From the IMG/VR virus record IMGVR_UViG_2579779052_000007: a stretch of 31,179 nt of DNA; one strand, 5' to 3'. The position numbers were made by a program, and so were the translations under genes. This DNA is from a virus (Duplodnaviria; Heunggongvirae; Uroviricota; Caudoviricetes). The notes below the pieces were generated by a model. The model searched no databases and was not told the DNA's origin. It saw nothing but the letters and a program-made list of their open reading frames with translations. Positions within the stretch are counted from its first letter, which is position 1, and every line of letters begins with the position of its first letter. Positions 1-31,179 of this stretch are shown piece by piece.

Positions 1-260
1 GCATCCAACGCCATTCATGGCCATATCAATGATTTTCTGGTGCGTACCGGGTTGAGAAGCGGTGTAAGTGAACTGCAGTTGCCATGTTTTACGGCAGTGA
101 GAGCAGAGATAGCGCTGATGTCCGGCAGTGCTTTTGCCGTTACGCACCACCCCGTCAGTAGCTGAACAGGAGGGACAGCTGATAGAAACAGAAGCCACTG
201 GAGCACCTCAAAAACACCATCATACACTAAATCAGTAAGTTGGCAGCATCACCTGGTGAG

Positions 261-680
261 CTATGATGCGTTTTGTGCTTTCTTTTTACGGATTTCTTCG
301 TAGATCATATTGTAATACTGTTTTTTCTCTTCAAGAGTTTTTAATAATTTATCCGCTTCACTTTCTGGCAGTTCGTCTAAGAGATCTAAAAAAATACGTT
401 GTCGTGGCGTTAGAACCCTTGTTTCATAACTGGAGGCTGTGTTCGTTGATGATGAAACGATACCATCCATCCATCCCCGGGGTAACCCAAAGGACTCTTC
501 GATAATCTCCACCATATCATCAGCGATCCGTTTTTTTCCCTTTTTCCCCTCTGGGTACAACATTCTTGATACATAAGAAGGCTCGCGCCCGATCTTTCTG
601 GCCACGTTAACCGCTTTACCATCGCATTTCTCATCACGAATTTTGATGAGTTGCTGTCGTCTAAATTCATATTTGTCCAT
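261..680 (-). CDS. Phage repressor-like HTH DNA-binding protein (CI/RacR/DicA-like)
   Basis: 139-aa ORF with an N-terminal HTH-like segment (KAVNVARKIGREPSYVSRM); divergent from a Cro-like gene across an operator-bearing intergenic region. Confidence 0.6.
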   Translation of the reverse strand: MDKYEFRRQQLIKIRDEKCDGKAVNVARKIGREPSYVSRMLYPEGKKGKKRIADDMVEIIEESFGLPRGWMDGIVSSSTNTASSYETRVLTPRQRIFLDLLDELPESEADKLLKTLEEKKQYYNMIYEEIRKKKAQNAS

Positions 681-716
681 AGGTAAATAATAGATGCGAT
701 TACCGCAAGGTAAACA

Positions 717-756
717 ACCTGTGGGTATTGACTTTTGTTTACCTGTGGGTATTCTT
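717..756 (+). promoter_or_regulatory. Operator/promoter region between repressor and cro-like gene
   Basis: Two direct copies of ACCTGTGGGTAT (717-728 and 741-752); -35-like TTGACT at 728-733 and -10-like TATTCT at 750-755 with a 16-nt spacer; AAGGAG RBS precedes the ATG at 781. Confidence 0.4.
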
Positions 757-780
757 TGCTGTGTTTACTAAGGAGTAGCT

Positions 781-1062
781 ATGGAAGAATTAAGAATATT
801 TCTCAATTCTCTTTCGTCAGATGAACAGCGTATGTTTGCATGCGAGTGTGGTACCAGCATCGGTTATCTAAGAAAGGCATTGAGTAAAGGTCAAGTGTTA
901 GGGGCATCGTTATGTGTCCTTATTGAGCGAGCCAGTAATGGTGAAGTTACACGTCAGCAACTAAGGCCTTTTGATTGGATGAATATTTGGCCCGAGCTGG
1001 AAGATACCAAAACGTTAACACAACCACTTTCTAGGAGCTTGATTCATGAAAATCAAGCATGA
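781..1062 (+). CDS. Cro-like / YdaS-family HTH regulator
   Basis: 93-aa ORF divergent from the repressor gene, with an AAGGAG RBS; position and size match the Cro/YdaS slot of Rac-type immunity regions. Confidence 0.6.
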   Translation: MEELRIFLNSLSSDEQRMFACECGTSIGYLRKALSKGQVLGASLCVLIERASNGEVTRQQLRPFDWMNIWPELEDTKTLTQPLSRSLIHENQA

Positions 1063-1471
1063 ACACATCCGCATGGCGATGAATGCCTGGGCGCGTCCTG
1101 ATGGCGAAAAAGTTCCAGCAGCTGGAATAACCCAGGCTTATTTTGAGTTGGGTATGACGTTCCCGGAACTGTATGACGACAGCCATCCGGAAGCCCTGGC
1201 TCGCAATACCCAGAAAATTTTCCGCTGGGTAGAGAAAGACACCCCTGATGCTGTTGAAAAAATGCAGGCTCTGTTACCGGCGATCGAAAAGGCGATGCCG
1301 CCTTTGCTGGTGGCCCGTATGCGCAGCCACAGTTCTGAATATTACCGTGAGATCGTCGAACGGAGGGATCGGCTGGTGAAGGATGTCGATGATTTTGTTG
1401 CGTCAGCGGTTGTTTTGTATGACCAGATGAATCGCGGCGGCCCGGCAGGGAATGCTGTGGTGATGCACTAA
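1046..1471 (+). CDS. YdaT-like protein (CII functional analogue family)
   Basis: 141-aa ORF immediately downstream of and overlapping the Cro-like gene; AGGAG RBS; synteny with racR-ydaS-ydaT. Confidence 0.5.
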   Translation: MKIKHEHIRMAMNAWARPDGEKVPAAGITQAYFELGMTFPELYDDSHPEALARNTQKIFRWVEKDTPDAVEKMQALLPAIEKAMPPLLVARMRSHSSEYYREIVERRDRLVKDVDDFVASAVVLYDQMNRGGPAGNAVVMH

Positions 1472-1493
1472 AAGCACGGTGTTCGGGGGTTTT

Positions 1494-2456
1494 ATGAGCA
1501 GCAAGCTTCATGGTCTTGTCTGGGAAGGGTGCGCCTTCACCGGCATGATCTTATCCAGGGTGGCGGTTATGGCCCGTCTTGCAGACTACAGCAATGACGA
1601 GGGCGTGTCATGGCCTGCCATTGAAACTATCCGGCGTCAGATCGGTGCAAGAAGTGAATCCACAGTGAAATCGGCTATTGCAGAACTGGCGAAAGAGGGC
1701 TGGCTGACGAAGGAAGAGCGTAAGGTCGGTGGGCGTAATGTAAGCAATATCTATCGGCTTAATGTGGAAAAACTCGAAGCAGCTGCGGCGGCGGCGCGTG
1801 AGTCATATAAACCGAAAAGAAAAATTAGCCCGGCAAAAAATGACCCGTTAACAGTTGACCCGTCAAATATTGACCCCTCAACGGTTGACCCGTCAAATTT
1901 TGATGGATCAACTGTTGATAAAAAACTGCCGATTAGGGGGGCGATGATTGACCCCGATCCGTCAGTATTAAAACCTGATCCGTCAGATAAAAGATCTTCT
2001 TGTCCGGACGCTTCGCAACCGGACCCGCAGACGGCTGAACAGGATTTTTTAACCCGACACCCTGACGCGGTTGTGTTCAGTGCGAAAAAACGCCAGTGGG
2101 GAAGTCAGGAAGATTTGGTGTGCGCACAGTGGATCTGGGGACGAATCGTGAGTCTTTACGAGCAGGCGGCCAGCTATGATGGCGAGATCACTAGACCGAA
2201 AGAACCCAACTGGACAGCATGGGCCAATGACGTTCGCACAATGCGGATGCTGGATGGCAGAACTCACAGACAAATTTGTGAAATGTTTGGGCGTCTCCAG
2301 CGGGATTCGTTCTGGGTAAAAAACATCATGAGTCCGGCAAAACTCCGGGAAAAATGGGATGAACTGGTTATCCGCCTGGGGCGTTCGCCTGCGCAGCGTT
2401 GCGTGAATCACATTTCTGAACCGGACACTGAAATACCGCCGGGATTCAGGGGGTGA
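1494..2456 (+). CDS. Replication initiator, lambda O-like (HTH N-terminus, iterons inside the gene)
   Basis: ATG at 1494 preferred over the in-frame GTG at 1479; N-terminal winged-helix-like region; tandem iterons embedded at 1840-1915; followed by a DnaC-like gene. Confidence 0.7.
   Translation: MSSKLHGLVWEGCAFTGMILSRVAVMARLADYSNDEGVSWPAIETIRRQIGARSESTVKSAIAELAKEGWLTKEERKVGGRNVSNIYRLNVEKLEAAAAAARESYKPKRKISPAKNDPLTVDPSNIDPSTVDPSNFDGSTVDKKLPIRGAMIDPDPSVLKPDPSDKRSSCPDASQPDPQTAEQDFLTRHPDAVVFSAKKRQWGSQEDLVCAQWIWGRIVSLYEQAASYDGEITRPKEPNWTAWANDVRTMRMLDGRTHRQICEMFGRLQRDSFWVKNIMSPAKLREKWDELVIRLGRSPAQRCVNHISEPDTEIPPGFRG
1840..1915 (+). repeat. Origin iterons: about five tandem 15-bp repeats built on palindromic TTGACCCGTCAA
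   Basis: TGACCCGTTAACAG / TTGACCCGTCAAATA / TTGACCCCTCAACGG / TTGACCCGTCAAATT / TTGATGGATCAACTG in register; further TGATCCGTCAG repeats and an A-rich stretch follow to about 1995. Confidence 0.6.
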
Positions 2457-2462
2457 CGTGTC

Positions 2463-3209
2463 ATGAAAAACATTGCGGCAGTTGGGGTTCTTGAACGTAT
2501 TCGCAGACTTGCACCACAGGGGTCGGTTCCACCGTACCGGACGGTGGAGGAGTGGCGGGAATGGCAACTTGCTGAAGGACGAAAACGCAGCGAGGAGATT
2601 AACCGCCAGAATCGCCAGTTGCGGGTGGAAAAAATCCTGAATCGTTCGGGCATCCAGCCTCTGCACAGCAAATGCTCGTTTGCAAATTATCAGGTGCAGA
2701 ACGACGGGCAAAAATACGCGCTGAGCCAGGCCAAATCCATAGCTGACGAACTGATGACCGGGTGCACGAATTTTGTGTTCAGCGGTAAAACCGGCACCGG
2801 GAAAAATCACCTTGCAGCGGCGATGGGCAACCGGCTGATGGTGAAGGGGCGCAGCGTGATTATCGTCACCGTGTCTGACGTCATGAGCGTGTTGCATGAC
2901 AGCTACGACAACGGCAAATCCGGGGAAAAATTTTTACAGGAGCTTTGCGGGGTTGATTTGCTGGTCCTGGATGAAATAGGCGTTCAGCGGGAGACGAAAA
3001 ACGAGCAGGTGGTATTGCACCAGATAATTGATCGCCGGACAGCATCACTGTGCAGTGTCGGGATGTTAACAAACCTGAATCATGCCGCAATGAGTACGCT
3101 TCTTGGTGAGAGGATTATGGACCGCATGACCATGAACGGTGGTCGATGGGTGACGTTTAACTGGGATAGCTGGCGTCCAAATGTCAGCAATATGAGGGTT
3201 GTGAAGTAA
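2463..3209 (+). CDS. DnaC-like replicative helicase loader (IstB-like AAA+ ATPase; lambda P analogue)
   Basis: Walker A GKTGTGKNHLAAA and Walker B LLVLDEIG motifs; start codon 7 nt after the O-like stop; GGGGGTGA RBS. Confidence 0.8.
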   Translation: MKNIAAVGVLERIRRLAPQGSVPPYRTVEEWREWQLAEGRKRSEEINRQNRQLRVEKILNRSGIQPLHSKCSFANYQVQNDGQKYALSQAKSIADELMTGCTNFVFSGKTGTGKNHLAAAMGNRLMVKGRSVIIVTVSDVMSVLHDSYDNGKSGEKFLQELCGVDLLVLDEIGVQRETKNEQVVLHQIIDRRTASLCSVGMLTNLNHAAMSTLLGERIMDRMTMNGGRWVTFNWDSWRPNVSNMRVVK

Positions 3210-3230
3210 TTTTGTCCGGAGGAAATTTTA

Positions 3231-4001
3231 ATGGAAACCGTATCTGACGCACTGAAAGCACTGAAAAAAGCCTCTTCACATGTGGTGGCAGCTCGCCTTG
3301 GAATCAGTCGTGAAGAGGCTGTCAACGAGCTGTGGGAACTCAAAAGAAAAGGCGTCGTTGATAAAACTGGTCACACCTGGTTTCTGGCTGGCGAAGGTGA
3401 ATCCCGGGTAACCGAAGAGCGGCCAGTAAAATCTGAAGCACAGGATATGCTGACCGGGGAGGTCGAACAAAAAGTTACCGCAGACATGATGATTGAGTTT
3501 ATCGGTCAGGATGGGGCTAAAACGTGTGAGGAACTGGCGGGGAAGTTCGGTGTCAGTACTCGCAAGGTTGCTTCCACGCTGGCGGTGGTAACCGCAACGG
3601 GGCGGCTGGCACGCGTTAATCAGAACGGTAAATTTCGTTACTGCATGCCGGGCGATAATTTACCAGCAGAGCCGAAAGCCGCGCTGGTAACGGAAAGTGA
3701 TGGTAAGGCCTTTCCTCAGCCAGCAGGTGCTGCGTTACCAGTCCGGGAAGCCGCAACACAGGAAGAAATTAAAACAGAAACTGTGGCGGACATTGTGCAG
3801 CCGTTGCCATCGTTTACCGAAACGCAAGCAGATGAGCTGATTTTTCCGTCCCTTCGCAGGGCAAACCTGGCGCTGCGCAGGGCGAAAAGTGATGTTCAGA
3901 AGTGGGAGCGAGTCTGCGCCGCGCTGCGGGAGCTGAACAAGCACCGGGATATTGTTCGACAGATTACTGATTCTTCCCGCCGTGTTGTATCGGAAAAGTG
4001 A
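3231..4001 (+). CDS. Hypothetical phage protein
   Basis: 256-aa ORF with a GGAGG RBS in the early operon; no motif recognised. Confidence 0.4.
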   Translation: METVSDALKALKKASSHVVAARLGISREEAVNELWELKRKGVVDKTGHTWFLAGEGESRVTEERPVKSEAQDMLTGEVEQKVTADMMIEFIGQDGAKTCEELAGKFGVSTRKVASTLAVVTATGRLARVNQNGKFRYCMPGDNLPAEPKAALVTESDGKAFPQPAGAALPVREAATQEEIKTETVADIVQPLPSFTETQADELIFPSLRRANLALRRAKSDVQKWERVCAALRELNKHRDIVRQITDSSRRVVSEK

Positions 4002-4016
4002 TTGCCGGAGGCGCTT

Positions 4017-4442
4017 ATGGCAAAAGTATTTACACAAGAAGAGCGGGAAAAAATTAAAGGGCAGGTTGTTGAACTTGTACGTCTGAGCGGTCGCGAGACG
4101 TTGCGGCAACTGGAAGCCAGGACAGGTGCGACAAGATATCTGATGAGTGTTCTCGCCAGAGAGCTGGTTGCCAGTGGCGATGTATACAACTCTGGTTACG
4201 GGTTATTCCCGTCTGAACAGGCGCGTAAGGACTGGCAAAATGCTCGCAAAAAACTCTCAAGGGCAAAGGTGAAGAAACCTGCAGTGGTTGATCCGGACCT
4301 TATCTGGTCGTTACCAGACGGCGAAATACGCCGCTACGACAGGCGCCTGAATATAATCTGTCGCGAGTGCCGGAAGAGCGAAGCTATGCAGCGTGTACTG
4401 GCATTTTATCAAGGAAATGTTAGGTATTTTAGACGTTACTAG
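4017..4442 (+). CDS. Hypothetical phage protein
   Basis: GGAGG RBS before the ATG at 4017 (the track ORF begins at an upstream TTG at 4002); basic C-terminus. Confidence 0.4.
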   Translation: MAKVFTQEEREKIKGQVVELVRLSGRETLRQLEARTGATRYLMSVLARELVASGDVYNSGYGLFPSEQARKDWQNARKKLSRAKVKKPAVVDPDLIWSLPDGEIRRYDRRLNIICRECRKSEAMQRVLAFYQGNVRYFRRY

Positions 4443-4595
4443 ATTAAAGAGCATTAGTTCAGATGTGAATTGACATTTTCATGGCGCAGGGTAGAGCCAG
4501 CGTGGTTGTCCGCTTTGCGTCAAAACCAGATATTACCAGATTTAGACATATATTCCCGATAGACCTGCTCTGATGCTACACTCTGTGCTATTTTC

Positions 4596-5282
4596 ATGAC
4601 CCCAATAAAAATATTTATGACTATTGCTGATTTCAAACGGCCTAAATTGGAGCTCCCAAACGGGGCAAACAAACTACTACTGCACTCTTGCTGTGCTCCA
4701 TGTTCCGGTGAAGTGATGGAGGCGCTTCAGGCCTCGGGAATCGACTACACCATCTTTTTCTACAACCCGAACATTCATCCTCAGAAAGAGTATTTAATTC
4801 GTAAGGATGAAAATATTCGCTTTGCTGAACAACACGGCGTGCCGTTTATCGATGCTGATTACGACACCGACAACTGGTTTGAACGTGCCAAAGGAATGGA
4901 ATGGGAGCCTGAGAGGGGGATCCGTTGTACCATGTGTTTTGACATGCGTTTTGAGCGGACAGCGTTGTACGCTGCTGAAAATGGTTTCAGTGTGATCAGC
5001 AGTTCACTGGGCATTTCACGCTGGAAAAATATGCAGCAGGTTAACGAGTGTGGGCGGCGAGCTGTTGCGCATTATCCGGGTATGGTGTACTGGGATTATA
5101 ACTGGCGCAAGCAGGGCGGCTCGTCCCGTATGATTGAAATCAGCAAGCGCGAAAAATTCTATCAGCAGGAATATTGTGGCTGTGTGTATTCTCTGCGCGA
5201 TACCAATCTACACCGCAAATCTCAGGGACGCCCTCTTATCAAAATTGGCCAACTCCACTACGGAAAAGAAGAGAAGGAGTGA
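4596..5282 (+). CDS. queH: Epoxyqueuosine reductase QueH-like protein (DUF208 family)
   Basis: N-terminal [11 protein letters not shown] and C-terminal EYCGCVYS cysteine motifs as remembered for QueH; about 228 aa; stand-alone gene with its own upstream intergenic region. Confidence 0.6.
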
Positions 5283-5519
5283 TTTTATGGATCACCTTTC
5301 TGATTGATTTCATATTGGCGAGGTGACGTGAGTTAAGTAGAATGGCTGCGGGTGCTTGAGGCTATCTGTCTCAGGCATGAACACTGAAAGGCAGATAGAG
5401 AAAAGCCCCAGTTAACATTTCGCGTCCTGCAAGACGCTTAACATTAATCTGAGGCCCAATCTATGTCTCACAAATGTAGGTTAGCCTCTTACGTGCCGAA
5501 AGGCAAGGGGAAGCAGGCT

Positions 5520-5675
5520 ATGAAGCAGCAAAAGGCGATGTTAATCGCCCTGATCGTCATCTGTTTAACCGTCATAGTGACGGCACTGGTAACGAGGAAA
5601 GACCTCTGCGAGGTACGACTCCGAACCGGCCAGACGGAGGTCGCTGTCTTCACAGCTTACGAACCTGAGGAGTAA
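5520..5675 (+). CDS. hokD: Hok/Gef-family type I toxin (HokD/RelF-like)
   Basis: 51-aa translation MKQQKAMLIALIVICLTVIVTALVTRKDLCEVRLRTGQTEVAVFTAYEPEE matches the Hok/Gef signature; an in-frame upstream start at 5463 gives a mok-like leader ORF. Confidence 0.75.
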   Translation: MKQQKAMLIALIVICLTVIVTALVTRKDLCEVRLRTGQTEVAVFTAYEPEE

Positions 5676-5743
5676 GAGACCTGGCGGGGGAGAAATCCCT
5701 CGCCACCTCTGATGTGTCAGGCATCCTCAACGCACCCGCACTT

Positions 5744-5771
5744 AACCCGCTTCGGCGGGTTTTGTTTTTTT
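5744..5771 (+). terminator. Rho-independent terminator after the hok gene
   Basis: AACCCGC-TTCG-GCGGGTT hairpin followed by a T-rich run. Confidence 0.6.
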
Positions 5772-5842
5772 CTGGCATTCTGGTTTACAATTCGCACGTC
5801 AGCCTGAACACCTGACACCTGCTGCGCCAGCAGAGAAAACAG

Positions 5843-6115
5843 ATGGCGCACAAAACCAAATTTCACAATTCTGATACCGACCTTGCCATCCGGCATGGGC
5901 GGCGTTCACACGCATTTAAAACCGACTGGTACCAACACCCACCATGTACTGAAGAACAGGCCGAATGGCTAATTCATAACTACCGCAGACGCGGATACGA
6001 GATTAAGAAAGCCCTCAGCCTCGATTATCGTCACTGGATAATCTCCGTCAGGCTTCCTTACTCTGAACGCCCACCGCGTCCGTCCCGCACATTCCAGCAA
6101 CGCATCTGGAGGTAA
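5843..6115 (+). CDS. Hypothetical small protein (in the position of rem in Qin)
   Basis: 90-aa ORF whose stop is 1 nt before the next gene's GTG; its 3' end supplies a GGAGG RBS. Confidence 0.35.
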   Translation: MAHKTKFHNSDTDLAIRHGRRSHAFKTDWYQHPPCTEEQAEWLIHNYRRRGYEIKKALSLDYRHWIISVRLPYSERPPRPSRTFQQRIWR

Positions 6116-6116
6116 C

Positions 6117-7172
6117 GTGCGGGTATTACTTCGACCTGTTCTGGTACCGGAACTCGGGCTGGTGATCGTTAAGCCGGGCCGTGAATCCATGCCGGTATTC
6201 CACAATACCCGGGTACTGGTGGAGCCGGAACCGAAAAGCATGCGTAATCTGCCGTCCGGGGTCGTTCCTGCCGTTCGCCAGCCGCTGGCGGAGGATAAAT
6301 CATTACTGCCATTTTTCAGCGACGAACGAGTGATTCGTGCTGCTGGTGGCGCTGGCGCATTGTCTGACTGGTTACTGCGCCATGTTAAATCCTGCCAGTG
6401 GCCACACGGCGATTATCACCACAGTGAAACCGTCATTCACCGTTATGGTACCGGCGCAATGGTGTTGTGCTGGCACTGCGACAACCAGCTGCGCGACCAG
6501 ACCTCCGAATCACTCGGGCAACTTGCTCACCAAAACCTGTCTGCATGGATGATTGACGTCATACGCCATGCAATGAATGGCTCGCAGGAACGGGAATTAT
6601 CGCTGGCTGAATTATCCTGGTGGGCGGTCCGCAATCAGGTGGCGGACGCGCTACCGGAAGCGGTATTACGTCGTTCGCTGGGGTTGCGTGCGGAAAAAAT
6701 CCGCTCAATGTACCGTGAAAGCGACATCGTACCGGGAGAGCAGACCGCCACCAGCATACTGAAGCAGCGCACAAAAAATCTTGCGCCGCTGCCTCACGCC
6801 CACCAGCAAACCCCGCCACAGGAAAAGACGGTGGTCAGCATTGCCGTTGATCCGGAGTCACCGGCTCAGTATCTCCAGCGCCAGAAATCACAACGGGAAG
6901 AGATGCCTGTATACACGCGTTGGGTAAAAACGCAGAAATGCATGACGTGTGGCAATCAGGCAGATGATCCGCATCACATCATTGGTCATGGACTGGGAGG
7001 GATGGGAACAAAGGCTGATGATTTGTTTGTTATTCCGCTGTGCCGTAAATGCCATAGCGAACTACACGCCGGGGTAAAAGATTTTGAAGAAAAACACGGC
7101 AGCCAGCTGTTGTTGCTGATTCGTTTTTTAATGCACGCGAGAAATTCGGGTGTTCTGAAGTGGAAAGCATAA
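6117..7172 (+). CDS. DUF968 (YdfU-like) nin-region protein with a C-terminal Cys/His cluster
   Basis: 351-aa ORF with GTG start; C-terminal CMTCGN...HHIIGH...CRKCHSELH; synteny hok-rem-ydfU-rusA-Q as in Qin. Confidence 0.5.
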   Translation: MRVLLRPVLVPELGLVIVKPGRESMPVFHNTRVLVEPEPKSMRNLPSGVVPAVRQPLAEDKSLLPFFSDERVIRAAGGAGALSDWLLRHVKSCQWPHGDYHHSETVIHRYGTGAMVLCWHCDNQLRDQTSESLGQLAHQNLSAWMIDVIRHAMNGSQERELSLAELSWWAVRNQVADALPEAVLRRSLGLRAEKIRSMYRESDIVPGEQTATSILKQRTKNLAPLPHAHQQTPPQEKTVVSIAVDPESPAQYLQRQKSQREEMPVYTRWVKTQKCMTCGNQADDPHHIIGHGLGGMGTKADDLFVIPLCRKCHSELHAGVKDFEEKHGSQLLLLIRFLMHARNSGVLKWKA

Positions 7173-7538
7173 ATGACTGAACGCATAGAATTTGTTTTGC
7201 CTTACCCGCCAACGGTGAACACTTACTGGCGACGTCGTGGCAGCACATATTTTGTATCAAAAGTCGGTGAGCGTTATCGCCGTGATGTGGCGCTTATTGT
7301 TCGCCAGCAGCAACTGAAATTAAACCTGTCCGGAAGGCCGGCAATAGAAATTATTGCAGAGCCACCGGATAAGCGTCGTCGTGACCTGGACAATATCCTG
7401 AAGGCACCACTGGATGTACTGACGCATGCGGGGCTGCTCATAGACGACGAGCAGTTTGATGAAATTAATATTGTGCGCGGTCAGCTTGTTCCTGGTGGGC
7501 GGTTGGGGATAAAAATCACAGAACTGGAGTACGCATGA
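7173..7538 (+). CDS. rusA: Holliday junction resolvase RusA
   Basis: 121 aa with RusA-like motifs (RRRDLDN, catalytic Asp region, GGRL); positioned just before the Q-like gene. Confidence 0.8.
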   Translation: MTERIEFVLPYPPTVNTYWRRRGSTYFVSKVGERYRRDVALIVRQQQLKLNLSGRPAIEIIAEPPDKRRRDLDNILKAPLDVLTHAGLLIDDEQFDEINIVRGQLVPGGRLGIKITELEYA

Positions 7539-8224
7539 ATAACCAGTATTTACAGTTTGTTCGTGAGCAACTCATGATTGCCACCGCCGATTTGAGTGGA
7601 TCAACAAAAGGGCAGCTTGAGGCCTGGCAGGAGAATGCCATGTTTGATACAGGGCGTTACAGGCGTAAAAAAATCCGGTACCGCGATGAAGTGACTGGAA
7701 AAATGATAACGCGGGATAATCCACCAATCCCGGGAAAGCAATCGCTGGCGAAGGGGGTGTCAATTCCTCTCGTCAGTCCGGTTGAGTTTTCGACATCATC
7801 GTGGCGGCGGGCTGTTCTGTCTCTTGAAGAACATCATAAAGCCTGGTTGTTGTGGTGTTACAGCGGGAGTATTTGTTGGGAATATCAGATCGCGATAACG
7901 CAGTGGGTGTGGAATGAATTTAAAACCCGGTACGGCACCAGAAAAATTGCAGGGAAAACGCAGGAGCGCGTGAAGAAGTTGATCTGGCTGGCGGCACAGG
8001 ATGTCAGAGGATGGATTACCGGGTGTGAGGTCTACCAGAGACAGGAGCTTGCCAGACTGTGTGGAGTTAAGCCTGATAACTGGAGCCATAATTATGCGAA
8101 CTACTGGCGTGAGATGTGCGATATTTTTAAGAGTCTCGATAGAGAATCTGTGATTTGCACCGTGAAAATAAGAGCGCAACAAAAAGCGACTTTTTCACGA
8201 CGAGATATTGCAAAAGTCAATTAA
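7535..8224 (+). CDS. Putative late antiterminator Q-like protein
   Basis: 229-aa ORF overlapping the rusA stop (ATGA); position after rusA and before a short terminated leader; not lambda-Q-like by eye, so family unconfirmed. Confidence 0.45.
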   Translation: MNNQYLQFVREQLMIATADLSGSTKGQLEAWQENAMFDTGRYRRKKIRYRDEVTGKMITRDNPPIPGKQSLAKGVSIPLVSPVEFSTSSWRRAVLSLEEHHKAWLLWCYSGSICWEYQIAITQWVWNEFKTRYGTRKIAGKTQERVKKLIWLAAQDVRGWITGCEVYQRQELARLCGVKPDNWSHNYANYWREMCDIFKSLDRESVICTVKIRAQQKATFSRRDIAKVN

Positions 8225-8292
8225 ATAGCGTACGTTTCGTATAAATCTGATATTTTGCCGATTTTGTACGCGATGGCAAAGTAAGAAAAAAA

Positions 8293-8315
8293 CTGCCGTC
8301 AGGCGGTTTTTTTTT
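8293..8315 (+). terminator. Rho-independent terminator about 70 nt after Q (tR'-like)
   Basis: CTGCC-GTCA-GGCGG hairpin followed by T9. Confidence 0.45.
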
Positions 8316-8437
8316 ATGCCCAAAATCGCGTCAGTACAGTAAACACGCTGGTGGTTGCGAATACGGGTCTTTCAGCTTGCTGGCTTTTTCGACAAGAGTT
8401 ATTGGTATGTCACGTTAACCGGAAAAAGGAAAAAGAC

Positions 8438-8635
8438 ATGCTAAAACAGCAGGATATGACAGAAACCGCCAGAGTGGTGTTTAATGAATTAAGCGTTACC
8501 GAACCGGCGACAGTCGGGGAGATAGCGCAGAATACTTACCTTTCACGCGAACGCTGCCAGTTAATACTGACCCAGCTGGTTATGGCGGGTCTGGCAGACT
8601 ATCAGTTCGGTTGTTACAGACGCCTTCAGTCCTGA
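8438..8635 (+). CDS. Hypothetical small protein
   Basis: 65-aa ORF from an internal ATG of the track ORF 8351-8635; followed by a hairpin plus T-run at about 8620-8648. Confidence 0.3.
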   Translation: MLKQQDMTETARVVFNELSVTEPATVGEIAQNTYLSRERCQLILTQLVMAGLADYQFGCYRRLQS

Positions 8636-8785
8636 AGGCTTTTTTATTTGTGGTAAATGGGCGGCTGGTGGGTGTTAGGGGCACCCACCAGCCATCTGCT
8701 CATGCGTTGGGTTCACAAGCAAACCTCAGGCCCACTGCTTTGCGCAAAAGCAGAATGAGCCTATCAGAGACAGGCTTAATGATCC

Positions 8786-9835
8786 ATGCTTAATACTGTA
8801 AAAATATCCAGTTGTGAGTTAATCAACGCCGACTGCCTGGAATTTATCCGGTCGTTACCCGAAAATTCTGTTGACCTGATAGTCACGGACCCGCCGTACT
8901 TTAAAGTGAAGCCTGAGGGCTGGGATAACCAGTGGAAGGGCGACGATGATTACCTGAAGTGGCTGGACCAGTGTCTGGCGCAGTTCTGGCGGGTGCTGAA
9001 ACCTGTCGGAAGTCTTTACCTGTTCTGTGGTCATCGCCTGGCATCTGATATCGAAATCATGATGCGTGAACGCTTCAGTGTGCTGAACCATATTATCTGG
9101 GCGAAGCCGTCCGGACGCTGGAACGGATGCAACAAGGAAAGCCTGCGGGCGTATTTCCCCGCCACAGAGCGCATTCTGTTCGCGGAACATTATCAGGGGC
9201 CGTATCGTCCGAAAGATGCCGGGTATGCGGCGAAGGGCAGTGCACTGAAACAGCATGTGATGGCCCCGCTGATTTCTTACTTTCGTGATGCGCGCGCTGC
9301 CCTGGGGATAACGGCAAAACAGATTGCAGATGCCACAGGAAAGAAAAACATGGTGTCGCACTGGTTCAGTGCCAGTCAGTGGCAGCTACCGAACGAAAGC
9401 GATTATCTGAAATTACAGTCGCTGTTTGCCCGGGTGGCAGAAGAGAAACATCAGCGCGGTGAACTGGAAAAGCCCCACCACCAGCTGGTGGATACGTATA
9501 CGTCACTGAACCGGCAGTATGTGGAGCTGCAGAGTGAATATAAGCATCTGCGGCGGTATTTTGGTGTGACGGCGCAGGTGCCGTACACGGATGTGTGGAC
9601 ACATAAACCGGTGCAGTTCTATCCCGGGAAACATCCGTGCGAAAAACCGGCAGAAATGCTGCAGCAGATAATCAGCGCAAGCAGTCGTCCGGGTGACCTG
9701 GTTGCAGATTTTTTTATGGGCTCAGGTTCAACGGTAAAAGCGGCACTGGCGCTTGGGCGTCGTGCGATTGGCGTTGAACTGGAGACCGGACGTTTTGAGC
9801 AGACAGTCAGGGAAGTTCAGGATTTAATCGTTTGA
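8786..9835 (+). CDS. Orphan DNA methyltransferase (N6-adenine/N4-cytosine family, DPPY motif)
   Basis: DPPY catalytic motif near the N-terminus (VTDPPYF) and a C-terminal AdoMet-binding-like FFMGSGST; no adjacent restriction endonuclease. Confidence 0.8.
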   Translation: MLNTVKISSCELINADCLEFIRSLPENSVDLIVTDPPYFKVKPEGWDNQWKGDDDYLKWLDQCLAQFWRVLKPVGSLYLFCGHRLASDIEIMMRERFSVLNHIIWAKPSGRWNGCNKESLRAYFPATERILFAEHYQGPYRPKDAGYAAKGSALKQHVMAPLISYFRDARAALGITAKQIADATGKKNMVSHWFSASQWQLPNESDYLKLQSLFARVAEEKHQRGELEKPHHQLVDTYTSLNRQYVELQSEYKHLRRYFGVTAQVPYTDVWTHKPVQFYPGKHPCEKPAEMLQQIISASSRPGDLVADFFMGSGSTVKAALALGRRAIGVELETGRFEQTVREVQDLIV

Positions 9836-9884
9836 AACGGATGAGATTGCAGAATTAATTACGCACCATTATTATTCTGCTCCC

Positions 9885-9960
9885 GGCCCTTTAGCTCAGT
9901 GGTGAGAGCGAGCGACTCATAATCGCCAGGTCGCTGGTTCAAATCCAGCAAGGGCCACCA
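9885..9960 (+). tRNA. ileZ: tRNA-Ile2 (anticodon CAU, lysidine type)
   Basis: 76 nt ending in CCA; anticodon loop CTCATAA; near-identical by eye to the remembered E. coli tRNA-Ile2. Confidence 0.8.
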
Positions 9961-9967
9961 TCACATA

Positions 9968-10044
9968 CCGCCATTAGCTCATCAGGAAAGAGCGCCAGCT
10001 TTCGAAGCTGGTTGCGCGGAGTTCGGGTCCCCGAAGGCGGTCCA
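9968..10044 (+). tRNA. argN: tRNA-Arg (anticodon UCG)
   Basis: 77 nt with CCA; D-arm AGCTCATCAGG...GAGC; anticodon loop TTTCGAA between a CCAGC/GCTGG stem. Confidence 0.65.
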
Positions 10045-10057
10045 TTATCTGTATCCT

Positions 10058-10134
10058 GCGTTGTTAGCTCAGCCGGACAGAGCAATTGCCTTCTAAGCAA
10101 TCGGTCACTGGTTCGAATCCAGTACAACGCGCCA
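10058..10134 (+). tRNA. argO: tRNA-Arg (anticodon UCU)
   Basis: 77 nt with CCA; anticodon loop CTTCTAA; T-loop GGTTCGAATCC; acceptor stem GCGTTGT/ACAACGC. Confidence 0.8.
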
Positions 10135-10149
10135 CACTTATTTTCCCTG

Positions 10150-10172
10150 GCTCGCTTTTGCGGGCTTTTTTT
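10150..10172 (+). terminator. Rho-independent terminator after the tRNA cluster
   Basis: GCTCGC-TTTT-GCGGGC hairpin followed by T7. Confidence 0.5.
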
Positions 10173-10178
10173 AAATGT

Positions 10179-10392
10179 CTCACAATTCAGGCGGTTGACT
10201 GTTGTCTGGTTTGCGGGGAGTTTGTTAAAAGAAACTGGCATGGTGAATCCCCCTGTGCGGAGGGGCAATCAGCGAGTAGGTATATGGGATAATCGCGGAT
10301 TCAGGTGCTGGTACTGAATTCACCGGGAGGCACCCAGCACCATGCAATGGCACATAGCGCCACTCTCCAGCCCCTCTCCGGAGGGGCTTTTC
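10179..10392 (+). ncRNA. Candidate small RNA / late-promoter-terminator unit, copy 1
   Basis: Conserved CTCACAATTCAG box, TTGACT at 10195-10200, flanking inverted repeat GCATGGTG (10238-10245) / CACCATGC (10338-10345), terminator CCCCTC-TCCG-GAGGGG plus T-run at 10371-10392; no convincing ORF. Confidence 0.35.
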
Positions 10393-10646
10393 TGTGCCGG
10401 ATACATCACAGTTTCTGGAACCTTAGGTACTACAGTATCAGTCAGGGTGCTATATTTTCAGATGTGATGAAAGCCTGTCAGCAGGCAGGGCGTATCGGAA
10501 ATGACCCAGTAGAGAAAACGTTGACTCAGATACCGGTGCTGAGTTACCGGGAAACCGGCATCACATGACCGCTATCCTTCCAGGCCCATCCGCTCCGGTG
10601 GGCCTTTTTACTGCAGAAAACAGGTTCCCCGTTAAATGCTATGTTG

Positions 10647-10880
10647 CTCACAATTCAGTAAGTTGACAGTTGCCTGTCAGACTGGGCATTTGTTAAAAAA
10701 ATTTCGCATGGTGAATCCCCCTGAGCGGAGGGGCGACTGGTGACGGTATAATCTCTGATTATCAAAACGAGAATGACGCGGGTTTAGTGGCACCGGGCTG
10801 AACTCACCGGGAGGCACCCGGCACCATGTGCATGATGATACAGATACGCGGCTTTAGCCCCTCTCCGGAGGGGTTTTCTT
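10647..10880 (+). ncRNA. Candidate small RNA / late-promoter-terminator unit, copy 2 (paralogue of 10179-10392)
   Basis: Same architecture: CTCACAATTCAG, TTGACA at 10663-10668, GCATGGTG (10706-10713) / CACCATG (10822-10828), TATAAT at 10747-10752, terminator at 10858-10880. Confidence 0.35.
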
Positions 10881-11108
10881 GTGGGCAAAAAAAGCCCGCG
10901 CTGGGAGACGCGGGCGGCAAGGAATAAACAATAAAACGTGAAGTAATATTTCAGCTGGCGAATAATATCCGACAGTAATCACTCTGCGCAATAGCGCGGC
11001 CTTTTTCGTATTGCGGGCTGTTGTCTCTCTTCTGCCATTGTCCTGTAACTTCCGGACTTCAGCCCGCTCCTCATTTTACTCACAATATTATCCCGGCCGG
11101 GAGGATTC

Positions 11109-12962
11109 ATGGCATTTAAACACTATGATGTTGTCAGGGCGGCGTCGCCGTCAGATCTTGCGGAAAAGCTGACACATAAACTGAAAGAGGGCTGGCAGCC
11201 GTTTGGTAGTCCGGTGGCCATAACCCCTTATACCCTGATGCAGGCGATTGCAGCAGAAGGTGATGTGGTCGTCAGTGGTGCAACTGAGCCGGAGTGGTAC
11301 TACGTCATCGTACTGGCCGGGCAGTCCAATGCCATGGCTTACGGTGAAGGGCTTCCGCTTCCGGATTCATACGATGCGCCCCATCCGCGCATTAAGCAAC
11401 TGGCCCGTCGTAACACAGTGACTCCCGGTGGTGAAGTATGCGTATTTAACGACATCATTCCTGCTGACCATTGTCTGCATGATGTTCAGGATATGAGTAC
11501 GATTAACCATCCCCGGGCTGACCTGAGCAAAGGGCAGTACGGCTGTGTCGGACAGGGCTTACATATTGCCAAAAAACTGCTTCCGTATATCCCTAATAAT
11601 GCGGGGATCCTGCTGGTACCATGCTGTCGTGGTGGTTCGGCATTCACCCAGGGCGCGGAGGGGACATTCAGTGCGGACACGGGGGCCAGCCAGGATTCGG
11701 CACGCTGGGGTGTGGGTAAACCGTTATATCAGGATCTGCTTTTCCGCACGAAGGCAGCATTGCAGAAAAACCCGAAAAACGTTTTGCTGGCGATATGCTG
11801 GATGCAGGGGGAATTCGATATGACGAATGCCAGTTACGCCCAGCAGCCAGCAGCATTTCTTGCAATGGTACAGCAGTTCCGTGCTGACCTTACCGGGCTG
11901 GCGGCGCAGTGCCATGGCGGCAGTGCTGCAGTTGTACCGTGGATTTGTGGCGACACGACGTATTACTGGCAAAACACATACGGCACACAGTATGACTCCG
12001 TCTACGGCGCGTACAAAAACAGGGAGAGCGACAACGTTTTCTTTGTGCCGTTCATGACCGACGGTAACGGCAACAACACGCCCACCAACTTACCGGCAGA
12101 AGACCCGGATATTGCTGATGCAGGTTATTACGGCGCGCAATCCCGTAGTAATGGTAATTGGGTATCGTCAAATCGTCCGACACATTTCAGTTCATGGGCG
12201 CGCAGGGGCATTATTTCGGATCGCCTGGCAACCGCTATTCTGAACGCAGTTGGTCGAACCAGCGCCTTCATCAGCGGTACCGCACCGGAGATTAAACCCT
12301 CGCCCGGCGGCGACACTCCATCGGGGCCGTCTGATGGTGACACATCCGTTCGTACAGTCTCCCTGCTGCCGACAGCCGGAGAGGCTGCTGCGCAGGGCTG
12401 GACCATCACCGGCGGCAGTGTTGCGCTGGAAGATGGTGTGTTTAAGGTTACCAAGCAGAGCAATAAAACCTGGTCCCTGATGCATCCGGTGGATGACGCA
12501 GTCTCCCTGCTGACACGGGGTGGCAGACTGAGCTGTAAGTTTCGACTGTCAGGCGCACTGACCAACAACCAGTTCGGTCTGGGAATTTATCTGTATACCG
12601 ATGTAGCGTTACCTGACGTCGTGGCGATGACCGGGACTGGTAACCCGTTCCTGATGTCGTTCTTCACCCAGACCACAGACGGCAAACTGAATCTGATGCA
12701 TCACAAGAAAGCAGGAAACACAAAGTTGGGCGAGTTCGGGAATTACAGTAACGACTGGCAGACGCTGGAGCTGGTGTTCACCGCCAGCAGTGCCACGGTT
12801 ACTCCGAAACTGAATGGAGTGGCTGGCCCGGCATTCCAGGTCATAAAAGACAGTCTGACACTGGGGCTGAATGCACTGACGCTGACGGATATTACCAAAA
12901 ATGCAACGTATGGCGTTGAGATAGAAAGTCTGGTGCTGGAAATAAATAGTCCTGCAGCGTAA
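11109..12962 (+). CDS. nanS-p: NanS-p-type sialate O-acetylesterase (SGNH/SASA domain with C-terminal carbohydrate-binding-like region)
   Basis: 617 aa; GGAGG RBS; VIVLAGQSNAMAY motif of the SGNH/SASA esterase family; sits downstream of the phage tRNA cluster as the esterase gene does in Stx phages. Confidence 0.75.
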   Translation: MAFKHYDVVRAASPSDLAEKLTHKLKEGWQPFGSPVAITPYTLMQAIAAEGDVVVSGATEPEWYYVIVLAGQSNAMAYGEGLPLPDSYDAPHPRIKQLARRNTVTPGGEVCVFNDIIPADHCLHDVQDMSTINHPRADLSKGQYGCVGQGLHIAKKLLPYIPNNAGILLVPCCRGGSAFTQGAEGTFSADTGASQDSARWGVGKPLYQDLLFRTKAALQKNPKNVLLAICWMQGEFDMTNASYAQQPAAFLAMVQQFRADLTGLAAQCHGGSAAVVPWICGDTTYYWQNTYGTQYDSVYGAYKNRESDNVFFVPFMTDGNGNNTPTNLPAEDPDIADAGYYGAQSRSNGNWVSSNRPTHFSSWARRGIISDRLATAILNAVGRTSAFISGTAPEIKPSPGGDTPSGPSDGDTSVRTVSLLPTAGEAAAQGWTITGGSVALEDGVFKVTKQSNKTWSLMHPVDDAVSLLTRGGRLSCKFRLSGALTNNQFGLGIYLYTDVALPDVVAMTGTGNPFLMSFFTQTTDGKLNLMHHKKAGNTKLGEFGNYSNDWQTLELVFTASSATVTPKLNGVAGPAFQVIKDSLTLGLNALTLTDITKNATYGVEIESLVLEINSPAA

Positions 12963-12985
12963 GGAAGAACAGGAGAGCAAAACAG

Positions 12986-13453
12986 ATGCTTAAGACAAAC
13001 AGCCTCCGGAAGGGCATGATTCATGGGTGTCGCTGGTGTCAGGCCAACCCGGAAAAATTCACCATTTTCGTGGAGAGCGGCAACATTGAAACGACCGGAG
13101 AAACGCCCTCGTTTGTTTACCGCTATCAGATGGTGATGTTTGTCATGGATTACGCCGGGGAGCTGGACGACCTCACGCTGCCGCTACTGGCGTGGTTATC
13201 CGAAAATCAGCCGCAATTGTTGCTTAATCCGGAGCGTAATCAGGACATCAAATTCTCCGCCGTTATCAATGACGATGACAGCGCCGATCTCCTGTTTACG
13301 CTCCCTCTGCGGGAACGCGTTCGCATCACGCGCAGCAGTCAGGGGGCACCGCAGGCAGAACACCTGCAGGAGCCAAAACCCCGTCTGCCATCTTCCGAAG
13401 GCGACTGGTCGCATGTATTCCAGGATGTGACGTGGGGTGAAAGCGATGGATAA
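12986..13453 (+). CDS. R: P2 gpR-like tail completion protein
   Basis: 155 aa, the same length as P2 R, with recognisable similarity (LLAWL.ENQP segment); precedes an S-like gene. Confidence 0.65.
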   Translation: MLKTNSLRKGMIHGCRWCQANPEKFTIFVESGNIETTGETPSFVYRYQMVMFVMDYAGELDDLTLPLLAWLSENQPQLLLNPERNQDIKFSAVINDDDSADLLFTLPLRERVRITRSSQGAPQAEHLQEPKPRLPSSEGDWSHVFQDVTWGESDG

Positions 13454-14081
13454 GGCATTCACCCGCGTGGATGAAACCTTTGAGGCTATCCGCGACAGCC
13501 TGAATCAGCAGGCCATCAATAACATCGCCAGAAAGCTGGCACAGGATTTACGCCGCGCCCAGCAGGCGCGTATCCGGTCACAGAAAGCGCCGGACGGGAC
13601 CGCGTGGACACCACGCAGACGCCGCGTAACCCGGATACAGGAGCGCATTCGCTTTATCTGGAATAACGAAGCACGCACGCTGAAAAACTGGCATCACGAC
13701 ACGGGGAAATACGGGCGAACCATTACCGGGTGGGATGAGGATAAAAACAATATCCGCACGTTTTACCGGGATGACATCGACCGCTTTCTGGAAATACGCA
13801 CCCGGCGCATCAACCAGGACAGCACAAAGCGCGTCCCCATGTTCGTAAAACTGCGCACCGCCCGCTACCTGAAAGCCCGTGCAGATGCTTCCGGTGTGAC
13901 GGTGGGTTACAGCGGCGTGGCCGCACGTATTGCCCGCGTTCATCAGTTCGGTGAGCGCGATCAGGTTGCGCCGGGCATTTTCACCGATTACCCGGTACGT
14001 GAGCTGTTGGGCATCAGTCAGGCAGATGAACGCCTGATTTATAACACGGTGCTGGGCCGGATTGCGGAGGCTGTACGGTGA
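13446..14081 (+). CDS. S: P2 gpS-like tail completion / virion morphogenesis protein
   Basis: Overlaps the R stop and the V start (GTGA); start is either ATG 13446 or GTG 13437. Confidence 0.65.
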   Translation: MDKAFTRVDETFEAIRDSLNQQAINNIARKLAQDLRRAQQARIRSQKAPDGTAWTPRRRRVTRIQERIRFIWNNEARTLKNWHHDTGKYGRTITGWDEDKNNIRTFYRDDIDRFLEIRTRRINQDSTKRVPMFVKLRTARYLKARADASGVTVGYSGVAARIARVHQFGERDQVAPGIFTDYPVRELLGISQADERLIYNTVLGRIAEAVR

Positions 14082-14659
14082 GCGCAGAACTCATGCGACT
14101 GCTGAGCAACATCATCCGCACTGGGATCATCTCTGAAGTTGATGAGAAGTCCTGGTGCGTGCGCGTTCGCAGCGGCGAACTGGAAACAGGCTGGTTGCGC
14201 TGGAACACCACGCGCGCGGGAGCCTTCAATGTGTGGCTGCCGCCATCACCCGGCGAACAGGTGGTAATTGCCTGCATTGGCGGCAACCCGGAAACCGCCA
14301 TGATAATTGGCAGCCTGTGGAGTGATGCCAATCCGGCCCCCGGCAAAAGCCTGAAAGAAATCGTGGTCAGCGCGCCGGATGGCGCGGTGTTCCGCTACGA
14401 CGCGGACGCAGGCGCACTGAGCGCCAGCGGCATGAAAACGGCCACCCTGCAGGCATCCGTCAGTGTGACACTGGACACGCCCGTCGTGGAATGCACAGAC
14501 CTTCTGAGAACGGCGACGCTTGACGTCACAAAAGGGGGAAAGATGAGCGGCAATATCACGCACAGCGGCGGCAATTTCACCTCAAACGGCATCACAGTGC
14601 ATACGCATAAACACGGTGGCGTGAAAGGTGGCAGCGATTCGACAGGAGGCCCGCAGTGA
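14078..14659 (+). CDS. V: Baseplate spike protein, P2 gpV-like
   Basis: GTG start overlapping the S stop; GGAGG RBS; glycine-rich C-terminus typical of gpV spikes. Confidence 0.8.
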   Translation: MSAELMRLLSNIIRTGIISEVDEKSWCVRVRSGELETGWLRWNTTRAGAFNVWLPPSPGEQVVIACIGGNPETAMIIGSLWSDANPAPGKSLKEIVVSAPDGAVFRYDADAGALSASGMKTATLQASVSVTLDTPVVECTDLLRTATLDVTKGGKMSGNITHSGGNFTSNGITVHTHKHGGVKGGSDSTGGPQ

Positions 14660-15006
14660 CAACCCGCTACACAGGAATGAACCCGGACGGAACGGGAAAC
14701 CTGAACGATATGGAGCATCTGAAACAGTCAGTCAGGGACATCCTGACCACCCCGCTGGCAAGCCGGGTTATGCGACGGGAATATGGCAGCCTTGTGCCCG
14801 ATTTAATTGACGAACCCATGAATAACACCACTCGTCTGCAATGCATGAGTGCTGCCGTGATTGCGCTGACACGATGGGAACCCCGCATTGCCCTGGACGC
14901 CATCGACGTTGTCTGGAAGGCAGGAGGCCGCGCCGGGGTGACGCTGTCGGGCACTGTCATGCAGACCATGCAGAATGTTGAATTAACCATCACGCTGAGG
15001 GAGTAA
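14656..15006 (+). CDS. W: Baseplate protein, P2 gpW-like (gp25 family)
   Basis: 116 aa; GTG start overlapping the V stop; AGGAGG RBS; P2 gene order. Confidence 0.8.
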   Translation: MTTRYTGMNPDGTGNLNDMEHLKQSVRDILTTPLASRVMRREYGSLVPDLIDEPMNNTTRLQCMSAAVIALTRWEPRIALDAIDVVWKAGGRAGVTLSGTVMQTMQNVELTITLRE

Positions 15007-15009
15007 ATC

Positions 15010-15906
15010 ATGCCTGCCGTTGACCTTTCCCAGTTACCGGAACCCGCCATCATCGCGGAGCCTGACTTTGAGGCAATTCTGGCTGACACAAAGGCCATGA
15101 TGATTGCGTCCTATCCTGTCGAACAGCGTGAAGCCGTCTCCGCCGCGCTGGAGCTGGAATCGGAACCCCTGAACGTTATCGCCCAGACAACAGCGTTTCG
15201 TGAAATGCTGTTACGCCAGCGGGTCAATGAGGGGGCACGCGCCTGCATGTTAAGCCACAGCGCCGGGACAGACCTGGACAACCTCGCGGGCAATATGAAC
15301 ACAAAGCGCCTGACCATCACTCCGGCAACGGATACCACCGACGCAGTGATGGAAAGTGACACCTCGCTGAGACTGCGGGCGCAGCGGGCGTACGATGGCC
15401 TGAGTGTTGCTGGCCCGTCAGGTGCATACGAGTATTTTGCCCGCAGCGCCAGCGGTCTGGTGCGTGATGCGCGGGCTATCAGTCCGTCTCCGGCAAATGT
15501 GACGGTTTCCATCCTGTCCACTGAAGGCGACGGCACAGCAACGGAGGCGTTGCTTAATACCGTTCGCGCCGTTCTGAATGCAGAGGATACCCGCCCGGTG
15601 GCCGACCGCCTGACGGTACAGAGCGCCAGAATCGTGACATGGCGGCTGAATGCAAAACTGTACTTTTACCCCGGCCCGGAATCCGAACCTATTCTGGCGG
15701 CGGCTGAATCGTCGTTCAGGAAGTGGCTGGCTGAGCAGGGGCTTATCGGTCAGGACGTGGCGTTGTCCGCCATTGCTGCCGCACTGCATGTGCACGGTGT
15801 GCAACGCGTGGAGATAATCGAACCCACACAGAATATGGCCATCAGCGACATACAGGCGGCGCGCTGTGAGTCGTTCACCATCAGCGAAGGTGGGCGCAAT
15901 GAGTAA
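15010..15906 (+). CDS. J: Baseplate assembly protein, P2 gpJ-like
   Basis: 298 aa; RBS GAGGGAG; P2 size and order. Confidence 0.85.
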   Translation: MPAVDLSQLPEPAIIAEPDFEAILADTKAMMIASYPVEQREAVSAALELESEPLNVIAQTTAFREMLLRQRVNEGARACMLSHSAGTDLDNLAGNMNTKRLTITPATDTTDAVMESDTSLRLRAQRAYDGLSVAGPSGAYEYFARSASGLVRDARAISPSPANVTVSILSTEGDGTATEALLNTVRAVLNAEDTRPVADRLTVQSARIVTWRLNAKLYFYPGPESEPILAAAESSFRKWLAEQGLIGQDVALSAIAAALHVHGVQRVEIIEPTQNMAISDIQAARCESFTISEGGRNE

Positions 15907-16429
15907 TTCACTGTTACCACCATCAGCCAGCAGTTTCATGCGTTGTGCCGAAGCTGTCGGAACGCGCATTACAGACATCCCGGTAGACCTCAACACGCTG
16001 TGGTCGCCGGACACCTGCCCGGTGCACCTGCTGCCTTATCTCGCCTGGGCATTTTCCGTTGACCGCTGGGATCGCAACTGGCCGGAAGAGACAAAACGAC
16101 AGGTGATTCGTGATGCATGGCTGATACACCGACACAAAGGGACCATCAGCGCACTGCGCAGGGCCATTGAGCCGCTGGGATACCTCATTCGCGTGTCTGA
16201 GTGGTGGGAGTTCGGCGGAGAACCGGGAACATTTACCGTTGAAGTCGGCACACTGGACAGTGGCGTGACGGAGGAAATGTATCTGGAAATGGAGCGGTTG
16301 ATTGCTGATGCCCGTCCGGTCAGCCGCCACATGACAGGGCTGAATATCATTCAGGAAATTCCGGGGGATATTTTTGCAGCGGCGGCAACTCATGACGGTG
16401 AAGTTATTACCATTTATCCGGACGATTAA
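15899..16429 (+). CDS. I: Baseplate/tail protein, P2 gpI-like
   Basis: 176 aa, the same length as P2 I; start overlaps the J stop (ATGAGTAA). Confidence 0.8.
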
Positions 16430-16431
16430 GC

Positions 16432-18564
16432 ATGAGTACCACAACACGAAAATTTAAAACCGTTATCACCGATACAGGTGCAAAAAAATTAGCTCAGGCA
16501 GCCGCGCCAGATGGTAAGCCTGTCCGCCTGACTCATATGGCCGTGGGCGACGGTGGCGGCGCGTTGCCCACACCAGACAGTAAGCAGACCCGTCTGGTGC
16601 ATGAGGTGTGGCGACACACTGTTAATCGCGTCATCCTGGACGCAACACATCAGAACCGCATTATTGCGGAGCTGGTTATTCCTCCAGAAACGGGCGGATT
16701 CTGGATCCGGGAAATTGGTGTGTTTGATGAGCACGGCGATTTAATCGCGGTGGGCAATACTGCCGAAAGTTACAAGCCAGCCGTTGCCGAAGGGTCCGGA
16801 CGTGCACAAACATTTCGCACCATTCTGACCGTATCCAGCACTGCCACTGTGGCGCTTACCGTGGATAACACCATGGTGATGGCCACAGTGGATTACGTGG
16901 ATAACAAACTGAAAGAGCATGAACAGTCACGATGTCACCCGGATGCCTCGCTGACCGCAAAAGGCTTTGTTCAACTCAGTAGCGCCACTAACAGCGATTC
17001 TGAAACGCTGGCTGCAACGCCGAAAGCGGTTAAGGTCGCGTATGATCTTGCTAACGGAAAATATACAGCGCAGGATGCCACAACAGCGCGAAAAGGCCTT
17101 GTCCAGCTTAGTAGTGCAACCAACAGTACATCTGAAACGCTGGCGGCAACATCAAATGCAGTAAAAGCTGCCTATGACAATGCTGAAAAACGTCTGCAGA
17201 AAGCTAAGAATGGTGAGGATATCTCTGATAAAGACACCTTTACGAAAAATATCGGTGCCTGCCGTGCATATAGTGCAGAGCTGAATATTGGTGGAGATAG
17301 TGAAGCATGGACAACTGCGCAGTTGATTTTTTGGCTAGAGAGTCAGGGGGCATTTAACCATCCTTACTGGATGTGCAAAGGCTCATGGGCTTATGCAAAT
17401 AATAAGGTCATTACAGATACAGGTTGCGGAAGTATTTGTCTTGCAGGTGCTGTTGTGGAAGTTATTGGCACCCGCGGCGCAATGACCATACGCATTACCA
17501 CACCGAGTACATCCAGCGGTGAAGGCATCCCTAATGCTCAATTTACTTATATTAATCATGGTGATGCTTATGCTCCTGGCTGGCGAAGGGACTATAACTC
17601 CAGGAATAAGCCAACAGCATCAGAGATCGGGGCGTTACCGTCAGATGGGACAGCAGTATCGTCAGTTAATCTGGCTTCAAAAGGTCGGCTGACCGCCCTG
17701 ACAGATAATATGCAGGGGGCCACAGGTCTGGAGTTATACGAGGCGTATAACAACGGATATCCAACAACGTATGGAAATATCATTCACCTGAAAGGGATGA
17801 CAGCCGTTGGCGAAGGCGAATTACTCATCGGCTGGAGTGGTATAAGCGGTGCTCATGCTCCGGCATTTATTCGTTCACGACGGGATACGACCGACGCAAA
17901 CTGGTCGCCGTGGGCGCAGCTTTACACCTCGGCTCATCCTCCTGAAGAGTTTTATCCAGTCGGTGCACCGATTCCGTGGCCATCAGATACCGTTCCGTCT
18001 GGTTATGCCCTGATGCAGGGGCAGACTTTTGACAAATCTGCATACCCGAAACTTGCAGTCGCTTATCCGTCAGGCGTTATTCCTGATATGCGTGGCTGGA
18101 CGATTAAGGGCAAGCCCGGCAGTGGTCGTGCCGTATTGTCTCAGGAACAGGACGGCATTAAATCGCACACCCACAGCGCCAGCGCATCCAGTACGGATTT
18201 GGGGACGAAAACCACATCGTCGTTTGATTACGGTACTAAAACGACCAGTTCATTTGATTACGGCACAAAAACTACGAATAGCGCTGGAAATCATTCACAC
18301 AATATACCTGTTGGTCACACTGGCGCGGGGAATGGTGTATCAGCCGGTTATAACGCTGCGTTAGGTACTGGTACCACGTCGAGCGCAGGCGAGCATGCTC
18401 ACAATGTATATATCGGTGCCCATAACCACACTATCGGCATTGGTGCTCATGCCCATTCTGTCATTATTGGTCCCCACGGACACACCATCACCGTTAACGC
18501 TACGGGTAACGAAGAAAACACCGTAAAAAACATCGCATTTAACTATATTGTGAGGCTTGCATAA
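16432..18564 (+). CDS. H: Tail fibre protein, P2 gpH-like
   Basis: 710 aa; conserved gpH-type N-terminus; repeat-rich, histidine-rich C-terminal receptor-binding region. Confidence 0.8.
18201..18282 (+). repeat. Tandem 30-nt coding repeats within the tail fibre gene ([10 protein letters not shown], about 2.7 copies)
   Basis: GGGGACGAAAACCACATCGTCGTTTGATTAC / GGTACTAAAACGACCAGTTCATTTGATTAC / GGCACAAAAACTACGAATAGC. Confidence 0.55.
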
Positions 18565-19142
18565 TGACATTCAGAATGAGTGAACACTCACGGACCATAA
18601 AAATTTATAATCTACTGACCGGAACCAATGAGTTTATTGGTGAAGGTGATGCATACATTCCACCTCATACAGGTCTGCCTGCAAACAGTACCGATATTGC
18701 CCCGCCAGATATTCCGGCTGGCTTCGTGGCCGTTTTCAACAGTGATGAGGCATCGTGGCATCTCGTTGAAGACCATCGGGGTAAAACGGTTTATGACGTG
18801 GCATCAGGGGACTCGTTATTTATTTCTGAACTCGGTCCATTACCGGAAAATGTTACCTGGTTGTCGCCGTATGGAGAGTATCAGAAGTGGAACGGCACAT
18901 CCTGGGTGAAAGATGCAGAAGCAGAAAAACTGTTTCGGATAAGGGAGGCGGAAGAAACAAAAAACAGCCTGATGCAGGTAGCCAGCGAGCATATTGCGCC
19001 ACTTCAGGATGCCGTAGATTTGGATATTGCAACGGAGGAAGAGGCATCGTTACTGGCTGCATGGAAGACATACCGGGTATTGTTGAATCGTGTTAATACA
19101 GCGGTAGCAGCGGATGTTGAGTGGCCAGTCGCCCCACAATAA
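18564..19142 (+). CDS. G: Tail fibre assembly protein, P2 gpG-like
   Basis: 192 aa; start overlaps the H stop (ATAATG); position immediately after the fibre gene. Confidence 0.8.
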
Positions 19143-19185
19143 AGAGAAAAAGCCATCGATTGAAATATAGATGGCTTTATGTACT

Positions 19186-19758
19186 CTATTTATACAATAC
19201 AACACCGCTCTTTTTAGTTATATATGTGCAGTTCGATGGTATATCTTTATTTATAAAAGACATTGCACCTATTTTTACATTATCCCCAATTTTACGTGAT
19301 AATCCAATGATGCAACAATTAGCTCCGATATCAACGTTACTACCAATTTTTACTCTTGAACCAGGCATGTCACCATCTATCTGTCCAATGGTAGTATTCT
19401 GTCGTAACACCAGATTTTCACCAGCATCAACAGCAAAATGAACAACAATTCCAGCATGATGGGGAATTGTTAACCCTTTTCCAATATTTGCGCCCAATCC
19501 AATTTCACAACCAAATTTGTTAATTATTTTACTGTTTAACTTTTTGGCTGCTTTCTTATGTAATTTATTACCATTAATATACATTTCGTTAGCCAACCGC
19601 CACCAGAAAAGGAAATTCCGGTTACGCTGTTTTTTCTCTCTTAAAAGCCTCCAGATATCCATACGTTTCCGCCGAATTACTTCATATTTCCAGAAGTTTT
19701 TTAAATTAGTAGAGTCCCCAAATAAAACAAAGTGAATTGCCATTAAGTAAGACAGCAC
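19186..19758 (-). CDS. Hexapeptide-repeat (left-handed beta-helix) acetyltransferase moron
   Basis: AT-rich gene on the opposite strand; repeated G.N..IG hexapeptide pattern; GTG start at 19758 with AAGGAG RBS preferred over the upstream track ATG. Confidence 0.7.
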   Translation of the reverse strand: MLSYLMAIHFVLFGDSTNLKNFWKYEVIRRKRMDIWRLLREKKQRNRNFLFWWRLANEMYINGNKLHKKAAKKLNSKIINKFGCEIGLGANIGKGLTIPHHAGIVVHFAVDAGENLVLRQNTTIGQIDGDMPGSRVKIGSNVDIGANCCIIGLSRKIGDNVKIGAMSFINKDIPSNCTYITKKSGVVLYK

Positions 19759-19914
19759 GATAATCTCCTTAATTATTATTTCAGACCACACATATTATAA
19801 GGTTAAGAGATTATAAAATCCTGTTGTTTGTTATTCAAAAACAATTTTCTGAGAAGGACATACAACAGCAAGTCGCCAGTCACCTTCATCAGGAAATTGG
19901 CGACATACGTTAAA

Positions 19915-20409
19915 TCAGAGCAGCCCCTTAACTGAGCTGGTCGCGCTATTAAGGGATGATGTCACCTTATCTTTGAAGCCGGACAACATATCGCTGAACG
20001 ATGAGGATTGCAGGCGCTCCCGCAAATCCTCATCACAGCGTTCAAGAGTCAGTGAAAATTCTATCTTTTTCGCCTTACCGTAGCGATCAAACTCGGAGCG
20101 GGTCGTATTCGTTTCGGTCAGGACATACATGCCGTAAATCTGCCCGACGCCATCAATCAGAGGCCAGGGCCGTCCTGTATACGCCTGCGTGGTCAGCAGA
20201 GACAGCGACACTTCGCCACCTGTAATTTCAGGATAAAGCACACCAGAAAGAACGATGCGATCATCACCTGCACCGATATACTGCCAGCTTGCTGAACGGT
20301 TAACGCGTTCATTTTTCACATGCCGCCAGCTTTTGTTTTGCTGTAACTGCTGATGCGGCAGCGTGCGCAGCTCAAAAACAAACATGCCATAGATCATCAT
20401 CATGGCCAT
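19915..20409 (-). CDS. U: Tail protein, P2 gpU-like
   Basis: 164 aa; immediately downstream of the tape-measure gene on the minus strand. Confidence 0.75.
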   Translation of the reverse strand: MAMMMIYGMFVFELRTLPHQQLQQNKSWRHVKNERVNRSASWQYIGAGDDRIVLSGVLYPEITGGEVSLSLLTTQAYTGRPWPLIDGVGQIYGMYVLTETNTTRSEFDRYGKAKKIEFSLTLERCDEDLRERLQSSSFSDMLSGFKDKVTSSLNSATSSVKGLL

Positions 20410-20415
20410 GACTCC

Positions 20416-23259
20416 TCAATCTTTATCGTAAAAACTGCCACGCCCGGCACGGGCGCGCCGTTCCATTTCTGCCCTGACCATTTCACCGACCAGTTTCGCC
20501 AGTTCGCGGGGATTCTGCGTAACAACGTTATGCAGATGAACATGAATTTCACCGCCAAATCTGGAGACAGCAGGCTCCCGATTACGGGAAGCTGCAGGAA
20601 CTGATGCCACTGGCGATCGTATGGCCTCCGCCACCGGGCGGGAGCTGGCCGCAACAACAGGGACCAGCGCCGGAGGCAGCGGAGCCGGGACTACGGGTGT
20701 GATATTAATTGCGGGGGCAGGCTTACTGACCTGCGCAATCTTCCGCTCCTGCCACTCCCCACGAACAGCAAGTGCGCGGGGCAGGTTCTTAAAGACAATA
20801 TCGCCAGGGCCAATGCGTTTTTTCGTCTCATCAACCAGCTTACCTGTGTTATCAGCAATTTTGCTGAGTCTGCGTAGCGTCCCGGTATTGCTGTCTGTGA
20901 GCGGTTTGTTGTCTTTGGGTTTATCACCTCCGGTGCCATTGCCATTTTCCACAGGCTTCGGCGGATTGATTTTCGCCAGGTCCCCCTGAAGTAAGGCAAC
21001 CTTATCCTGAAGAATGGCCGCACGCTGTGCGTCTTCGATTTTCTTGCGCGCCCTTTCCGCTTCATCCGGAAGGACGCCAAGTTTTTCAAGTATCCACGCC
21101 AGCGTATCCAGTAGCATTTTTGCAGGTGTCAGAACAAGTTGTAACGCACCGCCAAGAACGTTACCGAATATCTCGCCAGCACTGGTACATTTATCCAGCG
21201 TTTCCTTGCTGGACTCCATCGGTGACAGCAGCGATTTAAACCAGTTAAACACCTGGCTGATCCCGCTTCCGATTGCGTCAAAAACAGGGCCAAACCGTTC
21301 AAAGGTTTCACGCAACGGGTTCAGCCTTTCCATAATCCCGCTGAACACCCCGGCAAAAAATGCCCTGATGGGATCCCAGTATTTCCAGATAAGGACGGCA
21401 GCTCCGGCAAGCGCAGCCACGATAAGACCAACCGGACTGAACAGCGCCCCGATAGCGCCTCCCAGTAAAGAAACGGAACCCGTCACCATTCCCCATAGTG
21501 CTGGCAGGACCCTGACAGCATTCATTGATCCGGTCAGGAGAGAAAAACCAAGACGCAGTTTTGCCAGCGGACCAGCAAGCACACCAATAGCCAGCGACAA
21601 CGAGCCAACCGTTGCAGTCATTGCCAGCAACGCACCGCCTGCTATCAGTAGCTGGCGCGTCAGTGCCGGATGGGCCTGCGCCAGCGCCGTCACCCTTGAT
21701 ACCACCCGCGTGAGCCACTGCGTGACAGAACGCAGCGGACCGTCAATCAGATCTGCAATGCGGATGCGCAACCCTTCCCATGCACTGCCGAGTGATTTCA
21801 GATCGCCGTCAAGGTTGTTGGCCATAACCTTTGCTGTGCGTTCAGCCTCACCGCGCGCGCCTTCAAGTTCTTTTCTCAGTTTGGGTAAGGAACCGTCACC
21901 CACTGCATCAACGAGCGCCATAAACGATGTGAAAGCCTCTTCTCCGGCAATGTCCTTAAAGAACGATACCCGGTCAACTTCCCCGTATTTGCGGGTGGCT
22001 TTATAAAGGTCGGCCAGCACATCCTCCATCGGGCGCATTTTACCCCCGGCATCCGAGACGGACACGCCCAGCTCTTTCAGAGCTTCTGCCGCCGCCTTTG
22101 GCGGTGATGCCAGACGAGCCAGGCTGGCACGCATTGCCGTCCCGGCATCACTCCCTCTGATGCCCATATTCGCCAGCACACCAGCCATCGCTGCGGCCTG
22201 CTCCAGCGATATTCCCAGCTTACCCGCCACCGGACCTGCATATTTCATGGTTTCGCCCAGTGCGCGAAGGTCAGTGTTGGTACGGGTAAACGCTGCGGTG
22301 AGTGTGTCACCGACCCGGTCCATCTGGTCAGCAGAAAGGCCGAACTGCGTCAGGATATTTGAGCCAATATCTGCCGTCTCGCCGAGATCCATACCGCCAG
22401 CCGTTGCCATGCTCAGCACTCCGGGAAGCGCAGCCTGAATGGCCTGCGGTGTGAAGCCTGCCATTGCAAGAAATGCCTGCCCACTGGCGGCATCGCCTGC
22501 GGTGAACTGCGTTTCAGAGCCAAGTTTTAACGCCTGCTCACGCAGCGCCTTAAACTGCGGGCTGTTCTGGTCGATTCGCGTCAGCGCCTGAACGCGGGAC
22601 ATCTCTTTGCCGAACCCGATCGCGGGCTGCAAAAAACGCCCGGCAGCATAGCCGCCCGCCGCTGCCGCACCAATTGCCAGCGCACCACCTGTTTTCAGTT
22701 TTCCCGCGGTTTCCTGCGCGCGCGAATACCACTCACGCGCCCGCGTTACACGCGCAAGCGCCTGCCGTTCGCGTTCAAGCTGGTTGTTGTACTGTTCGGT
22801 GCGTCTGATGGCCTGCTGGATGGTGTTATCGCTGCCTGTCAGGGAAATGCCGTGGCGTTTCAGCTCTCCGCCAAGCTCCCGCATTTTCTGAATTTCCCGT
22901 GTGCGCGATTCATTCAGGCGTTCAAGCCGGGTGCTTAACTGCTGCATCAGCTTTTGTTGTTTTTCGCTGAGCACTGTACCCGTGCGTTGTAACTGATTAA
23001 GGGCGTTAAGCTGGCGTCGTGCTTTCACGATACCCGCATCCGCTTTACTGACAGCGTCGCGGGCGCGCTCAAATGAACGAGCCTGACGCTCGAGATTTTT
23101 AATCGCCCCCTGCGTTCGCTGGATGGAGTCACCAAACTGCCCCATCAGGCGGCGGGCGTTTTCGGCAGGCCGGGTCAGCCTGTCAACGGCGCTGAAAGCG
23201 ACCCGGATATCAAGAGTCTTCATTGTCTGCATTCCCGCTGCGAAGTGCCGCCCGCTCAC
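20416..23259 (-). CDS. T: Tail tape measure protein, P2 gpT-like
   Basis: Long alpha-helical, Gly/Ala-rich protein; true start probably at one of the internal ATGs at 23232 or 23223. Confidence 0.8.
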   Translation of the reverse strand: MSGRHFAAGMQTMKTLDIRVAFSAVDRLTRPAENARRLMGQFGDSIQRTQGAIKNLERQARSFERARDAVSKADAGIVKARRQLNALNQLQRTGTVLSEKQQKLMQQLSTRLERLNESRTREIQKMRELGGELKRHGISLTGSDNTIQQAIRRTEQYNNQLERERQALARVTRAREWYSRAQETAGKLKTGGALAIGAAAAGGYAAGRFLQPAIGFGKEMSRVQALTRIDQNSPQFKALREQALKLGSETQFTAGDAASGQAFLAMAGFTPQAIQAALPGVLSMATAGGMDLGETADIGSNILTQFGLSADQMDRVGDTLTAAFTRTNTDLRALGETMKYAGPVAGKLGISLEQAAAMAGVLANMGIRGSDAGTAMRASLARLASPPKAAAEALKELGVSVSDAGGKMRPMEDVLADLYKATRKYGEVDRVSFFKDIAGEEAFTSFMALVDAVGDGSLPKLRKELEGARGEAERTAKVMANNLDGDLKSLGSAWEGLRIRIADLIDGPLRSVTQWLTRVVSRVTALAQAHPALTRQLLIAGGALLAMTATVGSLSLAIGVLAGPLAKLRLGFSLLTGSMNAVRVLPALWGMVTGSVSLLGGAIGALFSPVGLIVAALAGAAVLIWKYWDPIRAFFAGVFSGIMERLNPLRETFERFGPVFDAIGSGISQVFNWFKSLLSPMESSKETLDKCTSAGEIFGNVLGGALQLVLTPAKMLLDTLAWILEKLGVLPDEAERARKKIEDAQRAAILQDKVALLQGDLAKINPPKPVENGNGTGGDKPKDNKPLTDSNTGTLRRLSKIADNTGKLVDETKKRIGPGDIVFKNLPRALAVRGEWQERKIAQVSKPAPAINITPVVPAPLPPALVPVVAASSRPVAEAIRSPVASVPAASRNREPAVSRFGGEIHVHLHNVVTQNPRELAKLVGEMVRAEMERRARAGRGSFYDKD

Positions 23260-23424
23260 GCCAGCTAACCACTTCGCCGGGCGTCATCATGAAGATTTCG
23301 GCGGGCGACCAGTTAAAAATAACGGCAATATCTGCCACAAAGTCTTCTATGTGCTCAAAGCACACAACCGTGATCAGGCTTCCGTCGCCTGTTCGTTCTT
23401 CCCGCCAGAGTCCGCACCGCTCAA
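23210..23424 (-). CDS. E': E' extension reached by programmed -1 frameshift (gives the E+E' fusion)
   Basis: The -1 frame opens directly after the minus-strand heptamer and continues ERCGLWREERTGDG...WSPAEIFMMTPGEVVSWRERAAL to a stop at 23210-23212. Confidence 0.6.
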
Positions 23425-23739
23425 AAAATTTACGGCAACCACACATAACTGAATAAAGTCACGGGATGCCATTTTTTTGATCGTCACTTCATCCAGTCGC
23501 GGTGATGTCACGCGTGACAGCAACGTAAACATGGATTCCGCTTTCAGATTCAGCACATCAGACAGCGACAAATCTCGCAGAGATCCAGCCTGCTCAATAG
23601 CCCCGGTGATCTCCACATACGTGATTTTTTCGCCGCCTCGCTCAATTGGTTGGGTAAGTTTTACACCACGCTCACTGGTTTCTTTCACAGTGTCAGCAAC
23701 TACCGTGTTTTCGGTATCGATGTTTTTCGTCTCTTTCAT
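23374..23739 (-). CDS. E: Tail assembly chaperone, P2 gpE-like
   Basis: 121-aa ORF between the tube and tape-measure genes; contains the T TTT TTG slippery heptamer near its 3' end. Confidence 0.7.
   Translation of the reverse strand: MKETKNIDTENTVVADTVKETSERGVKLTQPIERGGEKITYVEITGAIEQAGSLRDLSLSDVLNLKAESMFTLLSRVTSPRLDEVTIKKMASRDFIQLCVVAVNFLSGADSGGKNEQATEA
23422..23428 (-). other. Slippery heptamer T TTT TTG for the E/E' -1 frameshift
   Basis: Plus-strand CAAAAAA at 23422-23428; in the E frame the minus strand reads AAT TTT TTG. Confidence 0.6.
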
Positions 23740-23793
23740 CAGGAAACTCCTTTCAGTCAGAGGCGACGCACTGCGCCGCCTGCATATTACTTA

Positions 23794-24306
23794 TCAGCCA
23801 AGCCCGAGCGCGGAACGGATGCGATCGGGCACAATGTCCTTGCCGTCCTTCCGGTAAATGAAGTTCAGCAGGTCAATCTCCCACAACGGGCGATCGTTAA
23901 CACTCAGCTTGTAGTAGGTGTTTTTAATGGCGTAAGTGTGTGATGTGGCTTCGCCCTGTTTGGCTTCCCCCATATCAATTTCCGTCACACGTCCGCGCAT
24001 TTCGACTTCATACAGGTCGCTTTCTGCATCGGTGTAATATTCACCCGCAAAACGCAGCAGCGTGCCGTCAATCGTGCCGCCATACTTAAGGAACAGCTCA
24101 CGAACTGCGCCCCCCATGACAAAGCTCGCATCAAGCGCGGAGTCGTCCAGACCGAGATCAATACTTACCGCACCCATCATGCCACCACCCCGGTAGCTGT
24201 CGGTTTTGCGCGTCAGCTTAGGCAGAGTGACGGACGTCACCTTACCCACTTCGTTTTCACCATCCACAAACAGCGTAAAAAAGCGAAGATGTTTTGGTAC
24301 AGCCAT
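23794..24306 (-). CDS. FII: Tail tube protein, P2 gpFII-like
   Basis: 170 aa; directly follows the sheath gene with overlapping start and stop. Confidence 0.85.
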   Translation of the reverse strand: MAVPKHLRFFTLFVDGENEVGKVTSVTLPKLTRKTDSYRGGGMMGAVSIDLGLDDSALDASFVMGGAVRELFLKYGGTIDGTLLRFAGEYYTDAESDLYEVEMRGRVTEIDMGEAKQGEATSHTYAIKNTYYKLSVNDRPLWEIDLLNFIYRKDGKDIVPDRIRSALGLG

Positions 24307-25490
24307 CAGGCACCTCCCAGCACCGCAAATGCGGGTTCAAAGTATTCATCAGTAAACGTCTGGTAAAGCTCCATGTCTTCCAGTGGCGGAACGGGCGTAT
24401 ATTTGTAGCGAATACGCACACGCCCCTGACGTAAATCCGTGGTGCTGTTATCCACCACGTCATACCAGCACTCCGCGCCAATCAGTTTCCCGGCAGTAAC
24501 CAGCGAATCCAGTTTTGCCCTGATGGCACTGATAACATCCTTCACGTTCGCAGGCGTCAGTGGACTGTCGATGGTTTCAAACTGCGCTTCCGCAATTGAA
24601 TCAGCCAGCACCTGTGCGGTTCGGGTATACACCTCAAAGATGTAGGCGTTCGTTTCCGGTGTGCGGTTGCCCCAGAAGCGGAACCCGTTGCGACGAATAA
24701 TGGTCGTGATTTCTTTGTTGTTGAGGCTGTTGGCATCACTGTCTTCGGCCTGCAACGACCAGAAAACATGCCTGGACATCCCCAGCACATTTTTAACAGG
24801 AACGTTGGACAGCGATTTGTGCCAGCCCTGCTCATGGTCAATGTACGCACGAAGGCCGCACGCATAGGCAGGCGCGGGGAACGTTTCGTTTTTGCCACTT
24901 TTCGGGTTGTAGGCGATGAAGTCCGGCCATAAGAGCATCACCTCACGTTCGTTGAATTTCTGGCGGTAGGTAATTGCCTCAGCCATCGTGTTACAGTCAT
25001 GACATGAGGCATACACAAACGCGCGCAGTTTACCCGCAATCACGCACAGGGATTTTGTCACCGCCTCCGTGTCCAGCTCCGGCGCGGCCAGAATACGCGG
25101 ACGGTATCCGATGCTTTCATCCTGCTCTGCAACAAGCAGCGCATACATCCCCGTATAGCTGCCGTCAGATTCAGAACCACCGATAACCAGTTGATCCTGC
25201 GTCTTACCGCCTTCTTCTTTGTGTTCAGCCACGCGAACGACGATCACTTTTGTGCTCACCTGGTCTGCAATAGCCTTAAGCGCACGATAAAGCGTCCCCG
25301 TAGTCCCGCATTTTCCCAGCACGTCATTGACGCGGGTCAGCAGTGTGGGCTTGTTCAGCGGGAACAGCTCCGCGTCCGCATCATCCGCCGTTGCCACGAT
25401 ACCGATAACACTGGAATCAACATCATTAATCGCTGTTACCAGGTCGGTACTTTCCGTAACACGGGCACCATGAAAACGAGTTTCACTCAT
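24306..25490 (-). CDS. FI: Contractile tail sheath protein, P2 gpFI-like
   Basis: 394 aa (P2 FI is about 396); conserved sheath-like C-terminus. Confidence 0.85.
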   Translation of the reverse strand: MSETRFHGARVTESTDLVTAINDVDSSVIGIVATADDADAELFPLNKPTLLTRVNDVLGKCGTTGTLYRALKAIADQVSTKVIVVRVAEHKEEGGKTQDQLVIGGSESDGSYTGMYALLVAEQDESIGYRPRILAAPELDTEAVTKSLCVIAGKLRAFVYASCHDCNTMAEAITYRQKFNEREVMLLWPDFIAYNPKSGKNETFPAPAYACGLRAYIDHEQGWHKSLSNVPVKNVLGMSRHVFWSLQAEDSDANSLNNKEITTIIRRNGFRFWGNRTPETNAYIFEVYTRTAQVLADSIAEAQFETIDSPLTPANVKDVISAIRAKLDSLVTAGKLIGAECWYDVVDNSTTDLRQGRVRIRYKYTPVPPLEDMELYQTFTDEYFEPAFAVLGGA

Positions 25491-25647
25491 AGCTTCAGCC
25501 CCTTGTATCCGTTAAATGATTCGGCAACAATCATCACCCACCACGCGCGTAATCTCACCCCTGCGCCGTTCTCCCGCCACGGCGACAACAAAAAGCAGTA
25601 ACCCCCTATGCACGCACATGCGACCATGCCGCACAGGGAGGGAACAG

Positions 25648-26748
25648 ATGACCGATACCACCATGCAATTGCTCAGTCAGAGCACAGACCCCGTGAAAAT
25701 GCCGGATTTTGATATTCTCGCGGAGGGGGAAACACTGTCCGGCGTGGCAGAGCGCCTGATGAGCCTGTCACTGACCGACAACCGGGGATTTGAAGCGGAC
25801 CTGCTCACCATCACGCTGGATGATGCGGATGGTCAGTTGCAGCTACCGCCACGGGGCGCGCGCCTGACGGTTCTCATTGGCTGGAAAGGAGAACCGCTGA
25901 CAGAAAAAGGCACTTACATTGTTGATGAAATCGCTCACGAAGGACCGCCGGACAGGCTGACTGTTTCAGCCAGAAGCGCAGATTTTCGGGATGAATTTAA
26001 CGTTAAACGTGAGGTGTCCTGGCATGATGTGACCGTTGAGCGCGTGGTATCCGCCATCGCTCATCGGTACGGTCTGAAACCACAAATCAGCGAAATGCTG
26101 ATGGATATTGAAATCGACCACGCCGACCAGACCGAAGAAAGCGACATGTCCTTCCTTACGCGCATGGCGGAAATGCTGGGCGCAATCACTACGGTAAAAA
26201 GCAGTAATCTGTTATTCATCATGCCAGGCGGTGGCGTGAACGCACAGGGCCAGCCGTTGCCATCGTTCGCCATCACGCGCAGCAGTGGCGATCGCCATCA
26301 GTTCCGCATTGCTGACCGCGAAGCGTATACGGGGGTACGTGCTTACTGGCTTGATCTTAATTACGGGAAAAAGAAAAAAGTCAGCGTGAAACGCCGCAAA
26401 CCGAAAAAGGAGAAAAGCAGCAGCCGTGAAGGTGACTATATGGAAGGTGCGGAAGGCAACGTGTTTGTGTTACGCAAGACTTATCAGAACGAGCAGGCAG
26501 CAAGACGTGCAGCGGCGGCAAAGTGGCAGCAGCTACAACGCGGAGCCGCATCATTCTCCATCACGCTGGCGCGTGGACGCGCAGAACTCTATCCCGAAAT
26601 GCATGGCACGGTGACAGGCTTCAAAAGTGACATCGATAATCAGGACTGGATTATTGCAAAAGCCGAGCACACCATTGATAACAGCGGCTTTACCACACAG
26701 CTTGAGCTTGAAGCAAAAATCCCGGAATGGATAGCAGAAACAGAATGA
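25648..26748 (+). CDS. D: Tail protein, P2 gpD-like
   Basis: GGGAGGG RBS before the ATG at 25648 (the track ORF extends to 25516); about 366 aa; lies upstream of ogr. Confidence 0.75.
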   Translation: MTDTTMQLLSQSTDPVKMPDFDILAEGETLSGVAERLMSLSLTDNRGFEADLLTITLDDADGQLQLPPRGARLTVLIGWKGEPLTEKGTYIVDEIAHEGPPDRLTVSARSADFRDEFNVKREVSWHDVTVERVVSAIAHRYGLKPQISEMLMDIEIDHADQTEESDMSFLTRMAEMLGAITTVKSSNLLFIMPGGGVNAQGQPLPSFAITRSSGDRHQFRIADREAYTGVRAYWLDLNYGKKKKVSVKRRKPKKEKSSSREGDYMEGAEGNVFVLRKTYQNEQAARRAAAAKWQQLQRGAASFSITLARGRAELYPEMHGTVTGFKSDIDNQDWIIAKAEHTIDNSGFTTQLELEAKIPEWIAETE

Positions 26749-27162
26749 GCAAATTAGATGTATTGACTCAAACCAGAACTGACACACTCACAGCACAGTG
26801 CCAGACCCAATCTGGCAGCCCGCTTTGTGCCTAGAGCAGGTGTTGCTTATGTAACAGTTAATCCACGGATAGTGGTCATGAATGCTGGTTGAAGTTGTAT
26901 TGCCATGAGTGGTCAATTAGGGACTCACTTATTATCGCGTGCTCACCATTGATGGGTAAGATCATGCATTTCGGCTACTGTACTTCGCGAATCCTCCGCA
27001 CACAGGCAACACCTGATTTAAGAACAGAGGGAGATGATGACGCAAGGAAGATTTATTATCGTGCATGTGGCAGATGATCTTTTAGCTGCCGGAGTGATAA
27101 ATTACACCTATTTTCGATAAGTGTTTTTGTTATAGAACATTAATTTCGTGGGAAACAATAAA

Positions 27163-28287
27163 GTGAAATTAGGAAGAAATGATAAGTGCTGGTGTAATTC
27201 AGGACTTAAGTATAAAAAGTGCCATCTTGGTCGAGATCGTGAAACTCCGGTATCCAAAGCCGAGGCACTGAAATTTTCAAAGTCTCTCTCGCAGAGAAAG
27301 GCATGTTATGCGCCAGCATCCATGCACGAAGATTGTGATAAACGCATCGTTCAGGCGCATACGATATCTAAGAGCAGTAGCCTTAAGGCGATCGCCGACT
27401 CCAGCAATCACGTCATGGGGGTGATAATGAACTTAGCAAGCCTGATGAGAAACAACGGAAAATGGCTTCCCGAGAAGATCGGTATCAATCAGGCATCCAC
27501 TTTTACAGGATTTTGTGCAGTTCATGACAGAATCTTATTTTCATGCCTAGAGAACGAAAAATTTACAGGCACGGACGAGCAGTGCTTTGCCTTAATGTTT
27601 CGTTCATTGTCTAAAGAAATTTATGCCAAAGAAGGGGGAGTGCTATCTTCTGATTTTGCTAAAAATGCCGATAAAGGAAAGCTACAAGTTGAACAGTATT
27701 ATATTCAGAAATTAATCGACCAGCACCAAAGTGGCTTAAATGCAGCAATAATTGAATTAAATAATCTTAAAACTAGCCTCGACCGCATCCTACTTAGCAG
27801 GCAATTTTCAGAAATTGAAAGTGTTATCTTCACTTTTGCAGAGCCTTTACCAATTGTAGTTTCGTCAATTCTTTCACCGGAGAGGGATTTCGATGGGACC
27901 AAAATTCAGGATTTGAGCGATCTTACAGTGTCGGCGGAACAAGTATGTTTCAATGCTTTTTCCTGCGGAGGTAAGGGATATGTAGTGTTCAGTTGGCTGA
28001 GAACTTCAACAATTATCAGACGTTTTATACGGACACTAATTAAGATCCCAGCTAACAGGATGTTCAATACCCTTCTGTATTTTTTCTTCACAAAGGCCGA
28101 AAATACATATTCATCCCCTGAGTGGTGGGACAGGCTCAGTGATAAACAGCGAGAGAATATCGGCAACATGATTATGTCAGGGGTTGAATTTTTTGGCATA
28201 CCTACATCACAGGTTGATCATTCCGTTGATTATAACGCCGCTGCACTTGAAGAGATAACATGCAGCAACAACGAAATTTGCAGCTGA
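27163..28287 (+). CDS. SEC-C-motif protein of unknown function (AT-rich moron between D and ogr)
   Basis: N-terminal KLGRNDKCWCNSGLKYKKCH resembles the SecA C-terminal zinc motif; start must be a GTG (27163, or 27148 as in the track) because the first in-frame ATG lies after the motif. Confidence 0.5.
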   Translation: MKLGRNDKCWCNSGLKYKKCHLGRDRETPVSKAEALKFSKSLSQRKACYAPASMHEDCDKRIVQAHTISKSSSLKAIADSSNHVMGVIMNLASLMRNNGKWLPEKIGINQASTFTGFCAVHDRILFSCLENEKFTGTDEQCFALMFRSLSKEIYAKEGGVLSSDFAKNADKGKLQVEQYYIQKLIDQHQSGLNAAIIELNNLKTSLDRILLSRQFSEIESVIFTFAEPLPIVVSSILSPERDFDGTKIQDLSDLTVSAEQVCFNAFSCGGKGYVVFSWLRTSTIIRRFIRTLIKIPANRMFNTLLYFFFTKAENTYSSPEWWDRLSDKQRENIGNMIMSGVEFFGIPTSQVDHSVDYNAAALEEITCSNNEICS

Positions 28288-28576
28288 ATGTTTACATGCT
28301 GTTAGAAAAAGCGGGCTGAACAATCATTTCGGGATTGTAACAGATAAGATGGCACTGCCCGCTTGCTTCCCGATATGCACCTCAGCCAATAAACTTATGT
28401 AAGCAACCGATTTCCATTTATGCGGAGGTTATCAAAGTTGTTGGAGTTGCGAACTTCCGCTCTTCGCACAAAGCGTACCGCTAGGTTTGATTGTATTCTG
28501 GCTGCGCAAACTGTCAGTTGGAGTCTGAGCTATTACAACTTAGAATAGCGGCAGCACCACGTTAAGGGAGGTCGCT

Positions 28577-28837
28577 ATGTTCCGTTGTCCGCTTTGTGGC
28601 GCATCTGCCCGAATCCGCACCAGTCGTCCGGAAAACGATTCAAACACTGTGCGGCAAAAGTATTACCAGTGTAACAACCTGGAATGCGGCGTATGCTTCT
28701 CAACACTGGAAGCTTTCCATAAATTCACATCAAAACACGCCTCCGGCGTTCACTCTTCGGAAGGTATCCCGTGGCATGAGCTGCCAGCTTCACACAGGGG
28801 AAACAATCAGATGAGTTTGCCTTTACCTCAGAATTAA
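28577..28837 (+). CDS. ogr: Ogr/Delta-family zinc-finger late transcription activator
   Basis: MFRCPLCGASARIRTSR...YYQCNNLECG: four-Cys zinc finger and overall similarity to P2 Ogr; AAGGGAGG RBS. Confidence 0.8.
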   Translation: MFRCPLCGASARIRTSRPENDSNTVRQKYYQCNNLECGVCFSTLEAFHKFTSKHASGVHSSEGIPWHELPASHRGNNQMSLPLPQN

Positions 28838-29026
28838 CAGGCAGAATTGCCGGAGTAACAAAAAAACGATAGATTACCCGCGGGTGCCTTTCGGCTGATG
28901 GTCGGAGGAATACCCGAAGGCCGGATGTGGAAAGGCCCCGGAAAACATTTCTGTTTAACCGAGGCCCTAACATATCTACCTTAAGCAAGTGATAGGTTAG
29001 CGCCTCTCCAACAAAGGAGCAAGCGC

Positions 29027-29167
29027 TATGTCGCAAAAATCGCTTACAGCCATCACGTTCTGCGTGACGGTAATCCTCATCATCTGGATGCTACACGGTT
29101 CGCTGTGTGAAATACGGATGAGCTTCTGGGGAGCGGAGTTTGCGGCGTTCTTACAGTGTAAGCAGTA
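29027..29167 (+). CDS. Hok-family type I toxin (HokA-like); below the ORF-track size cutoff
   Basis: 46-aa translation MSQKSLTAITFCVTVILIIWMLHGSLCEIRMSFWGAEFAAFLQCKQ has a single transmembrane helix and the SLCE...AAFL signature; AGGAG RBS 8 nt upstream. Confidence 0.6.
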
Positions 29168-29256
29168 AGGAAACCGCGACGGGGGAGCAATCCCCCGTCA
29201 ATCGGTTGCTAAGGTTGGCTGAAGTGGCACCCTATCTCACAGACATGAACAACAAA

Positions 29257-29288
29257 CCCGCAGCGTAAGAACTGCGGGTTTTCTTTTT
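29257..29288 (+). terminator. Rho-independent terminator downstream of the hokA-like gene, possibly bidirectional
   Basis: CCCGCAG-loop-CTGCGGG hairpin followed by TTTTCTTTTT; an A-rich run precedes it. Confidence 0.5.
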
Positions 29289-29356
29289 GGAACAATCACT
29301 AGCTAGTGTACCGTTAACGGCACATAATGCTCGCACAACAAACCTGTTAAAAGAGA

Positions 29357-29638
29357 TTACTCAGCATTCTCCTGCTTCCATTGCCGGATCATTTCATCGG
29401 TAACATCACCCTCATAACATACCACGTCATACCCTCCATTACGGCTATATGCACTGCGTCCACCACATCTACTACCATTCCTTGCATGATTATAAGGACA
29501 CGCACAATTGCCTGGATAAGATTCAATGGATTCTTTAATTATTTCTTTTTTGATCTGAGCATCAGACTTTCCTGTTGCTGCATATCCACTAAAAGATACT
29601 AAACAAAGGCAGATTGCCATTAATAAACCACATCGCAT
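29357..29638 (-). CDS. Small Cys-containing protein with predicted signal peptide, hypothetical
   Basis: AT-rich ORF; from the internal ATG at 29638 the product begins MRCGLLMAICLCLVSFSGYAA (signal-peptide-like); weak RBS. Confidence 0.3.
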   Translation of the reverse strand: MRCGLLMAICLCLVSFSGYAATGKSDAQIKKEIIKESIESYPGNCACPYNHARNGSRCGGRSAYSRNGGYDVVCYEGDVTDEMIRQWKQENAE

Positions 29639-30110
29639 ACCGATACACTCTATTACTAACCAATCATAGCCCACATCATAAAATCGAGATGAGGAGTACA
29701 ATACCTTTAACAAGAAGGTGTCATAACGATAATATGTCGTGCAATTCATCAAAAAAAAGATCTATATCAAAGAGATAGAAGTCTTATCAGCGCTTCAGAC
29801 ATCGGCATTCGAGGCAGCAGAAAAACAGTAAATCTGACGAATTTGCCTTTTCCCAAGATGTTGTCAGATTAAAAAGATAGATTAGCGCAGGTACCTGTTG
29901 GTGGATTGCAGGAGGAAAAATGAAGTCGAGTGAAAAAATCCCAGAAAAATTTTTGTTTAACAGAGGTCCTGGTTCACTATGCGAAATACGGAGGAGCTGC
30001 AGAAGAATTCTGCTTCATCCTTAGAGTTTAAACAGCACGTGCACTACCATTGTTTCTGCATATCGCCACACCATCGCCACTCTACCGCCATTGCACAAAA
30101 TACAAATAAC

Positions 30111-30134
30111 AAAAAACCCCCCCGAAGGTGGTTT
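30111..30134 (-). terminator. Probable terminator of the glyW-cysT-leuZ tRNA operon
   Basis: On the minus strand a C/G hairpin (CCACCTTCGGGGGGG) is followed by a T-run, immediately downstream of the leuZ 3' end. Confidence 0.4.
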
Positions 30135-30177
30135 CACGACACTGCTTATTGCTTTGATTTTATTCTTATCTTTCCCA

Positions 30178-30264
30178 TGGTACCCGGAGCGGGACTTGAA
30201 CCCGCACAGCGCGAACGCCGAGGGATTTTAAATCCCTTGTGTCTACCGATTCCACCATCCGGGC
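30178..30264 (-). tRNA. leuZ: tRNA-Leu (anticodon UAA)
   Basis: 87-nt class II tRNA; reverse complement GCCCGGATGGTGGAATCGGTAGACACAAGGGATTTAAAATCCC...GGTACCA. Confidence 0.85.
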
Positions 30265-30276
30265 TCGGGAAGAAAG

Positions 30277-30350
30277 TGGAGGCGCGTTCCGGAGTCGAAC
30301 CGGACTAGACGGATTTGCAATCCGCTACATAACCGCTTTGTTAACGCGCC
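30277..30350 (-). tRNA. cysT: tRNA-Cys (anticodon GCA)
   Basis: 74 nt; reverse complement GGCGCGTTAACAAAGCGGTTATGTAGCGGATTGCAAATCCGTC...CTCCA. Confidence 0.85.
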
Positions 30351-30403
30351 AAATTCTTCAGGCCTTTCAGCCAGACATCCGCTGACGCCGATGCCTTTTA
30401 AAC

Positions 30404-30479
<76 letters not shown>

Positions 30480-30630
30480 ATTCATCAAGCAATCAGTTAA
30501 TCACTTGATTTTATTATCGTCTGGCAATCAGTGCCGCCGTTCGATGCGTTGCATTCTACTTACCTGGCGCGATGAGTCAACGATATTTTTCACCACTTTT
30601 GATCGTTTGCTGAAAATTGCGCCGAAACGA

Positions 30631-31179
30631 TCACTGATCAAGCAAATCTGCACGCGCAGCGCTCAAATATTGCAACATTGACCACAGAGTCAGTACCGCA
30701 GCCACAAAGAAAAGTGCAATACCGGCGTACTCAACCCAAATGTTCGGACGCCACAGCAGCCAGGCCAACGCCACCATCTGGGCAGTGGTTTTCACTTTCC
30801 CAATCCAGGAGACAGCCACGCTACTGCGTTTACCCAACTCCGCCATCCATTCGCGTAGCGCAGAAATAATAATTTCACGGGCGATCATCGTTGCCGCCGG
30901 TAAGGTCACCCACCAGCTGTGGTAATGCTCGGTTACCAGCACCATGGCGATAGCCACGAGAACTTTATCTGCTACAGGGTCAAGGAAAGCACCAAACCGG
31001 GTACTCTGGTTCCAGCGGCGTGCCAGAAAACCATCGAACCAGTCAGTCACCGCCGCGACGCAGAAAATGAGCGCGGCGGCAAACGGCGACCAGGTGACAG
31101 GCAGATAAAAGACCAATACAAAGAATGGGATAAGGATGACACGGAACAGTGTAAGCAACGTAGGGATATTAAATTGCAT
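30631..31179 (-). CDS. pgsA: CDP-diacylglycerol--glycerol-3-phosphate 3-phosphatidyltransferase
   Basis: 182-aa membrane protein with the CDP-alcohol phosphatidyltransferase motif (DGFLAR...G...D...AD); start codon at the window edge; pgsA-glyW-cysT-leuZ synteny as in E. coli. Confidence 0.9.

Follow-up and report, generated by a model that had tools for sequence, protein, structure and literature searches.

A QueH-family gene in the cargo slot of an Escherichia coli lambdoid prophage, with a probable role as a cobalamin-independent epoxyqueuosine reductase

In tRNA-Asp, -Asn, -His and -Tyr, queuosine (Q) occupies wobble position 34. It derives from epoxyqueuosine (oQ), the epoxide of which is reduced by QueH, a small iron-sulfur enzyme that works without cobalamin. 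In work by Li et al. in 2021, the motif cysteines of this enzyme reportedly serve as ligands of a [4Fe-4S] cluster and of an iron next to it. E. coli has to import its corrinoids, and we know of no phenotype in this species that separates oQ from Q. The structurally characterized representative of the QueH family (DUF208, PF02677, COG1636) is the enzyme from Thermotoga maritima (PDB entries 7lc5, 7lc7 and 9deu), which converts oQ34-tRNA to Q34-tRNA.

The same pathway step is catalyzed by QueG (YjeS), which differs from QueH in being of unrelated fold and family, in requiring cobalamin, and in being encoded by a core gene that is not mobile. QueG is a cobalamin and [4Fe-4S] enzyme (PMC4646009, PMC5175355), and PMC4646009, citing Frey et al. 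1988, states that Q synthesis in E. coli was shown to be cobamide-dependent at its last step. Corrinoid import by E. coli is the experimental premise of a further study, in which deletion of queG left growth unchanged (PMC11841063), and the QueG and QueH of Staphylococcus aureus have been described as redundant enzymes with different cofactors (PMC13443448). With respect to genomic setting, the closest described system is the moron or nin cargo of lambdoid prophages, as in E. coli K-12 Qin, where relBE occupies the stretch between the DUF977/replication genes and hokD-rem-ydfU-Q.

In the window (the whole 31,179-nt stretch of DNA that was analyzed), an uninterrupted open reading frame of 228 aa runs along the plus strand at 4596–5282 and holds both HSCCAPCS and EYCGCVYS, exactly as the original prediction had described when it proposed a QueH/DUF208 homologue here. 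The features of this gene and of its immediate surroundings are as follows.

4002–4442, plus strand: gene for a DUF977 / Ren-like exclusion protein (Pfam DUF977, E 9e-28; phrog_142, Ren-like)
4500–4616, plus strand: upstream block moving with the open reading frame, ~100–117 nt, the left part of the putative mobile cassette
4507–4532, no strand assigned: degraded palindrome TGTCCGCTTT ... AAACCAGATA, a perfect 10-bp inverted repeat in other alleles
4574–4582, plus strand: predicted extended −10 element TGcTACACT, invariant in seven of seven copies despite unrelated flanks
4596–4616, plus strand: in-frame upstream extension, probably 5′-UTR, with an ATG at 4596 that RefSeq does not use and that is ATT in three of seven aligned contexts
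4617–5282, plus strand: queH coding sequence, 221 aa plus stop, supported by Pfam, 7lc5, AlphaFold/Foldseek, and the RefSeq start and product name
5350–5761, plus strand: hok/sok type I toxin-antitoxin module (Rfam sok, 120.5 bits; Hok Pfam, E 1.6e-22)

Membership in the QueH family is borne out by profile, sequence and fold. A profile search, which had been suggested as the check on this assignment, returns a full-length match to the Pfam QueH family PF02677 (profile positions 1–174 of 175) at E 1.1e-65, with a score of 221.5 bits where the curated cut-off is 23.5 bits, and thus well beyond chance. Among solved structures, sequence comparison finds relatives only in the T. maritima QueH entries (7lc5 and variants), with 7lc5 matching residues 27–203 at E 8e-22. 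The AlphaFold2 model of the protein, for which an alignment of 38 sequences at 35–86% identity served as the input, has a mean pLDDT of 95.4 and a pTM of 0.91, and the five best Foldseek matches to this model in the PDB are all T. maritima QueH, with target-normalized TM scores of 0.90–0.92 and rmsd values of 1.2–2.0 Å (0.92 and 1.2 Å for 7lc5). The next best matches are PP-loop-type tRNA enzymes (TtuA, TilS and LarE) at TM scores of 0.3–0.4, and the predicted structure has the adenine-nucleotide alpha-hydrolase-like core of the QueH fold. No NCBIfam model matches the protein at E ≤ 0.01, though PGAP names it QueH.

Residue conservation points in the same direction. When 1.84 billion cluster representatives were searched exhaustively with HMMER, 4,775 relatives were obtained at E ≤ 0.001, and conservation was read from the best 150 of these 4,775, using the numbering of the 221-aa protein. 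Six cysteines, C25, C26, C104, C107, C187 and C189, do not vary in 54 diverse representatives of full length, and N52, Y59, R62, E99, R103, R111, K137 and Q184 are likewise invariant across diverse representatives; all of these residues are present in the window protein, and their invariance was reconfirmed in the 38-sequence alignment. Position 29 is Cys in 94, Asp in 3 and Leu in 1 of the 98 representatives that could be scored there, such that the Cys of the prophage protein is the majority state, whereas Asp13 of T. maritima QueH, which aligns to it, is a minority state. The predicted ligand cysteines are thus C25, C26, C29, C104, C107, C187 and C189, which align with C9, C10, D13, the CxxC and the CGC of the T. 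maritima enzyme. The PDB also holds the T. maritima mutants C9S and D13N, corresponding to positions C25 and C29 here, which indicates that the depositors treated these positions as functionally important. The gene is a genuine, intact member of the characterized QueH family, and the enzymatic assignment is likely to be correct as well.

The prophage protein shares with T. maritima QueH the full-length profile, the fold, the CC / CxxC / CGC cysteine pattern and, we expect, the reaction catalyzed; it differs in being only 30% identical, in having Cys in place of Asp13, in carrying ~19 additional residues at the N terminus and, at the C terminus, a basic tail of ~20, and in being encoded on mobile elements rather than at a core chromosomal locus. 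Both the N-terminal extension and the basic tail are common to the proteobacterial orthologues. Among these, the QueH proteins of Erwinia, Gibbsiella, Photorhabdus, Providencia, Proteus, Ewingella, Serratia, Dickeya and Pantoea are 79–86% identical to the prophage protein over nearly the full length and have identical motifs, a level of identity to chromosomal QueH that argues for catalytic activity of the prophage protein in E. coli. In contrast to the prophage gene, these chromosomal genes have nonphage neighborhoods and lack the ~100-nt upstream block of the mobile copies. The Providencia orthologue (84% identical), for example, sits in a core dapE-tmcA-purC-bamC-dapA neighborhood without phage genes, between the tmcA/DUF441 genes and an ECF-transporter/purC-bamC-dapA block, the surroundings of the Photorhabdus orthologue are likewise nonphage, and across 80 species-representative loci with a 74–100% identical gene, lambdoid neighbors occur only at the E. 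albertii locus. Identity is still 75–80% even to proteins of Sphingomonas, Stenotrophomonas and Neisseriaceae (alphaproteobacterial ones included), which fits a clade that evolves very slowly, as a constrained enzyme acting on a conserved substrate may do; high identity on its own therefore neither dates nor proves a recent capture.

The original prediction placed the coding start at 4596, a codon that appears to lie 21 nt too far upstream. We compared seven aligned copies from unrelated contexts (two Rac-like prophages, a Qin-like prophage, an isolated phage and two IncF plasmids), in all seven of which ATG 4617 is kept. As this is the only start conserved across contexts and is also the start that RefSeq uses for the identical gene, giving a protein of 221 aa (WP_000150294.1), the true start is probably ATG 4617, and 4596–4616 is most likely a noncoding 5′-UTR within the noncoding intergenic/promoter region at 4443–4616. 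No obvious Shine-Dalgarno sequence is found upstream of ATG 4617.

The setting of the gene can be read from strain CE10, as positions 254–12947 of the window are 98.5% identical to the lambdoid prophage located beside ompW in that strain. In RefSeq, the CE10 prophage starts with integrase and excisionase and continues through dicB, repressor-type regulators, a YdaT-family protein, an HTH replication protein and a DnaC-like ATPase; these are followed by DUF1627, DUF977, QueH, hokD, a hypothetical protein, DUF968, RusA and the Q antiterminator, and then by a DNA methyltransferase, tRNA-Ile, two tRNA-Arg genes, an esterase, and lysis and head genes. With the replication genes before it and the Q antiterminator after it, the gene is in a nin-equivalent position, and the placement in the nin region of a prophage that had been proposed for it fits in functional terms.

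A DUF977 gene precedes QueH in the window, in CE10, in the phage HannyBb and in four further prophages, the alleles of which are 91.8–97.9% identical. The prophages with QueH are both Rac-like (on the trkG side) and Qin-like, the gene following QueH is usually hok, and K-12 Qin has relBE in the same slot upstream of hokD. Judged from this gene order, the position of QueH is a variable cargo slot of Rac/Qin-type lambdoid prophages. Unlike cargo of the relBE type, with its toxin-antitoxin or exclusion functions, the cargo here is an enzyme of tRNA modification. On the left, the slot is bounded by the DUF977 gene at 4002–4442. The hok/sok module is a unit separate from QueH, and a terminator-like hairpin lies within it at 5744–5761. 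Carriage extends to an isolated, virion-forming phage, HannyBb; a scan of viral contigs returned only E. coli prophage copies, all of them 100% identical, and is for this reason uninformative on distant phage relatives.

Three tRNA genes are located at 9885–10134 in the same lambdoid segment, with the anticodons CAU (tRNA-Ile), UCG and UCU (both tRNA-Arg), of which the CAU tRNA-Ile is the lysidine tRNA (Ile2). Since queuosine is restricted to tRNAs with GUN anticodons (PMC9508795), these three tRNAs are not substrates of QueH. Other QueH prophages carry tRNA-Thr and tRNA-Gly or no tRNA genes, and the plasmid copies have none nearby. While the gene does, as had been noted, share an element with three tRNA genes, the functional link that had been drawn between them is not supported, given that the tRNAs are nonsubstrates and the co-location is inconstant, and we consider this co-location incidental.

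The distribution of the gene extends beyond prophages and phages. A tblastn search finds queH on 305 plasmid records, among them 99 from Klebsiella and 68 from Escherichia; 136 of the 305 are typed as conjugative, and on two IncF plasmids the gene is solitary among IS elements, TonB fragments or fec genes. The upstream block is kept in Rac-like and Qin-like prophages, in HannyBb, and on Salmonella and Klebsiella IncF plasmids, and it is absent 5′ of the chromosomal queH of Providencia and Photorhabdus and at 79 of the 80 species-representative loci; the similarity between mobile copies stops within a few bases of the stop codon. The simplest reading of these alignments is that a single mobile cassette, consisting of the leader and the open reading frame, has spread among prophages and plasmids. 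We also considered whether the block could be the native promoter of a chromosomal donor, and rejected this on account of its absence from these same chromosomal loci.

Within the leader, an invariant block CTGATGCTACAC at 4570–4581, which the copies on prophages, phage and IncF plasmids have in common, can be read as an extended −10 element, with a weak candidate −35 (TCCCGA) at 4554–4559. Conservation across contexts is the sole basis on which we propose that this element may function as an extended −10 promoter, and a strict two-hexamer sigma-70 consensus scan found no promoter upstream of queH. Variable presence at a fixed slot and a conserved extended −10-like element would suit a moron with a promoter of its own; neither a consensus promoter nor a downstream terminator was detected. 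The palindrome further upstream has folding energies of −16.5 and −18.4 kcal mol–1 in two other alleles (z −3.9 and −4.6) and of −6.8 kcal mol–1 in the window (z −0.3); it was set aside as a regulatory site because it is broken in the window allele, which is the commonest allele. An Rfam-type search found no cobalamin riboswitch or other known regulatory RNA at queH, and nothing thus ties expression of the gene to B12 status.

Among 5,426 complete E. coli genomes, queH DNA is present in 995–1,032 (about a fifth), usually as a single copy, with alleles at least 99% identical in 707 genomes, and all matches listed bear the RefSeq name "epoxyqueuosine reductase QueH". In E. coli and its close relatives, queH is found only on mobile elements. 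In comparison, queG is present in 5426/5426 complete genomes, and therefore alongside QueH in every QueH-positive one, in agreement with the proposal that the host enzyme is the unrelated, cobalamin-dependent QueG (PMC4646009). With QueG universal in the species, QueH would be a second enzyme for a step that the host already serves, and the earlier description of it as an accessory enzyme is apt.

The mobile gene is under strong purifying selection. Nei-Gojobori dN/dS values for the window allele against five further mobile alleles are 0.02–0.08, with dS reaching 0.45; the allele of strain TUM14759, for instance, differs at 46 synonymous and 12 nonsynonymous positions, and queH is intact, with all motifs present, in every allele examined. 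As the mobile upstream block is common to these alleles, much of the divergence probably accrued on mobile elements, although part of the low dN/dS could reflect constraint from earlier hosts rather than from E. coli prophages.

Taken as a whole, the explanation that we favor, and that we consider probable, is that of a functional QueH on a mobile cassette which duplicates the QueG step and spares B12. The most likely role, judged from these comparisons, would be that of a stand-alone, cobalamin-independent oQ to Q reductase acting on host tRNA. The cassette, a promoter-bearing leader of ~100 nt followed by the open reading frame, would be autonomous both in the early-region slot of prophages and on IncF plasmids, and in an E. 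coli lysogen its product would duplicate the last step of Q synthesis, otherwise performed by QueG; upon prophage induction, transcription of the early operon would in addition extend through queH. The likeliest benefit would be that Q maturation persists when B12 is scarce or unsuitable, which we propose because E. coli relies on imported corrinoids, and the presence of a mobile, cobalamin-independent QueH beside a universal QueG, under purifying selection, suggests that these elements free Q maturation from the B12 supply. We advance this B12-sparing rationale tentatively, with somewhat more doubt than confidence. Any selective benefit of carrying queH is in fact conjecture at this point, as we know of no phenotype that distinguishes oQ from Q in E. 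coli and loss of queG was without effect on growth in the study cited above.

A different reading, which we consider quite unlikely, is that QueH serves the lytic program, with expression from the early operon raising Q/oQ and either aiding phage translation or disrupting a host response that relies on this step. This would be in line with the orientation of queH, which is that of the early operon, with the lack of a terminator between the DUF977 gene and QueH, and with carriage by the virion-forming HannyBb, as well as with a preprint on Shewanella, in which phage infection is reported to raise queG expression and to convert oQ to Q, an effect that has consequences for the physiology of the cell (bioRxiv 10.64898/2026.03.05.709803). 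However, the same cassette is present on conjugative IncF plasmids, which have no lytic cycle, such that the benefit is arguably not specific to lysis; queH has a conserved upstream element of its own; and the lambdoid segment in the window is without lysis and structural genes of its own. Codon usage also argues against a lytic role, as NAU makes up 0.57 of the Q-decoded codons in early and 0.58 in late prophage genes, compared to 0.59 in the flanking host genes. In the absence of any NAU/NAC bias relative to the host, we also rejected the related idea of a greater demand for Q in translating the phage's genes.

We regard it as very unlikely that queH is at present functionless in E. coli and persists as a redundant passenger solely through its linkage to successful prophages and plasmids. 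The universality of queG would allow for this, as would the lack of an oQ-versus-Q phenotype known to us; the 707 genomes with near-identical alleles fit recent clonal spread, and the upstream palindrome has decayed in the common allele. Set against these points are the low dN/dS across alleles that share the mobile upstream block, an open reading frame that is intact in all alleles examined and keeps all invariant residues, and the presence of queH on three kinds of mobile element.

We know of no oQ-type DNA modification, which counts against the proposal that QueH acts on a 7-deazaguanine in phage DNA, or on another non-tRNA epoxide, instead of on tRNA. Phages do use 7-deazaguanine derivatives in their DNA (PMC6884629) and the same element holds a DNA methyltransferase gene at 8786–9835, but such a substrate is extremely improbable here, as the annotation of the 40.8-kb CE10 region, that is, of the identical prophage, and of four other prophage contexts lists no FolE, QueC, QueD, QueE, QueF or DpdA/TGT-like gene, the deazaguanine-modifying viruses analyzed by Hutinet et al. 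2019 had no QueA, QueG or QueH homologues (PMC6884629), and the protein is closely similar to housekeeping QueH (see the identities above) and has no PADLOC match. The original prediction had raised a 7-deazaguanine modification context as a possibility and had suggested looking for the corresponding genes near queH in related prophages; with none annotated in these five contexts, no partner genes in the CE10 prophage, and queH solitary on plasmids, this possibility is not supported. A DNA-modification role was dropped for the same lack of partner genes in the prophage region, and a defense-system role because comparison with PADLOC-DB gave no match to QueH at E ≤ 0.001.

The identity of the gene is already public, as RefSeq names the exact protein QueH, and as an annotation it is ordinary. 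In the literature searched, we found no paper on QueH of phages or plasmids of Enterobacteriaceae and none with experiments on this protein, and the pattern described here, of a gene that is mobile-only in E. coli, stands beside a universal B12-dependent QueG and is under strong purifying selection, was absent from the literature searched. If QueH is active in lysogens, these strains would offer a simple natural system for asking whether completion of oQ to Q matters, and would reveal whether the modification of tRNA in the gut depends on how much B12 is available. We also put forward, as a rather unlikely extension, that by spreading QueH the mobile elements of Enterobacteriaceae alter the oQ/Q state of their hosts and the decoding of NAU/NAC codons in B12-poor niches. 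If this reading were true, queH would be the first queuosine-specific tRNA-modification gene recognized as phage cargo, a status that follows from the 2019 survey by Hutinet et al. having reported none in the viruses analyzed, and it would provide a natural handle on the physiological difference between oQ and Q.

Phage annotation resources lag behind RefSeq in this respect: the PHROGs match of the window protein is phrog_3217 (E 1.7e-138), labeled "unknown function", the profile of which begins at residue 34 and the members of which are without the first cysteine motif, and HannyBb annotates its own queH as hypothetical.

In two Qin-like prophages (5714-5899 in both L089 and L090) and in phage HannyBb (L002, 5856-6062), QueH is separated from its upstream neighbor, the DUF977 gene, by a truncated remnant of a methyltransferase gene, which suggests that the QueH cassette, i.e., the reading frame with its leader of about 100 nt, landed in a methyltransferase gene or replaced part of one. 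The slot that holds QueH elsewhere is occupied by relBE in K-12 Qin (L175, 5347-5873). Upstream of the QueH promoter block, other alleles have a perfect inverted repeat (TGTCTGCTTT-N6-AAAGCAGACA; window 4507-4532) with folding energies of -16.5 to -18.4 kcal/mol (z -3.9 to -4.6). Two non-compensating substitutions, C4511 and C4526, break this repeat in the window allele, where the corresponding values are -6.8 kcal/mol and z -0.3.

QueH is also found on 305 plasmid records (99 from Klebsiella, 68 from Escherichia, and the rest from others), and we note that it is common cargo of conjugative plasmids in these hosts. In the IncF plasmid copies (7001-7669 in both L092 and L093), QueH is solitary and surrounded by IS elements, and the upstream block of the plasmid gene is the same as that of the prophage copies. 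The gene is under-annotated by phage databases: phrog_3217, its PHROGs family, is labeled "unknown function" and has a profile beginning at protein residue 34, leaving out the HSCCAPC motif, and in HannyBb, an isolated phage, QueH (L002, 6095-6781) is labeled hypothetical.

Directly 3' of QueH, the window carries a complete hok/sok type I toxin-antitoxin module (5315-5761), followed by two genes that are conserved partners 3' of hok in QueH-bearing prophages; a Pfam search with the 90-aa product of the first of these returned no match.

5315-5343, promoter-like site of the module
5350-5525, sok (Rfam match, 120.5 bits)
5463-5675, Mok/Hok reading frame (Hok Pfam E 1.6e-22)
5744-5761, terminator-like hairpin of the module
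5843-6115, 90-aa ORF (phrog_1212, unknown function)
6117-7172, DUF968/HNH-type protein, YdfU-like, 351 aa (phrog_96, HNH endonuclease)

Further downstream, window 8786-12962 resembles the architecture of an Stx phage but, unlike it, lacks toxin genes, with a Q antiterminator and a DNA methyltransferase preceding, in order:

9885-10134, tRNA-Ile2/Arg/Arg
10209-10399 and 10677-10886, STnc100 sRNA family, two copies
11109-12962, NanS-p-like esterase (SASA/DUF6645)

It is within this esterase gene that the window joins two prophage types. The lambdoid prophage of E. coli CE10 matches 254-12947 (98.5%), and SCU-105 matches 11288-31179 (98.8%), the latter made up of P2-like prophage sequence (late region) and host leuZ-cysT-glyW/pgsA, such that the two matches overlap by 1.66 kb (11288-12947) inside the esterase gene common to both. 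Among 5,426 complete E. coli genomes, there is not one in which at least 80% of window 6200-31179 is covered in one place, so the window reflects either recombination between two prophages or a join made during assembly.

The tail-fiber-assembly region of the P2-like prophage contains a full-length Rfam match to IS009, and, by homology to the SCU-105 annotation, this prophage carries as apparent cargo a serine O-acetyltransferase and a YecA/SEC-C family protein.

18907-19105 (+), IS009 (192 bits; gathering score 117)
about 19186-19760 (-) and 27148-28287 (+), cargo-gene regions

A second Hok/Gef gene is located near the ogr-like gene of the P2-like prophage.

Follow-up and report, generated by a model that had tools for sequence, protein, structure and literature searches.

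The segment described here covers positions 5283 to 5771 of the window, by which we mean the whole 31,179-nt stretch of viral DNA that was analysed. Its first base is the one past the queH stop codon and its last base is the end of a run of T residues; these limits enclose the whole unit, the conserved part proper extending from about 5315/5336 to 5771. The plus strand carries a promoter, the mok leader ORF, the hok toxin gene and an intrinsic terminator, and the minus strand carries a putative gene for the antisense RNA Sok. The hok/sok family has been studied since the 1980s, and all of its sequence-level hallmarks that can be checked in silico are present at 5283–5771.

The toxin gene and its leader

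The hok gene occupies positions 5520–5675 (+), from the ATG at 5520 to the TAA at 5673–5675, and in the ORF list its product is a protein of 51 aa, MKQQKAMLIALIVICLTVIVTALVTRKDLCEVRLRTGQTEVAVFTAYEPEE. The sequence-only reading had taken the product starting at 5520 for a Hok/Gef toxin, and this assignment is borne out by the match to the Pfam family HOK_GEF (PF01848; 80.6 bits, E = 6.3e-23, cutoff 22) and by the identity of 50/51 residues with HokD of E. coli K-12, from which this HokD allele differs by the substitution I34L. Hok/Gef toxins are small proteins of about 50 aa that have an N-terminal transmembrane helix and conserved Cys residues, and both Cys15 and Cys30 are found in the product. 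The score obtained with the NCBIfam subfamily Hok HMM (49 bits) is under its cutoff of 73; since the Hok models of this collection are narrow equivalog/subfamily models, a sub-cutoff score is no argument against membership.

An in-frame mok-like leader had also been proposed from position 5463, and indeed the ORF list contains there a mok ORF of 70 codons (5463–5675, +), which is in the hok frame and shares its stop codon. The mok ATG lies in frame at codon -19 in 22/38 homologous loci, the R1-type one included, while in some relatives with a TTGACC -35 (e.g., loci L011 and L012) mok is shifted by one base. The notion that mok of R1 is out of frame with hok was discarded, because the R1-type plasmid locus that was retrieved has it in frame, at codon -19. 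The mok Shine-Dalgarno sequence, GAGG at 5451–5454 (+), is located 8 nt 5′ of the mok ATG and is near-invariant in the 38-locus alignment; in R1, the GAGG motif of the mok Shine-Dalgarno was defined by mutation (PMC9841398).

The Shine-Dalgarno region of hok itself, AAGGGGAAG at 5505–5513 (+), is a variant. In the alignments most relatives read AAGGAGAAG, and G5509 turns the usual GGAG into GGGG, a change common to locus L004 and to the 100%-identical E. coli loci. In addition, the G residues of this region pair with the CCCC of the ucb element (see below) in the full-length MFE structure. Together, G5509 and the pairing with ucb could lower the output of Hok.

Sense mRNA and putative antisense RNA

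The promoter of the hok/mok mRNA, found by a sigma-70 scan, is positioned at 5315–5343 (+) and consists of a -35 hexamer TTGGCG (5315–5320), a 17-nt spacer and a -10 hexamer TAGAAT (5338–5343). It is the sole sigma-70-like site detected by the consensus scan in 5200–5900, and its -10 column is kept as TAGAAT, TATAAT or TATATT over the 38 homologous loci. The -10 ends 7 nt 5′ of the start of the Rfam model RF01794, which matches 5350–5525 (+) with 120.5 bits (E = 3e-27, gathering score 59) and whose start is the hok mRNA 5′ end also on the R1-type plasmid locus. On the basis of the Rfam start, the BLAST limits and the fold, the full-length mok-hok mRNA is predicted to extend from 5350 to 5768 (+), i.e., for about 419 nt, with +1 at the G of GGGUGCUUGAGG and the 3′ end at the terminator. 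In BLAST comparisons with 47 related loci (from Escherichia, Shigella, Kluyvera, Citrobacter, Pantoea, Photorhabdus, and Erwinia), the homologous stretch begins at 5336–5350 and stops at about 5737–5744; these starts and ends are consistent across loci and thus define the limits of the unit. The strong terminator noticed earlier by eye was recovered by the terminator scan at 5744–5771 (+), as a 7-bp stem, AACCCGC-TTCG-GCGGGTT (5744–5761), followed by TTGTTTTTTT up to 5771.

The mRNA 5350–5768 folds with an MFE of -173.7 kcal/mol, well below that of shuffled sequences (z = -6.7). In this structure the 5′ end of the molecule, corresponding to the translational activator element tac (GGGUGCUUGAGG, 5350–5361, +), forms 12 pairs with the fold-back inhibitory element fbi (CCTCAACGCACCC / CCUCAACGCACCC) located at 5725–5737 (+). 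The tac/fbi helix is 86.7% paired in the 38-locus alignment, as compared to 31–55% when the partner is slid by 1–3 columns. Furthermore, the helix contains a compensatory exchange, with U-A in 22 loci and C-G in 12, at the very position of tac that is the only one bulged in the alternative tac/ucb helix; this covariation spans Escherichia, Kluyvera, Photorhabdus, Pantoea and the R1-type plasmid.

When the RNA is cut at 5716, so that fbi is gone, the predicted fold switches (z = -5.4). In the structure of 5350–5716, nucleotides 5350–5357 of tac pair with the ucb or anti-Shine-Dalgarno box AAGCCCC (5403–5409, +), and the mok Shine-Dalgarno GAGGC (5451–5455) pairs with the dcb element GCCUC (5484–5488, +), making the predicted Sok-target hairpin; the mok AUG comes to lie inside an enclosed stem, and a hairpin at 5682–5705 is found near the new 3′ end. 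This arrangement agrees with the consensus structure of RF01794, which contains both the tac/ucb helix and, as helix 3, the SDmok/dcb one. The tac/ucb helix is 96% paired over the 38 loci, a figure that is weakly informative since the positions are mostly invariant, and the five G-C/A-U pairs of SDmok/dcb are retained in 33–37 of 38 loci. An analogous closed-to-open switch of the mRNA has been described for hok of R1 (PMC9841398). The 3′-UTR stem-loop at 5682–5705 (+), with 10 bp and a conserved GGCGGGG...CCCCGCC, is expected to protect the 3′ end of the mRNA once this has been processed to its translatable form; mutations of the equivalent 3′ hairpin of R1 abolish toxicity via RNase sensitivity (PMC9841398). 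Two further candidates in this part of the locus were rejected. The sub-threshold Rfam matches in the 3′-UTR (isrK, 27 bits vs. a gathering score of 50; rsmX; CRISPR direct-repeat models) are hairpin look-alikes, and the 59-aa "hypothetical protein" annotated by PGAP at 5717–5896 (-), which overlaps fbi and the terminator and has no Pfam match, is probably no gene.

A functional locus would need a sok-type RNA on the minus strand, which the sequence-only reading had called for without being able to delimit it by eye. The generic sigma-70/terminator scan of 5200–5900 returned no minus-strand promoter or terminator for Sok, and the promoter could instead be placed, by homology to the experimentally validated promoter of sokW from prophage Sp5, at 5478–5506 (-). 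This candidate consists of a -35 TTGCCT (5506 to 5501), a 17-nt spacer and a -10 TAACCT (5483 to 5478). It agrees with the sigma-70 consensus at 7/12 positions, which is why it is not listed by the strict scan and was placed by homology. Both hexamers and the spacer length of 17 nt are conserved in 33/38 aligned loci; at the same positions, the R1-type locus has TTGCGC-17-TATCCT and the relatives have TTGCCT or TTGAC(C)-17-TAATCT or TAACCT, with an invariant GTAAGAGGC in the spacer of the aligned relatives. The published hokW probe YO-597, which covers 30 nt of the validated sokW promoter region, is 30/30 identical to window positions 5479–5508 (-), and the promoter-less sokW mutation introduced with primers YO-421/422 alters TAGGTTA, that is window 5477–5483, the Sok -10. 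This mutation unleashes the toxicity of HokW (PMC8621323).

In Sp5, sokW is complementary to the hokW 5′-UTR over 71 nt (PMC8621323). The stretch corresponding to Sok aligns with the hokW locus of Stx2 phage I without indels and with an identity of 63/71, and therefore Sok is expected to extend from about 5471 to about 5401. Promoter position, fold and homology to sokW thus point to a Sok gene of about 71 nt at 5401–5471 (-), its ends being defined to within 2–5 nt, which starts 7 nt downstream of the -10 and is complementary to the mok Shine-Dalgarno and AUG. The candidate RNA from 5471 to 5396 folds with -30 kcal/mol (z = -4.96) into a free 5′ tail of 14 nt, the sequence of which is complementary to the region around the mok AUG, a long hairpin bearing the anti-Shine-Dalgarno sequence, and a UUUUCUCU tail. 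Sok is thus probably transcribed from the minus strand. The Rfam match named "sok" was considered as the antitoxin gene and ruled out: it lies on the plus strand and runs from the hok mRNA +1 to the hok ATG, as it likewise does on the R1-type plasmid. The family of this name models the sense-strand hok leader, so that its matches give the wrong strand for the antitoxin.

Prophage context and occurrence

Positions 254–12947 of the window are collinear with an E. coli chromosome, at 98.5% identity. The gene order is repressor-type regulators, YdaT, an HTH replication protein, a DnaC-like ATPase, DUF1627, DUF977, QueH and hokD, followed on the 3′ side by a 90-aa ORF, DUF968, RusA, Q, a methyltransferase, three tRNAs and an esterase. 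The hok locus is therefore situated, as had been proposed, in the nin-type region of a lambdoid prophage, between the replication genes and DUF968-RusA-Q. The synteny with the Qin prophage claimed at the same time holds in part. In K-12 the order is relB-relE-hokD-rem-ydfU(DUF968)-ydfT(Q): DUF968 and Q are found downstream of hokD in both, whereas in Qin rusA is absent and rem is present. The small ORF 5843–6115 (90 aa) was tried as Qin Rem and rejected, as it gives no BLASTP alignment with it and no Pfam or NCBIfam match; its DNA aligns to the Qin rem-ydfU intergenic region.

Collinearity with a P2-like prophage that adjoins leuZ-cysT-glyW sets in at about 11288 and takes in the genes for baseplate, tail fibre, sheath, tube, tape measure, gpD and ogr. 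According to the BLAST limits, which were used alone because a fixed-offset identity scan was confounded by indels, the lambdoid and P2-like contexts overlap inside the esterase gene. Downstream of Q, the window is devoid of lambdoid genes for lysis or for the head. A second, divergent Hok/Gef locus, at 28882–29168, comes next after the ogr-like gene of the P2-like prophage and contains a 46-aa ORF (29028–29168; Pfam HOK_GEF, 30.1 bits vs. a cutoff of 22) and a leader (28882–29038) with a sub-threshold RF01794 match (46.7 bits, E = 5e-9).

Many complete E. coli chromosomes contain loci with 100% identity to the 489-bp stretch, in which the CDS is named "type I toxin-antitoxin system toxin HokD" (RefSeq product WP_000813262.1); identical copies are annotated in hundreds of E. 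coli genomes, and matches were obtained in 4938/5426 genomes, with a median of two places in each. The temperate coliphages HannyBb, Evi, mEp460 and Tritos have copies with about 95% identity, under the names MokW or HokD, and Stx phages have copies with 88–93% identity. The locus is therefore already known, its exact sequence being in RefSeq as hokD and the related prophage system hokW-sokW having been characterised; moreover, the hok family has been catalogued at scale (preprint). The genome annotation marks the toxin CDS alone, leaving mok, Sok and the RNA elements unannotated.

The Pfam, Rfam, terminator and fold signals are jointly beyond chance. That the ORF and the hairpins arose by chance, or belong to a mis-assembled or disrupted pseudogene, is extremely improbable considering the Pfam and Rfam E-values (6e-23 and 3e-27), the fold z-scores of -5 to -7, the intact frame and the 100% identical copies in independent complete genomes. 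With high confidence, we read the locus as a type I toxin-antitoxin cassette, hok/mok/sok, that belongs to the hokD/hokW lineage, lacks none of the structural elements and resides in the nin-type region of a lambdoid E. coli prophage; its mechanism would follow the R1 and Sp5 paradigms.

Proposed mechanism, possible roles and known relatives

From the elements described above and from these paradigms, we infer how Sok transcription, mRNA processing, toxicity and biological role could be connected at this locus. The promoter at 5315–5343 would be constitutive and make a stable mRNA of about 419 nt, in which the pairing of the 5′ tac with the 3′ fbi closes the molecule to both ribosomes and Sok. 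Slow 3′ trimming to the hairpin 5682–5705 would remove fbi, upon which tac would switch to ucb and the mok Shine-Dalgarno/AUG region would be offered in the GAGGC/GCCUC hairpin. As long as the locus is kept, the short-lived Sok of about 71 nt (5471 to 5401, -) would bind the mok region through its free 5′ tail and block the translation of mok, to which that of hok would be coupled; the Sok-mRNA duplex would then be cut by RNase III. Sok synthesis would stop upon loss of the DNA or, as for hokW-sokW, upon prophage induction. Once Sok is gone, mok and hok would be translated, and the 51-aa Hok would enter the inner membrane and collapse it.

The closest precedent is hokW-sokW, a working type I toxin-antitoxin system in which sokW neutralises HokW (PMC8621323). 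Upon induction with mitomycin C, sokW disappears and HokW appears in a RecA-dependent manner; growth arrest occurs about 40 min earlier with the locus than without it, and phage release is about halved in its absence (PMC8621323). By analogy, the most likely role of the locus described here would be similar to that of hokW, namely to assist in lysis and in the release of phage upon induction, perhaps with some stabilisation of the prophage in addition. Given that the window contains no lambdoid late genes, this helper role may not operate in the present strain.

The latter circumstance would exclude release as a role in this strain, and it speaks for the possibility that the locus serves mainly for addiction, stabilising a possibly defective prophage through post-segregational killing rather than promoting the release of phage. 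Post-segregational killing is the founding function of hok/sok of R1, whose tac/fbi/Sok architecture is the same as that in the window, and hok genes are about four-fold enriched in prophages (preprint). On the other hand, neither chromosomal nor prophage hok loci, those of the hokD/hokW type included, are known to mediate such killing (preprint), and deletion of hokW-sokW left normal growth unaffected, the phenotype measured being that on induction (PMC8621323). We therefore regard addiction as a plausible but less probable main role.

Alternatively, the main role could be defence against superinfecting lytic phages, which would deplete Sok by shutting off host transcription and so bring about abortive infection. 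Prophages often carry defence genes and, as cited in PMC8621323, hok/sok of R1 on a high-copy plasmid cut the plating of T4 by 42% and plaque size by about 85%. However, this effect was seen only at high copy number and for R1 rather than for the hokD/hokW type, and hok is not enriched near defence systems (preprint), which makes a defensive role quite improbable.

The end of the coding region contains one more element that could influence the potency of the toxin. The TACG motif at 5658–5661 (+), formed by the Tyr47 codon TAC (5658–5660) and G5661, is, on the basis of its conservation, a candidate TadA site for A-to-I editing of A5659, which would convert Tyr47 to Cys. The sequence TTACGAA around this codon, which represents the motif recognised by TadA, is invariant in 38/38 aligned loci, and the motif is predicted to be in the loop of a small local hairpin. 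Editing by TadA to Cys at the homologous position has been observed in the K-12 hokC, hokD, and hokE mRNAs, with a level of 6% for hokD (PMC12214031; preprint 10.1101/2025.08.07.668861). The same editing may modulate the potency of Hok here.

If Tyr47 needs to be edited to Cys, a level as low as the 6% of K-12 hokD mRNA, together with the weakening of the canonical GGAG of the hok Shine-Dalgarno by G5509, would be in keeping with a locus that is intact in sequence but functionally silent, its RNAs being made, Hok never reaching a sufficient level and the genes persisting by hitch-hiking with the prophage. The prophage does appear rearranged and, according to the summary of Pedersen and Gerdes given in a preprint, chromosomal hokA, hokB and hokC gave neither post-segregational killing nor activation by rifampicin. 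Nevertheless, we consider silence rather unlikely: every regulatory element is kept without a disabling change, unlike in K-12 hokD with its missing 5′ control region, the allele is widespread in identical form, hokW-sokW, a close relative, works in the prophage to which it is native (PMC8621323), and both HokD, when overexpressed (preprint), and HokW (PMC8621323) are toxic upon induction.

As for its relation to the systems already known, the locus has the architecture of hok/sok (parB) of plasmid R1, with tac, ucb, the Sok hairpin, SDmok/dcb, fbi, and TACG. In both, the mok ATG is 19 codons upstream of hok and the Sok promoter has its 17-nt spacer in the same place. The two differ in that the R1 locus is plasmid-borne while that of the window is on a chromosomal prophage, and the Hok of the R1-type plasmid is only 42% identical to the window toxin. 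Furthermore, the predicted Sok hairpin of the window has, compared to R1, an extra GC-rich apical insert of about 16–20 nt (GCGUCCUGCAAGACGC, 5422–5437), which is common to a subset of chromosomal and prophage loci.

The hokD gene (relF) of the cryptic Qin prophage of K-12 is far closer in its coding and 3′ parts, with 155/156 identical positions in the CDS (99.4%), 60/62 in the 3′-UTR (97%) and 36/39 in the terminator (92%). However, the homology exists only from window position 5506 onward. The region corresponding to 5315–5505 is absent from Qin, where relBE is found upstream in place of the hok promoter, tac, ucb, the start of mok, the Sok gene and the Sok -10; the loss of canonical components from K-12 hokD has been attributed to rearrangement (PMC12214031). 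Judging from this alignment, K-12 hokD is a 5′-truncated relic and the window copy is the complete form, which illustrates what the ancestral hokD locus would have looked like.

The control region, in turn, resembles that of hokW-sokW from Sakai prophage 5 (Sp5, an Stx2 phage) of E. coli O157:H7, also a hok locus of a lambdoid prophage with a toxin of 51 aa (Takada et al. 2021, PMC8621323). Compared to the hokW locus of Stx2 phage I, the identity is 91% in the leader, 34/35 in the Sok promoter, whose -35, spacer and -10 are unchanged, and 94% in the CDS. The differences concern G5509 in the hok Shine-Dalgarno; the C-terminus of the toxin, …VFTAYEPEE in the window and …VFVDYESEK in HokW; and the sequence 3′ of fbi, which is unrelated, the window having its own hairpin and T-run terminator. 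The 8/71 positions that differ in Sok are mostly in the 5′ tail and the mok-start region, and cross-repression between the window Sok and sokW is therefore uncertain. These comparisons indicate that the locus is a close relative or a recombinant of hokW-sokW and a different allele, one in which a control region of hokW type is apparently joined to a toxin and 3′ end of hokD type. It is conceivable, though we would give the idea little weight, that the allele is a natural recombinant whose own Sok 5′ tail and GGAG-to-GGGG change insulate it from cross-repression by other Sok RNAs of the same cell, including that of the divergent hok locus 23 kb away in the adjoining P2-like prophage; if so, the output of Hok could be retuned, and the paralogous hok loci of prophages would each work as a switch specific to its own element and independent of the others. 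For experimental comparison, the hokW-sokW system of Sp5 is preferable to K-12 Qin hokD, because the latter is devoid of the 5′ control region.

Prophage contexts of the window

The window is a junction of two prophage contexts, each recognized by collinearity. The first, at positions 254–12947, corresponds to a lambdoid prophage (98.5% identity); the second, at positions 11288–31179, corresponds to a P2-like prophage together with the host leuZ-cysT-glyW-pgsA region (98.8%). The two stretches overlap at approximately 11288–12947, in an esterase gene annotated as either SASA family or DUF6645, and the position of the overlap within this common gene suggests that the prophages recombined through it. 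Downstream of the lambdoid gene Q, lambdoid lysis or head genes are absent from the window.

Prophage cargo and a second hok-type locus

The hok cassette is adjoined on its upstream side, within the lambdoid prophage, by a gene for the epoxyqueuosine reductase QueH (4596–5282, plus strand; Pfam E = 1e-65); this tRNA-modification enzyme is prophage cargo. A few kb downstream of queH, and 3′ of Q and a DNA methyltransferase gene, lies a phage tRNA cluster (9885–10134, plus strand) consisting of Arg-TCG, Arg-TCT and one CAT-anticodon tRNA, the last being assigned to Met by ARAGORN but to Ile by PGAP. The cluster is followed on the same strand by two copies of the small RNA STnc100 (10209–10399 and 10677–10886), at the site that corresponds to the stx position in Stx phages. 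An additional RNA, Rfam IS009, is matched over its full length at 18907–19105 (plus strand, 192 bits), inside the P2-like tail-fibre region.

A divergent second hok-type locus was observed at 28882–29168 (plus strand), directly 3′ of the Ogr/Delta zinc-finger gene (28577–28837) at the P2-like prophage end. Its 46-aa ORF (29028–29168, plus strand; product MSQKSLTAITFCVTVILIIWMLHGSLCEIRMSFWGAEFAAFLQCKQ) matches Pfam HOK_GEF with 30.1 bits against a cutoff of 22, and the homologue is named 'Hok/Gef family protein' in RefSeq. The ORF is preceded by a sub-threshold Rfam match to the RF01794 leader (28882–29038, 46.7 bits, E = 5e-9).

Annotations overlying the main hok locus

The Rfam family RF01794 bears the title 'sok antitoxin', but its match in the main locus (5350–5525, plus strand) lies on the sense strand and extends between the hok mRNA +1 and the hok ATG. 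The same span, likewise on the sense strand, is matched in the R1-type plasmid locus (L003, 232–403, plus strand). Therefore, these hits show where the hok leader lies, not which strand encodes the Sok RNA. On the opposite strand, RefSeq places a 59-aa 'hypothetical protein' at 5717–5896, spanning fbi, the hok terminator and the first part of the gene that follows. A Pfam search with this ORF returned no match, and it is probably an annotation over-call.

Sequence variation in the hok leader

At position 5509 the window carries G, where most relatives have A. With this base the hok Shine-Dalgarno reads GGGG instead of GGAG, and the mok codon specifies Gly in place of Glu; in the predicted full-length MFE structure, the GGGG is paired with CCCC of ucb. 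Further upstream, at 5422–5437 (plus strand), the main locus and a subset of its relatives share a GC-rich insert of approximately 16–20 nt relative to the Rfam consensus (GCGUCCUGCAAGACGC), which makes both the Sok hairpin and its mRNA counterpart longer at the apex. The segment likewise counts as an insert relative to the R1, hokC and Photorhabdus loci.

Follow-up and report, generated by a model that had tools for sequence, protein, structure and literature searches.

The window, by which we mean the whole stretch of 31,179 nucleotides that was analysed, carries on its plus strand, in order, a Q antiterminator gene, a late promoter pR' with a pause element, the intrinsic terminator tR', a small open reading frame (ORF), a second intrinsic terminator, a conserved structured 5' leader, an orphan DNA methyltransferase gene and a cluster of three tRNAs. 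A sequence-only reading had described a methyltransferase between Q and the tRNA cluster, with a small ORF before it and a terminator at 8293-8315 about 70 nt after the Q-like gene, and each of these elements was found where that reading had put it, the terminator starting 70 nt past the Q stop codon. Two elements on which it had not remarked are the second terminator, at 8622-8649, and the conserved structured leader just before the methyltransferase.

The Q gene (7535..8224, +) encodes a protein of 229 aa that matches PF06323 (E=1.4e-83) and phrog_304 (E=6.9e-104) and aligns over profile positions 1-217 of 220 of PF06323, which is the Q82 family (PMC9388147), which makes it a Q82-family antiterminator. 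The predicted late promoter pR' (8208..8236, +) has its -35 element TTGCAA at 8208-8213, within the end of the Q ORF, followed by a 17-nt spacer and the -10 element TACGTT at 8231-8236; TTGCAA and TAnnTT never vary in 34 distinct Q82-family downstream regions. The published description of the phage 82 promoter (PMC5001585) lists a pause element resembling an extended -10, then GCC at +15-17, a stretch rich in A and T, and U at +25, and the register of pR' was set here by its fit to these features, which puts the predicted +1 at A8243. With +1 at this position, 8208-8267 fits every stated feature of the 82 promoter: the sigma-dependent pause element (8248..8267, +), as read from the sequence, consists of an extended -10-like TGaTATTTT at +6 to +14, the discriminator GCC at +15 to +17 (8257-8259), an AT-rich tract and U at +25 (8267), and is the predicted site of pausing and Q loading. 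It is kept in all of the 34 distinct Q82-family loci. The likeness to the phage 82 switch, judged on the features stated in PMC5001585, thus extends from the PF06323 Q through the pause element to the short terminated leader, and the pR'/tR'-like layout that had been suggested for this DNA holds. In switches of the phage 82 type the cargo past tR' varies among phages.

The terminator tR' (8286..8315, +) comprises a run of seven A, a stem of 8293-8297 with 8302-8306 closed by a GUCA loop, and a run of nine T at 8307-8315, with a folding energy of -12.3 kcal/mol (z=-4.6); a terminator scan places the stem at 8295-8307. Across related loci the sequence of the stem varies while its pairing and the T-run are kept, so that the stem covaries. 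Termination here would yield a leader RNA of about 71-73 nt, and the symmetry of the A-run and T-run suggests that tR' could be bidirectional. The second intrinsic terminator (8622..8649, +) overlaps the stop codon of the small ORF and is made of a 7-bp stem plus TTTTTTATTT, the stem lying at 8622-8639 and the T-run at 8640-8649 (-10.5 kcal/mol, z=-3.4); in many other genera the hairpin is retained and the T-run is not. Another terminator lies past the tRNAs (10149..10173, +), one of several more that a late transcript would have to read through, and 7400-11200 as a whole holds 15 terminator-like sites against 3.8 +/- 1.6 in shuffled sequence. A consensus-based scan found no sigma-70-like promoter on the plus strand in 8225-8786, a scan that a weak or non-sigma-70 promoter could escape.

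The small ORF (8438..8635, +) encodes 65 aa and matches phrog_331 (E=1e-37). It is labelled in the sources as a 'TrmB family transcriptional regulator', and its weak TrmB match (E=0.0024) falls under the Pfam cut-off; the product is probably a winged-helix protein. AlphaFold models were of low confidence (pLDDT 65 from the single sequence, 68 with 26 homologues), a Foldseek search against the PDB gave no match below E=4, and searches of NCBIfam and PADLOC gave none. Of 52 genome loci, 33 have the ORF at a constant place ahead of the methyltransferase, with amino acid identities of 38-98%. Obligatory pairing of the two genes was considered and ruled out, as about one third of the loci with leader and methyltransferase lack the small ORF.

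The methyltransferase gene (8786..9835, +) encodes 349 aa matched from end to end by PF01555 (residues 29-340, E=2.7e-44); it also matches the PADLOC MTase_II profile (E=4.4e-167). DPPY lies towards the N-terminus (residues 35-38, nt 8888-8899), a target-recognition domain lies in the middle, and the AdoMet-binding FxGxG, here FMGSG, lies towards the C-terminus (residues 310-314, nt 9713-9727), which is the order of a beta-class enzyme; both motifs are unchanged across 12 homologues, and the nearest solved structures are beta-class methyltransferases. The protein shares 330 of its 349 residues with M.EcoGII, which is of equal length, with no real indels, and is therefore placed in the M.EcoGII clade as an orthologue of M.EcoGII/M.EcoGI and an N6-adenine methyltransferase. 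As the M.EcoGII reference was a machine-read table in PMC11551740 with evident reading errors, this identity is a lower bound (at least 94%); several of the mismatches sit at residues that are invariant in the 12 homologues and are for that reason probably reading errors. The neighbours of the gene are Q, the small ORF with its probable winged-helix product and the tRNAs, the DUF968/HNH and RusA genes close by belong to the usual nin-region set of lambdoid phages, and no restriction enzyme is annotated 9-20 kb to either side in the identical prophages; the earlier statement that a partner endonuclease is missing is borne out by the annotation of the identical region in E. coli CE10 and AR_0013.

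M.EcoGII, also of 349 aa, methylates adenine non-specifically (PMC5778455), M.EcoGI is reported to be non-specific as well (PMC4659465), and reconstructed ancestors of the M.EcoGII clade are described as largely non-sequence-specific when tested on RNA (PMC11551740). Given these reports and the identity of the protein, the enzyme of the window probably has no target motif and would methylate adenine in any context. The alternative, that it is a sequence-specific orphan adenine methyltransferase guarding against one particular restriction system, draws on the distribution of the 13-19 substitutions relative to M.EcoGII, about ten of which lie in the linker and target-recognition region (residues 148-262) and make an altered specificity possible, on the mostly site-specific PF01555 enzymes of solved structure and on the NCBI family label 'site-specific DNA-methyltransferase'. 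M.EcoGI, however, is equally diverged from M.EcoGII (16/349 positions) and still reported non-specific, homologues at 92-93% similarity are listed as non-specific, and the ancestral reconstructions remain largely so at far lower identity, and we regard a site-specific enzyme as very unlikely. It follows that the attributable methylation motif on which the sequence-only reading had relied is a mistaken premise: as a near-copy of M.EcoGII the enzyme is expected to lack a recognition motif, and failure to find one would not be a valid refutation of its activity.

Silence and toxicity are also on record for the closest homologues. M.EcoGI and M.EcoGII are not expressed in normal growth and clones with constitutive expression are sick (PMC5778455), RT-PCR analysis led to the prediction that the homologue in EC958, which shares 99% identity with M.EcoGI, is inactive (PMC4659465), and homologues in O111 gave no methylation signal. 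The methyltransferase of the window is likewise located in a prophage, and the two upstream terminators, the lack of a promoter match and the literature on homologues together suggest that it too would be silent in the lysogen. A dependence of expression on antitermination had been proposed for this gene, and both comparative and published evidence argue for it, namely the absence of a promoter match, at least two terminators, the linkage to Q and the silent homologues. Expression independent of Q, from an own promoter or by early read-through, would make the enzyme an epigenetic regulator or 'molecular vaccine' in the lysogen; weak promoters can escape a consensus scan, terminators are never 100% efficient and regulatory orphan prophage methyltransferases are known in other systems. 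We nevertheless give this explanation very little weight, for 8225-8786 holds no promoter-like site on the plus strand, the gene is preceded by two terminators and a structured leader, near-identical homologues do not methylate in lysogens, with that of EC958 predicted inactive from RT-PCR, and constitutive expression is deleterious. Of the two roles that had been offered for the gene, protection of phage DNA from restriction is likely. With near-identical homologues silent and no motif expected, an epigenetic function before induction is improbable, and an uninduced lysogen should by the same argument give a blank methylome.

The association of the methyltransferase with Q extends well beyond this element. 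Of 48 methyltransferase loci from many genera of Enterobacterales, about 43 have a Q gene upstream on the same strand, and these Q proteins belong to three mutually unrelated families, Q21 (19 loci), Q82 (15) and Qlambda (9). In more distant relatives the methyltransferase lies directly before holin and lysozyme, and one of these has a visible promoter-terminator unit just upstream of the gene. Stx2-converting and related lambdoid phages (phiP27, 1720a-02, Stx2a_WGPS2) have the order small ORF, DNA methylase, ileZ-argN-argO, stx, and share the block of small ORF, methyltransferase and tRNAs at 87-95% nucleotide identity, the similarity beginning exactly at tR', which marks tR' as a mosaic joint. 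The tRNA cluster of the window (9885..10134, +), with an Ile2-type CAT, an Arg TCG and an Arg TCT tRNA, corresponds to the set annotated as ileZ, argN and argO in the Stx2 phages, and is predicted to be on the methyltransferase transcript. In contrast to those phages the window has no stx, two copies of an STnc100-family sRNA being found at its position, and its Q/pR' unit is of a different type. A query of Q, methyltransferase and tRNAs matches in some part 3460 of 5426 complete E. coli genomes, a partial match from which the module family appears very widespread.

In the ompW prophages of AR_0013 and CE10 an identical Q-methyltransferase-tRNA block is followed by the holin-lysozyme-terminase series. 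This series is absent after the tRNA block in the window, where the DNA from 11288 on matches, at 98% identity, genes for a P2-like baseplate, sheath and tape measure, and the element may therefore be chimeric or defective, perhaps without virion production. The module could then be a relic whose intact methyltransferase no longer aids propagation, a proposal compatible with an anti-restriction function across the wider family. The ORF and its catalytic motifs are intact, however, as are the promoter, pause site, terminators and leader, and all of these have counterparts of 100% identity in prophages that appear complete, so that we consider a relic unlikely, though the least unlikely of the alternatives weighed here.

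The stretch of about 140 nt before the methyltransferase (8648..8791, +) is detected by covariance model R1 with 120 bits (E=1.5e-23), in a single copy in the window. Its minimum free energy is -63.4 kcal/mol (z=-4.0), and it contains no Shine-Dalgarno sequence. The fold comprises helix P1 (8657-8662 with 8698-8703), the P1b hairpin (8663-8674 with 8682-8693), inner hairpins in 8728-8762 and a long-range helix in which 8709-8713 pairs with 8781-8785, next to pairing of 8704-8707 with the start codon at 8786-8789. The leader is conserved at 81.5%, against 52% at third codon positions, and exceeds the coding sequence in conservation. Each locus has one copy of R1, which always ends at the start codon, and among 112 viral contigs with the motif core the methyltransferase is the next gene in 111. 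Applied to the divergent MAFFT alignment, RNAalifold found just the first hairpin together with an alternative long-range pairing; the full model was built from a closer alignment and then checked on the divergent one. On the structure-blind alignment four helices show compensatory base changes, 86% of cells are paired against 29-44% when the partners are slid, and both partners have changed in 166 cells, compared with 56.6 +/- 6.2 after shuffling. The helix adjacent to the start codon is mostly invariant, and support for its pairing comes from conservation and energy more than from covariation. No Rfam family matched the leader at gathering thresholds, and in a permissive search the hairpin alone matched P26 weakly, scoring 24 bits where the gathering score is 36.

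These features bear on whether the stretch acts as RNA at all. It sits where modules meet in a phage family of high mosaicism, and several of its helices are near-invariant in the closest clade, where pairing is accordingly uninformative, as might be expected if it acted as DNA, for instance as a protein-binding site or a recombination linker joining phage modules. We consider this improbable in light of the compensatory changes in four helices, of the preference of the fold for the sense strand (95.7% paired against 87.4% for the antisense strand, owing to G-U pairs), and of the fact that the stretch always stops at the start codon and moves with the gene whatever is upstream. A coding role as an upstream ORF is excluded by one-nucleotide indels, with ORF lengths from 7 to more than 30 codons. 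Tentatively, with a probability a little short of even, we propose that the leader is an undescribed cis-regulatory RNA specific to methyltransferases of the M.EcoGII clade, gating translation of a lethal promiscuous enzyme; it is absent in more distant methyltransferase relatives of 45-54% identity. Locus L262, a seemingly leaderless relative at 70% identity, was discarded as a C-to-T converted (bisulfite-type) assembly, and a match of L220 to the DNA pattern of the leader core was due to chance only.

Three modes of action are possible for such a cis-regulatory leader. The start codon may be sequestered and freed by processing of the long P1/P1b hairpin; the invariant UGGGC at 8658-8662 may switch between GCUCA at 8698-8702 and GCCCA at 8730-8734; or the methyltransferase, an enzyme known to methylate RNA, may exert feedback. 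Structured leaders that gate translation or are processed by RNase III are known from the lambda N leader and the T7 R1.1-type sites. The leader described here would resemble these in its hairpin, which is long and imperfect (about 19 bp, interrupted by an internal loop), and in the helix predicted to bury the start of the gene, and differs in that no Rfam family resembles it by sequence or by covariance model.

We propose that the gene encodes an M.EcoGII-type non-specific methyltransferase carried as Q-gated late cargo for broad anti-restriction, a model that we think probable and that most reasonably fits the identity and catalytic motifs of the enzyme, the anatomy of promoter, pause and terminators, the synteny with Q and the covariation of the leader. 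The methyltransferase would be among the first cargo genes of the late operon of a lambdoid prophage. In the lysogen, polymerase starting from pR' at about 8243 would halt at tR' (8293-8315) and release nothing but a leader RNA of some 72 nt, so that the cell would never meet the toxic activity. Upon induction, the Q82-family antiterminator would join the polymerase paused at about +25, and the modified polymerase would pass tR', the second terminator and later ones, so that transcription would continue across the small ORF and the methyltransferase into the tRNAs and the late genes beyond them. The folded leader, lacking a Shine-Dalgarno sequence and burying the nucleotides adjacent to the start codon, would probably add a translational or RNA-processing brake. 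The enzyme would then mark adenines of the replicating phage DNA in any sequence context, and packaged genomes would be shielded in the next host from many restriction systems sensitive to adenine methylation. Such protection would not be universal, since heavy adenine methylation would sensitise the DNA to methylation-dependent nucleases. Three points of this model are inferred: that expression in this element depends on Q, that the enzyme serves anti-restriction, and how the leader acts. Late, Q-dependent expression for broad anti-restriction is nevertheless well supported.

Other phages carry orphan methyltransferases that pre-methylate progeny DNA against restriction, among them the Dam-type enzymes of T4, T2 and P1 and the multispecific C5 methyltransferases of Bacillus phages, which recognise particular sites or groups of sites and fall into other classes of methyltransferase; the M.EcoGII family, unlike these, has no site preference. 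M.EcoGII and M.EcoGI, prophage methyltransferases of E. coli O104:H4 C227-11 (Murray et al. 2018, PMC5778455), are alike to the enzyme of the window in length, in at least 94% identity and in the beta-class order of motifs, and the published enzymes, which are not expressed in lysogens, are likewise prophage-borne and orphan. They differ from it mostly in the linker and target-recognition region, and the consulted portion of PMC5778455 describes neither the Q/pR'/terminator context nor the leader RNA. The gene is thus a fresh example of an enzyme type already characterised, and the leader is the sole potentially new element of the locus. M.EcoGII is widely used as a tool for mapping chromatin and RNA-protein contacts, and the means by which a phage silences so toxic an enzyme has so far only been guessed at; the locus suggests a layered lock, made up of a late promoter that depends on Q, two or more terminators, the lack of an own promoter and a structured leader with no Shine-Dalgarno sequence. 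Methylomes of lysogens would miss this enzyme, and induced phage DNA may be hypermethylated, affecting restriction barriers, host range and the nanopore or SMRT sequencing of induced samples. As a candidate new regulatory motif the leader RNA is tractable, and across Enterobacterales the block of leader and gene is found behind Q genes of each of the three unrelated families; in Shiga-toxin phages it lies upstream of stx.

The gene at 7535-8224 (+) encodes a member of PF06323 (E=1.4e-83), the Q82 family (PMC9388147) of late-gene antiterminators. Across 34 distinct sequences downstream of Q82-family genes, taken from viral contigs, conservation covers the final 20 nt of Q and ~65 nt beyond it; there follows a hairpin whose stem sequence varies with its pairing always kept and a T-run always next, beyond which the cargo varies. 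Invariant within these regions are TTGCAA (8208-8213), TAnnTT after a 17-nt spacer (8231-8236) and TGATATTTTGCC (8248-8259), all on the + strand. With +1 set at A8243, the putative late promoter pR' of the window has every feature that Bird et al. state for pR' of phage 82 (PMC5001585): an extended -10-like element (+6 to +14), GCC (+15-17), an AT-rich tract and a U (+25). The terminator tR' (+) starts 70 nt past the Q stop codon and consists of a GC core stem (8293-8297/8302-8306), a GUCA loop and nine T (8307-8315), with a fold of -12.3 kcal/mol (z=-4.6); the predicted terminated transcript of ~72 nt folds as two hairpins. Downstream of Q there is a strong excess of terminator-like sites, with 15 in 7400-11200 vs 3.8 +/- 1.6 in shuffles. 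The sequence-only reading had described a terminator ~70 nt after a Q-like gene, then a small ORF and a methyltransferase, in a pR'/tR'-like arrangement; all of these elements are present, and the phage 82 features together with the conservation in the 34 loci bear out the arrangement in detail at the sequence level. On the minus strand, 8280-8356 resembles the enterobacterial sRNA STnc370 below the Rfam threshold (42.3 bits vs a gathering score of 54, E=1.4e-4), and such an RNA would end at the A7-stem-T9 terminator; tR' is therefore possibly bidirectional, and its hairpin may also terminate a convergent small RNA.

The sequence-only reading suggested that expression of the methyltransferase (349 aa, 8786-9835, +) may depend on antitermination, and several observations favour this. 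No sigma-70-like promoter was found on the + strand in 8225-8786, and a second good terminator (8622-8649) overlaps the stop codon of the small ORF. The terminator is exactly where similarity to Stx2 phages (phiP27, 1720a-02, Stx2a_WGPS2 and many others) sets in, and at this joint those phages carry a terminator of their own. Among 54 loci from one-genome-per-species contigs (Salmonella, Klebsiella, Enterobacter, Citrobacter, Kosakonia, Mixta, Buttiauxella, Rosenbergiella, Lonsdalea and others), 43 have a Q gene upstream on the same strand, often only 520-640 nt away, and these belong to three mutually unrelated families: Q21/PF06530 (n=19), Q82 (n=15) and Qlambda/PF03589 (n=9). Distant relatives of the methyltransferase (54-64% identity) lie directly before holin and lysozyme, and one of them is closely preceded by a promoter (TTGCAA-N17-TATAAT) and a terminator. 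The lack of a sigma-70-like promoter match, the terminators, the Stx2-phage joint and the Q synteny argue for Q-dependent expression, and since the synteny spans three families the methyltransferase would be among the early cargo genes of the late operon regardless of the Q family. The earlier interpretation, a Q-gated orphan methyltransferase, was essentially right. In two Rosenbergiella loci (L123, L124) the usual place of Q, ~565 nt upstream of the methyltransferase, is taken by a DUF1133 protein (PF06576, E=3.4e-67), which may represent a further late-gene regulator family.

The methyltransferase gives an end-to-end match to PF01555 (E=2.7e-44); residues 35-38 are DPPY and residues 310-314 are FMGSG. 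In the identical prophages examined, the annotation lists no gene for a restriction enzyme over 9-20 kb on each side, and the methyltransferase gene is therefore an orphan, in keeping with the claim of a DPPY-motif enzyme without a partner endonuclease. It belongs to a known, characterised family. M.EcoGII, a prophage-encoded beta-class enzyme of 349 aa, methylates adenine irrespective of context, whether in double-stranded DNA, single-stranded DNA or RNA, is unexpressed in its native lysogen and is deleterious under constitutive expression; in its paralogue M.EcoGI, 16 of the 349 residues are different (PMC5778455). Judged by sequence, the window enzyme is a near-copy of M.EcoGII: 330 of 349 residues are identical to a machine-read copy from the supplement of PMC11551740, and because several mismatches, which fall at residues invariant in 12/12 aligned homologues (NHHIW for NHIIW, an extra R in GRRRAIG, TKVPQYYPGK), are probably reading errors, the true identity is likely ~96%. 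Phage 1720a-02, named as the carrier of a very similar enzyme (PMC11551740), matches the window block at 94.8% nucleotide identity. Homologues in O111 strains (92-93% similarity) are listed as non-specific, with the methylation signal absent in lysogens (PMC6602927), a homologue in EC958, 99% identical to M.EcoGI, is predicted inactive by RT-PCR analysis (PMC4659465), and reconstructed ancestors of the clade are described as mostly non-sequence-specific in RNA tests (PMC11551740). Clade identity and published non-specificity therefore lead us to predict context-free m6A activity for the window allele, with residual doubt arising from ~10 substitutions relative to M.EcoGII in the linker and target-recognition region. 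The sequence-only reading took the lack of an attributable methylation motif as refutation; this is inapplicable because the enzyme is predicted to be motif-less and silent in lysogens. The late-operon position fits the published silence.

The small ORF (65 aa, 8438-8635, +) is a real gene, standing at a fixed position before the methyltransferase in 33/52 loci (38-98% amino acid identity), its helix at residues 37-48 being invariant, and is not obligatory. Source annotations label it a "TrmB-family regulator", the Pfam match being below threshold, and structure prediction was uninformative. The 135-140 nt that abut the methyltransferase start codon travel with the gene, small ORF present or absent. 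Mean pairwise identity in this leader (8648-8791) is 81.5%, against 74% for the adjacent coding sequence as a whole and 52% for its third codon positions, and is 36% in the DNA just upstream; one-nucleotide indels exclude a coding explanation. A covariance model of 45 sequences finds the leader once in each locus, its end always at the start codon, and nowhere else in the window; the motif core is followed by the methyltransferase in 111/112 viral contigs. The leader occurs in >100 loci in Enterobacterales prophages and, in a more divergent sub-clade (methyltransferases ~64-73% identical), in 68/80 loci; it is missing from relatives at <=54% identity and is restricted to the M.EcoGII clade. 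No Rfam 15 family matches it, and it is the only element at the locus that looks undescribed. An apparent 70%-identity relative, L262 (Logan contig SRR8137545), proved to be a public assembly of the same locus with every C read as T, apparently because a bisulfite-converted library had been treated as native DNA in the assembly; in protein clustering, contigs of this kind give spurious "relatives" at this identity.

The proposed leader fold comprises an outer helix P1, a long hairpin P1b, a long-range helix (GGUCA-AAGC with GCUU-UGAUC) whose 3' strand abuts the AUG, and two inner hairpins. In a structure-blind MAFFT alignment of 54 distinct sequences, 86.0% of cells are paired vs 29-44% with partners slid, both sides have changed in 19 pairs and 166 cells, counts that are not independent events, vs 56.6 +/- 6.2 in shuffles (0/500 reach 166), and the covariation score is 0.269 vs 0.157 in shuffles. 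The model-fitted alignment gives 89.1% vs 32-44%, 20 pairs and 211 cells, again not independent, vs 65.3 +/- 7.0 (0/500 reach 211), and 0.330 vs 0.168. Compensatory changes in the structure-blind alignment affect 10/13 pairs of P1b, 5/10 of the long-range helix, 3/6 of the first inner hairpin and 1/5 of the second, and most of the start-proximal helix does not vary. The fold suits the sense strand better than the antisense strand (95.7% vs 87.4% paired), owing to G-U pairs. The window leader has a predicted fold of -63.4 kcal/mol (z=-4.0) in which 8704-8707 pair with the AUG itself, and no leader member has a Shine-Dalgarno sequence before the AUG. We read the leader as a putative cis-acting mRNA element limiting or conditioning translation of a toxic enzyme, which might act by occluding the start site, through RNase III-type processing of the ~19-bp P1/P1b stem, or as a conformational switch. 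In the divergent set, RNAalifold gives the invariant UGGGC (8658-8662) an alternative partner, GCCCA (8730-8734).

The window comes from a lambdoid, Qin-like prophage of E. coli. Its 7535-10200 block is 100% identical to ompW-adjacent prophages in several complete genomes, including AR_0013 and 2017C-4173W12 (CE10, 99.9%), and 3460 of 5426 complete E. coli genomes match some part of it. On the + strand, DUF968/HNH (6117-7172) and RusA (7173-7538) genes precede Q and its terminator, the small ORF and the methyltransferase, after which come three tRNAs (9885-10134) and a 617-aa SASA-family gene (11109-12962; DUF1737, SASA sialate O-acetylesterase domain and DUF6645), a NanS-p-like prophage esterase. 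The similarity switches at 11288, inside the esterase gene past its N-terminal part; the DNA beyond, as far as 25000 and further, matches P2-like genes for baseplate, tail fibre, tape measure and sheath, 98% identical to O103 and other strains, unlike the identical ompW prophages, where holin, lysozyme and terminase come next. Because P2-like tail genes replace the lysis cassette, the element may be chimeric or defective. The window ends in chromosomal Leu, Cys and Gly tRNA genes (30178-30479). Two tandem STnc100-family sRNA copies (10209-10399 and 10677-10886, +; 129 and 161 bits), each ended by a terminator, sit between the tRNAs and the esterase gene, the stxAB position of Stx phages. A hok/sok-type toxin-antitoxin lies at 5350-5525 (sok RNA 120 bits; hokD annotated in identical prophages), a prophage-borne homologue of QueH (epoxyqueuosine reductase) at ~4596-5282, just upstream of the nin-like region, and a full-length match to Rfam IS009 (192 bits) at 18907-19105 within the P2-like tail-fibre region.

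Follow-up and report, generated by a model that had tools for sequence, protein, structure and literature searches.

What lies at the position of the Shiga toxin genes in a lambdoid prophage when those genes are absent? The window considered here, a stretch of viral DNA of 31,179 nucleotides (IMGVR_UViG_2579779052_000007), raises this question through the interval of about 1 kb between its tRNA-Arg(UCU) and esterase genes (10135-11108; Table 1), which the original prediction described as non-coding DNA holding two paralogous units. The interval is a cluster of four small RNA (sRNA) genes, three of them STnc100 paralogues on the plus strand and one a gene on the minus strand, and the "non-coding" kilobase at the Shiga toxin gene position is accounted for by known prophage sRNA genes. 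The finding of sRNA genes is real, yet the family is already known from Rfam and from the EHEC and EPEC literature. Only details are new: for the locus, three tandem copies, a convergent gene and the precise place of the stx insertion; for the family, a pseudoknot, modular tails, tandem arrays and a divergent, sub-threshold B-type copy.

Gene content of the interval

No ORF longer than 109 aa lies within 10135-11108, and the two longest ORFs that overlap it have no Pfam match, in agreement with the prediction that it holds no credible ORF. The predicted order of Q, three tRNA genes and an esterase gene is also correct as far as it goes; it omitted the methylase gene and a 94-aa ORF that stand between Q and the tRNAs. 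ARAGORN and the Rfam tRNA and tmRNA models call only the three true tRNA genes and none among the units. Many E. coli chromosomes carry this kilobase at 98.9-99.8% identity, and among 5426 complete genomes at least 80% of it is found in 353 and a part of it in 2714. A comparison of the 16-nt pattern GCATGGTGAATCCYCC with genome contigs returned nothing beyond chance matches, in unrelated phyla.

Table 1. Coordinates of genes, RNA elements and predicted promoter elements in and around the interval.
Feature	Coordinates	Strand	Remarks
Q	7535-8224		PF06323, E 1.4e-83
94-aa ORF			between Q and the N6/N4 DNA methylase gene
N6/N4 DNA methylase	8786-9835		absent from the gene order of the original prediction
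tRNA(CAU)	9885-9960		tRNA-Ile in the annotation of RefSeq relatives
tRNA-Arg(UCG)	9968-10044
tRNA-Arg(UCU)	10058-10134
Intrinsic terminator closing the tRNA-Ile2/Arg/Arg cluster	10149-10175	+	stem 10149-10166, then T7
Unit A promoter region	10179-10237	+	predicted from conservation
Unit A, CTCACAATTCAG box	10179-10190		positions -59 to -48
Unit A, TTGACT	10195-10200
Unit A, predicted -35 TTGTCT	10202-10207		17-bp spacer to -10
Unit A, predicted -10 TTAAAA	10225-10230
STnc100-family sRNA gene A	10238-10393	+	RF02076; R1 100.5 bits
Gene A, 5' domain	10238-10345
Gene A, A-type tail	10346-10368
Gene A, terminator stem	10369-10388		then UUUU
Unit B, putative extended -10 TGcTATATT	10448-10456	+	read from sequence
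Divergent STnc100-family gene B	10462-10610	+
Gene B, 5' domain	10462-10566
Gene B, terminator stem	10582-10605		then UUUUU
Unit C promoter region	10647-10705	+	predicted
Unit C, CTCACAATTCAG box	10647-10658
Unit C, TTGACA	10663-10668
Unit C, predicted -35 TTGCCT	10670-10675		17-bp spacer to -10
Unit C, predicted -10 TTAAAA	10693-10698
STnc100-family sRNA gene C	10706-10880	+	RF02076; R1 102.5 bits
Gene C, 5' domain	10706-10829
Gene C, C-type tail	10830-10855
Gene C, terminator stem	10856-10875
EcOnc08/21/42-type sRNA gene	10887-11080	-	convergent with unit C; 5' end at about 11068 by homology
Minus-strand gene, terminator	10915-10894	-	then U7 (10893-10887)
Minus-strand gene, seed-like CCUUGCC	10922-10916	-
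Minus-strand gene, candidate -10 TAAAAT	11078-11073	-
Minus-strand gene, candidate -10 GATAAT	11092-11087	-
Hairpin, then CCUUUUUCG	10984-11005	+	homologous to the PasD-type tail terminator (aligned with PasD2)
SASA/DUF1737/DUF6645 esterase, 617 aa	11109-12962

Three tandem STnc100 paralogues

The two units first recognized, here A and C, are indeed paralogous, each with a CTCACAATTCAG box and an intrinsic terminator. An 88-nt block (10179-10266 versus 10647-10734) is 80% identical between them and a 31-nt block (10314-10344 versus 10798-10828) 94% identical; overall identity is about 70% over 238 aligned bases. A covariance-model search against Rfam, proposed as a check on the original prediction, was run with cmscan on Rfam 15 and gave full-length matches (model positions 1-206) to RF02076, STnc100, at 10209-10399 (unit A, 128.9 bits) and 10677-10886 (unit C, 161 bits). 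Both scores lie far above the gathering score of 47 bits. Units A and C belong to STnc100, and the idea that they are sRNA genes like the Hfq-binding prophage sRNAs of pathogenic E. coli is borne out. Their location fits this family as well: they lie in the late-leader region between Q and the tRNAs on one side and the esterase gene on the other, co-oriented with the late operon, and their relatives are likewise found in late leaders, between Q, tRNAs or stx and the esterase or lysis genes, in late-operon orientation.

The minimum free energy (MFE) fold of unit A reproduces P1, P2, P4 and the terminator, and A10336 forms a C.A mismatch that breaks a P5 C-G pair conserved in relatives. The MFE fold of unit C pairs the 3' strand of P2 with the 5' strand of the terminator. 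Single-sequence folding is not better than that of shuffled sequences (z -1.2 for A, -1.0 for C) and is no evidence when taken alone; the structural case therefore rests on covariation.

The count of two units was too low. Between A and C lies a divergent third member, unit B, and the hairpin at about 10584-10612 that had been read as a separator is real but is the terminator of this copy, making three tandem members. The full RF02076 model scores 30.1 bits on 10438-10611 (E 4e-5 when that stretch alone is searched), which leaves unit B by itself below the gathering score of 47 bits. R1, a covariance model of the 5' domain alone that was built in this analysis, matches it at 10462-10566 with 29.9 bits (E 1e-4). 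All helices of unit B are kept by compensatory change of the two strands: P1 reads AUGUGAUG/CAUCACAU against CAUGGUG/CACCAUG in the family consensus, P2 is CUGUC/GGCAG, P4 is GACUCAG/CUGAGUU and P5 is CCGG-GAAA-CCGG. A pseudoknot described below is retained as GUAUCGG/CCGGUGC. The MFE fold reproduces the helices (z -2.63), and the conserved loop sequences are lost. Among the 5426 complete E. coli genomes, 673 carry unit B, which comes in two alleles. The second, found in locus L247 and in phage vB_EcoS-640R1, carries the entire A-B-C triple at 85-90% identity; in L247 and L248 homology to the window starts just upstream of the putative extended -10 element of unit B. Current Rfam-based annotation misses this subfamily.

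A convergent gene on the minus strand

Judged by homology, the minus strand carries a fourth, known sRNA gene: positions 11068-10887, read on that strand, are about 98% identical to the EPEC RIL-seq sRNA "E2348C_1409.E2348C_1408.IGR" (NC_011601 1444797-1444978), with few mismatches over about 190 nt, terminator and seed included. Beyond these mismatches no difference was detected in sequence, and by homology the gene would be expressed here as well. Its CCUUGC motif is complementary to GGCAAGG, the RIL-seq target motif of the EPEC sRNA. The EHEC homologues of this sRNA are EcOnc08/21/42, and it is Hfq-associated in EPEC and EHEC. In EPEC, too, it is convergent with an STnc100-type copy (L246 831-943, 54.8 bits). 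The palindrome at 10984-11005 is, on the minus strand, internal to the EcOnc08/21/42-type sRNA.

The stx2AB insertion point

The terminator of the tRNA cluster is kept in the Stx2a phage L003 (2638-2664), just ahead of the stx2A leader, and forms the left border of the "stx slot". Window positions 9800-10176, comprising the tRNAs and this terminator, align to L003 2288-2665; stx2A (2715-3674) and stx2B (3686-3955) follow in that phage. Homology resumes exactly at the unit C box (window 10648 = L003 4001), and 10648-11216 aligns to L003 4001-4560 at 87%. Phage VT2-Sakai has the same layout, and in both phages the STnc100 copy lies 46-75 nt after stx2B. Because the homology of the window ends at the tRNA terminator and resumes at the unit C box, stx2AB is inserted exactly between that terminator and the box that opens the single STnc100 unit. 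Unit C, by its alignment, is the orthologue of the STnc100 copy downstream of stx2B in Stx2 phages. Since those phages have stx2AB between the tRNA terminator and a single unit, only A and B occupy the "stx slot", whose equivalent here is 471 bp long (10177-10647). The predicted stx-equivalent slot thus shrinks to these 471 bp; unit C, which had been included in it, is the resident copy. Phage phi296, which lacks stx, carries just one unit. In relatives without stx, the slot of stx2AB is filled by extra sRNA paralogues.

Promoters and terminators

Terminator-like hairpins are dense around the cluster, with 10 sites in 1.5 kb versus 1.7 expected, among them the stems of the three units, of the tRNA cluster and of the minus-strand gene (Table 1) and a hairpin at 10984-10999. 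Units A and C end in short U-tracts with an interruption (UUUUC), which are poor for both termination and Hfq binding.

The CTCACAATTCAG box occurs exactly twice in the window (10179 and 10647), versus 0.09 occurrences expected by chance. The TTGACA-like hexamer noted in the original prediction is present as described, but lies 24 bp rather than 17 bp from the -10 TTAAAA; properly spaced candidates (TTGTCT in A, TTGCCT in C) are found 7 bp downstream of it. The CTCACAATTCAG box, TTGAY, TTG(T/C)CTG and TTTGTTAAAA, followed by 7 nt to GCAUGG, are shared by about 50 distinct relatives of A and C. A promoter scanner returned no plus-strand sigma-70 site at its thresholds, and the promoters were therefore deduced from conserved elements together with the 5' end reported for PasD. 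Specifically, homology to the 5' end given for PasD2 (L005 3158) sets the predicted +1 positions of A and C, the published EPEC 5' ends being coverage-based estimates and not TSS mapping. The estimated PasD2 5' end is the G of GCAUGGUG, and upstream of it stands TTGACT-17-TTAAAA-8.

Klebsiella and HK639-type relatives have a second promoter class, TTGACC-17-TAACTT, whose +1 is likewise at P1. Across unrelated promoter classes the -10 hexamer always lies 5-8 nt before P1, and the candidate extended -10 of unit B lies 5-6 nt ahead of the first P1 base. Because this conserved geometry between -10 and P1 arises from unrelated promoter sequences, it speaks for units that are transcribed independently. 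Reading the CTCACAATTCAG box as the right half of a class I CRP site is speculative: TCACA occupies -58 to -54, and AAATGTTA-N6-TCACAATT is found in some relatives; in the window only three of the five bases of the left half-site match.

A conserved 5' domain with exchangeable tails

A 21-mer taken from P5/P1 found 120 loci in IMG/VR, and a search with R1 gave 126 copies (78 distinct), some of which lack the 21-mer. R1 finds A, B and C at their predicted P1-to-P1 borders, and its match to PasD2 (L005 3158-3256) starts exactly at the published 5' end. In an alignment of the 78 distinct relatives that is fitted to the model and leans towards the structure, 95.0% of cells in the nested helices are paired, versus 39-51% with slid partners; 16 of 26 pairs change on both sides, and the covariation score is 0.335, versus at most 0.087 in slid controls.

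Across 38 sequence classes, the P4 loop is complementary to the segment immediately 3' of P2, with a mean longest helix of 7.05 bp versus 4.75 +/- 0.20 bp when loops are permuted among classes; none of 5000 permutations reached the observed value. The permutation test was used in place of column-wise counts on MAFFT and CM alignments, which were dropped owing to the two strands being out of register. Among the pairs are AUCAGC/GCUGGU in A, CUGGUG/CACCGG in C, AAUGAUC/GAUCAUU in PasD, and AGACUGACA/UGUCAGUCU. The STnc100-family 5' domain thus has an H-type pseudoknot supported by covariation. It is absent from the Rfam structure, and the word was not found in the Pas preprint (bioRxiv 10.64898/2026.05.13.724894). 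One subfamily has a nested P3 and a simple P4 in place of the pseudoknot.

The tails 3' of P1 are unrelated between copies and fall into at least eight types, every type ending in a terminator of its own; no two of A, B and C share a tail. The family is modular, a conserved 5' domain of about 110 nt being joined to swappable 3' tails. Tandem arrays occur elsewhere: L130 has four copies, L159 has five, and L198 has two that lie 275 nt apart. Every copy seen runs in the direction of the late operon. Two segments of the 5' domain, GGUGAAUC and CACCGGGAGGCACCCGGCACC, are near-invariant. The domain is far more elaborate than protection of a 5' end requires. A tRNA-like reading of the P1/P5 stack was discarded, having no ARAGORN or Rfam support; the coaxial topology is a resemblance only.

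Function of the cluster

The cluster is probably carried as cargo by a lambdoid prophage, in its late-leader region: a set of sRNA genes expressed in the lysogen and acting in trans. A sigma-70 promoter would set the +1 of each plus-strand unit at the first base of P1. The RNA would begin with a compact 5' domain of about 105-125 nt (P1, P2, P4 and P5, with P5 stacked directly on P1), in which the pseudoknot would join the stretch after P2 to the P4 loop. A tail of 15-30 nt, largely unpaired and different in A, B and C, would follow, with an intrinsic terminator ending each unit; the minus-strand gene (from about 11068 to 10887) converges on unit C. By homology, the RNAs would be made in the uninduced lysogen as stable species of 150-180 nt. 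Tail and terminator may together form a chaperone-binding and base-pairing module that acts in trans, so that three different tails would give three different target sets, and the conserved 5' domain would be a shared chassis, with stability or partner binding as candidate roles.

The analysis itself establishes family membership, the conservation of the structure, synteny and the place of the stx insertion. What is expected here of the transcription, size and Hfq association of A-C is taken from the literature on their relatives; promoters, 5' ends and trans-acting targets are predictions for these particular copies. EDL933 has 11 STnc100 copies, all transcribed in the lysogen, one of which, STnc100_4, is Northern-positive (PMC5331693). 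EcOnc27/sRNA103, encoded just after stx2B in EHEC O157:H7, binds Hfq, and espA and fimZ transcripts rise when it is overexpressed (PMC12711010); this copy is also found in outer-membrane vesicles of STEC (PMC12370729). PasD1 and PasD2 of EPEC are RNAs of about 172 nt, verified by Northern blot and backed by RIL-seq (PMC8550237), the chimeras of which lie in the last 50 nt or so, in the tail (PMC8550237 and supplements). PasD levels do not drop in an hfq mutant (log2FC +0.55 and -0.18; PMC8550237 Table S2), and the Hfq dependence of the family is therefore weaker than that of typical sRNAs.

Along with this PasD result, the short U-tracts of A and C and the elaborate 5' domain speak against a purely classical Hfq sRNA. 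The P5-breaking base of unit A, the lost loop sequences and sub-threshold score of unit B and the empty result of the promoter scanner likewise weigh against the sRNA reading. A compact, pseudoknotted domain of 110 nt is unusual in a base-pairing sRNA, which suggests an additional or different function. It is unlikely that the 5' domain is a functional module in its own right and more than a stabilising chassis, binding some partner of host or phage origin (a protein, the ribosome, RNA polymerase or a small molecule, for instance), with arrays of two to five copies coupling that activity to different targets. If so, GGUGAAUC, CACCGGGAGGCACCCGGCACC and the stack of P5 on P1 would let the domain bind a specific partner.

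The excess of terminator-like hairpins invites a cis explanation, in which the five plus-strand terminators that separate the tRNA genes from the esterase and late genes stop early and tRNA read-through in the lysogen, Q-modified polymerase passes them after induction, and the RNAs are by-products. HK639, which has four annotated terminators between Q and its lysis genes, one of them in a family member, fits this view, as does the shared orientation of all copies with the late operon. As the whole explanation it is nonetheless quite improbable: a barrier needs neither a covarying, pseudoknotted 110-nt domain nor a promoter placed exactly at P1, and relatives are abundant and form Hfq-dependent chimeras with mRNAs (PMC8550237). 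A barrier is plausible as a secondary role, compatible with the sRNA explanation.

A riboswitch- or put-like 5' domain, acting as a sensor or as an RNA that binds a protein, the ribosome or polymerase, whose ligand state would set its own termination and read-through into nanS-p or the lysis genes, with the sRNA-like species as the "off" product, is very unlikely. A conserved, aptamer-like domain followed by a variable terminator, the complexity of the fold with its pseudoknot, the P2-terminator pairing in the MFE fold of unit C and the independence of PasD abundance from Hfq are all in its favour. Domain and terminator, however, do not covary: P2 stays CCCCU/AGGGG while terminators are swapped, and the subfamily with a CUUUC/GAAAG P2 has an unrelated terminator. 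An antiterminator logic was rejected on similar grounds, the P2/terminator similarity of A- and C-type tails failing to covary across tails. The downstream genes also vary (the esterase, iraM on the other strand, a holin or another unit), a convergent gene and terminator often follow the unit, and the riboswitch and ribozyme families of Rfam give no match at E <= 1. With terminators swapped without compensating change in the domain and with varying downstream genes, a riboswitch-like role is unsupported.

StxS-type sRNAs arise from PR'/tR' promoter-terminator modules in Stx phages, and units that each combine a promoter with a terminator in the late region had also been proposed to be duplicated late-promoter leader modules, which would be of this or the lambda 6S type. 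This is hardly credible here. A PR'/tR'-like pair is already present at its expected place directly after Q (TATAAA 8240-8245, terminator 8293-8316); the units are unrelated to it, lie 2 kb downstream, past the methylase gene and three tRNA genes, and match a different RNA family, STnc100. Copies moreover adjoin unrelated Q types (PF06323 here, a 273-aa "antitermination protein" in L001 and L002, a 165-aa Q in HK639), a diversity that disfavours a Q-specific binding element. Finally, remnants of a decayed protein-coding gene deserve next to no credence even though RefSeq and PHANOTATE annotate small "hypothetical protein" fragments here, given that the ORFs have no Pfam match, that substitutions are compensatory in the pattern of base-paired RNA rather than of codons, and that the annotated fragments, flagged partial, are on the other strand.

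Relation to known RNAs

Among known RNAs, STnc100/EcOnc27 resembles A and C in position (from the tRNA/stx region to nanS-p), orientation, promoter box and terminator type, and the copy in Stx2a phages aligns with unit C at 87%. The Stx phages examined differ in having one STnc100 copy, where the window has three in tandem, and the tail of unit C, UGCAUGAUGAUACAGAUACGCGGCUUU, is unlike the tails of the Stx2 copies examined.

PasD1 and PasD2 of EPEC E2348/69 occupy the same slot, PasD2 directly upstream of the 617-aa esterase gene. PasD RNA begins at GCAUGGUG and shares P1, P2, P4 and the pseudoknot (AAUGAUC/GAUCAUU) with the units, and a homologue of its terminator lies at window 10984-11005. 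In contrast to the units, PasD has a shortened P5, a canonical TTGACT-17-TTAAAA promoter with no CTCACAATTCAG box, and the seed CCUUGUGAG within a long U-rich tail, and it scores only 34-41 bits. A common ancestor of PasD and STnc100 has been proposed, and the Pas copies are described as not being tandem duplicates (bioRxiv 10.64898/2026.05.13.724894).

StxS, lambda 6S RNA and the put RNAs of HK022 and HK639 are also short structured RNAs from lambdoid regulatory leaders; they differ from the units in location and sequence and have no Rfam or sequence relation to them. The matching segment of HK639 lies in its late leader and is annotated only as "terminator", hence it is not a put site. The pairs OmrA/OmrB and PrrF1/PrrF2 and the set Qrr1-5 are likewise adjacent paralogues, in part shared and in part different, an arrangement that would allow overlapping but distinct regulons. 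In the STnc100 cluster, by contrast, the copies have a large structured 5' domain in common and differ in the 3' tail, and the genes are phage cargo that recombines as modules. Tandem arrays with a shared domain and exchangeable tails would offer a simple recombination route to diversified regulons.

Putative promoter region and 5' end of the STnc100 copies

The Rfam STnc100 model starts some 29 nt before the 5' end predicted by homology to the EPEC PasD RNAs, placing the -10 region inside the model; model positions 1-29 correspond to 10209-10237 in unit A and 10677-10705 in unit C, both STnc100-family sRNA genes. An 11-nt complementarity to stxB has been proposed at "positions 5-15 of STnc100" (PMC12370729), but, given this model offset and the PasD-inferred 5' end, the complementary stretch would correspond to untranscribed promoter DNA. 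Two HUS-associated polymorphisms have been reported 90 and 103 bp after stx2B (PMC12711010). Our own coordinate conversion puts these sites at 4040-4058 in L003 and 540-558 in L250, both Stx2a phages, a few bases at most from the inferred -10 hexamer (TTAAAA) and the -10/+1 spacer of the Stx2a STnc100 copy, and so would assign them to the putative promoter of that copy rather than to the RNA.

Further upstream, units A and C carry TCACA at -58 to -54, the position expected for the right half of a class I CRP site, and AAATGTTA-N6-TCACAATT can be read in some relatives. A third CTCACAAT motif is present within the promoter region that serves the minus-strand sRNA, a short distance upstream of nanS-p. 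Within the conserved 5' domain of unit A, position 10336 is A, as opposed to G in nearly all relatives, converting the conserved C-G pair of helix P5 to C.A. The copy in ATCC 11775 has G at this position and scores 136 bits, compared with 129 bits in the window.

The candidate late promoter and tR' that follow Q would give a 6S/StxS-like transcript of about 60 nt. Read on the minus strand, the tR' hairpin gives a sub-threshold match to STnc370 (42 bits against a gathering score of 54).

Coordinates of additional features in the window
Feature	Position	Content	Location
sok antitoxin RNA	5350-5525		adjoins hokD-type locus
Candidate late promoter and tR'	8240-8316	TATAAA, then hairpin CTGCCGTCAGGCGG + T9	directly after Q
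CTCACAAT motif, three occurrences	10179-10190, 10647-10658, 11076-11086		
P2-type tail genes	12986-25490	gpR (PF06891), gpS, gpV spike, tail fibre	downstream of esterase
IS009	18907-19105	full-length Rfam match	P2-like tail-fibre region
sok-like match	28882-29038		near tRNA-Leu/Cys/Gly end of window

Family members elsewhere

A divergent STnc100-type 5' domain directly adjoins DicF in the immunity region of the ATCC 11775 prophage (L001 84-209, minus strand), scoring 46 bits with R1, our covariance model of the 5' domain, and 37.7 bits with the Rfam model. Compensatory changes preserve its P5 (CCUGG/CCAGG), and it forms a pseudoknot of its own (CAGUUAA/UUAACUG). Given this location, the domain is not restricted to the late leader. 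Tandem arrays of four members (L130 2326-3350, minus strand) and five members (L159 4380-5460) on IMG/VR contigs, with neighbouring members approximately 250-460 nt apart, are larger versions of the A-B-C arrangement in the window. Phage HK639 encodes a member with P2 CUUUC/GAAAG at 44811-44922 (L249 4036-4147), in the late leader between Q and the lysis genes, where the only annotated features are labelled "terminator"; related copies occur in Klebsiella phages.

Prophage context

The P2-type tail genes begin 23 bp past the esterase stop codon (12962-12986), and the 31-kb window lacks a lysis cassette as well as genes for terminase and head proteins; because of this combination, the prophage is hybrid or degraded. 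The esterase/tail junction is 100% identical across many genomes, for example O103 STEC RM8385, and at least 80% of its sequence is present in 375 genomes. The IS009 match scores 192 bits against a gathering score of 117. Of two sok-type matches, the one in the lambdoid early region scores 120.5 bits and the second is sub-threshold at 46.7 bits.

Follow-up and report, generated by a model that had tools for sequence, protein, structure and literature searches.

Three tandem STnc100-family RNA copies with a covarying, pseudoknotted 5' domain in the late region of a lambdoid prophage

Introduction

Does an eight-nucleotide inverted repeat that recurs in two related units of phage DNA reflect selection on an RNA structure, and, if it does, to which RNA does it belong and what could that RNA do? 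The repeat lies in IMG/VR record IMGVR_UViG_2579779052_000007, a stretch of 31,179 nucleotides, the whole of which is called the window here. An earlier note, written from the letters alone, had pointed to the repeat, to its retention in a second unit with a diverged interior and to two hairpins enclosed by it, and had argued for selection on RNA structure rather than on protein coding. Judged by sequence comparison, that structured-RNA reading is right: the window carries three tandem copies of the STnc100 family, an element which is already catalogued.

Genomic setting

The window is a lambdoid prophage region, in which the sRNA genes occupy the accessory-gene slot that extends from a tRNA cluster to an esterase gene (Table 1). 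Where a near-identical E. coli locus has holin and lysozyme genes next, the window runs directly into P2-like tail genes. This is the typical setting of STnc100, namely the late region of lambdoid prophages, between Q and the lysis genes, where tRNA genes often adjoin. Among 5426 complete E. coli genomes the tandem arrangement was found at a coverage of at least 80% in 353, and half of the genomes (2714 of 5426) match the 971-bp query over at least part of its length. The STnc100 region is overlapped by ORFs of 42-101 codons. In the RefSeq annotation of a near-identical genome the RNA is not annotated, and a partial antisense "hypothetical protein" pseudo-CDS lies over copy 1.

Table 1. Coordinates of the RNA copies, their predicted parts and the neighbouring features in the window.
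Feature	Position	Strand	Basis or remark
sok	5350-5525		
lambda-type Q antiterminator gene (PF06323)	7535-8224
short promoter-plus-terminator leader directly after Q	8225-8310		2 kb upstream of STnc100 copies
N6 methylase	8786-9835
three tRNAs, Met/Ile-Arg-Arg	9885-10134
three sRNA genes	10200-10880	+
copy 1 predicted promoter	10202-10231	+	read from sequence
copy 1 -35-like TTGTCT	10202-07	+	18-nt spacer to TAAAAG hexamer
copy 1 extended -10-like TGtTAAAAG	10223-31	+	ends 6 nt before P1
copy 1 structured 5' domain	10238-10345	+	Rfam match, covariation
copy 1 P1	10238-45 with 10338-45	+
copy 1 J1/2 junction AAUC	10246-49	+
copy 1 P2 hairpin	10250-65	+
copy 1 pseudoknot ATCAGCG/TGCTGGT	10268-74 with 10306-12	+
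copy 1 P4	10297-304 with 10314-21	+	GGATT starts stem
copy 1 P5 hairpin	10323-37	+	one C.A mismatch
copy 1 linker, 23 nt	10346-68	+	candidate seed region, by analogy
copy 1 intrinsic terminator AGCCCCTCTCCGGAGGGGCT + TTTTCT	10369-93	+	terminator scan; stem 10369-88
copy B, diverged middle paralogue	10448-10609	+	sub-threshold Rfam match, R1, fold
copy B extended -10 TGcTATATT	10448-56	+	predicted; ends 5 nt before P1
copy B P1 ATGTGATG/CATCACAT	10462-69 with 10559-66	+
copy B P2 GCCTG/CAGGC	10473-86	+
copy B pseudoknot TATCGG/CCGGTG	10493-98 with 10533-38	+
copy B P4	10523-29 with 10539-45	+
copy B P5 CCGG-GAAA-CCGG	10547-58	+
copy B linker	10567-81	+	candidate seed region by position, by analogy
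copy B terminator	10582-609	+	terminator scan; stem 10582-605
copy 2 predicted promoter	10670-10699	+	read from sequence
copy 2 -35-like TTGCCT	10670-75	+	18-nt spacer to TAAAAA hexamer
copy 2 extended -10-like TGtTAAAAA	10691-99	+	ends 6 nt before P1
copy 2 structured 5' domain	10706-10829	+	Rfam match
copy 2 P1	10706-13 with 10822-29	+
copy 2 P2	10718-33	+
copy 2 pseudoknot CTGGTG/CACCGG	10737-42 with 10791-96	+
copy 2 P4	10780-88 with 10797-805	+
copy 2 P5	10807-21	+
copy 2 linker, 26 nt	10830-55	+	candidate seed region by position, by analogy
copy 2 terminator AGCCCCTCTCCGGAGGGGTT + TTCTT	10856-80	+	terminator scan; stem 10856-75
minus-strand terminator	10915-10894	-	abuts copy 2 terminator
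DUF1737-SASA esterase (sialate-esterase gene)	11109-12962

The inverted repeat and its family

In unit 1 (copy 1), GCATGGTG at 10238-10245 is the perfect 8-bp complement of CACCATGC at 10338-10345, as the earlier note had it, and 92 nt are enclosed. The closing helix of unit 2 (copy 2) is also real: GCATGGTG at 10706-10713 faces CACCATGT at 10822-10829 in seven Watson-Crick pairs and a terminal G.U, CACCATG occupying 10822-10828 and the eighth pair, G10706.U10829, being the wobble. The interior is diverged, again as described. The mean column identity of the two units is 73% in a pairwise alignment, and two long conserved blocks surround a diverged centre, which differs by substitutions and by 16 nt that are extra in unit 2.

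Taken alone, the repeat carries little weight. A repeat search with an 8-nt seed returned 192 inverted pairs within 130 nt in the window, so a single 8-bp repeat is not above chance, and the identity of the stem in the two units is conservation rather than covariation, because the flanking blocks are conserved in sequence as well. The fold prediction that had been suggested was of divided help: the predicted minimum-energy folds of copies 1 and 2 include the closing stem (P1), but the folding z-scores of their domains, -1.3 and -1.95 against shuffles, are unremarkable, and the minus strand folds about equally well. Folding energy alone could therefore not decide, and a comparison across sequences was needed.

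A scan of the window against Rfam, at the curated thresholds and then in E-value mode, identifies the element as RF02076 (STnc100), a gammaproteobacterial sRNA first listed in Salmonella. Copy 1 is matched at 10209-10399 with 128.9 bits and copy 2 at 10677-10886 with 161 bits, both over model positions 1-206, which is the whole model, and the gathering threshold of the family is 47 bits. The inverted repeat is the outer eight-pair closing stem of the RF02076 consensus structure. All consensus helices, that is, the closing stem, the three inner hairpins (CCCCU/AGGGG, GGGUUCAG/CUGAACUC and CCGGG-AGGCA-CCCGG) and the terminator, were located in copies 1 and 2. The consensus as printed by cmscan has two weak central 3-bp stems and no pseudoknot, whereas the covariation described below supports a pseudoknot. 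Other Rfam classes, ribozymes and riboswitches included, gave only chance-level hits (E >= 0.25) in an E-value search of 10100-11150, and across 12 diverse homologous loci STnc100 was the sole Rfam family matched.

The qPCR primers published for STnc_100 at its place behind stx2 have exact matches at 10239-58 and 10312-31, which reproduces their 93-bp amplicon. Unit 1 thus represents the variant known from Stx2 phages, carried here by a prophage that lacks stx. A literature text search for the conserved core sequences returned only a qPCR primer in an OMV paper.

The description as two units proved incomplete. Units 1 and 2 are both real, but a third, diverged copy (copy B) lies between them at 10462-10566. 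In E-value mode RF02076 matches it at 10438-10611 with 30.1 bits (E 1.8e-4); since this is below 47 bits, copy B is called a diverged relative and not, by this criterion, a member. Our own covariance model R1, which scores copy 1 at 83.4 bits and copy 2 at 82.8 bits, matches copy B at 10462-10566 with 31.3 bits (E 1.4e-4). The sequences of its P1, P2 and P5 differ from those of copies 1 and 2, yet they still pair, and its minimum-energy fold has the same architecture with z = -3.55, none of 200 shuffles being as stable. The minimum-energy folds of the other two copies recover P1, P2 and P4 in copy 1 and P1, P2, P4 and P5 in copy 2.

Covariation and the conserved fold

Homologues were collected from one-genome-per-species bacterial contigs with a pattern (AATCCCC, a gap of 60-90 nt, then CACCGGGAGGCACC) that leaves the stem free. 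The search gave at least 120 loci and 121 distinct homologue sequences; among the matches listed, nearly all loci are from Enterobacterales, including Escherichia, Salmonella, Klebsiella, Enterobacter, Pantoea, Erwinia, Rahnella and Rosenbergiella. The P1 strands abut the fixed anchors and could be compared without alignment. Among the matches listed, 75 different strand combinations occur in the 121 distinct homologues, for example GTGGTG/CACCAC, GCGGTG/CACCGC, GTGATG/CATCAC, CAGATG/CATCTG, GCTATG/CATAGC and GGAACG/CGTTCC. Over the inner six pairs, 98.9% of cells are paired; permuting the 3' strands among the 121 sequences lowers this to 84.4% (maximum 86.5%). In the outermost two pairs the pairing falls to 70-76% of sequences; the helix kept family-wide is therefore one of 6 bp, which the E. 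coli prophage subgroup extends to 8, and the idea of a closing stem maintained throughout holds for the inner part and not for the outer two pairs.

A wider alignment had been proposed as the way to look for compensatory changes, and its outcome is positive. In the MAFFT alignment A2 (121 sequences) each of the eight P1 pairs varies on both of its sides. Scored over the whole structure, covariation reaches 0.375 in this alignment; shuffles give 0.161 and slid registers, in which 40-50% of cells are paired, no more than 0.091. A covariance model built from A2 recovered 150 copies in 100 sources, 43 of them without a match to the search pattern, and in this set (A3) 93.2% of cells are paired, against at most 49% in slid registers. 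P4 is 98% paired, with double changes in four of its five pairs in A2 and in five of five in A3. P2 and P5 are mostly constant, which in the pattern-selected set results partly from the construction of the search pattern, and a few compensatory changes appear in the pattern-independent copies.

The pseudoknot emerged from the alignment and was then tested independently of it. The best complementarity between the 16 nt that follow P2 and the loop of P4 averages 6.02 nt in the 121 sequences, and 4.35 nt (maximum 4.64, 300 trials) when the loops are permuted among them. The strand pairs are varied (CCAGTC/GACTGG, ACTGGAT/ATCCAGT, GCTGAT/ATCGGC and AAGCCACA/TGTGGCTT, for example), and in the window itself the strands of copy 2 differ from those of copy 1, yet stay complementary. 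A word search of the 2026 preprint on the STnc100 family found no mention of "pseudoknot".

The conserved fold consists of P1, the AAUC junction, P2, P4 with a pseudoknot between its loop and the segment after P2, and P5, its helices and pseudoknot being carried by the covariation just described. The junction and loop bases (GAAUC, GCGG, GCG and RGCA) are near-constant from Erwinia to Escherichia, and the stems covary.

The two inner hairpins named in the earlier note did not survive the comparison. The strings AATCC (10246-50) and GGATT (10297-301) are present, but their pairing is not conserved: AATC is an unpaired junction, constant in 121 of 121 pattern-selected homologues and near-constant in the 43 copies outside the search pattern, and the sequence proposed to pair with it is variable; GGATT belongs to P4, where the copy 1 strand that it starts (10297-304) covaries with 10314-10321. 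The second hairpin, GGTGCTGG (10304-11) with CCAGCACC (10334-41), overlaps P1 and so clashes with the closing helix, and it has no counterpart in unit 2.

Could the repeat nevertheless be fortuitous, be left over from a tRNA or attachment site, or belong to a small coding gene? The 192 comparable repeats, the three tRNA genes just upstream, the overlapping ORFs and the partial antisense CDS in RefSeq give such readings some footing. Against them stand the covariation of P1, P4 and the pseudoknot across 121-150 homologues and the strong Rfam matches. ARAGORN finds no tRNA or tmRNA in the STnc100 region, and a tRNA, tmRNA or tRNA-derived origin was rejected on this ground. The domain lengths of the 150 copies are spread evenly modulo 3 (57/47/46), their indels are not multiples of three, and the best single reading frame is open in only 49 of 150. 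The even spread and the want of a frame open in most copies argue that the domain is not coding, and a protein-coding reading was rejected for either strand, neither length modulo 3 nor frame being conserved. We regard the chance, tRNA-derived and coding explanations as excluded. The original argument for selection on RNA structure rather than on coding is thereby upheld, on the covariation of P1, the absence of a conserved frame and the presence of the stem in the Rfam consensus.

The transcription unit

Behind all three copies there is a GC-rich hairpin followed by a T run, and the terminator scan counted 10 terminator-like sites in 1.6 kb where 2.0 were expected; the terminators, like family membership, can be regarded as shown. 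Linkers of 15-26 nt precede them in the three copies. Upstream, each of the three copies has a predicted extended -10-like element, separated from P1 by 5-6 nt. The hexamers of two of them (TAAAAG in copy 1 and TAAAAA in copy 2) are without the usually conserved final T, and a consensus scan missed both, the promoter of copy 1 being missed on account of its hexamer. With such hexamers the RNAs could instead arise by processing of a longer late RNA. Across 120 homologues there is a concentration of -10-like hexamers 0-7 nt upstream of P1 (12.3 per position, compared with 3.8 further upstream), and canonical promoters lie at the same distance from P1 in many homologues. From these and from the RNA-seq 5' end of PasD1 (described below) we infer promoters and start sites, each RNA most likely having its own promoter and beginning at the outermost base of P1 or beside it.

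Two regulatory arrangements that involve the ends of the unit were considered and rejected. The first is a switch between the 3' half of P2 (GGAGGGGC) and the 5' half of the terminator (GCCCCUCUCC), since the terminators of homologues are unrelated and the pairing occurs only in the E. coli subgroup; no conserved alternative pairing between domain and terminator, of the kind an expression platform would need, was found among the homologues. The second is a role of the RNA as the late-promoter leader of the window prophage, because a separate short leader with promoter and terminator follows Q at 8225-8310.

Relatives and known systems

One described relative is EcOnc27/sRNA103 of Stx2 phages (EHEC Sakai Sp5, EDL933), which overlaps an STnc100 prediction 75 nt downstream of stx2B and lies upstream of esterase and lysis genes. 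Its flanks are those of the window, tRNAs of the ileZ-argN-argO type upstream and a nanS-p-like esterase downstream; unlike that locus, the window has no stx operon, and the slot holds three tandem copies. EcOnc27 is bound by Hfq (CRAC, Northern), and its overexpression raises the fimZ and espA transcripts (PMC7873438; PMC12711010). EcOnc27 variants have been reported as predictors of haemolytic uraemic syndrome (PMC12711010).

The second group of relatives is PasD1/2 of EPEC E2348/69, where STnc100 relatives interact with virulence mRNAs. PasD1/2 have many partners in Hfq RIL-seq, the chimeric fragments lying in the 3' 50 nt, and a seed, UGUGAG, has been proposed in the linker between P1 and the terminator (PMC8550237 supplement). 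By RNA-seq, PasD1 begins exactly with the first G of GCATGGTG, the outermost base of its P1, and the PasD RNAs are 172-173 nt long, PasD1 being 173 (PMC8550237 supplement). They share with the window copies the promoter layout (in PasD1, TTGACT-17-TAAAAA, 7 nt, then the G of GCATGGTG), P1 (GCATGGTG/CGCCATGC), a pseudoknot (AATGATC/GATCATT), P4, the linker and the terminator. PasD differs in being without P5, scores a sub-threshold 37.7 bits against RF02076 and adjoins a holin gene in prophage PP4, not an esterase gene. In an hfq deletion the level of PasD does not drop (log2 -0.18 and +0.55, RNA-seq), whereas PasA, PasB, PasC, FnrS and MgrR fall 4- to 100-fold (RNA-seq); Hfq-independent levels fit a self-stabilising structure. 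On structural grounds, PasD had already been connected with STnc100 by Zhu, Shabalina and Storz (bioRxiv 2026), who proposed a common ancestry and called the function not elucidated. Copy B and PasD1 are both sub-threshold relatives of STnc100. An identification of copy B as PasD was rejected, since neither the seed region of PasD nor the probe sequence of PasA occurs in the window; the linker seed UGUGAG was not found anywhere in it.

Convergent sRNA dyads (AsxR/EcOnc27 and AgvB/EcOnc06) have been described between the late promoter and the lysis genes (PMC7873438). The window has a similar feature, a minus-strand terminator (10915-10894) that abuts the terminator of copy 2, and the minus-strand element to which it belongs resembles the EPEC RIL-seq candidate E2348C_1409.E2348C_1408.IGR. 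A match to the AsxR or AgvB families of Rfam was not found in 10100-11150, even in E-value mode. Between Q and the lysis genes of lambdoid phages there are also short, promoter-proximal transcripts that end at a terminator, namely lambda 6S RNA, StxS and HK022 put, the last of which is structured and acts in cis. Unlike these, the STnc100 copies sit 2 kb beyond a separate post-Q leader, and we know of no antitermination activity or RNA polymerase contact of STnc100 copies.

What function could the RNAs perform?

The reading that we favour, with a probability of roughly 0.7, is that the locus comprises three tandem STnc100 sRNA genes whose products are trans-acting, Hfq-associated RNAs with a structured 5' domain and a seed in the linker. 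Each RNA would be transcribed from its own promoter, start at P1 and fold into a 5' domain of about 105-125 nt, followed by an unstructured linker of 15-26 nt and an intrinsic terminator, in total about 150-175 nt. From the relatives, whose linkers differ from those in the window, we infer Hfq dependence, the location of the seed and a stabilising role of the domain: the RNA would act in trans by base pairing, with the seed in the linker. Such a seed would account for linkers that vary from copy to copy next to a conserved 5' domain. In all three copies the terminator is Rho-independent and followed by a T run, the configuration of an Hfq-binding module. Helices at the 5' terminus are known to shield E. 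coli RNAs from the decay that RNase E and RppH carry out in dependence on the 5' end; P1 at the extreme 5' end may block such decay and would probably render the RNA stable.

Two aspects of the domain go beyond this simple picture. First, near-constant bases in junction and loops would be needless in a plain stabiliser, so the domain probably does something more specific and may also bind a conserved partner. Second, homologous domains occur in arrays of 3-6 per 8 kb, some of them (Pantoea arrays) only 14-35 nt apart and without terminators between them, and in a leader-like arrangement before kdgM, neither of which fits a simple stand-alone sRNA. The constant bases, the arrays and the kdgM linkage keep two other readings alive.

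In one of them, which we consider unlikely, the pseudoknotted domain is itself a binding module for a protein or ligand, which it titrates or senses, and pairing by the linker is secondary or absent. Near-constancy of junction and loop bases where the stems covary, seen in the pattern-independent copies as well, marks a tertiary fold or a binding site; Hfq sRNAs do not usually contain a multi-helix junction with a pseudoknot, and the tightly packed arrays and the Hfq-independent abundance of PasD agree with such a module. However, no conserved protein gene accompanies the RNA, the neighbours of the homologues falling into unrelated sets (phage Q/holin/lysozyme; kdgM and pectate lyase; dcp), and we know of no partner of the STnc100 domain. 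In addition, the constant motifs can be exchanged or lost: copy B replaces them (P2 GCCTG/CAGGC, P5 GAAA loop) and keeps the architecture, and PasD1 has lost P5, yet retains the architecture and abundant Hfq-linked interactions. A sponge of the CsrA type was rejected separately, because homologues do not keep the GGA of the P2 loop (GCGG is followed by A, C or U).

The other reading, which appears improbable, makes the domain a cis-acting leader that controls terminator read-through or a downstream mRNA (esterase, lysis genes, kdgM). Its appeal comes from the gene order. Every copy in the window has a terminator followed by genes on the same strand, and among the matches listed a phage lysozyme gene lies downstream on the same strand in 22 loci, a P21-type holin gene in 16, and a Q antiterminator gene (PF03589) upstream in 12. 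Among the same matches, 18 loci have a kdgM porin ORF on the same strand at a median of 201 nt downstream, and where the flanks were read (L028, L038, L098, L099, L108) its start codon lies about 100 nt after the domain with a weak hairpin between. What a leader would be expected to conserve is missing, however: the domain has no conserved pairing with the terminator, the terminators of homologues vary freely in sequence, and several chromosomal copies have oppositely oriented genes in front of them. A constant 5'-UTR position before one regulated gene was not found among the homologues, of which only the kdgM subgroup (18 loci) is leader-like. The window prophage moreover has its own post-Q leader (8225-8310) 2 kb upstream of the copies, and the relatives accumulate as discrete RNAs of 172-173 nt. 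The trans-acting, Hfq-associated sRNA remains the preferred reading for the copies in the window.

Implications

To the catalogued family the present analysis adds a covariation-supported pseudoknot, a third copy in the array and evidence for a transcript start at P1, and it places the same domain both in arrays and in one chromosomal 5' leader. Recognition of the RNA has a practical consequence, as it prevents a false gene call of the kind seen in the antisense pseudo-CDS that RefSeq lays over copy 1. The family is also of medical relevance: EcOnc27, located behind stx2B, overlaps variants reported to predict haemolytic uraemic syndrome, and relatives interact with virulence mRNAs in EPEC.

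A broader proposal, which we put forward as doubtful, is that the 5' domain is more than a stabilising cap: as a functional module it would bind a conserved partner of the cell or the phage (a protein, RNA polymerase, the ribosome or a small ligand) and would have been reused across the Enterobacterales. Reuse would then extend over stand-alone sRNAs, arrays in the late leaders of prophages and the 5' leader of the kdgM porin/pectate-lyase operon. The significance of the locus would rise only if the conserved domain proves to have a specific partner, and the pseudoknot, the start at P1 and the array and leader contexts are the handles with which to ask what that domain does. If the proposal is true, STnc100 would be a widespread class of structured RNA that is now filed as an ordinary Hfq sRNA.

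Surroundings of the three copies

The terminator of copy 2, the last of the three tandem STnc100 sRNA genes, is adjoined by a convergent sRNA-like element on the minus strand. The 3′ part of this element, CACGUUUUAUUGUUUAUUCCUUGCCGCCCGCGUCUCCCAGCGCGGGCUUUUUUU, is very similar to the EPEC RIL-seq candidate sRNA E2348C_1409.E2348C_1408.IGR, the seed of which is CUUGCG (PMC8550237 fig. S5). The layout of copy 2 and its convergent neighbor is similar to that of the AsxR/EcOnc27 dyads of lambdoid prophages, in which EcOnc27 is the member of the STnc100 family; no Rfam match to AsxR or AgvB was obtained for the minus-strand element.

The motif CTCACAAT occurs three times in the window. In copies 1 and 2 it is located ~50-58 nt 5′ of P1, the stem that closes the structured 5′ domain, and the third occurrence lies immediately ahead of the start codon of the esterase gene. 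Similar CTCACAA motifs are found upstream of some homologues (L013, L043, L044 and L079). The motif may be a regulator site, or it may be a piece of a minus-strand promoter (GATAAT, 11092-11087). Further upstream, the short leader that follows the antiterminator gene Q is probably the late promoter with its terminator, in a StxS-like position, and is distinct from the STnc100 copies.

In RefSeq, a partial "hypothetical protein" pseudogene is annotated antisense across copy 1 in the near-identical E. coli locus L121 (4090-4215, NZ_CP062871.1 169498-169623), equivalent to ~10229-10354 on the minus strand of the window. None of the three copies is listed as an ncRNA by RefSeq at L121, and this pseudogene is a probable false gene call that arose because the sRNA is unannotated.

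Table. Features in the window and STnc100-type domains in homologous loci (L-numbers)
Feature	Location	Strand	Details
sok antitoxin RNA	5350-5525		Rfam match above threshold, 120.5 bits; hok/sok-type module, prophage early region
Leader directly 3′ of lambda-type Q gene	8225-8310		TATAAA box; terminator AAAAAAACTGCCGTCAGGCGGTTTTTTTTT
Motif CTCACAAT	10180-10187, 10648-10655, 11079-11086		
sRNA-like element convergent to copy 2	10887-10990	minus	terminator stem 10915-10894, T run to 10887
P2-like tail genes	12963-19142		tail terminator, tail completion, baseplate V/W/J-like, tail fibre, tail-fibre assembly protein
IS009	18907-19105		Rfam match above threshold, 192.1 bits; within tail-fibre assembly gene 18564-19142
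tRNA-Leu(taa), tRNA-Cys, tRNA-Gly(gcc) cluster	30178-30479	minus	
dcp-linked copy	L080 4918-5023		also nine other Enterobacter/Kosakonia loci
Domain arrays	L023 950-1988; L017 3116-4485; L058 4138-5926; L053 2065-3600; L022 6370-7001		
KdgM-linked domain variant	L038 1845-2060		also L028, L050, L098, L099, L108

Prophage make-up

Directly after the lambdoid esterase gene the window continues with tail genes of a P2-like myovirus, and a holin/lysozyme cassette and head genes are absent from that stretch. This arrangement suggests that the prophage is mosaic or defective and that the junction falls near 12963-12985. Because the tRNA cluster resembles the chromosomal glyW-cysT-leuZ operon, the prophage may stop short of the window's right end, which would then consist of host DNA.

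STnc100-type domains in other contexts

A chromosomal copy outside prophages is kept 3′ of dcp (dipeptidyl carboxypeptidase), near ydfG; it carries its own terminator as well as a TTGACC promoter. An Rfam match to STnc560 lies ~1 kb from it in L080. In prophage regions of Pantoea and Superficieibacter, and also on one Pantoea megaplasmid, three to six domains form an array. Some adjacent domains are just 14-35 nt apart with no terminator between them, which implies multi-domain transcripts. A domain variant of 125 nt in Klebsiella, Raoultella and related genera precedes a KdgM-family porin gene, ~100 nt 5′ of its start codon; this porin gene is followed by a periplasmic pectate lyase gene and has a divergent LuxR-type regulator gene upstream. 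Here the domain looks more like a 5′ leader than a stand-alone sRNA.

Follow-up and report, generated by a model that had tools for sequence, protein, structure and literature searches.

The DNA analyzed here (hereafter, the window) is a stretch of 31,179 nucleotides at the start of contig JJLU01000069.1 (98,662 bp) in the draft genome of Escherichia coli 1-250-04_S3_C1, window position 1 being record position 3. This colony comes from a Tanzanian child-cohort study in which up to three colonies were sequenced per stool sample, and its genome was assembled with MaSuRCA 2.3.2 from 100-bp HiSeq reads (PMC6222053). A second colony, S3_C2, originates from the same 3-month stool sample of the same child and presents the same sequence type (ST3036) and the same serotype (O97:H45) as S3_C1 (PMC6222053).

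Lambdoid left arm and P2-like right arm

The left part of the window carries a fragment of IS1 followed by the regulatory and late leader regions of a lambdoid prophage:

1..253, minus strand: IS1 fragment (N-terminal part of InsA; Pfam match) at the contig end, an assembly break point
254..8224, plus strand: lambdoid immunity, replication and nin-like region (Pfam scans; 99.9% identity to lambdoid prophages of complete genomes, e.g., CE10)
261-680, minus strand: repressor-like gene (lambdoid immunity region)
781-1062, plus strand: YdaS/Cro-like gene (Pfam scan)
1046-1471, plus strand: YdaT gene (Pfam scan)
1494-2456, plus strand: O-like gene (Pfam scan)
2463-3209, plus strand: P/IstB-like gene (Pfam scan)
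Between the P/IstB-like gene and QueH, plus strand: DUF1627 and DUF977 genes (Pfam scan)
4596-5282, plus strand: QueH epoxyqueuosine reductase, cargo gene of the lambdoid early region (Pfam scan)
5463-5675, plus strand: hok toxin, cargo gene of the lambdoid early region (Pfam scan)
6117-7172, plus strand: DUF968 gene (Pfam scan)
7173-7538, plus strand: RusA gene (Pfam scan)
7535-8224, plus strand: Q antiterminator (Phage_antiter_Q, E = 1.4e-83)
8786-9835, plus strand: DNA methylase (Pfam scan)
9885-10134, plus strand: cluster of three tRNAs (CAU anticodon, Arg-UCG and Arg-UCU; ARAGORN/RefSeq)
10149..11000, plus strand: terminator-rich leader between the tRNAs and the esterase gene (predicted hairpins)

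The IS1 gene call (positions 1-200 of locus L009, minus strand) matches PF03811 and PF12759 in the Pfam scan. Both sibling colonies carry this IS1 insertion immediately to the left of the lambdoid repressor-like gene (window 1-253; positions 1-308 of locus L008), and the S3_C2 contig JOSR01000057.1 also terminates at the same IS1. It is missing from the complete genomes, whose best listed matches (99.9% identity) begin only at base 254. The initial annotation had remarked that no integrase is seen; none was indeed found in the window by tblastn, but this absence is uninformative because the contig ends inside IS1 at the window start. Downstream of IS1, positions 254-10600 are 99.9% identical to the lambdoid prophage of CE10. 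In CE10, this prophage is inserted at ompW and its esterase gene is oriented like the copy of the P2-like prophage at leuZ.

The gene Q is followed by a terminator-rich late leader, as in a lambdoid late operon. We identified five terminator-like hairpins on the plus strand of the leader (at 10149, 10369, 10582, 10856 and 10984) and two others just after Q (at 8295 and 8622), for a total of seven between Q and the esterase gene. This arrangement is as expected for a putative Q-antiterminated late transcript. The holin-endolysin-spanin, terminase, portal and capsid genes of such an operon were not found after the leader by tblastn. The order of Q, methylase, three tRNAs and nanS-p is the layout of Stx-phage late regions, but the interval from the tRNAs to the esterase gene (10135-11108) contains no stx genes. 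In relatives, the annotation of this interval comprises only terminator-like hairpins and a pseudogene remnant. The tRNA with the CAU anticodon is assigned to Met by ARAGORN and to Ile by RefSeq.

The right part of the window corresponds to the tail genes and the right end of a P2-like prophage:

12986-13453, plus strand: R (P2_Phage_GpR, E = 1e-37; 155 aa)
13446-14081, plus strand: S (Pfam)
14093-14659, plus strand: V (Pfam)
14656-15006, plus strand: W (Pfam)
15010-15906, plus strand: J (Pfam)
15899-16429, plus strand: I (Pfam)
16432-18564, plus strand: H, tail fibre (Pfam)
18564-19142, plus strand: G, fibre chaperone (Pfam)
19186..19758, minus strand: hexapeptide acetyltransferase, cargo gene between G and U
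19915..25490, minus strand: U, T (tape measure), E', E, FII (tube) and FI (sheath) (Pfam/tblastn)
23213-23365, minus strand: E'
23374-23739, minus strand: E
25648-26748, plus strand: gpD
27148-28287, plus strand: SEC-C/YecA-family cargo gene between D and ogr (low GC-content, about 40%)
28577-28837, plus strand: ogr late activator
30109..30232, no strand assigned: attR, a 124-bp repeat overlapping the 3' end of tRNA-Leu (leuZ), which also adjoins int in SCU-105
30178-30264: tRNA-Leu leuZ (tRNA prediction), with the host genes cysT, glyW and pgsA after it

Positions 13500-30150 are 100.0% identical to the P2-like prophage found at the same yecA|leuZ site in SCU-105; this match extends back to 12570, and the R protein is 100% identical to the SCU-105 copy. 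An Ogr/Delta zinc-finger late activator and a right-end att site are both present, as in P2-like prophages. In contrast, R and S do not directly follow a lysis cassette, since no lysis gene is present upstream. The essential tail set is also incomplete: R, S, V, W, J, I, H, G, FI, FII, E, E', T, U and D are intact but X is missing, a gene that the P2 record describes as an essential tail gene and as the baseplate hub. Finally, the head and packaging genes Q, P, O, N, M and L, as well as int, C, cox and A, are missing from the window; all of them are present in SCU-105.

We searched the window by tblastn using the proteins of both parental phage types as queries. No match was obtained for holin, endolysin, spanin, terminase, portal, capsid, scaffold, X, integrase or replication protein queries. 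The positive controls R, D, E, E' and ogr yielded 100% matches in the same window, and the Pfam scans of the main ORFs agreed with the tblastn results. The initial annotation was thus correct in stating that the 31 kb contain no head or lysis genes.

A hybrid esterase gene

The two arms meet in an esterase gene, which can be divided as follows:

11109-12962, plus strand: esterase of 617 aa with the domains DUF1737, SASA and DUF6645 (NanS-p type; all three Pfam domains above cut-offs)
11109..12569, plus strand: lambdoid-derived part of the esterase gene (DUF1737, SASA and start of DUF6645; three-way alignment)
12570..12712, plus strand: crossover interval of 143 bp, identical in both parental alleles (three-way alignment)
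12713..12985, plus strand: P2-like-derived 3' end of the esterase gene and 23-nt spacer (three-way alignment)

The three domains of NanS-p are found in one intact prophage ORF, from which its identity as a sialate O-acetylesterase is predicted. The nanS-p-type gene ends at 12962 and the P2 gpR-like gene starts at 12986, as first annotated, and Pfam confirms the domains of these genes. A spacer of 23 nt (12963-12985) separates the two genes.

It is this spacer that was originally proposed to be the joint of a chimera. However, the esterase-R-S-V segment was found as one piece in 373 (375 when a shorter query was used) of the 5,426 complete E. coli genomes, and the spacer before R, together with both of its flanks, is native to intact P2-like prophages. 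The full P2-like prophages of O104:H4 2011C-3493 and SCU-105 present the order L, X, holin, endolysin, LysB, LysC, esterase, R, S and V. In the P2 record, R directly follows lysC and the genes O to S form one operon. Because P2 itself has the order lysC-R, the esterase gene that separates the two in this P2-like group represents an inserted cargo gene. No isolated phage of the phage collection was found to carry esterase-R, and this arrangement is therefore known only from prophages. In the lambdoid relatives (CE10, PEA14-20, 102651 and the sibling colony), the esterase gene is followed by holin, lysozyme, Rz, terminase, portal and capsid genes. The comparison of the junction with related genomes, which the initial annotation had called for, thus reveals the normal layout of a common P2-like prophage at the esterase-R boundary, and the true switch lies further upstream, at 12570-12712.

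The lambdoid parent was identified from the sibling colony. The exact DUF968 protein of the window is found on three contigs only, one of which is JOSR01000057.1 of S3_C2. This contig is 99.93% identical to window positions 1-12947; over positions 1-12712, the two sequences differ by only three substitutions and one indel, all located before 8674, and there is not a single mismatch over 11050-12712. The S3_C2 esterase gene (618 aa) continues into holin, lysozyme and Rz.

We then relied on a three-way alignment of the window, the lambdoid allele of S3_C2 and the P2-like allele of SCU-105 to locate the switch. The window matches the lambdoid allele and differs from the P2-like allele at 220 sites, the last of which is at 12569, and it matches the P2-like allele and differs from the lambdoid allele at 25 sites, the first of which is at 12713. 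No site of the esterase region in this alignment fits neither parent. The two parental alleles share 86% identity over their common 1.67 kb, and the 143 bp that separate the two sets of sites constitute their longest perfect block. The switch from lambdoid to P2-like sequence is therefore in frame inside the esterase ORF, 250-390 bases upstream of the boundary that was flagged. This anatomy of the window is nearly certain. Two other breakpoints, one at ~11288 (the start of the megablast match) and one in the last codons of the esterase gene (relative to O104:H4 and PEA14-20), were discarded as artefacts of the comparators; the true parents yield 12570-12712.

P2-type esterase alleles are themselves mosaics over window positions 11290-12962, as observed by comparison with loci L001, L005, L002 and L003. 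The O104:H4 allele is near-identical to lambdoid alleles at ~11904-12705, where the SCU-105 allele differs, and the reverse is observed at ~12882-12944. These patterns suggest that the lambdoid and P2-like copies of this cargo gene have repeatedly exchanged patches of sequence.

Assembly misjoin, recombination or tail-only element

The join between the two arms appears to be unique. By exact look-up among ~15 billion proteins, the hybrid esterase was found on one contig, when the neighboring gpR is found on at least 1,000 contigs. The joint observed in the window was absent from all 5,426 complete E. coli genomes, and so was the reciprocal joint, which we searched for with a synthetic query linking the P2 lysis region to the lambdoid holin region. 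The protein predicted for the reciprocal hybrid is likewise missing from the record, and the parental alleles are found on 139 and 27 contigs. The esterase gene is multi-copy in complete E. coli genomes (median of two and up to 15 places per genome) and draft assemblies often break in it, as judged from the many partial esterase proteins on record at contig ends. In addition, the 143-bp identity block exceeds the length of the 100-bp reads. Considering the unique hybrid contig, the lack of a reciprocal product, the break-prone multi-copy gene, a block longer than the reads and the unrearranged sibling, we infer that the join is probably an assembly misjoin (probability of about 0.6). MaSuRCA would have taken the wrong exit from a repeat common to two resident prophages, and the strain would possess two ordinary prophages, one lambdoid (esterase-holin) and the other a complete P2-like one (lysC-esterase-R). 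The sequence left of ~12570-12712 belongs to the IS1-interrupted lambdoid prophage (immunity, replication, Q, methylase, tRNAs and most of the esterase gene), and the sequence right of it is the right arm of the leuZ P2-like prophage (the last 250-390 bases of the esterase gene, R-G, the inverted FI-U block, D, ogr and attR). The chimera described by the initial annotation is real in the contig, in that a lambdoid left arm is joined to a P2-like right arm, but this join is more likely a misjoin than a property of the cell. An assembly artefact, which that annotation had named as the outcome that would speak against it, is now the likelier reading, short of proof.

Alternatively, it is possible, although less probable, that the join represents a genuine one-off homologous recombinant that arose in the S3_C1 lineage within the 143-bp block, via RecA or a phage recombinase. 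The switch is clean, in frame and located in the longest identity block, as predicted by homologous recombination, and the lambdoid-type patches carried by P2-type alleles indicate that exchange within the esterase gene happens in nature. Such an event could have occurred by loss of the DNA between direct repeats lying close together, by inversion, or by Campbell-type integration, in which a circular lambdoid genome enters the P2-like prophage. By the last two routes, a reciprocal hybrid gene should also have formed, but none was found; its absence from the record fits a deletion. On the K-12 map, ompW and leuZ lie ~680 kb apart, with essential genes in between. A deletion between these sites would remove them and be lethal if the lambdoid prophage resides at ompW as in CE10, although this position is borrowed from CE10 and may not hold for the S3_C1 clone. 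The S3_C1 assembly is smaller than the S3_C2 assembly by ~220 kb (respectively, 5,098,119 bp in 203 contigs and 5,318,327 bp in 306 contigs, for the same ST and serotype; Table S1 of PMC6222053). It is possible that plasmids, contamination or real loss account for this gap, and a real loss could contribute to it. Read pairs from fragments of ~145-340 bp can in principle bridge a 143-bp repeat, such that MaSuRCA may be right. Against recombination, the join is known from a single draft contig and is absent from the sibling colony and, in either polarity, from 5,426 complete genomes. Moreover, repeat misjoins are not rare in short-read assemblies and rearrangements separating two colonies of one stool are rare, which makes a recent rearrangement of this kind far less likely beforehand than a misjoin. 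We nevertheless retain recombination as a possible explanation since read pairs can bridge the repeat, a deletion leaves no reciprocal product, the S3_C1 assembly is smaller and the position of the lambdoid prophage is that of another strain. If the join is real, R to G would be co-transcribed, as there is no plus-strand terminator between the esterase gene and R and the gap between S and V is only 11 nt, a layout that is itself compatible with a genuine recombinant. R-G would then be expressed as part of the lambdoid late transcript, antiterminated by Q, and FI-U and D would still depend on ogr. The locus would make neither heads nor lysis proteins, lacks X, and would constitute a defective hybrid rather than a tailocin. 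That two prophages of different families truly recombined via nanS-p in the child's gut or in culture, placing the P2 tail-completion, baseplate and fibre genes (R-G) under Q, is a possibility that we regard as less likely than a misjoin.

The initial annotation also raised the possibility of a domesticated tail-only element, in which a P2-type tail would be driven by lambdoid regulation. The window does contain a nearly full and intact set of P2-type tail genes with ogr, no head genes, and the lambdoid Q and late leader upstream. In this respect it resembles R-type pyocins and P2-related tailocins, with contractile tail genes and no head genes in the stretch. Tailocin loci, however, generally keep a gpX homologue and a lysis cassette at a fixed locus conserved across strains. 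Here, the tail set is not self-sufficient and has no lysis cassette of its own (X, holin, endolysin and spanin are all absent), and the absence of the essential tail gene X indicates that this is not a working tail-only element. The head-less arrangement is not conserved across strains: it is a singleton, found on one contig worldwide and neither in the sibling colony nor in any of the 5,426 complete genomes. Furthermore, the tail genes match their counterparts in the complete SCU-105 prophage at 100.0% identity and present no sequence sign of separate evolution, and the join itself may not exist in the cell. A domesticated tail-only element is thus very improbable, and we favor the misjoin of two ordinary prophages.

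Relation to known prophages and gene order of the P2-like arm

Each component of the window is an ordinary member of a known family: a NanS-p esterase, a non-Stx lambdoid prophage and a leuZ P2-like prophage. The latter (Peduoviridae) is found in SCU-105 (NZ_CP051738.1) and in O26, O103 and O111 strains, and a related prophage is located elsewhere in O104:H4. The window shares with the SCU-105 prophage the esterase gene followed by 23 nt and R, the acetyltransferase and SEC-C cargo genes, the inverted FI-U block and attR in leuZ. In contrast to that prophage, it lacks the left arm (int, C, A, portal, terminases, capsid, L, X, holin, endolysin and LysB/C) as well as the 5' three-quarters of the P2-like esterase allele. 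The window likewise resembles the non-Stx lambdoid prophages of CE10 (at ompW) and S3_C2 in its Q-methylase-tRNA-NanS-p order and its high identity, but its esterase gene runs into the P2 gpR gene when theirs run into holin, lysozyme, Rz and head genes.

The DUF1737-SASA-DUF6645 architecture is that of the NanS-p esterases, such as the EDL933 and O104:H4 alleles and vb_24B_21 of phage phi24B. Members of this family have been described in both Stx and non-Stx prophages, and genomes carry several alleles each (PMC8065619, PMC10462455). Unlike the known NanS-p genes, the gene of the window is a hybrid of two alleles, and its esterase function is predicted from its domains.

The join would represent at most a new instance of phage mosaicism generated by homologous exchange at a common gene, and it is more likely an assembly chimera. 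For annotation purposes, our results indicate that NanS-p-type esterases are not confined to lambdoid prophages: they also occur in a widespread P2-like group, where they lie between lysC and R. They also call for caution, as a common multi-copy cargo gene that breaks or misjoins in short-read assemblies can give the appearance of "head-less" chimeric prophages. Should the join be real, it would provide a small but concrete case of two phage families exchanging DNA through a common cargo gene, caught in the act, with the cargo gene serving as a homology bridge.

Finally, the gene order of the P2-like arm departs from that of P2 in several respects. The S protein is 211-214 aa long (vs. 150 aa in P2) and its gene ends 11 nt before V. 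This stretch (window 13446-14093) is devoid of the Orf30, the terminator and the V-promoter region that are present in P2. Given the 11 nt between S and V, a separate V promoter may be missing in this P2-like group, and R to G may form one transcription unit with the upstream operon. Ogr-type TGT-N12-ACA sites were not enriched in the window (seven matches vs. eight expected by chance), and none of them is located near V or FI. The FI-FII-E-E'-T-U block (minus strand) is inverted relative to canonical P2, in which FI to D share one direction. Owing to this inversion, FI and D diverge from an intergenic region of ~157 bp. The same inverted FI-U layout is observed in SCU-105 and O104:H4, which makes it a trait of the prophage group rather than of the window.

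Follow-up and report, generated by a model that had tools for sequence, protein, structure and literature searches.

A predicted O-acetyltransferase moron between the tail fibre assembly and gpU-like genes of a P88-like Escherichia coli prophage

The window analysed here, a stretch of 31,179 nucleotides, belongs to an E. coli P2/P88-like prophage. The span 19143-19914, singled out in a sequence-only reading, coincides exactly with the gap that separates the stop codon of the tail-fibre-assembly gene tfa from that of the gpU-like tail gene. A single real ORF lies in this gap, on the minus strand. This ORF encodes a predicted acetyltransferase of 190 amino acids (19186..19758, minus strand; GTG start at 19758, TAG stop at 19188-19186; RefSeq WP_000954196.1). 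The mechanical ORF call (19186-19791) is longer than the CDS accepted here, the start of which was placed at the GTG because P1-like alleles have an ATG at the same codon. On one side lies tfa (18564..19142, plus strand), a gene of the lambda Tfa type (Pfam Caudo_TAP, 135.9 bits) whose nucleotide sequence is about 89% identical to that of lambda tfa, and which is convergent with the acetyltransferase gene. On the other side lies the gpU-like gene (19915-20409, minus strand), and the right-hand junction of the slot (19909..20409, minus strand, read with the P88 annotation) is given by blastn, in which P88 homology (97%) resumes at 19909, 6 nt past the gpU stop. The opposite orientation ascribed to the gene holds with respect to H and tfa, to which it is antiparallel, but not with respect to the U-T-E-FII-FI block, with which it is co-directional; this block is inverted in the present phage type.

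The gene had been described as AT-rich, and its 772-bp span is the extreme of the window: the GC content of 34.1%, against 51.2% for the whole window, is the minimum among all 772-bp windows, a value as low being reached in 0.03% of them. The acetyltransferase alleles show dN/dS values of 0.07-0.26, with no disrupted copy among those compared, and the ORF is, on this comparison, a real gene under purifying selection.

We have identified a number of putative expression signals around it. The strong ribosome-binding site noted earlier is present as AAGGAG (19766..19771, minus strand, read from the sequence), 7 nt upstream of the GTG. A consensus scan found a sigma-70-type promoter-like site, TTGAAT-17 nt-TATAAT (19810..19838, minus strand), with 10 of 12 consensus matches; the P1-like copy has a different yet likewise strong promoter-like site, TTGACA-18-TAAAAT. 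Just past the gpU stop, a hairpin GTCGCCA...TGGCGAC followed by a U-rich stretch (19872..19904, minus strand; RNA fold -21.2 kcal/mol, z -4.8) is likely the terminator of the tail operon and would insulate the acetyltransferase gene. A second hairpin, AAAGCCATC-12 nt-GATGGCTTT followed by UUUUUCUCUUU (19141..19178, minus strand; RNA fold -14.4 kcal/mol, z -4.6), sits in the 43-nt spacer common to the acetyltransferase gene and the convergent tfa, and is the predicted intrinsic terminator of the former. The promoter-like site, the flanking hairpins, the deviant GC content and the presence or absence among near-identical phages characterise the gene, at the level of sequence, as a moron, in agreement with the earlier designation: it appears to carry its own expression signals and occupies a variable slot after the tail-fibre genes.

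The location after gene G is published for P2 as 'moron position 2' (PMC3573123) and, together with our slot survey, this upholds the assignment of the gene to a variable accessory slot. Occupants of this slot in P88-like phages are an invertible alternative-fibre module, either of two diverged acetyltransferase alleles (39% identical to each other), a GT9 glycosyltransferase, or nothing, and the content varies behind gpU genes that are at least 99% identical. Of the P88-like contigs in the survey that reach beyond gpU, about two-thirds have no acetyltransferase gene. The GT9 (heptosyltransferase-family) gene was found in the tfa-gpU slot of sister E. coli phages; as an alternative occupant, it shows shared real estate, not shared function.

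A block that is 94% identical to the P1-like phage-plasmids JL22 and Ro157c2 (17951..19750, plus strand; blastn boundaries, JL22 and Ro157c2 annotations) carries the tail-fibre C-terminus, tfa and the acetyltransferase ORF, and is therefore a co-transferred host-range cassette. The JL22 copy of the gene lies within the C segment, which Cin can invert; it is downstream of U'-Sv' and points the same way. When alleles were clustered at 80% identity, 11 of the 21 clusters had a convergent tfa within 400 bp; the divergence of the acetyltransferase correlates weakly with that of tfa (rho 0.26), and we therefore claim repeated co-location, not co-evolution. A requirement of the acetyltransferase for the tail fibre or tfa was considered and rejected, lambda-type tfa being widespread without the acetyltransferase gene, including in lambda itself. 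Many alleles are located elsewhere, at prophage ends beside hok or an integrase gene, and on EPEC bfp plasmids.

Among 5426 complete E. coli genomes, the gene was found in 530. Carriers include P1-like plasmids and O157:H7, O26, O103, O111 and O104:H4 strains, serogroups which we take to have LPS of the R3-core type, and an IS-truncated, tail-less remnant prophage of O157:H7 retains the gene intact. Outside this set, a 46%-identical allele in Xenorhabdus prophages lies beside tail genes, 59 nt upstream of and on the same strand as a GT25 'LPS biosynthesis' glycosyltransferase gene (123 bits), and an allele of 53% identity has a PHROG-1962 glycosyltransferase gene after it. Further neighbours of alleles are an abortive-infection gene (ev040), HicAB (phiNP), hok and MazE/PIN. 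The sole paper discussing the gene calls the reason for its presence unknown (PMC9603915), and our literature searches found no functional study of the gene or of its family members.

The protein fold was predicted as a left-handed beta-helix. Pfam Hexapep (23.6 bits) and Hexapep_2 (17.6 bits) both fall under the cut-off of 27. NCBIfam models for EpsC (75 bits), cysE (61.5 bits) and WcaB (53-54 bits) match at E-values of 5e-21 to 2e-14, each score lying far under the cut-off of its model, and serine acetyltransferases (SATs) in the PDB match at 1e-12. In the AlphaFold model (pLDDT 96.3), short beta-strands run from residue 84 onwards to the C-terminus; its best Foldseek matches are serine acetyltransferase structures with a TM-score of about 0.73. 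Because the NCBIfam, PDB and AlphaFold/Foldseek results agree, the fold is secure despite the sub-threshold Pfam scores, and modelling and profiles place the gene product securely in the left-handed beta-helix (hexapeptide-repeat) acyltransferase superfamily, as had been proposed. It also matches the profile of PHROG 2154 (E-value 1.7e-87, 292.7 bits, profile positions 3-181 of 185), which the database labels 'unknown function'. Within the superfamily, the HMM classification that had been suggested yields the SAT/WcaB/EpsC branch and PHROG 2154, and not the NeuO-like branch.

Active-site columns were read by hmmalign over 98 family members, in agreement with HMMER and BLAST pairwise alignments. 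Glu85 and His100 align with Asp143 and His158 of CysE; the former position is D or E in all 98 members and the latter is H in 97, and these catalytic residues are conserved down to about 40% identity. The situation is different for Asp92, Asp157, Arg192 and His193 of E. coli CysE, which, following published SAT structures, we take to be the serine/cysteine-binding residues. The region of Asp92 is missing altogether. The position of Asp157 is Pro in the protein of the window and P, A, G or others across the 98 members, Asp not being among the eight commonest residues in this column, and the residues aligned with Arg192 and His193 vary. Along the beta-helix, variability is greatest at residues 126-137, which are equivalent to the acceptor-binding loop of CysE. 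RefSeq and phage records name the gene serine acetyltransferase; judged by its aligned residues, the active site does not support the database name 'serine O-acetyltransferase'.

Among the K-12 relatives compared, the best match is WcaB, the colanic-acid O-acetyltransferase of E. coli (35% over 109 amino acids, 57.8 bits, against 42 bits for CysE). The two proteins share a branch of the beta-helix acetyltransferases, short and SAT-like, and are of comparable length (162 amino acids in WcaB, 190 in the phage protein), and WcaB likewise has Glu at the position of CysE Asp143, His-His at Asp157-His158, and no Arg192/His193. However, the phage protein reaches 53.3 bits with TIGR04016 and 54.2 bits with PRK10191, for which the cut-offs are 194.65 and 196 bits, its N-terminal helical region is longer and has no sequence relationship to that of WcaB, and its gene lies in a prophage slot between tfa and gpU, outside the wca cluster. 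By these comparisons, the acetyltransferase is WcaB-like in its active-site motifs, yet no WcaB orthologue. We consider it very probable that the product is an active non-serine acetyltransferase encoded by a moron.

As an overall reading, we give an even chance to the gene being autonomously expressed prophage cargo that encodes an envelope-glycan-modifying O-acetyltransferase. A cytoplasmic, acetyl-CoA-dependent O-acetyltransferase of the SAT/WcaB branch would be made in the lysogen from the gene's own signals and would act on a sugar hydroxyl of an envelope-glycan intermediate at the cytoplasmic face of the inner membrane. Candidate acceptors are the lipid-linked LPS core, enterobacterial common antigen, colanic acid or the shared Und-PP-GlcNAc stage; as with WcaB, a serogroup-specific O-unit would not be the substrate. 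An envelope glycan as acceptor, for which the odds seem about level, is plausible because glycosyltransferase genes (GT25, PHROG-1962) accompany relatives of the gene and a GT9 gene is found in its slot in sister phages, although this glycosyltransferase link is one of neighbourhood and extends to three lineages only. The recurrent position beside tfa, and the placement of neaT and neuO described below, are also in keeping with it. The resulting surface change would favour the lysogen, most plausibly through reduced adsorption of phages using the glycan; this pay-off by phage exclusion is proposed tentatively and may well not apply. To our knowledge, the published O-units of O157, O26 and O111 and the E. 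coli core types contain no extra O-acetyl group, and no known chemical phenotype therefore fits the glycan reading. The many alleles located elsewhere and the weak correlation with tfa divergence also count against it, as does the lambda-type tfa found in lambdoid phages that lack the gene; the fibre class served by that tfa is known to use OmpC in addition to LPS.

Phage enzymes of comparable purpose differ from the present one in several respects. Oac/GtrC-type enzymes of Sf6 and P22-like phages bring about lysogenic conversion by acetylating the surface glycan that serves as phage receptor. They are membrane acyltransferase-3 proteins that have specific O-units as substrates and work at the membrane or beyond it, whereas the present enzyme is predicted to be a soluble, cytoplasmic beta-helix protein and is unchanged across several O-serogroups. 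The analogy with NeuO, the K1 capsule O-acetyltransferase of phage CUS-3, stands at the level of the superfamily: NeuO is a phage-borne, lysogen-expressed beta-helix O-acetyltransferase, its gene directly follows that of the tailspike, and NeuO modifies the substrate of the tailspike. It fails at the level of sequence, with 23.5 bits over 42 amino acids between the two proteins, and NeuO finds its best matches in LacA, Maa and WbbJ, on another branch. The phase-variable 5' repeats anticipated by this analogy, which neuO has as heptanucleotides (poly-psi), are not there: Tandem Repeats Finder detected none in 19000-20000 at a minimum score of 30. The same P2 slot is occupied in a CFT073 prophage by neaT, which lies in 'moron position 2' after G in opposite orientation, is very AT-rich, sporadic and allelically diverse, and encodes an acyltransferase that alters host interactions, with a known infection phenotype (PMC3573123). 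NeaT is of an unrelated fold, an integral-membrane Acyl_transf_3 protein (PF01757).

The earlier suggestion that the enzyme changes O-antigen or capsule for serotype conversion is not supported by the survey of alleles. Strains designated O26, O103, O111, O157:H7 and O104:H4 carry alleles that are identical or 97-99% identical, and because the O-units of these serogroups differ, serotype conversion of O-antigen or capsule by the acetyltransferase is unlikely.

The best-surviving alternative, which we regard as rather unlikely, is a non-glycan target: a small molecule (in the detoxification of sugars or xenobiotics, as for Maa, LacA and Vat), a metabolite, a signal or a protein could be acetylated in phage defence, counter-defence or for host fitness, with the surface unchanged. 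The hypervariable acceptor loop is compatible with this, as are the alleles found amid the defence and addiction cargo listed above, and we know of no surface O-acetyl phenotype in the carrier serogroups. The slot is, moreover, a known accessory hotspot (PMC3573123). Against such a target, PADLOC-DB v2 defence-component models yielded no family at E-values up to 1, and the gene stands alone, lacking the partners that defence systems typically have. Matches to the Maa, LacA and xenobiotic-acetyltransferase families are weak (21-28 bits) or absent, compared with 54-75 bits for the SAT/WcaB/EpsC branch, and the pairing with glycosyltransferases in three lineages also points away from it.

A more specific proposal, to which we attach little probability, is that the acetyltransferase is the exclusion half of a mobile cassette consisting of fibre tip, chaperone and receptor-masking enzyme. 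The glycan bound by the co-transferred fibre, for example the LPS core, would be acetylated, and lysogens and their debris would no longer adsorb such phages. This would explain why diverse alleles stay beside tfa across P2-like, P1-like and other myoviruses, as well as the location in a Cin-invertible segment of P1-like plasmids and the alternation with LPS-type glycosyltransferases in the slot.

It is very unlikely that the gene encodes a genuine serine O-acetyltransferase, an auxiliary metabolic gene that would raise the supply of O-acetylserine and cysteine or act on CysB signalling. The phage protein resembles CysE in having an N-terminal helical domain followed by the beta-helix and an Asp/Glu-His pair, and it bears the database name; all its best PDB and Foldseek matches are SATs, because the PDB top matches held SATs only and no WcaB-type chain. 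The profiles, on the other hand, fall far short (TIGR01172 for CysE, 61.5 against a cut-off of 210.65 bits; PRK11132 for the E. coli-type CysE, 36.7 against 397 bits), and the protein is closer to WcaB. It lacks the first 60-100 or so residues of CysE, with 83 residues ahead of the beta-helix instead of about 140, as well as the serine-binding residues, and it ends in ...VVLYK in place of ...GDGI, the Ile-ending CysK-binding tail. The sequence-only reading had named a housekeeping serine acetyltransferase with chromosomal synteny as the competing identity; the low score against the E. coli-type CysE model and the position inside a prophage, outside cysE synteny, speak against it.

More improbable still is an action on the phage's own fibre or virion, or on receptor-bearing debris in lytic growth, for fibre maturation or for blocking re-adsorption of progeny. 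The gene adjoins tfa in the 11 clusters mentioned, has been exchanged between P2-like and P1-like phages along with tfa and the fibre tip, and is co-directional with the late U..FI operon in the window; in one orientation of the JL22 C segment it could become part of the late fibre operon, and the fibre C-terminus is Ser/Thr-rich. Nevertheless, it has its own promoter-like site with putative terminators on either side, is missing from most phages with the same tfa type and from the majority of the surveyed P88-like contigs reaching past gpU, persists in the tail-less O157:H7 remnant, and has many alleles away from fibre genes. A functionless hitch-hiker, kept by its proximity (43-44 bp) to an often-exchanged tail-fibre cassette, would fit the tight physical linkage to tfa and the lack of a known phenotype, but is hardly credible given the low dN/dS without disrupted copies, the catalytic residues kept in 97-98 of 98 members, the sharing of one slot by two alleles only 39% identical, and the retention of the gene in degraded prophages.

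The acetyltransferase is an uncharacterised member of a familiar class of phage cargo genes, present in about one-tenth of complete E. coli genomes, among them those of the main Shiga-toxin serogroups and of the O104:H4 outbreak lineage. Should its role be limited to some minor detoxification, what is gained in practice would be a corrected annotation. Should an envelope glycan be its substrate, pathogens that have been studied very thoroughly would turn out to carry a lysogenic-conversion factor so far overlooked, with relevance to phage susceptibility, phage therapy, typing and possibly host recognition. The recurrent coupling with tail-fibre cassettes offers a concrete hypothesis in which receptor masking is tied to the receptor-binding module.

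The acetyltransferase gene (19186-19758, minus strand; 190 aa, WP_000954196.1) occupies the interval 19143-19914, which runs exactly from the stop codon of tfa, a lambda-type tail-fibre-assembly gene (18564-19142, plus strand; Caudo_TAP, 135.9 bits), to that of a gpU-like tail gene (19915-20409, minus strand) and encloses one minus-strand ORF. The mechanical ORF starts further out, at 19791; we place the start at GTG 19758, as in RefSeq, because P1-like alleles have ATG at this position. The gene has its own set of signals: an AAGGAG ribosome-binding site 7 nt 5' of the GTG, a predicted sigma-70-like promoter site upstream (TTGAAT-17-TATAAT, 19838-19810) and predicted terminators on either side, namely a hairpin 3' of the gpU stop (-21.2 kcal/mol, z -4.8) and a hairpin with U-run after the acetyltransferase stop (-14.4 kcal/mol, z -4.6), the latter in the 43-nt spacer common to this gene and tfa. 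The GC content of the interval is 34.1%, versus 51.2% for the window, making it the lowest 772-bp stretch in 31 kb. The AT-rich character and strong ribosome-binding site described in the sequence-only reading are thereby borne out.

The window represents a P88-type (Xuanwuvirus) P2-like prophage in Escherichia coli, adjoining tRNA-Leu/Cys/Gly and pgsA. The FI-FII-E-T-U block is inverted in P88-type phages relative to P2, and the acetyltransferase gene is therefore opposite to the fibre gene H and tfa, yet co-directional with the upstream tail operon; its proposed opposite orientation holds for the former and fails for the latter. The prophage carries further cargo: ParM and a partitioning/stability gene after the replication endonuclease gene (902-2177), a plasmid-type segregation function here found in an integrated P2-like prophage; a 625-aa DUF6645 gene in the late operon between lysis and tail-completion genes (11085-12962), unusual among P2-like phages and similar in GC (54%) to the rest of the phage; another AT-rich insertion (27148-28287, 41% GC), located between gene D and ogr and encoding a YecA-family protein; and, close to the prophage end (29025-29165), a hok/gef toxin gene.

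Comparison by blastn with P88 and with the P1-like phage-plasmids JL22 and Ro157c2 revealed a mosaic around the slot. The constant part of the P88 fibre gene matches 16464-17184 (94%), an alternative fibre segment of P88 matches 17207-17598 in inverted orientation (88%), the block of fibre tip, tfa and acetyltransferase gene of JL22 and Ro157c2 matches 17951-19750 (94%), and P88 homology resumes from 19909 onward (97%). In P88 itself the slot houses a DNA invertase together with tfa' and an alternative fibre tip. Gene H (16432-18564) is accordingly a three-part mosaic of P88 constant region, inverted P88 segment and P1-like tip, the middle part lying in P88 on the opposite strand, within the invertible alternative-fibre segment. 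To judge from its sequence, H looks like the relic of an invertible host-range switch with one orientation frozen and the invertase lost. Its C-terminus has three tandem GTKTT(S/N)S(FDY) copies (18202-18276) followed by several His-x-His motifs, a layout typical of fibre tips of the lambda Stf and T4 gp37 type.

We surveyed the slot in 80 IMG/VR contigs whose gpU was at least 99% identical to that of the window; eight stop too early for the slot to be scored. Invertase and alternative fibre genes were found in 38 contigs. Another 24 carried an acetyltransferase, 19 of them the window type and five an allele only 39% identical to it, as in phage 613R2. Five had a GT9 (heptosyltransferase-family) glycosyltransferase, and five slots were empty. 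These results, together with the published designation of the P2 slot between G and FI as ‘moron position 2’ (PMC3573123), agree with the suggestion that this is a position for variable accessory genes. The GT9 gene in sister P88-like prophages (L104 3695-4873, from E. coli VG35A2; also loci L121, L129, L170, L172 and L177) is co-directional with tfa and encodes a protein of 392-412 aa, with a weak Pfam match over the cut-off (26.9 bits) and affiliation to PHROG 36326, to which no function is assigned.

In JL22 the acetyltransferase gene lies within the Cin-invertible C segment (L002 4395-9858), flanked by 602-bp inverted repeats of 99% identity, 3' of U'-Sv' on the same strand and with its own strong promoter-like site. 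Given this location, inversion could turn read-through from the late fibre operon into the gene on or off. The gene travels with tail-fibre cassettes between phage families.

Among 99 loci collected from phage records, IMG/VR and assemblies, a convergent tfa was located at most 400 bp downstream of the acetyltransferase gene in 69, covering 11 of the 21 acetyltransferase clusters formed at 80% identity; in one further cluster the convergent tfa lies 1.4-1.6 kb downstream, and in another tfa is upstream on the same strand. The arrangement persists to 35-46% identity (Hafnia phage yong2, E. coli 613R2, Citrobacter phiNP). Divergence of the acetyltransferase and of tfa is only weakly correlated (rho 0.26), which argues for reshuffling of alleles at a conserved junction and against co-evolution; 613R2 and the window, for instance, share 77% identity in tfa and 38% in the acetyltransferase. 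Two groups have a glycosyltransferase alongside: in Xenorhabdus prophages a GT25 ‘LPS biosynthesis’ glycosyltransferase (123 bits) follows 59 nt 3' on the same strand, the pair abutting tail genes, and in a Salmonella-type cluster a PHROG-1962 glycosyltransferase comes next on the same strand. Alleles elsewhere are found at prophage ends beside hok or integrases and on EPEC bfp plasmids. On the latter, of the EPEC adherence-factor type (L013-L018), a 50%-identical homologue stands just 3' of the bfp pilus operon, where it is surrounded by IS66 elements and phage genes are absent from the neighbourhood.

The 573-bp ORF is present in 530 of 5426 complete E. coli genomes. The allele is 100% identical in strains named O26, O103 and O111, 99.3% in O104:H4, 97.9% in strain 55989, about 97.6% in O157:H7 (EC4115, 86-24 and others) and 94-95% on P1-like plasmids of 93-100 kb. 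Six alleles showed dN/dS of 0.07-0.26 and no disruptions. In O157:H7 MB9-1 (L105) the ORF is still intact in an IS-truncated prophage remnant, in which an IS3 element has taken the place of the head genes and most of the tail genes; this remnant also has a truncated tfa and a frameshift in the tape-measure gene. Altogether, the acetyltransferase gene forms an autonomous cassette that is under selection and polymorphic at one defined slot.

By family scans the protein belongs to the hexapeptide superfamily and, within it, to the serine-acetyltransferase/EpsC/WcaB branch, though its scores fall far under every curated cut-off: EpsC, 75 bits (cut-off 150); cysE (TIGR01172), 61.5 (210.65); WcaB (TIGR04016), 53.3 (194.65). 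The Pfam Hexapep match was sub-threshold, PHROG 2154 (1.7e-87) is labelled ‘unknown function’, and PADLOC defence models gave no match. An AlphaFold model built with 98 homologues (pLDDT 96.3) has five N-terminal helices followed by a beta-helix, and its best PDB matches are serine acetyltransferases (TM about 0.73), in keeping with the left-handed beta-helix acetyltransferase first proposed. The core family is small (81 clusters at 50% identity, E < 1e-30, all public proteins), occurs across Enterobacterales and in a few Pseudomonas, and grades into thousands of SAT-like proteins.

Serine acetyltransferase, the name given in databases, is very probably the wrong identity. When 98 family members were aligned by profile with CysE and WcaB, the catalytic pair proved conserved, with Asp/Glu at CysE Asp143 in 98/98 members and His at His158 in 97/98; we judge the protein very likely to be an active acetyltransferase. 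However, the residues that grip the serine amino and carboxylate groups in published structures are not conserved: the Asp157 position has Pro, Ala, Gly or another residue, Arg192 and His193 vary, and the Asp92 region is missing. The pattern in WcaB is the same. Absent, too, are the long N-terminal domain and Ile-ending CysK-binding tail of CysE, and residues 126-137, the most variable part of the beta-helix, correspond to the loop lying over the acceptor in CysE. A housekeeping enzyme is further contradicted by the score against E. coli-type CysE (PRK11132; 36.7 bits, cut-off 397). The database name claims more than the homology warrants.

NeuO, put forward as a model, does not fit either. 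Its sequence, reconstructed from phage CUS-3, has its best matches in another branch (LacA, Maa, WbbJ), aligns with the acetyltransferase at only 23.5 bits over 42 residues and has 19 heptanucleotide repeats, whereas no tandem repeats, 5' phase-variable ones included, were found in the acetyltransferase region. In CUS-3 (L184 1589-2400) neuO lies immediately 3' of the endosialidase tailspike gene, and in that record has no annotated CDS because, with 19 repeats, it is out of frame. Also different is neaT, the AT-rich, oppositely oriented gene at moron position 2 of CFT073, which encodes a membrane acyltransferase affecting host interactions (PMC3573123) of unrelated fold. Our literature search found no functional study of the acetyltransferase; the JL22 paper mentions a ‘serine acetyltransferase’ (sacF) whose presence it describes as unexplained (PMC9603915), and the Citrobacter phiNP copy is merely named among fitness genes (PMC6456863).

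Among E. coli K-12 proteins WcaB is nearer (35% over 109 aa, 57.8 bits) than CysE (42 bits). This similarity and the three glycosyltransferase associations suggest that the acceptor may be a sugar carried by an envelope-glycan intermediate whose assembly takes place on the cytoplasmic side. A serogroup-specific O-unit, and with it the serotype conversion first envisaged, is unlikely, since identical alleles occur in serogroups with unrelated O-units; more likely acceptors would be structures that the serogroups share, for example LPS core, enterobacterial common antigen, colanic acid or an Und-PP intermediate from an early stage. Against an envelope-glycan acceptor, many alleles are away from fibre genes, fibres of the partner type use a protein receptor as well, and the relevant published glycan structures are not known to carry an extra O-acetyl group. 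By analogy with Oac, Gtr, NeuO and NeaT, one may speculate that the pay-off of envelope-glycan acetylation would be phage exclusion or altered host recognition.

The original observation is confirmed and its first interpretation partly supported: the protein is an uncharacterised member of a familiar class, the phage-borne acetyltransferases of lysogenic-conversion type. The unsupported serine-acetyltransferase name makes for a useful annotation correction, and the gene offers a testable link to host-range cassettes.

Follow-up and report, generated by a model that had tools for sequence, protein, structure and literature searches.

A P2-type tail gene set normally lies on one strand, and the stretch of DNA analysed in this study, 31,179 nucleotides and hereafter called the window, raises the question why the genes from the sheath gene FI to gene U are found on the opposite strand from their neighbours. 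The initial annotation of this locus offered two answers, a lineage-specific arrangement with divergent promoters or a rearrangement in a decaying prophage. Our results favour the former. We consider, with a probability of about 85%, that this is the standard layout of a P2-related clade in the Enterobacterales, which arose by one ancestral inversion of FI to U and has divergent FI and D promoters sharing a single activator box.

The window contains the complete P2-type tail set (R, S, V, W, J, I, H, G, FI, FII, E/E', T, U and D; Table 1), and 13 of these 14 genes give family-specific Pfam matches, while E is recognized by its tblastn match to P2 E and by its position. U, T, E/E', FII and FI occupy the minus strand from 19915 to 25490, flanked on the plus strand by R-S-V-W-J-I-H-G to the left and by D and ogr to the right, and all genes of the block are intact open reading frames with full-length Pfam matches. 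Every protein of this set matches a P2 counterpart, and the counterparts in P2 are all on one strand in the canonical order, so a single inversion of about 5.6 kb restores the P2 order. On these points the Pfam matches and the comparison with P2 agree with the initial annotation, which had put V to G and D on the plus strand and FI, FII, E/E', T and U in one contiguous minus-strand block, had FI and D diverging across 25491-25647 (a spacer of 157 bp), and had proposed that one such inversion would give back the order of P2. The window thus departs from the canonical co-directional order of V to G and FI to D in that FI to U lie on the opposite strand; this marks a sub-clade and does not exclude membership in the P2-type tail modules of the Peduoviridae. 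The product of ogr is named in RefSeq as an 'ogr/Delta-like zinc finger family protein'.

Table 1. Features of the tail region and its junctions in the window
Feature	Position	Strand	Basis or remark
Plus-strand tail/baseplate unit	12986-19142	+	Pfam; 96.5% identity to and colinear with P88 over 13028-17178
R	12986-13453	+	Pfam P2_Phage_GpR
S	13437-14081	+	Pfam Phage_tail_S
V	14078-14659	+	Pfam Phage_base_V/spike
W	14656-15006	+	Pfam GPW_gp25
J	15010-15906	+	Pfam Baseplate_J
I	15866-16429	+	Pfam Tail_P2_I
Tail fibre H	16432-18564	+	Pfam Phage_tail_fib/Collar
Fibre assembly protein (G position)	18564-19142	+	Pfam Caudo_TAP
Hairpin AAAGCCATC…GATGGCTTT, convergent junction	19149-19178		U-rich sequence after the hairpin on both strands
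Hexapeptide-repeat O-acetyltransferase, low-GC cargo	19186-19791	-	Pfam Hexapep
U, last gene of the inverted operon	19915-20409	-	Pfam Phage_P2_GpU, 5.5e-39
T, tape measure (longest ORF)	20416-23259	-	Pfam PhageMin_Tail, 3.7e-58
Tail chaperones E and E'	23210-23739 (E 23374-23739; E' frame ends 23210)	-	Sequence, tblastn, RefSeq
Tail tube FII	23794-24306	-	Pfam Phage_tube, 7.5e-47
Tail sheath FI, first gene of the inverted operon	24306-25490	-	Pfam Phage_sheath_1, Gp18_domIII_N, Phage_sheath_1C
Predicted pF core promoter	25522-25535	-	-10 hexamer GATGAT at 25530-25535; predicted start near 25523
Single Ogr/Delta-type activator box, midway between FI and D	25570-25587		Clade conservation; position and spacing of P2 sites
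Predicted pD core promoter	25619-25635	+	Extended -10: TG at 25619-25620, GACCAT at 25622-25627; predicted start near 25634
D, baseplate hub/late control D, directed away from FI	25648-26748	+	Pfam Phage_GPD
ogr, zinc-finger late activator expected to bind the FI-D box	28577-28837	+	Pfam Ogr_Delta, 5e-14

The chaperone genes in the block also follow P2. E has no Pfam match but aligns with P2 gene E by tblastn (E about 6e-9), and a P2-type slippery heptamer, TTTTTTG, is found at 23422-23428 on the minus strand, followed by the open -1 frame of E', which at the sequence level overlaps the start of T. The P2 record annotates the same E+E' frameshift. Judged by its sequence, the window therefore has an E/E' pair for which a -1 frameshift is predicted at the T-rich slippery heptamer ahead of T. 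RefSeq annotates a 'GpE family phage tail protein' at the E' position and, in an identical prophage, starts T at 23223.

How widely the inverted order is distributed was revealed by a survey of one genome per species, in which the loci were sorted by the identity of their FI sheath protein to that of the window. All 54 loci with a sheath identity of at least 55% are inverted by gene map, and all 26 loci at 51% or below show the P2 order, including those of Pseudomonas, Acinetobacter, Paraburkholderia and Stutzerimonas. The reference phages raise the number of inverted loci to 57, against 26 canonical ones. In neighbour-joining trees of FI, FII, U and D the inverted loci group as one clade, and the two layouts are reciprocally monophyletic in these trees, which are midpoint-rooted and without bootstrap support. 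The P2 order appears to be the ancestral state because the canonical order has the wider host distribution, an argument that does not come from a rooted phylogeny. Two loci, L101 and L047, deviate from the pattern, and L101 carries two invertase copies and shows further rearrangement. GC skew was considered as a clock for the inversion and set aside as uninformative, because the skew travels with the coding strand.

The inverted clade spans some two dozen named genera of Enterobacterales, and the layout is common to three genera of the Peduoviridae, Xuanwuvirus, Reipivirus and Senquatrovirus. It is also found in phages known to work. The inverted order is present in P88, a plaque former with a contractile tail (PMC5285337), in the plaque-forming myovirus SEN4 (PMC5261728) and in PhiSM, a temperate phage shown to be active (PMC6456863). 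Furthermore, 328 complete E. coli genomes carry at least 80% of 12900-27000 in one place, the best matches being single colinear pieces. The synteny check against related P2-like phages that had been called for thus shows that working relatives keep the same orientation as a conserved family trait, and the feature is therefore not an anomaly. The inverted sheath-to-U block is inherited and normal in a large group of functional phages related to P2, and the lineage-specific alternative is supported by the three genera, by the relatives with at least 55% sheath identity and by the FI-D spacer described below. The layout itself is already known in the sense that it is visible in annotated public genomes of characterized phages. 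The papers on P88, PhiSM and SEN4 and a 2026 survey of P2-like defence hotspots make no mention of the inversion or orientation of the block, and the papers on Xenorhabdus and Dickeya tailocins hold nothing informative on the layout. We found no comment on it in the searchable literature; the Casjens and Grose survey of P2-like prophages, which lay outside this search, may describe it.

Two explanations would make the block peculiar to this contig or strain. The left part of the window has a junction between lambdoid and P88-like DNA, at 12.5-12.8 kb, that is reproduced by no complete E. coli genome and may be either real or an assembly join through a shared esterase gene, so the contig deserves some suspicion elsewhere, and a 5.6-kb block misoriented during assembly could have produced the observed order. 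However, single alignments run colinearly across both block boundaries in hundreds of complete genomes, the same order recurs in the independently sequenced P88, SEN4, Kp4848-1 and SCU-105 prophage, FI and D are divergent in all 80 close relatives among the IMG/VR contigs, and the block has no flanking repeats able to mislead an assembler. These data effectively refute misassembly of the block and leave it next to no probability. We also regard as highly improbable a recent, strain-specific rearrangement in a decaying prophage, since the inversion is far older than the strain: it is fixed among all relatives of at least 55% sheath identity, it extends across the Enterobacterales genera and plaque-forming phages mentioned above, and the genes within the block are intact. 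Decay is indeed suggested by other parts of the window, which lacks P88-type head, lysis, replication and integrase genes and whose left 12.6 kb are lambdoid, so that the element is probably defective. The prophage copy in the window looks incomplete for these other reasons, and its expression may perhaps be nil, but the decaying-prophage alternative of the initial annotation is not supported for this block in view of P88, SEN4, PhiSM and the E. coli genomes.

A programmed segment flipped by a Gin/Cin/Hin-type invertase, with the P2 order as the other state of the switch, deserves consideration because in P88, and in about 10 of 55 clade members, a DNA invertase gene borders the left end of the block, just past the stop codon of U, and because L101, with its two invertase copies, is further rearranged. 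The window shows none of the marks of an invertible segment, namely an adjacent invertase, crossover repeats at both ends and both orientations among relatives. A tblastn search with the P88 invertase gave no match in the window at E up to 10, in agreement with the initial annotation, which had seen no invertase gene. Nothing flanking the block was detected in a repeat search of 18.5-27.2 kb, nor was there an inverted-repeat pair joining 19.8-19.95 kb with 25.45-25.65 kb. FI and D are in the P2 order in 0 of 57 clade loci and 0 of 80 close relatives, SEN4 and most other members are inverted without an adjacent invertase, and the invertase of P88 adjoins alternative fibre and assembly genes, which are its expected substrate. 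We therefore give this switch very little credence. The short motifs shared by the two boundaries, CAGCCCCTT and CGTTAAAT, were also rejected as meaningful signals, as they fit chance and are not conserved. Their positions and direct orientation were described correctly in the initial annotation, as was the caution that they might be coincidental, but the suggestion that they might matter is not borne out by shuffled sequences, 35% of which share an 8-mer and 10% a 9-mer, and by the equivalent places in SEN4 and Kp4848-1, where neither motif is present. One copy of CAGCCCCTT lies in the coding sequence for the C-terminal end of U (…KGLL*), and the other overlaps the FI Shine-Dalgarno sequence.

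The inverted layout has a convergent junction between G and U, and this junction serves as a slot for variable genes. Homology to P88 stops at 17178 and restarts at 19909. The window has in this interval another fibre C-terminus, a different assembly gene and the acetyltransferase, in contrast to P88, where an invertible segment with alternative fibre sequence and a DNA invertase are found. The hairpin next to the fibre assembly gene folds at -14.3 and -16.6 kcal/mol on the two strands (z -4.5 and -4.9; none of 200 shuffles was as stable) and is predicted to terminate transcription in both directions, that of the plus-strand fibre unit as well as that on the minus strand. The acetyltransferase cargo has a GC content of 0.38-0.44, is preceded by a sigma-70-like promoter sequence at 19810-19838 on the minus strand, and matches serine and polysaccharide O-acetyltransferase families in NCBIfam, all under their cut-offs; RefSeq names this gene 'serine O-acetyltransferase'. 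Compared with P88, the window also has a 1.8-kb insertion between D and ogr encoding a SEC-C motif protein, of which PADLOC and NCBIfam scans matched only the short N-terminal motif.

The divergent junction between FI and D is where the inversion would have had regulatory consequences. P2 late promoters of the Ogr/Delta-dependent type are characterized by a requirement for Ogr, which in P2 makes contact with the alpha subunit of RNA polymerase. The box in the middle of the FI-D spacer reads TGTCGCCGTGGCGGGAGA on the minus strand and corresponds to TGT-N12-ACA with one mismatch (AGA for ACA). Among 53 distinct spacer sequences from the clade, 48 have a central box no more than one mismatch from this consensus, and many clade members have perfect boxes. 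The annotated activator sites of P2 likewise carry one mismatch, and the pP/pO region of P88 has the same half-site variant as the FI-D box. Because the Xuanwuvirus box has this mismatch, an exact search of the window for TGT-N12-ACA (7 matches, no more than expected by chance) finds none in the FI-D spacer. Another candidate, a TGTT-N16-AACA dyad shared with P88 pP/pO, was discarded in favour of the TGT-N12-AGA box because its register was wrong.

We calibrated the promoter geometry on the mapped start sites of P2. In the P2 record, one activator site is shared by pP and pO, each start lies 55.5 nt from the centre of the box, and the -10 hexamers fall at positions 35-40, that is, 34 nt from the box. 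The FI-D spacer has a -10-like hexamer at the same distance on both sides, from which the start sites are predicted. Over the 53 distinct spacers, an nAnnnT hexamer starts exactly at position 35 on the FI side in 52 and on the D side in 51, and any other offset reaches at most 11 of 53. On the FI side, a GCGTG element that also occurs in the pF of canonical relatives is retained, and the predicted 33-nt leader of pF includes an AAGGGG Shine-Dalgarno sequence; on the D side, TG is found at positions 32-33 in 35 of the 53 sequences, and D has the Shine-Dalgarno sequence GGGAGGG. By sequence, the spacer has the dyad element of Ogr/Delta late promoters and the window encodes the cognate activator, ogr. 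These features suggest that the FI-D spacer is a bidirectional late promoter, with both directions probably firing and Ogr-dependent. It is also conceivable that the layout is as described but the D promoter is constitutive or Ogr-independent, the D-side hexamer being conserved for another reason. The D-side hexamers are weak (GACCAT, GATCCT), and a conserved CGCGCG block together with the TGn motif could support activator-independent transcription from an extended -10 element. But the D-side hexamer stands 34 nt from the box, just as on the FI side and at mapped P2 pP/pO, and 51 of 53 diverged sequences preserve this spacing; without a role of the box on the D side as well, such conservation would be difficult to account for. 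In addition, D is a structural late gene for which late timing is needed. Ogr-independent expression of D thus seems unlikely.

An ancestral inversion with divergent promoters around a shared box, the reading we prefer, could have come about as follows. In the ancestor of the clade, one inversion would have flipped the F operon minus its last gene, that is, pF with FI, FII, E/E', T and U. One breakpoint would lie between the end of the V operon, where the cargo slot is now, and the activator site of pF, and the other between U and D, which abut in P2. The outcome would be two convergent units, V…G and FI…U, joined at the terminator and cargo slot, and a divergent FI/D junction with one dyad-symmetric Ogr box at about -55 of both pF and a new pD. 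D has no promoter of its own in most canonical relatives, P2 included, because U and D abut or nearly abut there. With pF and its dyad-symmetric site placed beside a promoterless D, a -10 element may have evolved at the mirror-image distance. From then on, pF would drive FI to U leftward and pD would drive D rightward, probably on toward ogr, so that the pP/pO design would be duplicated and D, with read-through into ogr, uncoupled from the sheath-tube operon. We lean towards the view, with some reserve, that the inversion itself made this bidirectional Ogr promoter, in a single ancient event now shared by an Enterobacterales-wide clade of at least three ICTV genera.

The layout matters little for discovery. 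Since it is visible in annotated, characterized phages, it gives no reason to mark the window as rearranged or decaying, and those who annotate on the expectation of P2 synteny, as well as tools that judge prophage completeness by it, should regard this order as regular in P88-, Reipivirus- and SEN4-like phages. The inversion also provides a clean shared-derived character by which a large clade in the Enterobacterales can be told apart from the remaining P2-like phages. The predicted pF/pD pair offers a testable case in which a dyad-symmetric activator site may have saved a gene cut from its operon.

Among the known systems, the closest is P88 (Xuanwuvirus P88, Peduoviridae, NC_026014), which has the same order and orientation from R to ogr and is 96-97% identical over 13028-17178, 19909-26758 and 28537-29288, with 98% identity in the FI sheath, 99% in the D protein and only 2 nt of difference in the 157-bp FI-D spacer. 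The likeness is confined to the tail module, as P88 has the head, lysis, replication and integration genes that the window lacks. Salmonella phage SEN4 (Senquatrovirus) and Klebsiella phage Kp4848-1 (Reipivirus), with sheath identities of 56% and 70% to the window, show the same layout (V…G plus, U-T-E-FII-FI minus, D/ogr plus) and, in the middle of the FI-D spacer, a TGT-N12-ACA box that is perfect or nearly so, and SEN4 has neither invertase nor cargo between G and U. P2 (Peduovirus P2, NC_001895), whose sheath is about 47% identical to that of the window in a search of a phage collection, shares 15 tail and regulatory genes with it, ogr and the frameshifted E/E' pair among them, and has a late activator box also at about -55. 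In P2, however, FI to D form one co-directional operon from pF, whose box serves one direction only, whereas in the window FI to U are inverted and D is left on its own. The geometry of the FI-D spacer is that of P2 pP/pO, a divergent pair sharing one site, but pP and pO serve head and packaging genes and are experimentally mapped, while the FI/D pair is predicted. The Mu G segment, the P1 C segment and the P88 fibre segment, the last with a Gin/Cin-family invertase at the block boundary, are tail-region inversions as well. Those segments are reversible, lie between inverted crossover sites and comprise nothing but fibre exons and assembly genes, whereas the block in the window is fixed, has no flanking repeats and contains the operon from sheath to U.

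The ORF map and Pfam scans bear out the gene calls of the initial annotation, and with them its observation that the block from FI to U is reversed relative to phage P2 and that D diverges from FI, the spacer between the two being 157 bp long. A P2 counterpart was found for each of these tail-region proteins, including that of gene E, which had no match in the Pfam scan. P2 itself carries all these genes on a single strand, arranged R S V W J I H G FI FII E T U D ogr.

Tail-region genes of the window and predicted regulatory elements of the FI-D spacer
Feature	Coordinates	Strand or location	Basis or remark
R	12986-13453	plus	ORF map and Pfam
S	13437-14081	plus	ORF map and Pfam
V	14078-14659	plus	ORF map and Pfam
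W	14656-15006	plus	ORF map and Pfam
J	15010-15906	plus	ORF map and Pfam
I	15866-16429	plus	ORF map and Pfam
Tail fibre H	16432-18564	plus	ORF map and Pfam
Fibre assembly gene	18564-19142	plus	ORF map and Pfam
Acetyltransferase	19186-19791	minus	ORF map and Pfam
U	19915-20409	minus	ORF map and Pfam
Tape measure T	20416-23259	minus	ORF map and Pfam
E	23374-23739	minus	match to P2 gene E
Slippery TTTTTTG, P2-type	23422-23428	minus	then E' frame ending at 23210
Tube FII	23794-24306	minus	ORF map and Pfam
Sheath FI	24306-25490	minus	ORF map and Pfam
D	25648-26748	plus	ORF map and Pfam
SEC-C motif protein	27148-28287	plus	ORF map and Pfam
ogr	28577-28837	plus	ORF map and Pfam
Predicted Ogr/Delta-type box	25570-25587	FI-D spacer	clade alignment
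Predicted pF (FI-U operon)	-10 at 25530-25535; start near 25523	minus	geometry
Predicted pD (gene D)	TG 25619-25620; -10 25622-25627; start near 25634; then GGGAGGG and ATG 25648	plus	geometry

The initial annotation had offered two readings of the reversed block, a lineage-specific arrangement with divergent promoters or a rearrangement in a decaying prophage. By that annotation's own standard of refutation the block does not qualify as an anomaly, as related functional phages carry it in the same orientation and the trait is conserved in the family. Many complete E. coli chromosomes match the stretch 12900-27000 in a single piece at 99.9-100% identity, and 328 complete E. coli genomes have 80% or more of it at one place. 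The closest phages, at 95-97% identity, are P88 and further members of Xuanwuvirus. As annotated, P88 has the layout of the window: its baseplate and fibre genes share one strand, the opposite strand carries U, tape measure, E', E, tube and sheath, and D diverges from the sheath gene. The complete P88-like prophage SCU-105 has the same order and matches the window across the block at 100% identity; for the Citrobacter rodentium phage PhiSM, identity is about 96% where the tail module aligns. P88 can be induced with mitomycin and forms plaques; its burst size is about 65, and electron microscopy shows a contractile tail (PMC5285337). An active temperate lifestyle is documented for PhiSM (PMC6456863), and SEN4, from Salmonella, is a plaque-forming myovirus (PMC5261728). 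FI and D are also divergent in all 80 close IMG/VR relatives.

Two other explanations were considered and rejected. If the block were an invertase switch, both orientations might be expected, and an invertase gene does lie just past the U stop codon in P88 and in about 10 of 55 loci of the clade with the inverted layout. That invertase, however, adjoins alternative fibre and assembly genes, and most clade members, SEN4 included, are without one. The window encodes no invertase gene, a repeat search across 18.5-27.2 kb found no inverted repeats pairing the two block boundaries, and block orientation is invariant among the relatives examined (57 clade loci and 80 from IMG/VR). An artefact of assembly is rejected because both boundaries are independently confirmed. 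Neither do the two shared motifs that had been noted at the boundaries retain significance, since local context explains them and their chance expectation is 10-35%: one copy of CAGCCCCTT codes for the C-terminal end of U, the other overlaps the ribosome-binding site of FI, and the motifs are absent from SEN4 and Kp4848-1.

The conserved inverted layout reaches well beyond these close relatives. Sheath relatives in the phage collection form three tiers, Xuanwuvirus at 95-99%, Klebsiella phages of the genus Reipivirus at 60-80% and SEN4 (Senquatrovirus) at about 56%, with the remainder at or below about 49% (P2 about 47%); by tblastn gene maps P88, Kp4848-1 and SEN4 are inverted and a Klebsiella Gegevirus is canonical, that is, in P2 order. 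We then mapped 15 tail genes at each of 80 loci from a sheath-alignment scan of one genome per bacterial species. D diverges from FI in all 54 loci with sheath identity of at least 55%, and their baseplate genes, where present, converge on U with the single exception of L101. The inverted loci occur in Salmonella, Citrobacter, Edwardsiella, Enterobacter, Kosakonia, Symbiopectobacterium, Erwinia, Mixta, Pantoea, Izhakiella, Trabulsiella, Klebsiella, Raoultella, Brenneria, Serratia, Pectobacterium, Yokenella, Providencia, Xenorhabdus, Hafnia, Dryocola and others. P2 order is found in all 26 loci whose sheath identity is at most 51%, among them loci from Pseudomonas, Acinetobacter, Paraburkholderia and Stutzerimonas. 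In neighbour-joining trees of the survey loci and reference phages (57 inverted, 26 canonical), the inverted loci group into a single clade with FI, FII, U and D, and fail to do so with V, J and I. The block and D are therefore inherited together, and the baseplate module is exchanged with canonical phages. The convergent junction acts as a module boundary, with the baseplate and fibre module swapped between the two layouts. Read most simply, a single old inversion became fixed in a clade of at least three ICTV genera. With trees rooted only at the midpoint, we infer that canonical order is ancestral because it reaches other orders and Betaproteobacteria. For J, the minimum inverted-to-canonical distance in the trees (loci L086-L165) is 0.24. 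Two loci have unusual orders: L101 (Trabulsiella odontotermitis, ~15.6-17.6 kb) is further rearranged, with D truncated, I and H co-directional with U, an invertase gene adjoining U and part of a second one; in L047, an IMG/VR contig, S-V-W-J-I-H lie upstream of ogr/D and run in the same direction as FI.

Because inversion of the block strips D of its upstream operon, D must be transcribed from inside the FI-D spacer, which is 136-206 bp long in the clade. An alignment of 53 distinct clade spacers contains a single conspicuous central element, TTGT-N12-ACAA, the P2 Ogr/Delta box, with the variant TGT-N12-AGA in Xuanwuvirus-like members. When the spacers were anchored on this box without gaps, a hexamer with the two best-conserved -10 positions, nAnnnT, started exactly at position 35 after the box on the FI side in 52/53 and on the D side in 51/53, and at any other offset in at most 11/53. 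In 35 of the 53 the D side further carries an extended -10, with TG at positions 32-33, and this side has a CGCGCG block; the FI side retains a GCGTG element at positions 10-15 that is visible too in pF of canonical relatives. In Providencia (L119, L120, L121, L138) the box is TCT-N12-AGA, its half-sites altered symmetrically with spacing to both -10 hexamers retained, which suggests co-variation with the Ogr protein of that lineage. The predicted arrangement is thus one dyad-symmetric activator site that would lie at about -55 of two back-to-back promoters, pF and pD. The P2 record annotates the terminator after ogr for both the F operon and ogr, so F-operon transcripts run through D into ogr; in the clade D and ogr remained together outside the inverted block, and pD could keep this read-through.

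At the other end of the block, V to G and FI to U converge on a stable hairpin (19149-19178) with U-rich tails on both strands. Between them also lies the low-GC acetyltransferase gene, a hexapeptide O-acetyltransferase with its own sigma-70-like promoter (gene and promoter 19186-19838), whereas P88 has an invertible fibre segment and invertase in this slot and SEN4 almost nothing. Homology to P88 ends at 17178 and resumes at 19909, 6 bases past the U stop; together with the differing contents, this indicates that the convergent junction behaves as a cargo and exchange site. It corresponds to the P2 G-FI slot, which holds fun(Z). Two unrelated phages, JL22 and vB_EcoM-Ro157c2YLVW, share the fibre C-terminus together with the assembly gene and the acetyltransferase at 94-96% identity; the three probably form a lysogenic-conversion cassette. 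In H, 17230-17598 (369 bp) matches the alternative fibre arm of P88 (26836-26468) at 89.7% in reverse orientation, and looks like the remnant of an invertible fibre segment that became fixed in its other state and then lost its invertase.

As a P88-like prophage the window is incomplete; tail genes are present, and head and lysis genes are absent. Up to about 12.6 kb it is lambdoid, with cI-type repressor-, cro- and cII-like genes, replication proteins, a RusA-like resolvase, antiterminator Q (7535-8224), a DNA methylase (8786-9835) and, downstream of Q and the methylase, three tRNAs (9885-10134), Met-CAT, Arg-TCG and Arg-TCT; in a near-identical prophage RefSeq labels the first of them Ile. 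The join falls inside a DUF1737/SASA/DUF6645 esterase gene (11109-12962) common to lambdoid and P88-like prophages. The window matches a lambdoid copy at 99.6% up to 12947 and the SCU-105 P88-like copy with zero mismatches from 12570 on, and this overlap places the crossover at ~12570-12705. The junction is found in 0 of 5,426 complete E. coli genomes, and is a rare recombinant or else was joined in assembly through a ~1.7-kb repeat; with both block boundaries independently confirmed, the verdict on the block is untouched. Between D and ogr, a 1.8-kb low-GC insertion relative to P88 (26758-28537) encodes a 379-aa protein (RefSeq 'YecA family protein') in which only a SEC-C motif at the N-terminus can be recognised; PADLOC matches are weak and cover that motif only. 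A TGT-N12-ACA match just upstream (27122-27139) is too near the start codon for a -55 site. The host leuZ-cysT-glyW tRNA cluster and pgsA (30178-30479) mark the right chromosomal flank of the prophage.

The layout already stands in annotated genomes of characterised phages, and we found no comment on it in the literature searched. What is mildly new is the inversion as a marker of a clade across Enterobacterales, and the predicted bidirectional pF/pD promoter with its shared box. Judged from its geometry, the FI-D spacer appears to repeat a design already used in the family. The experimental calibration is the annotated P2 pair pP and pO, divergent late promoters for which the GenBank record gives one activator binding site (3057-3087) and starts at 3016 and 3127: the 18-nt box sits at the centre of that site, both -10 hexamers are at positions 35-40 and both starts at position 47 after the box. 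The pP/pO region of P88 and SEN4 is likewise built around a single box, which in P88 is the AGA variant.
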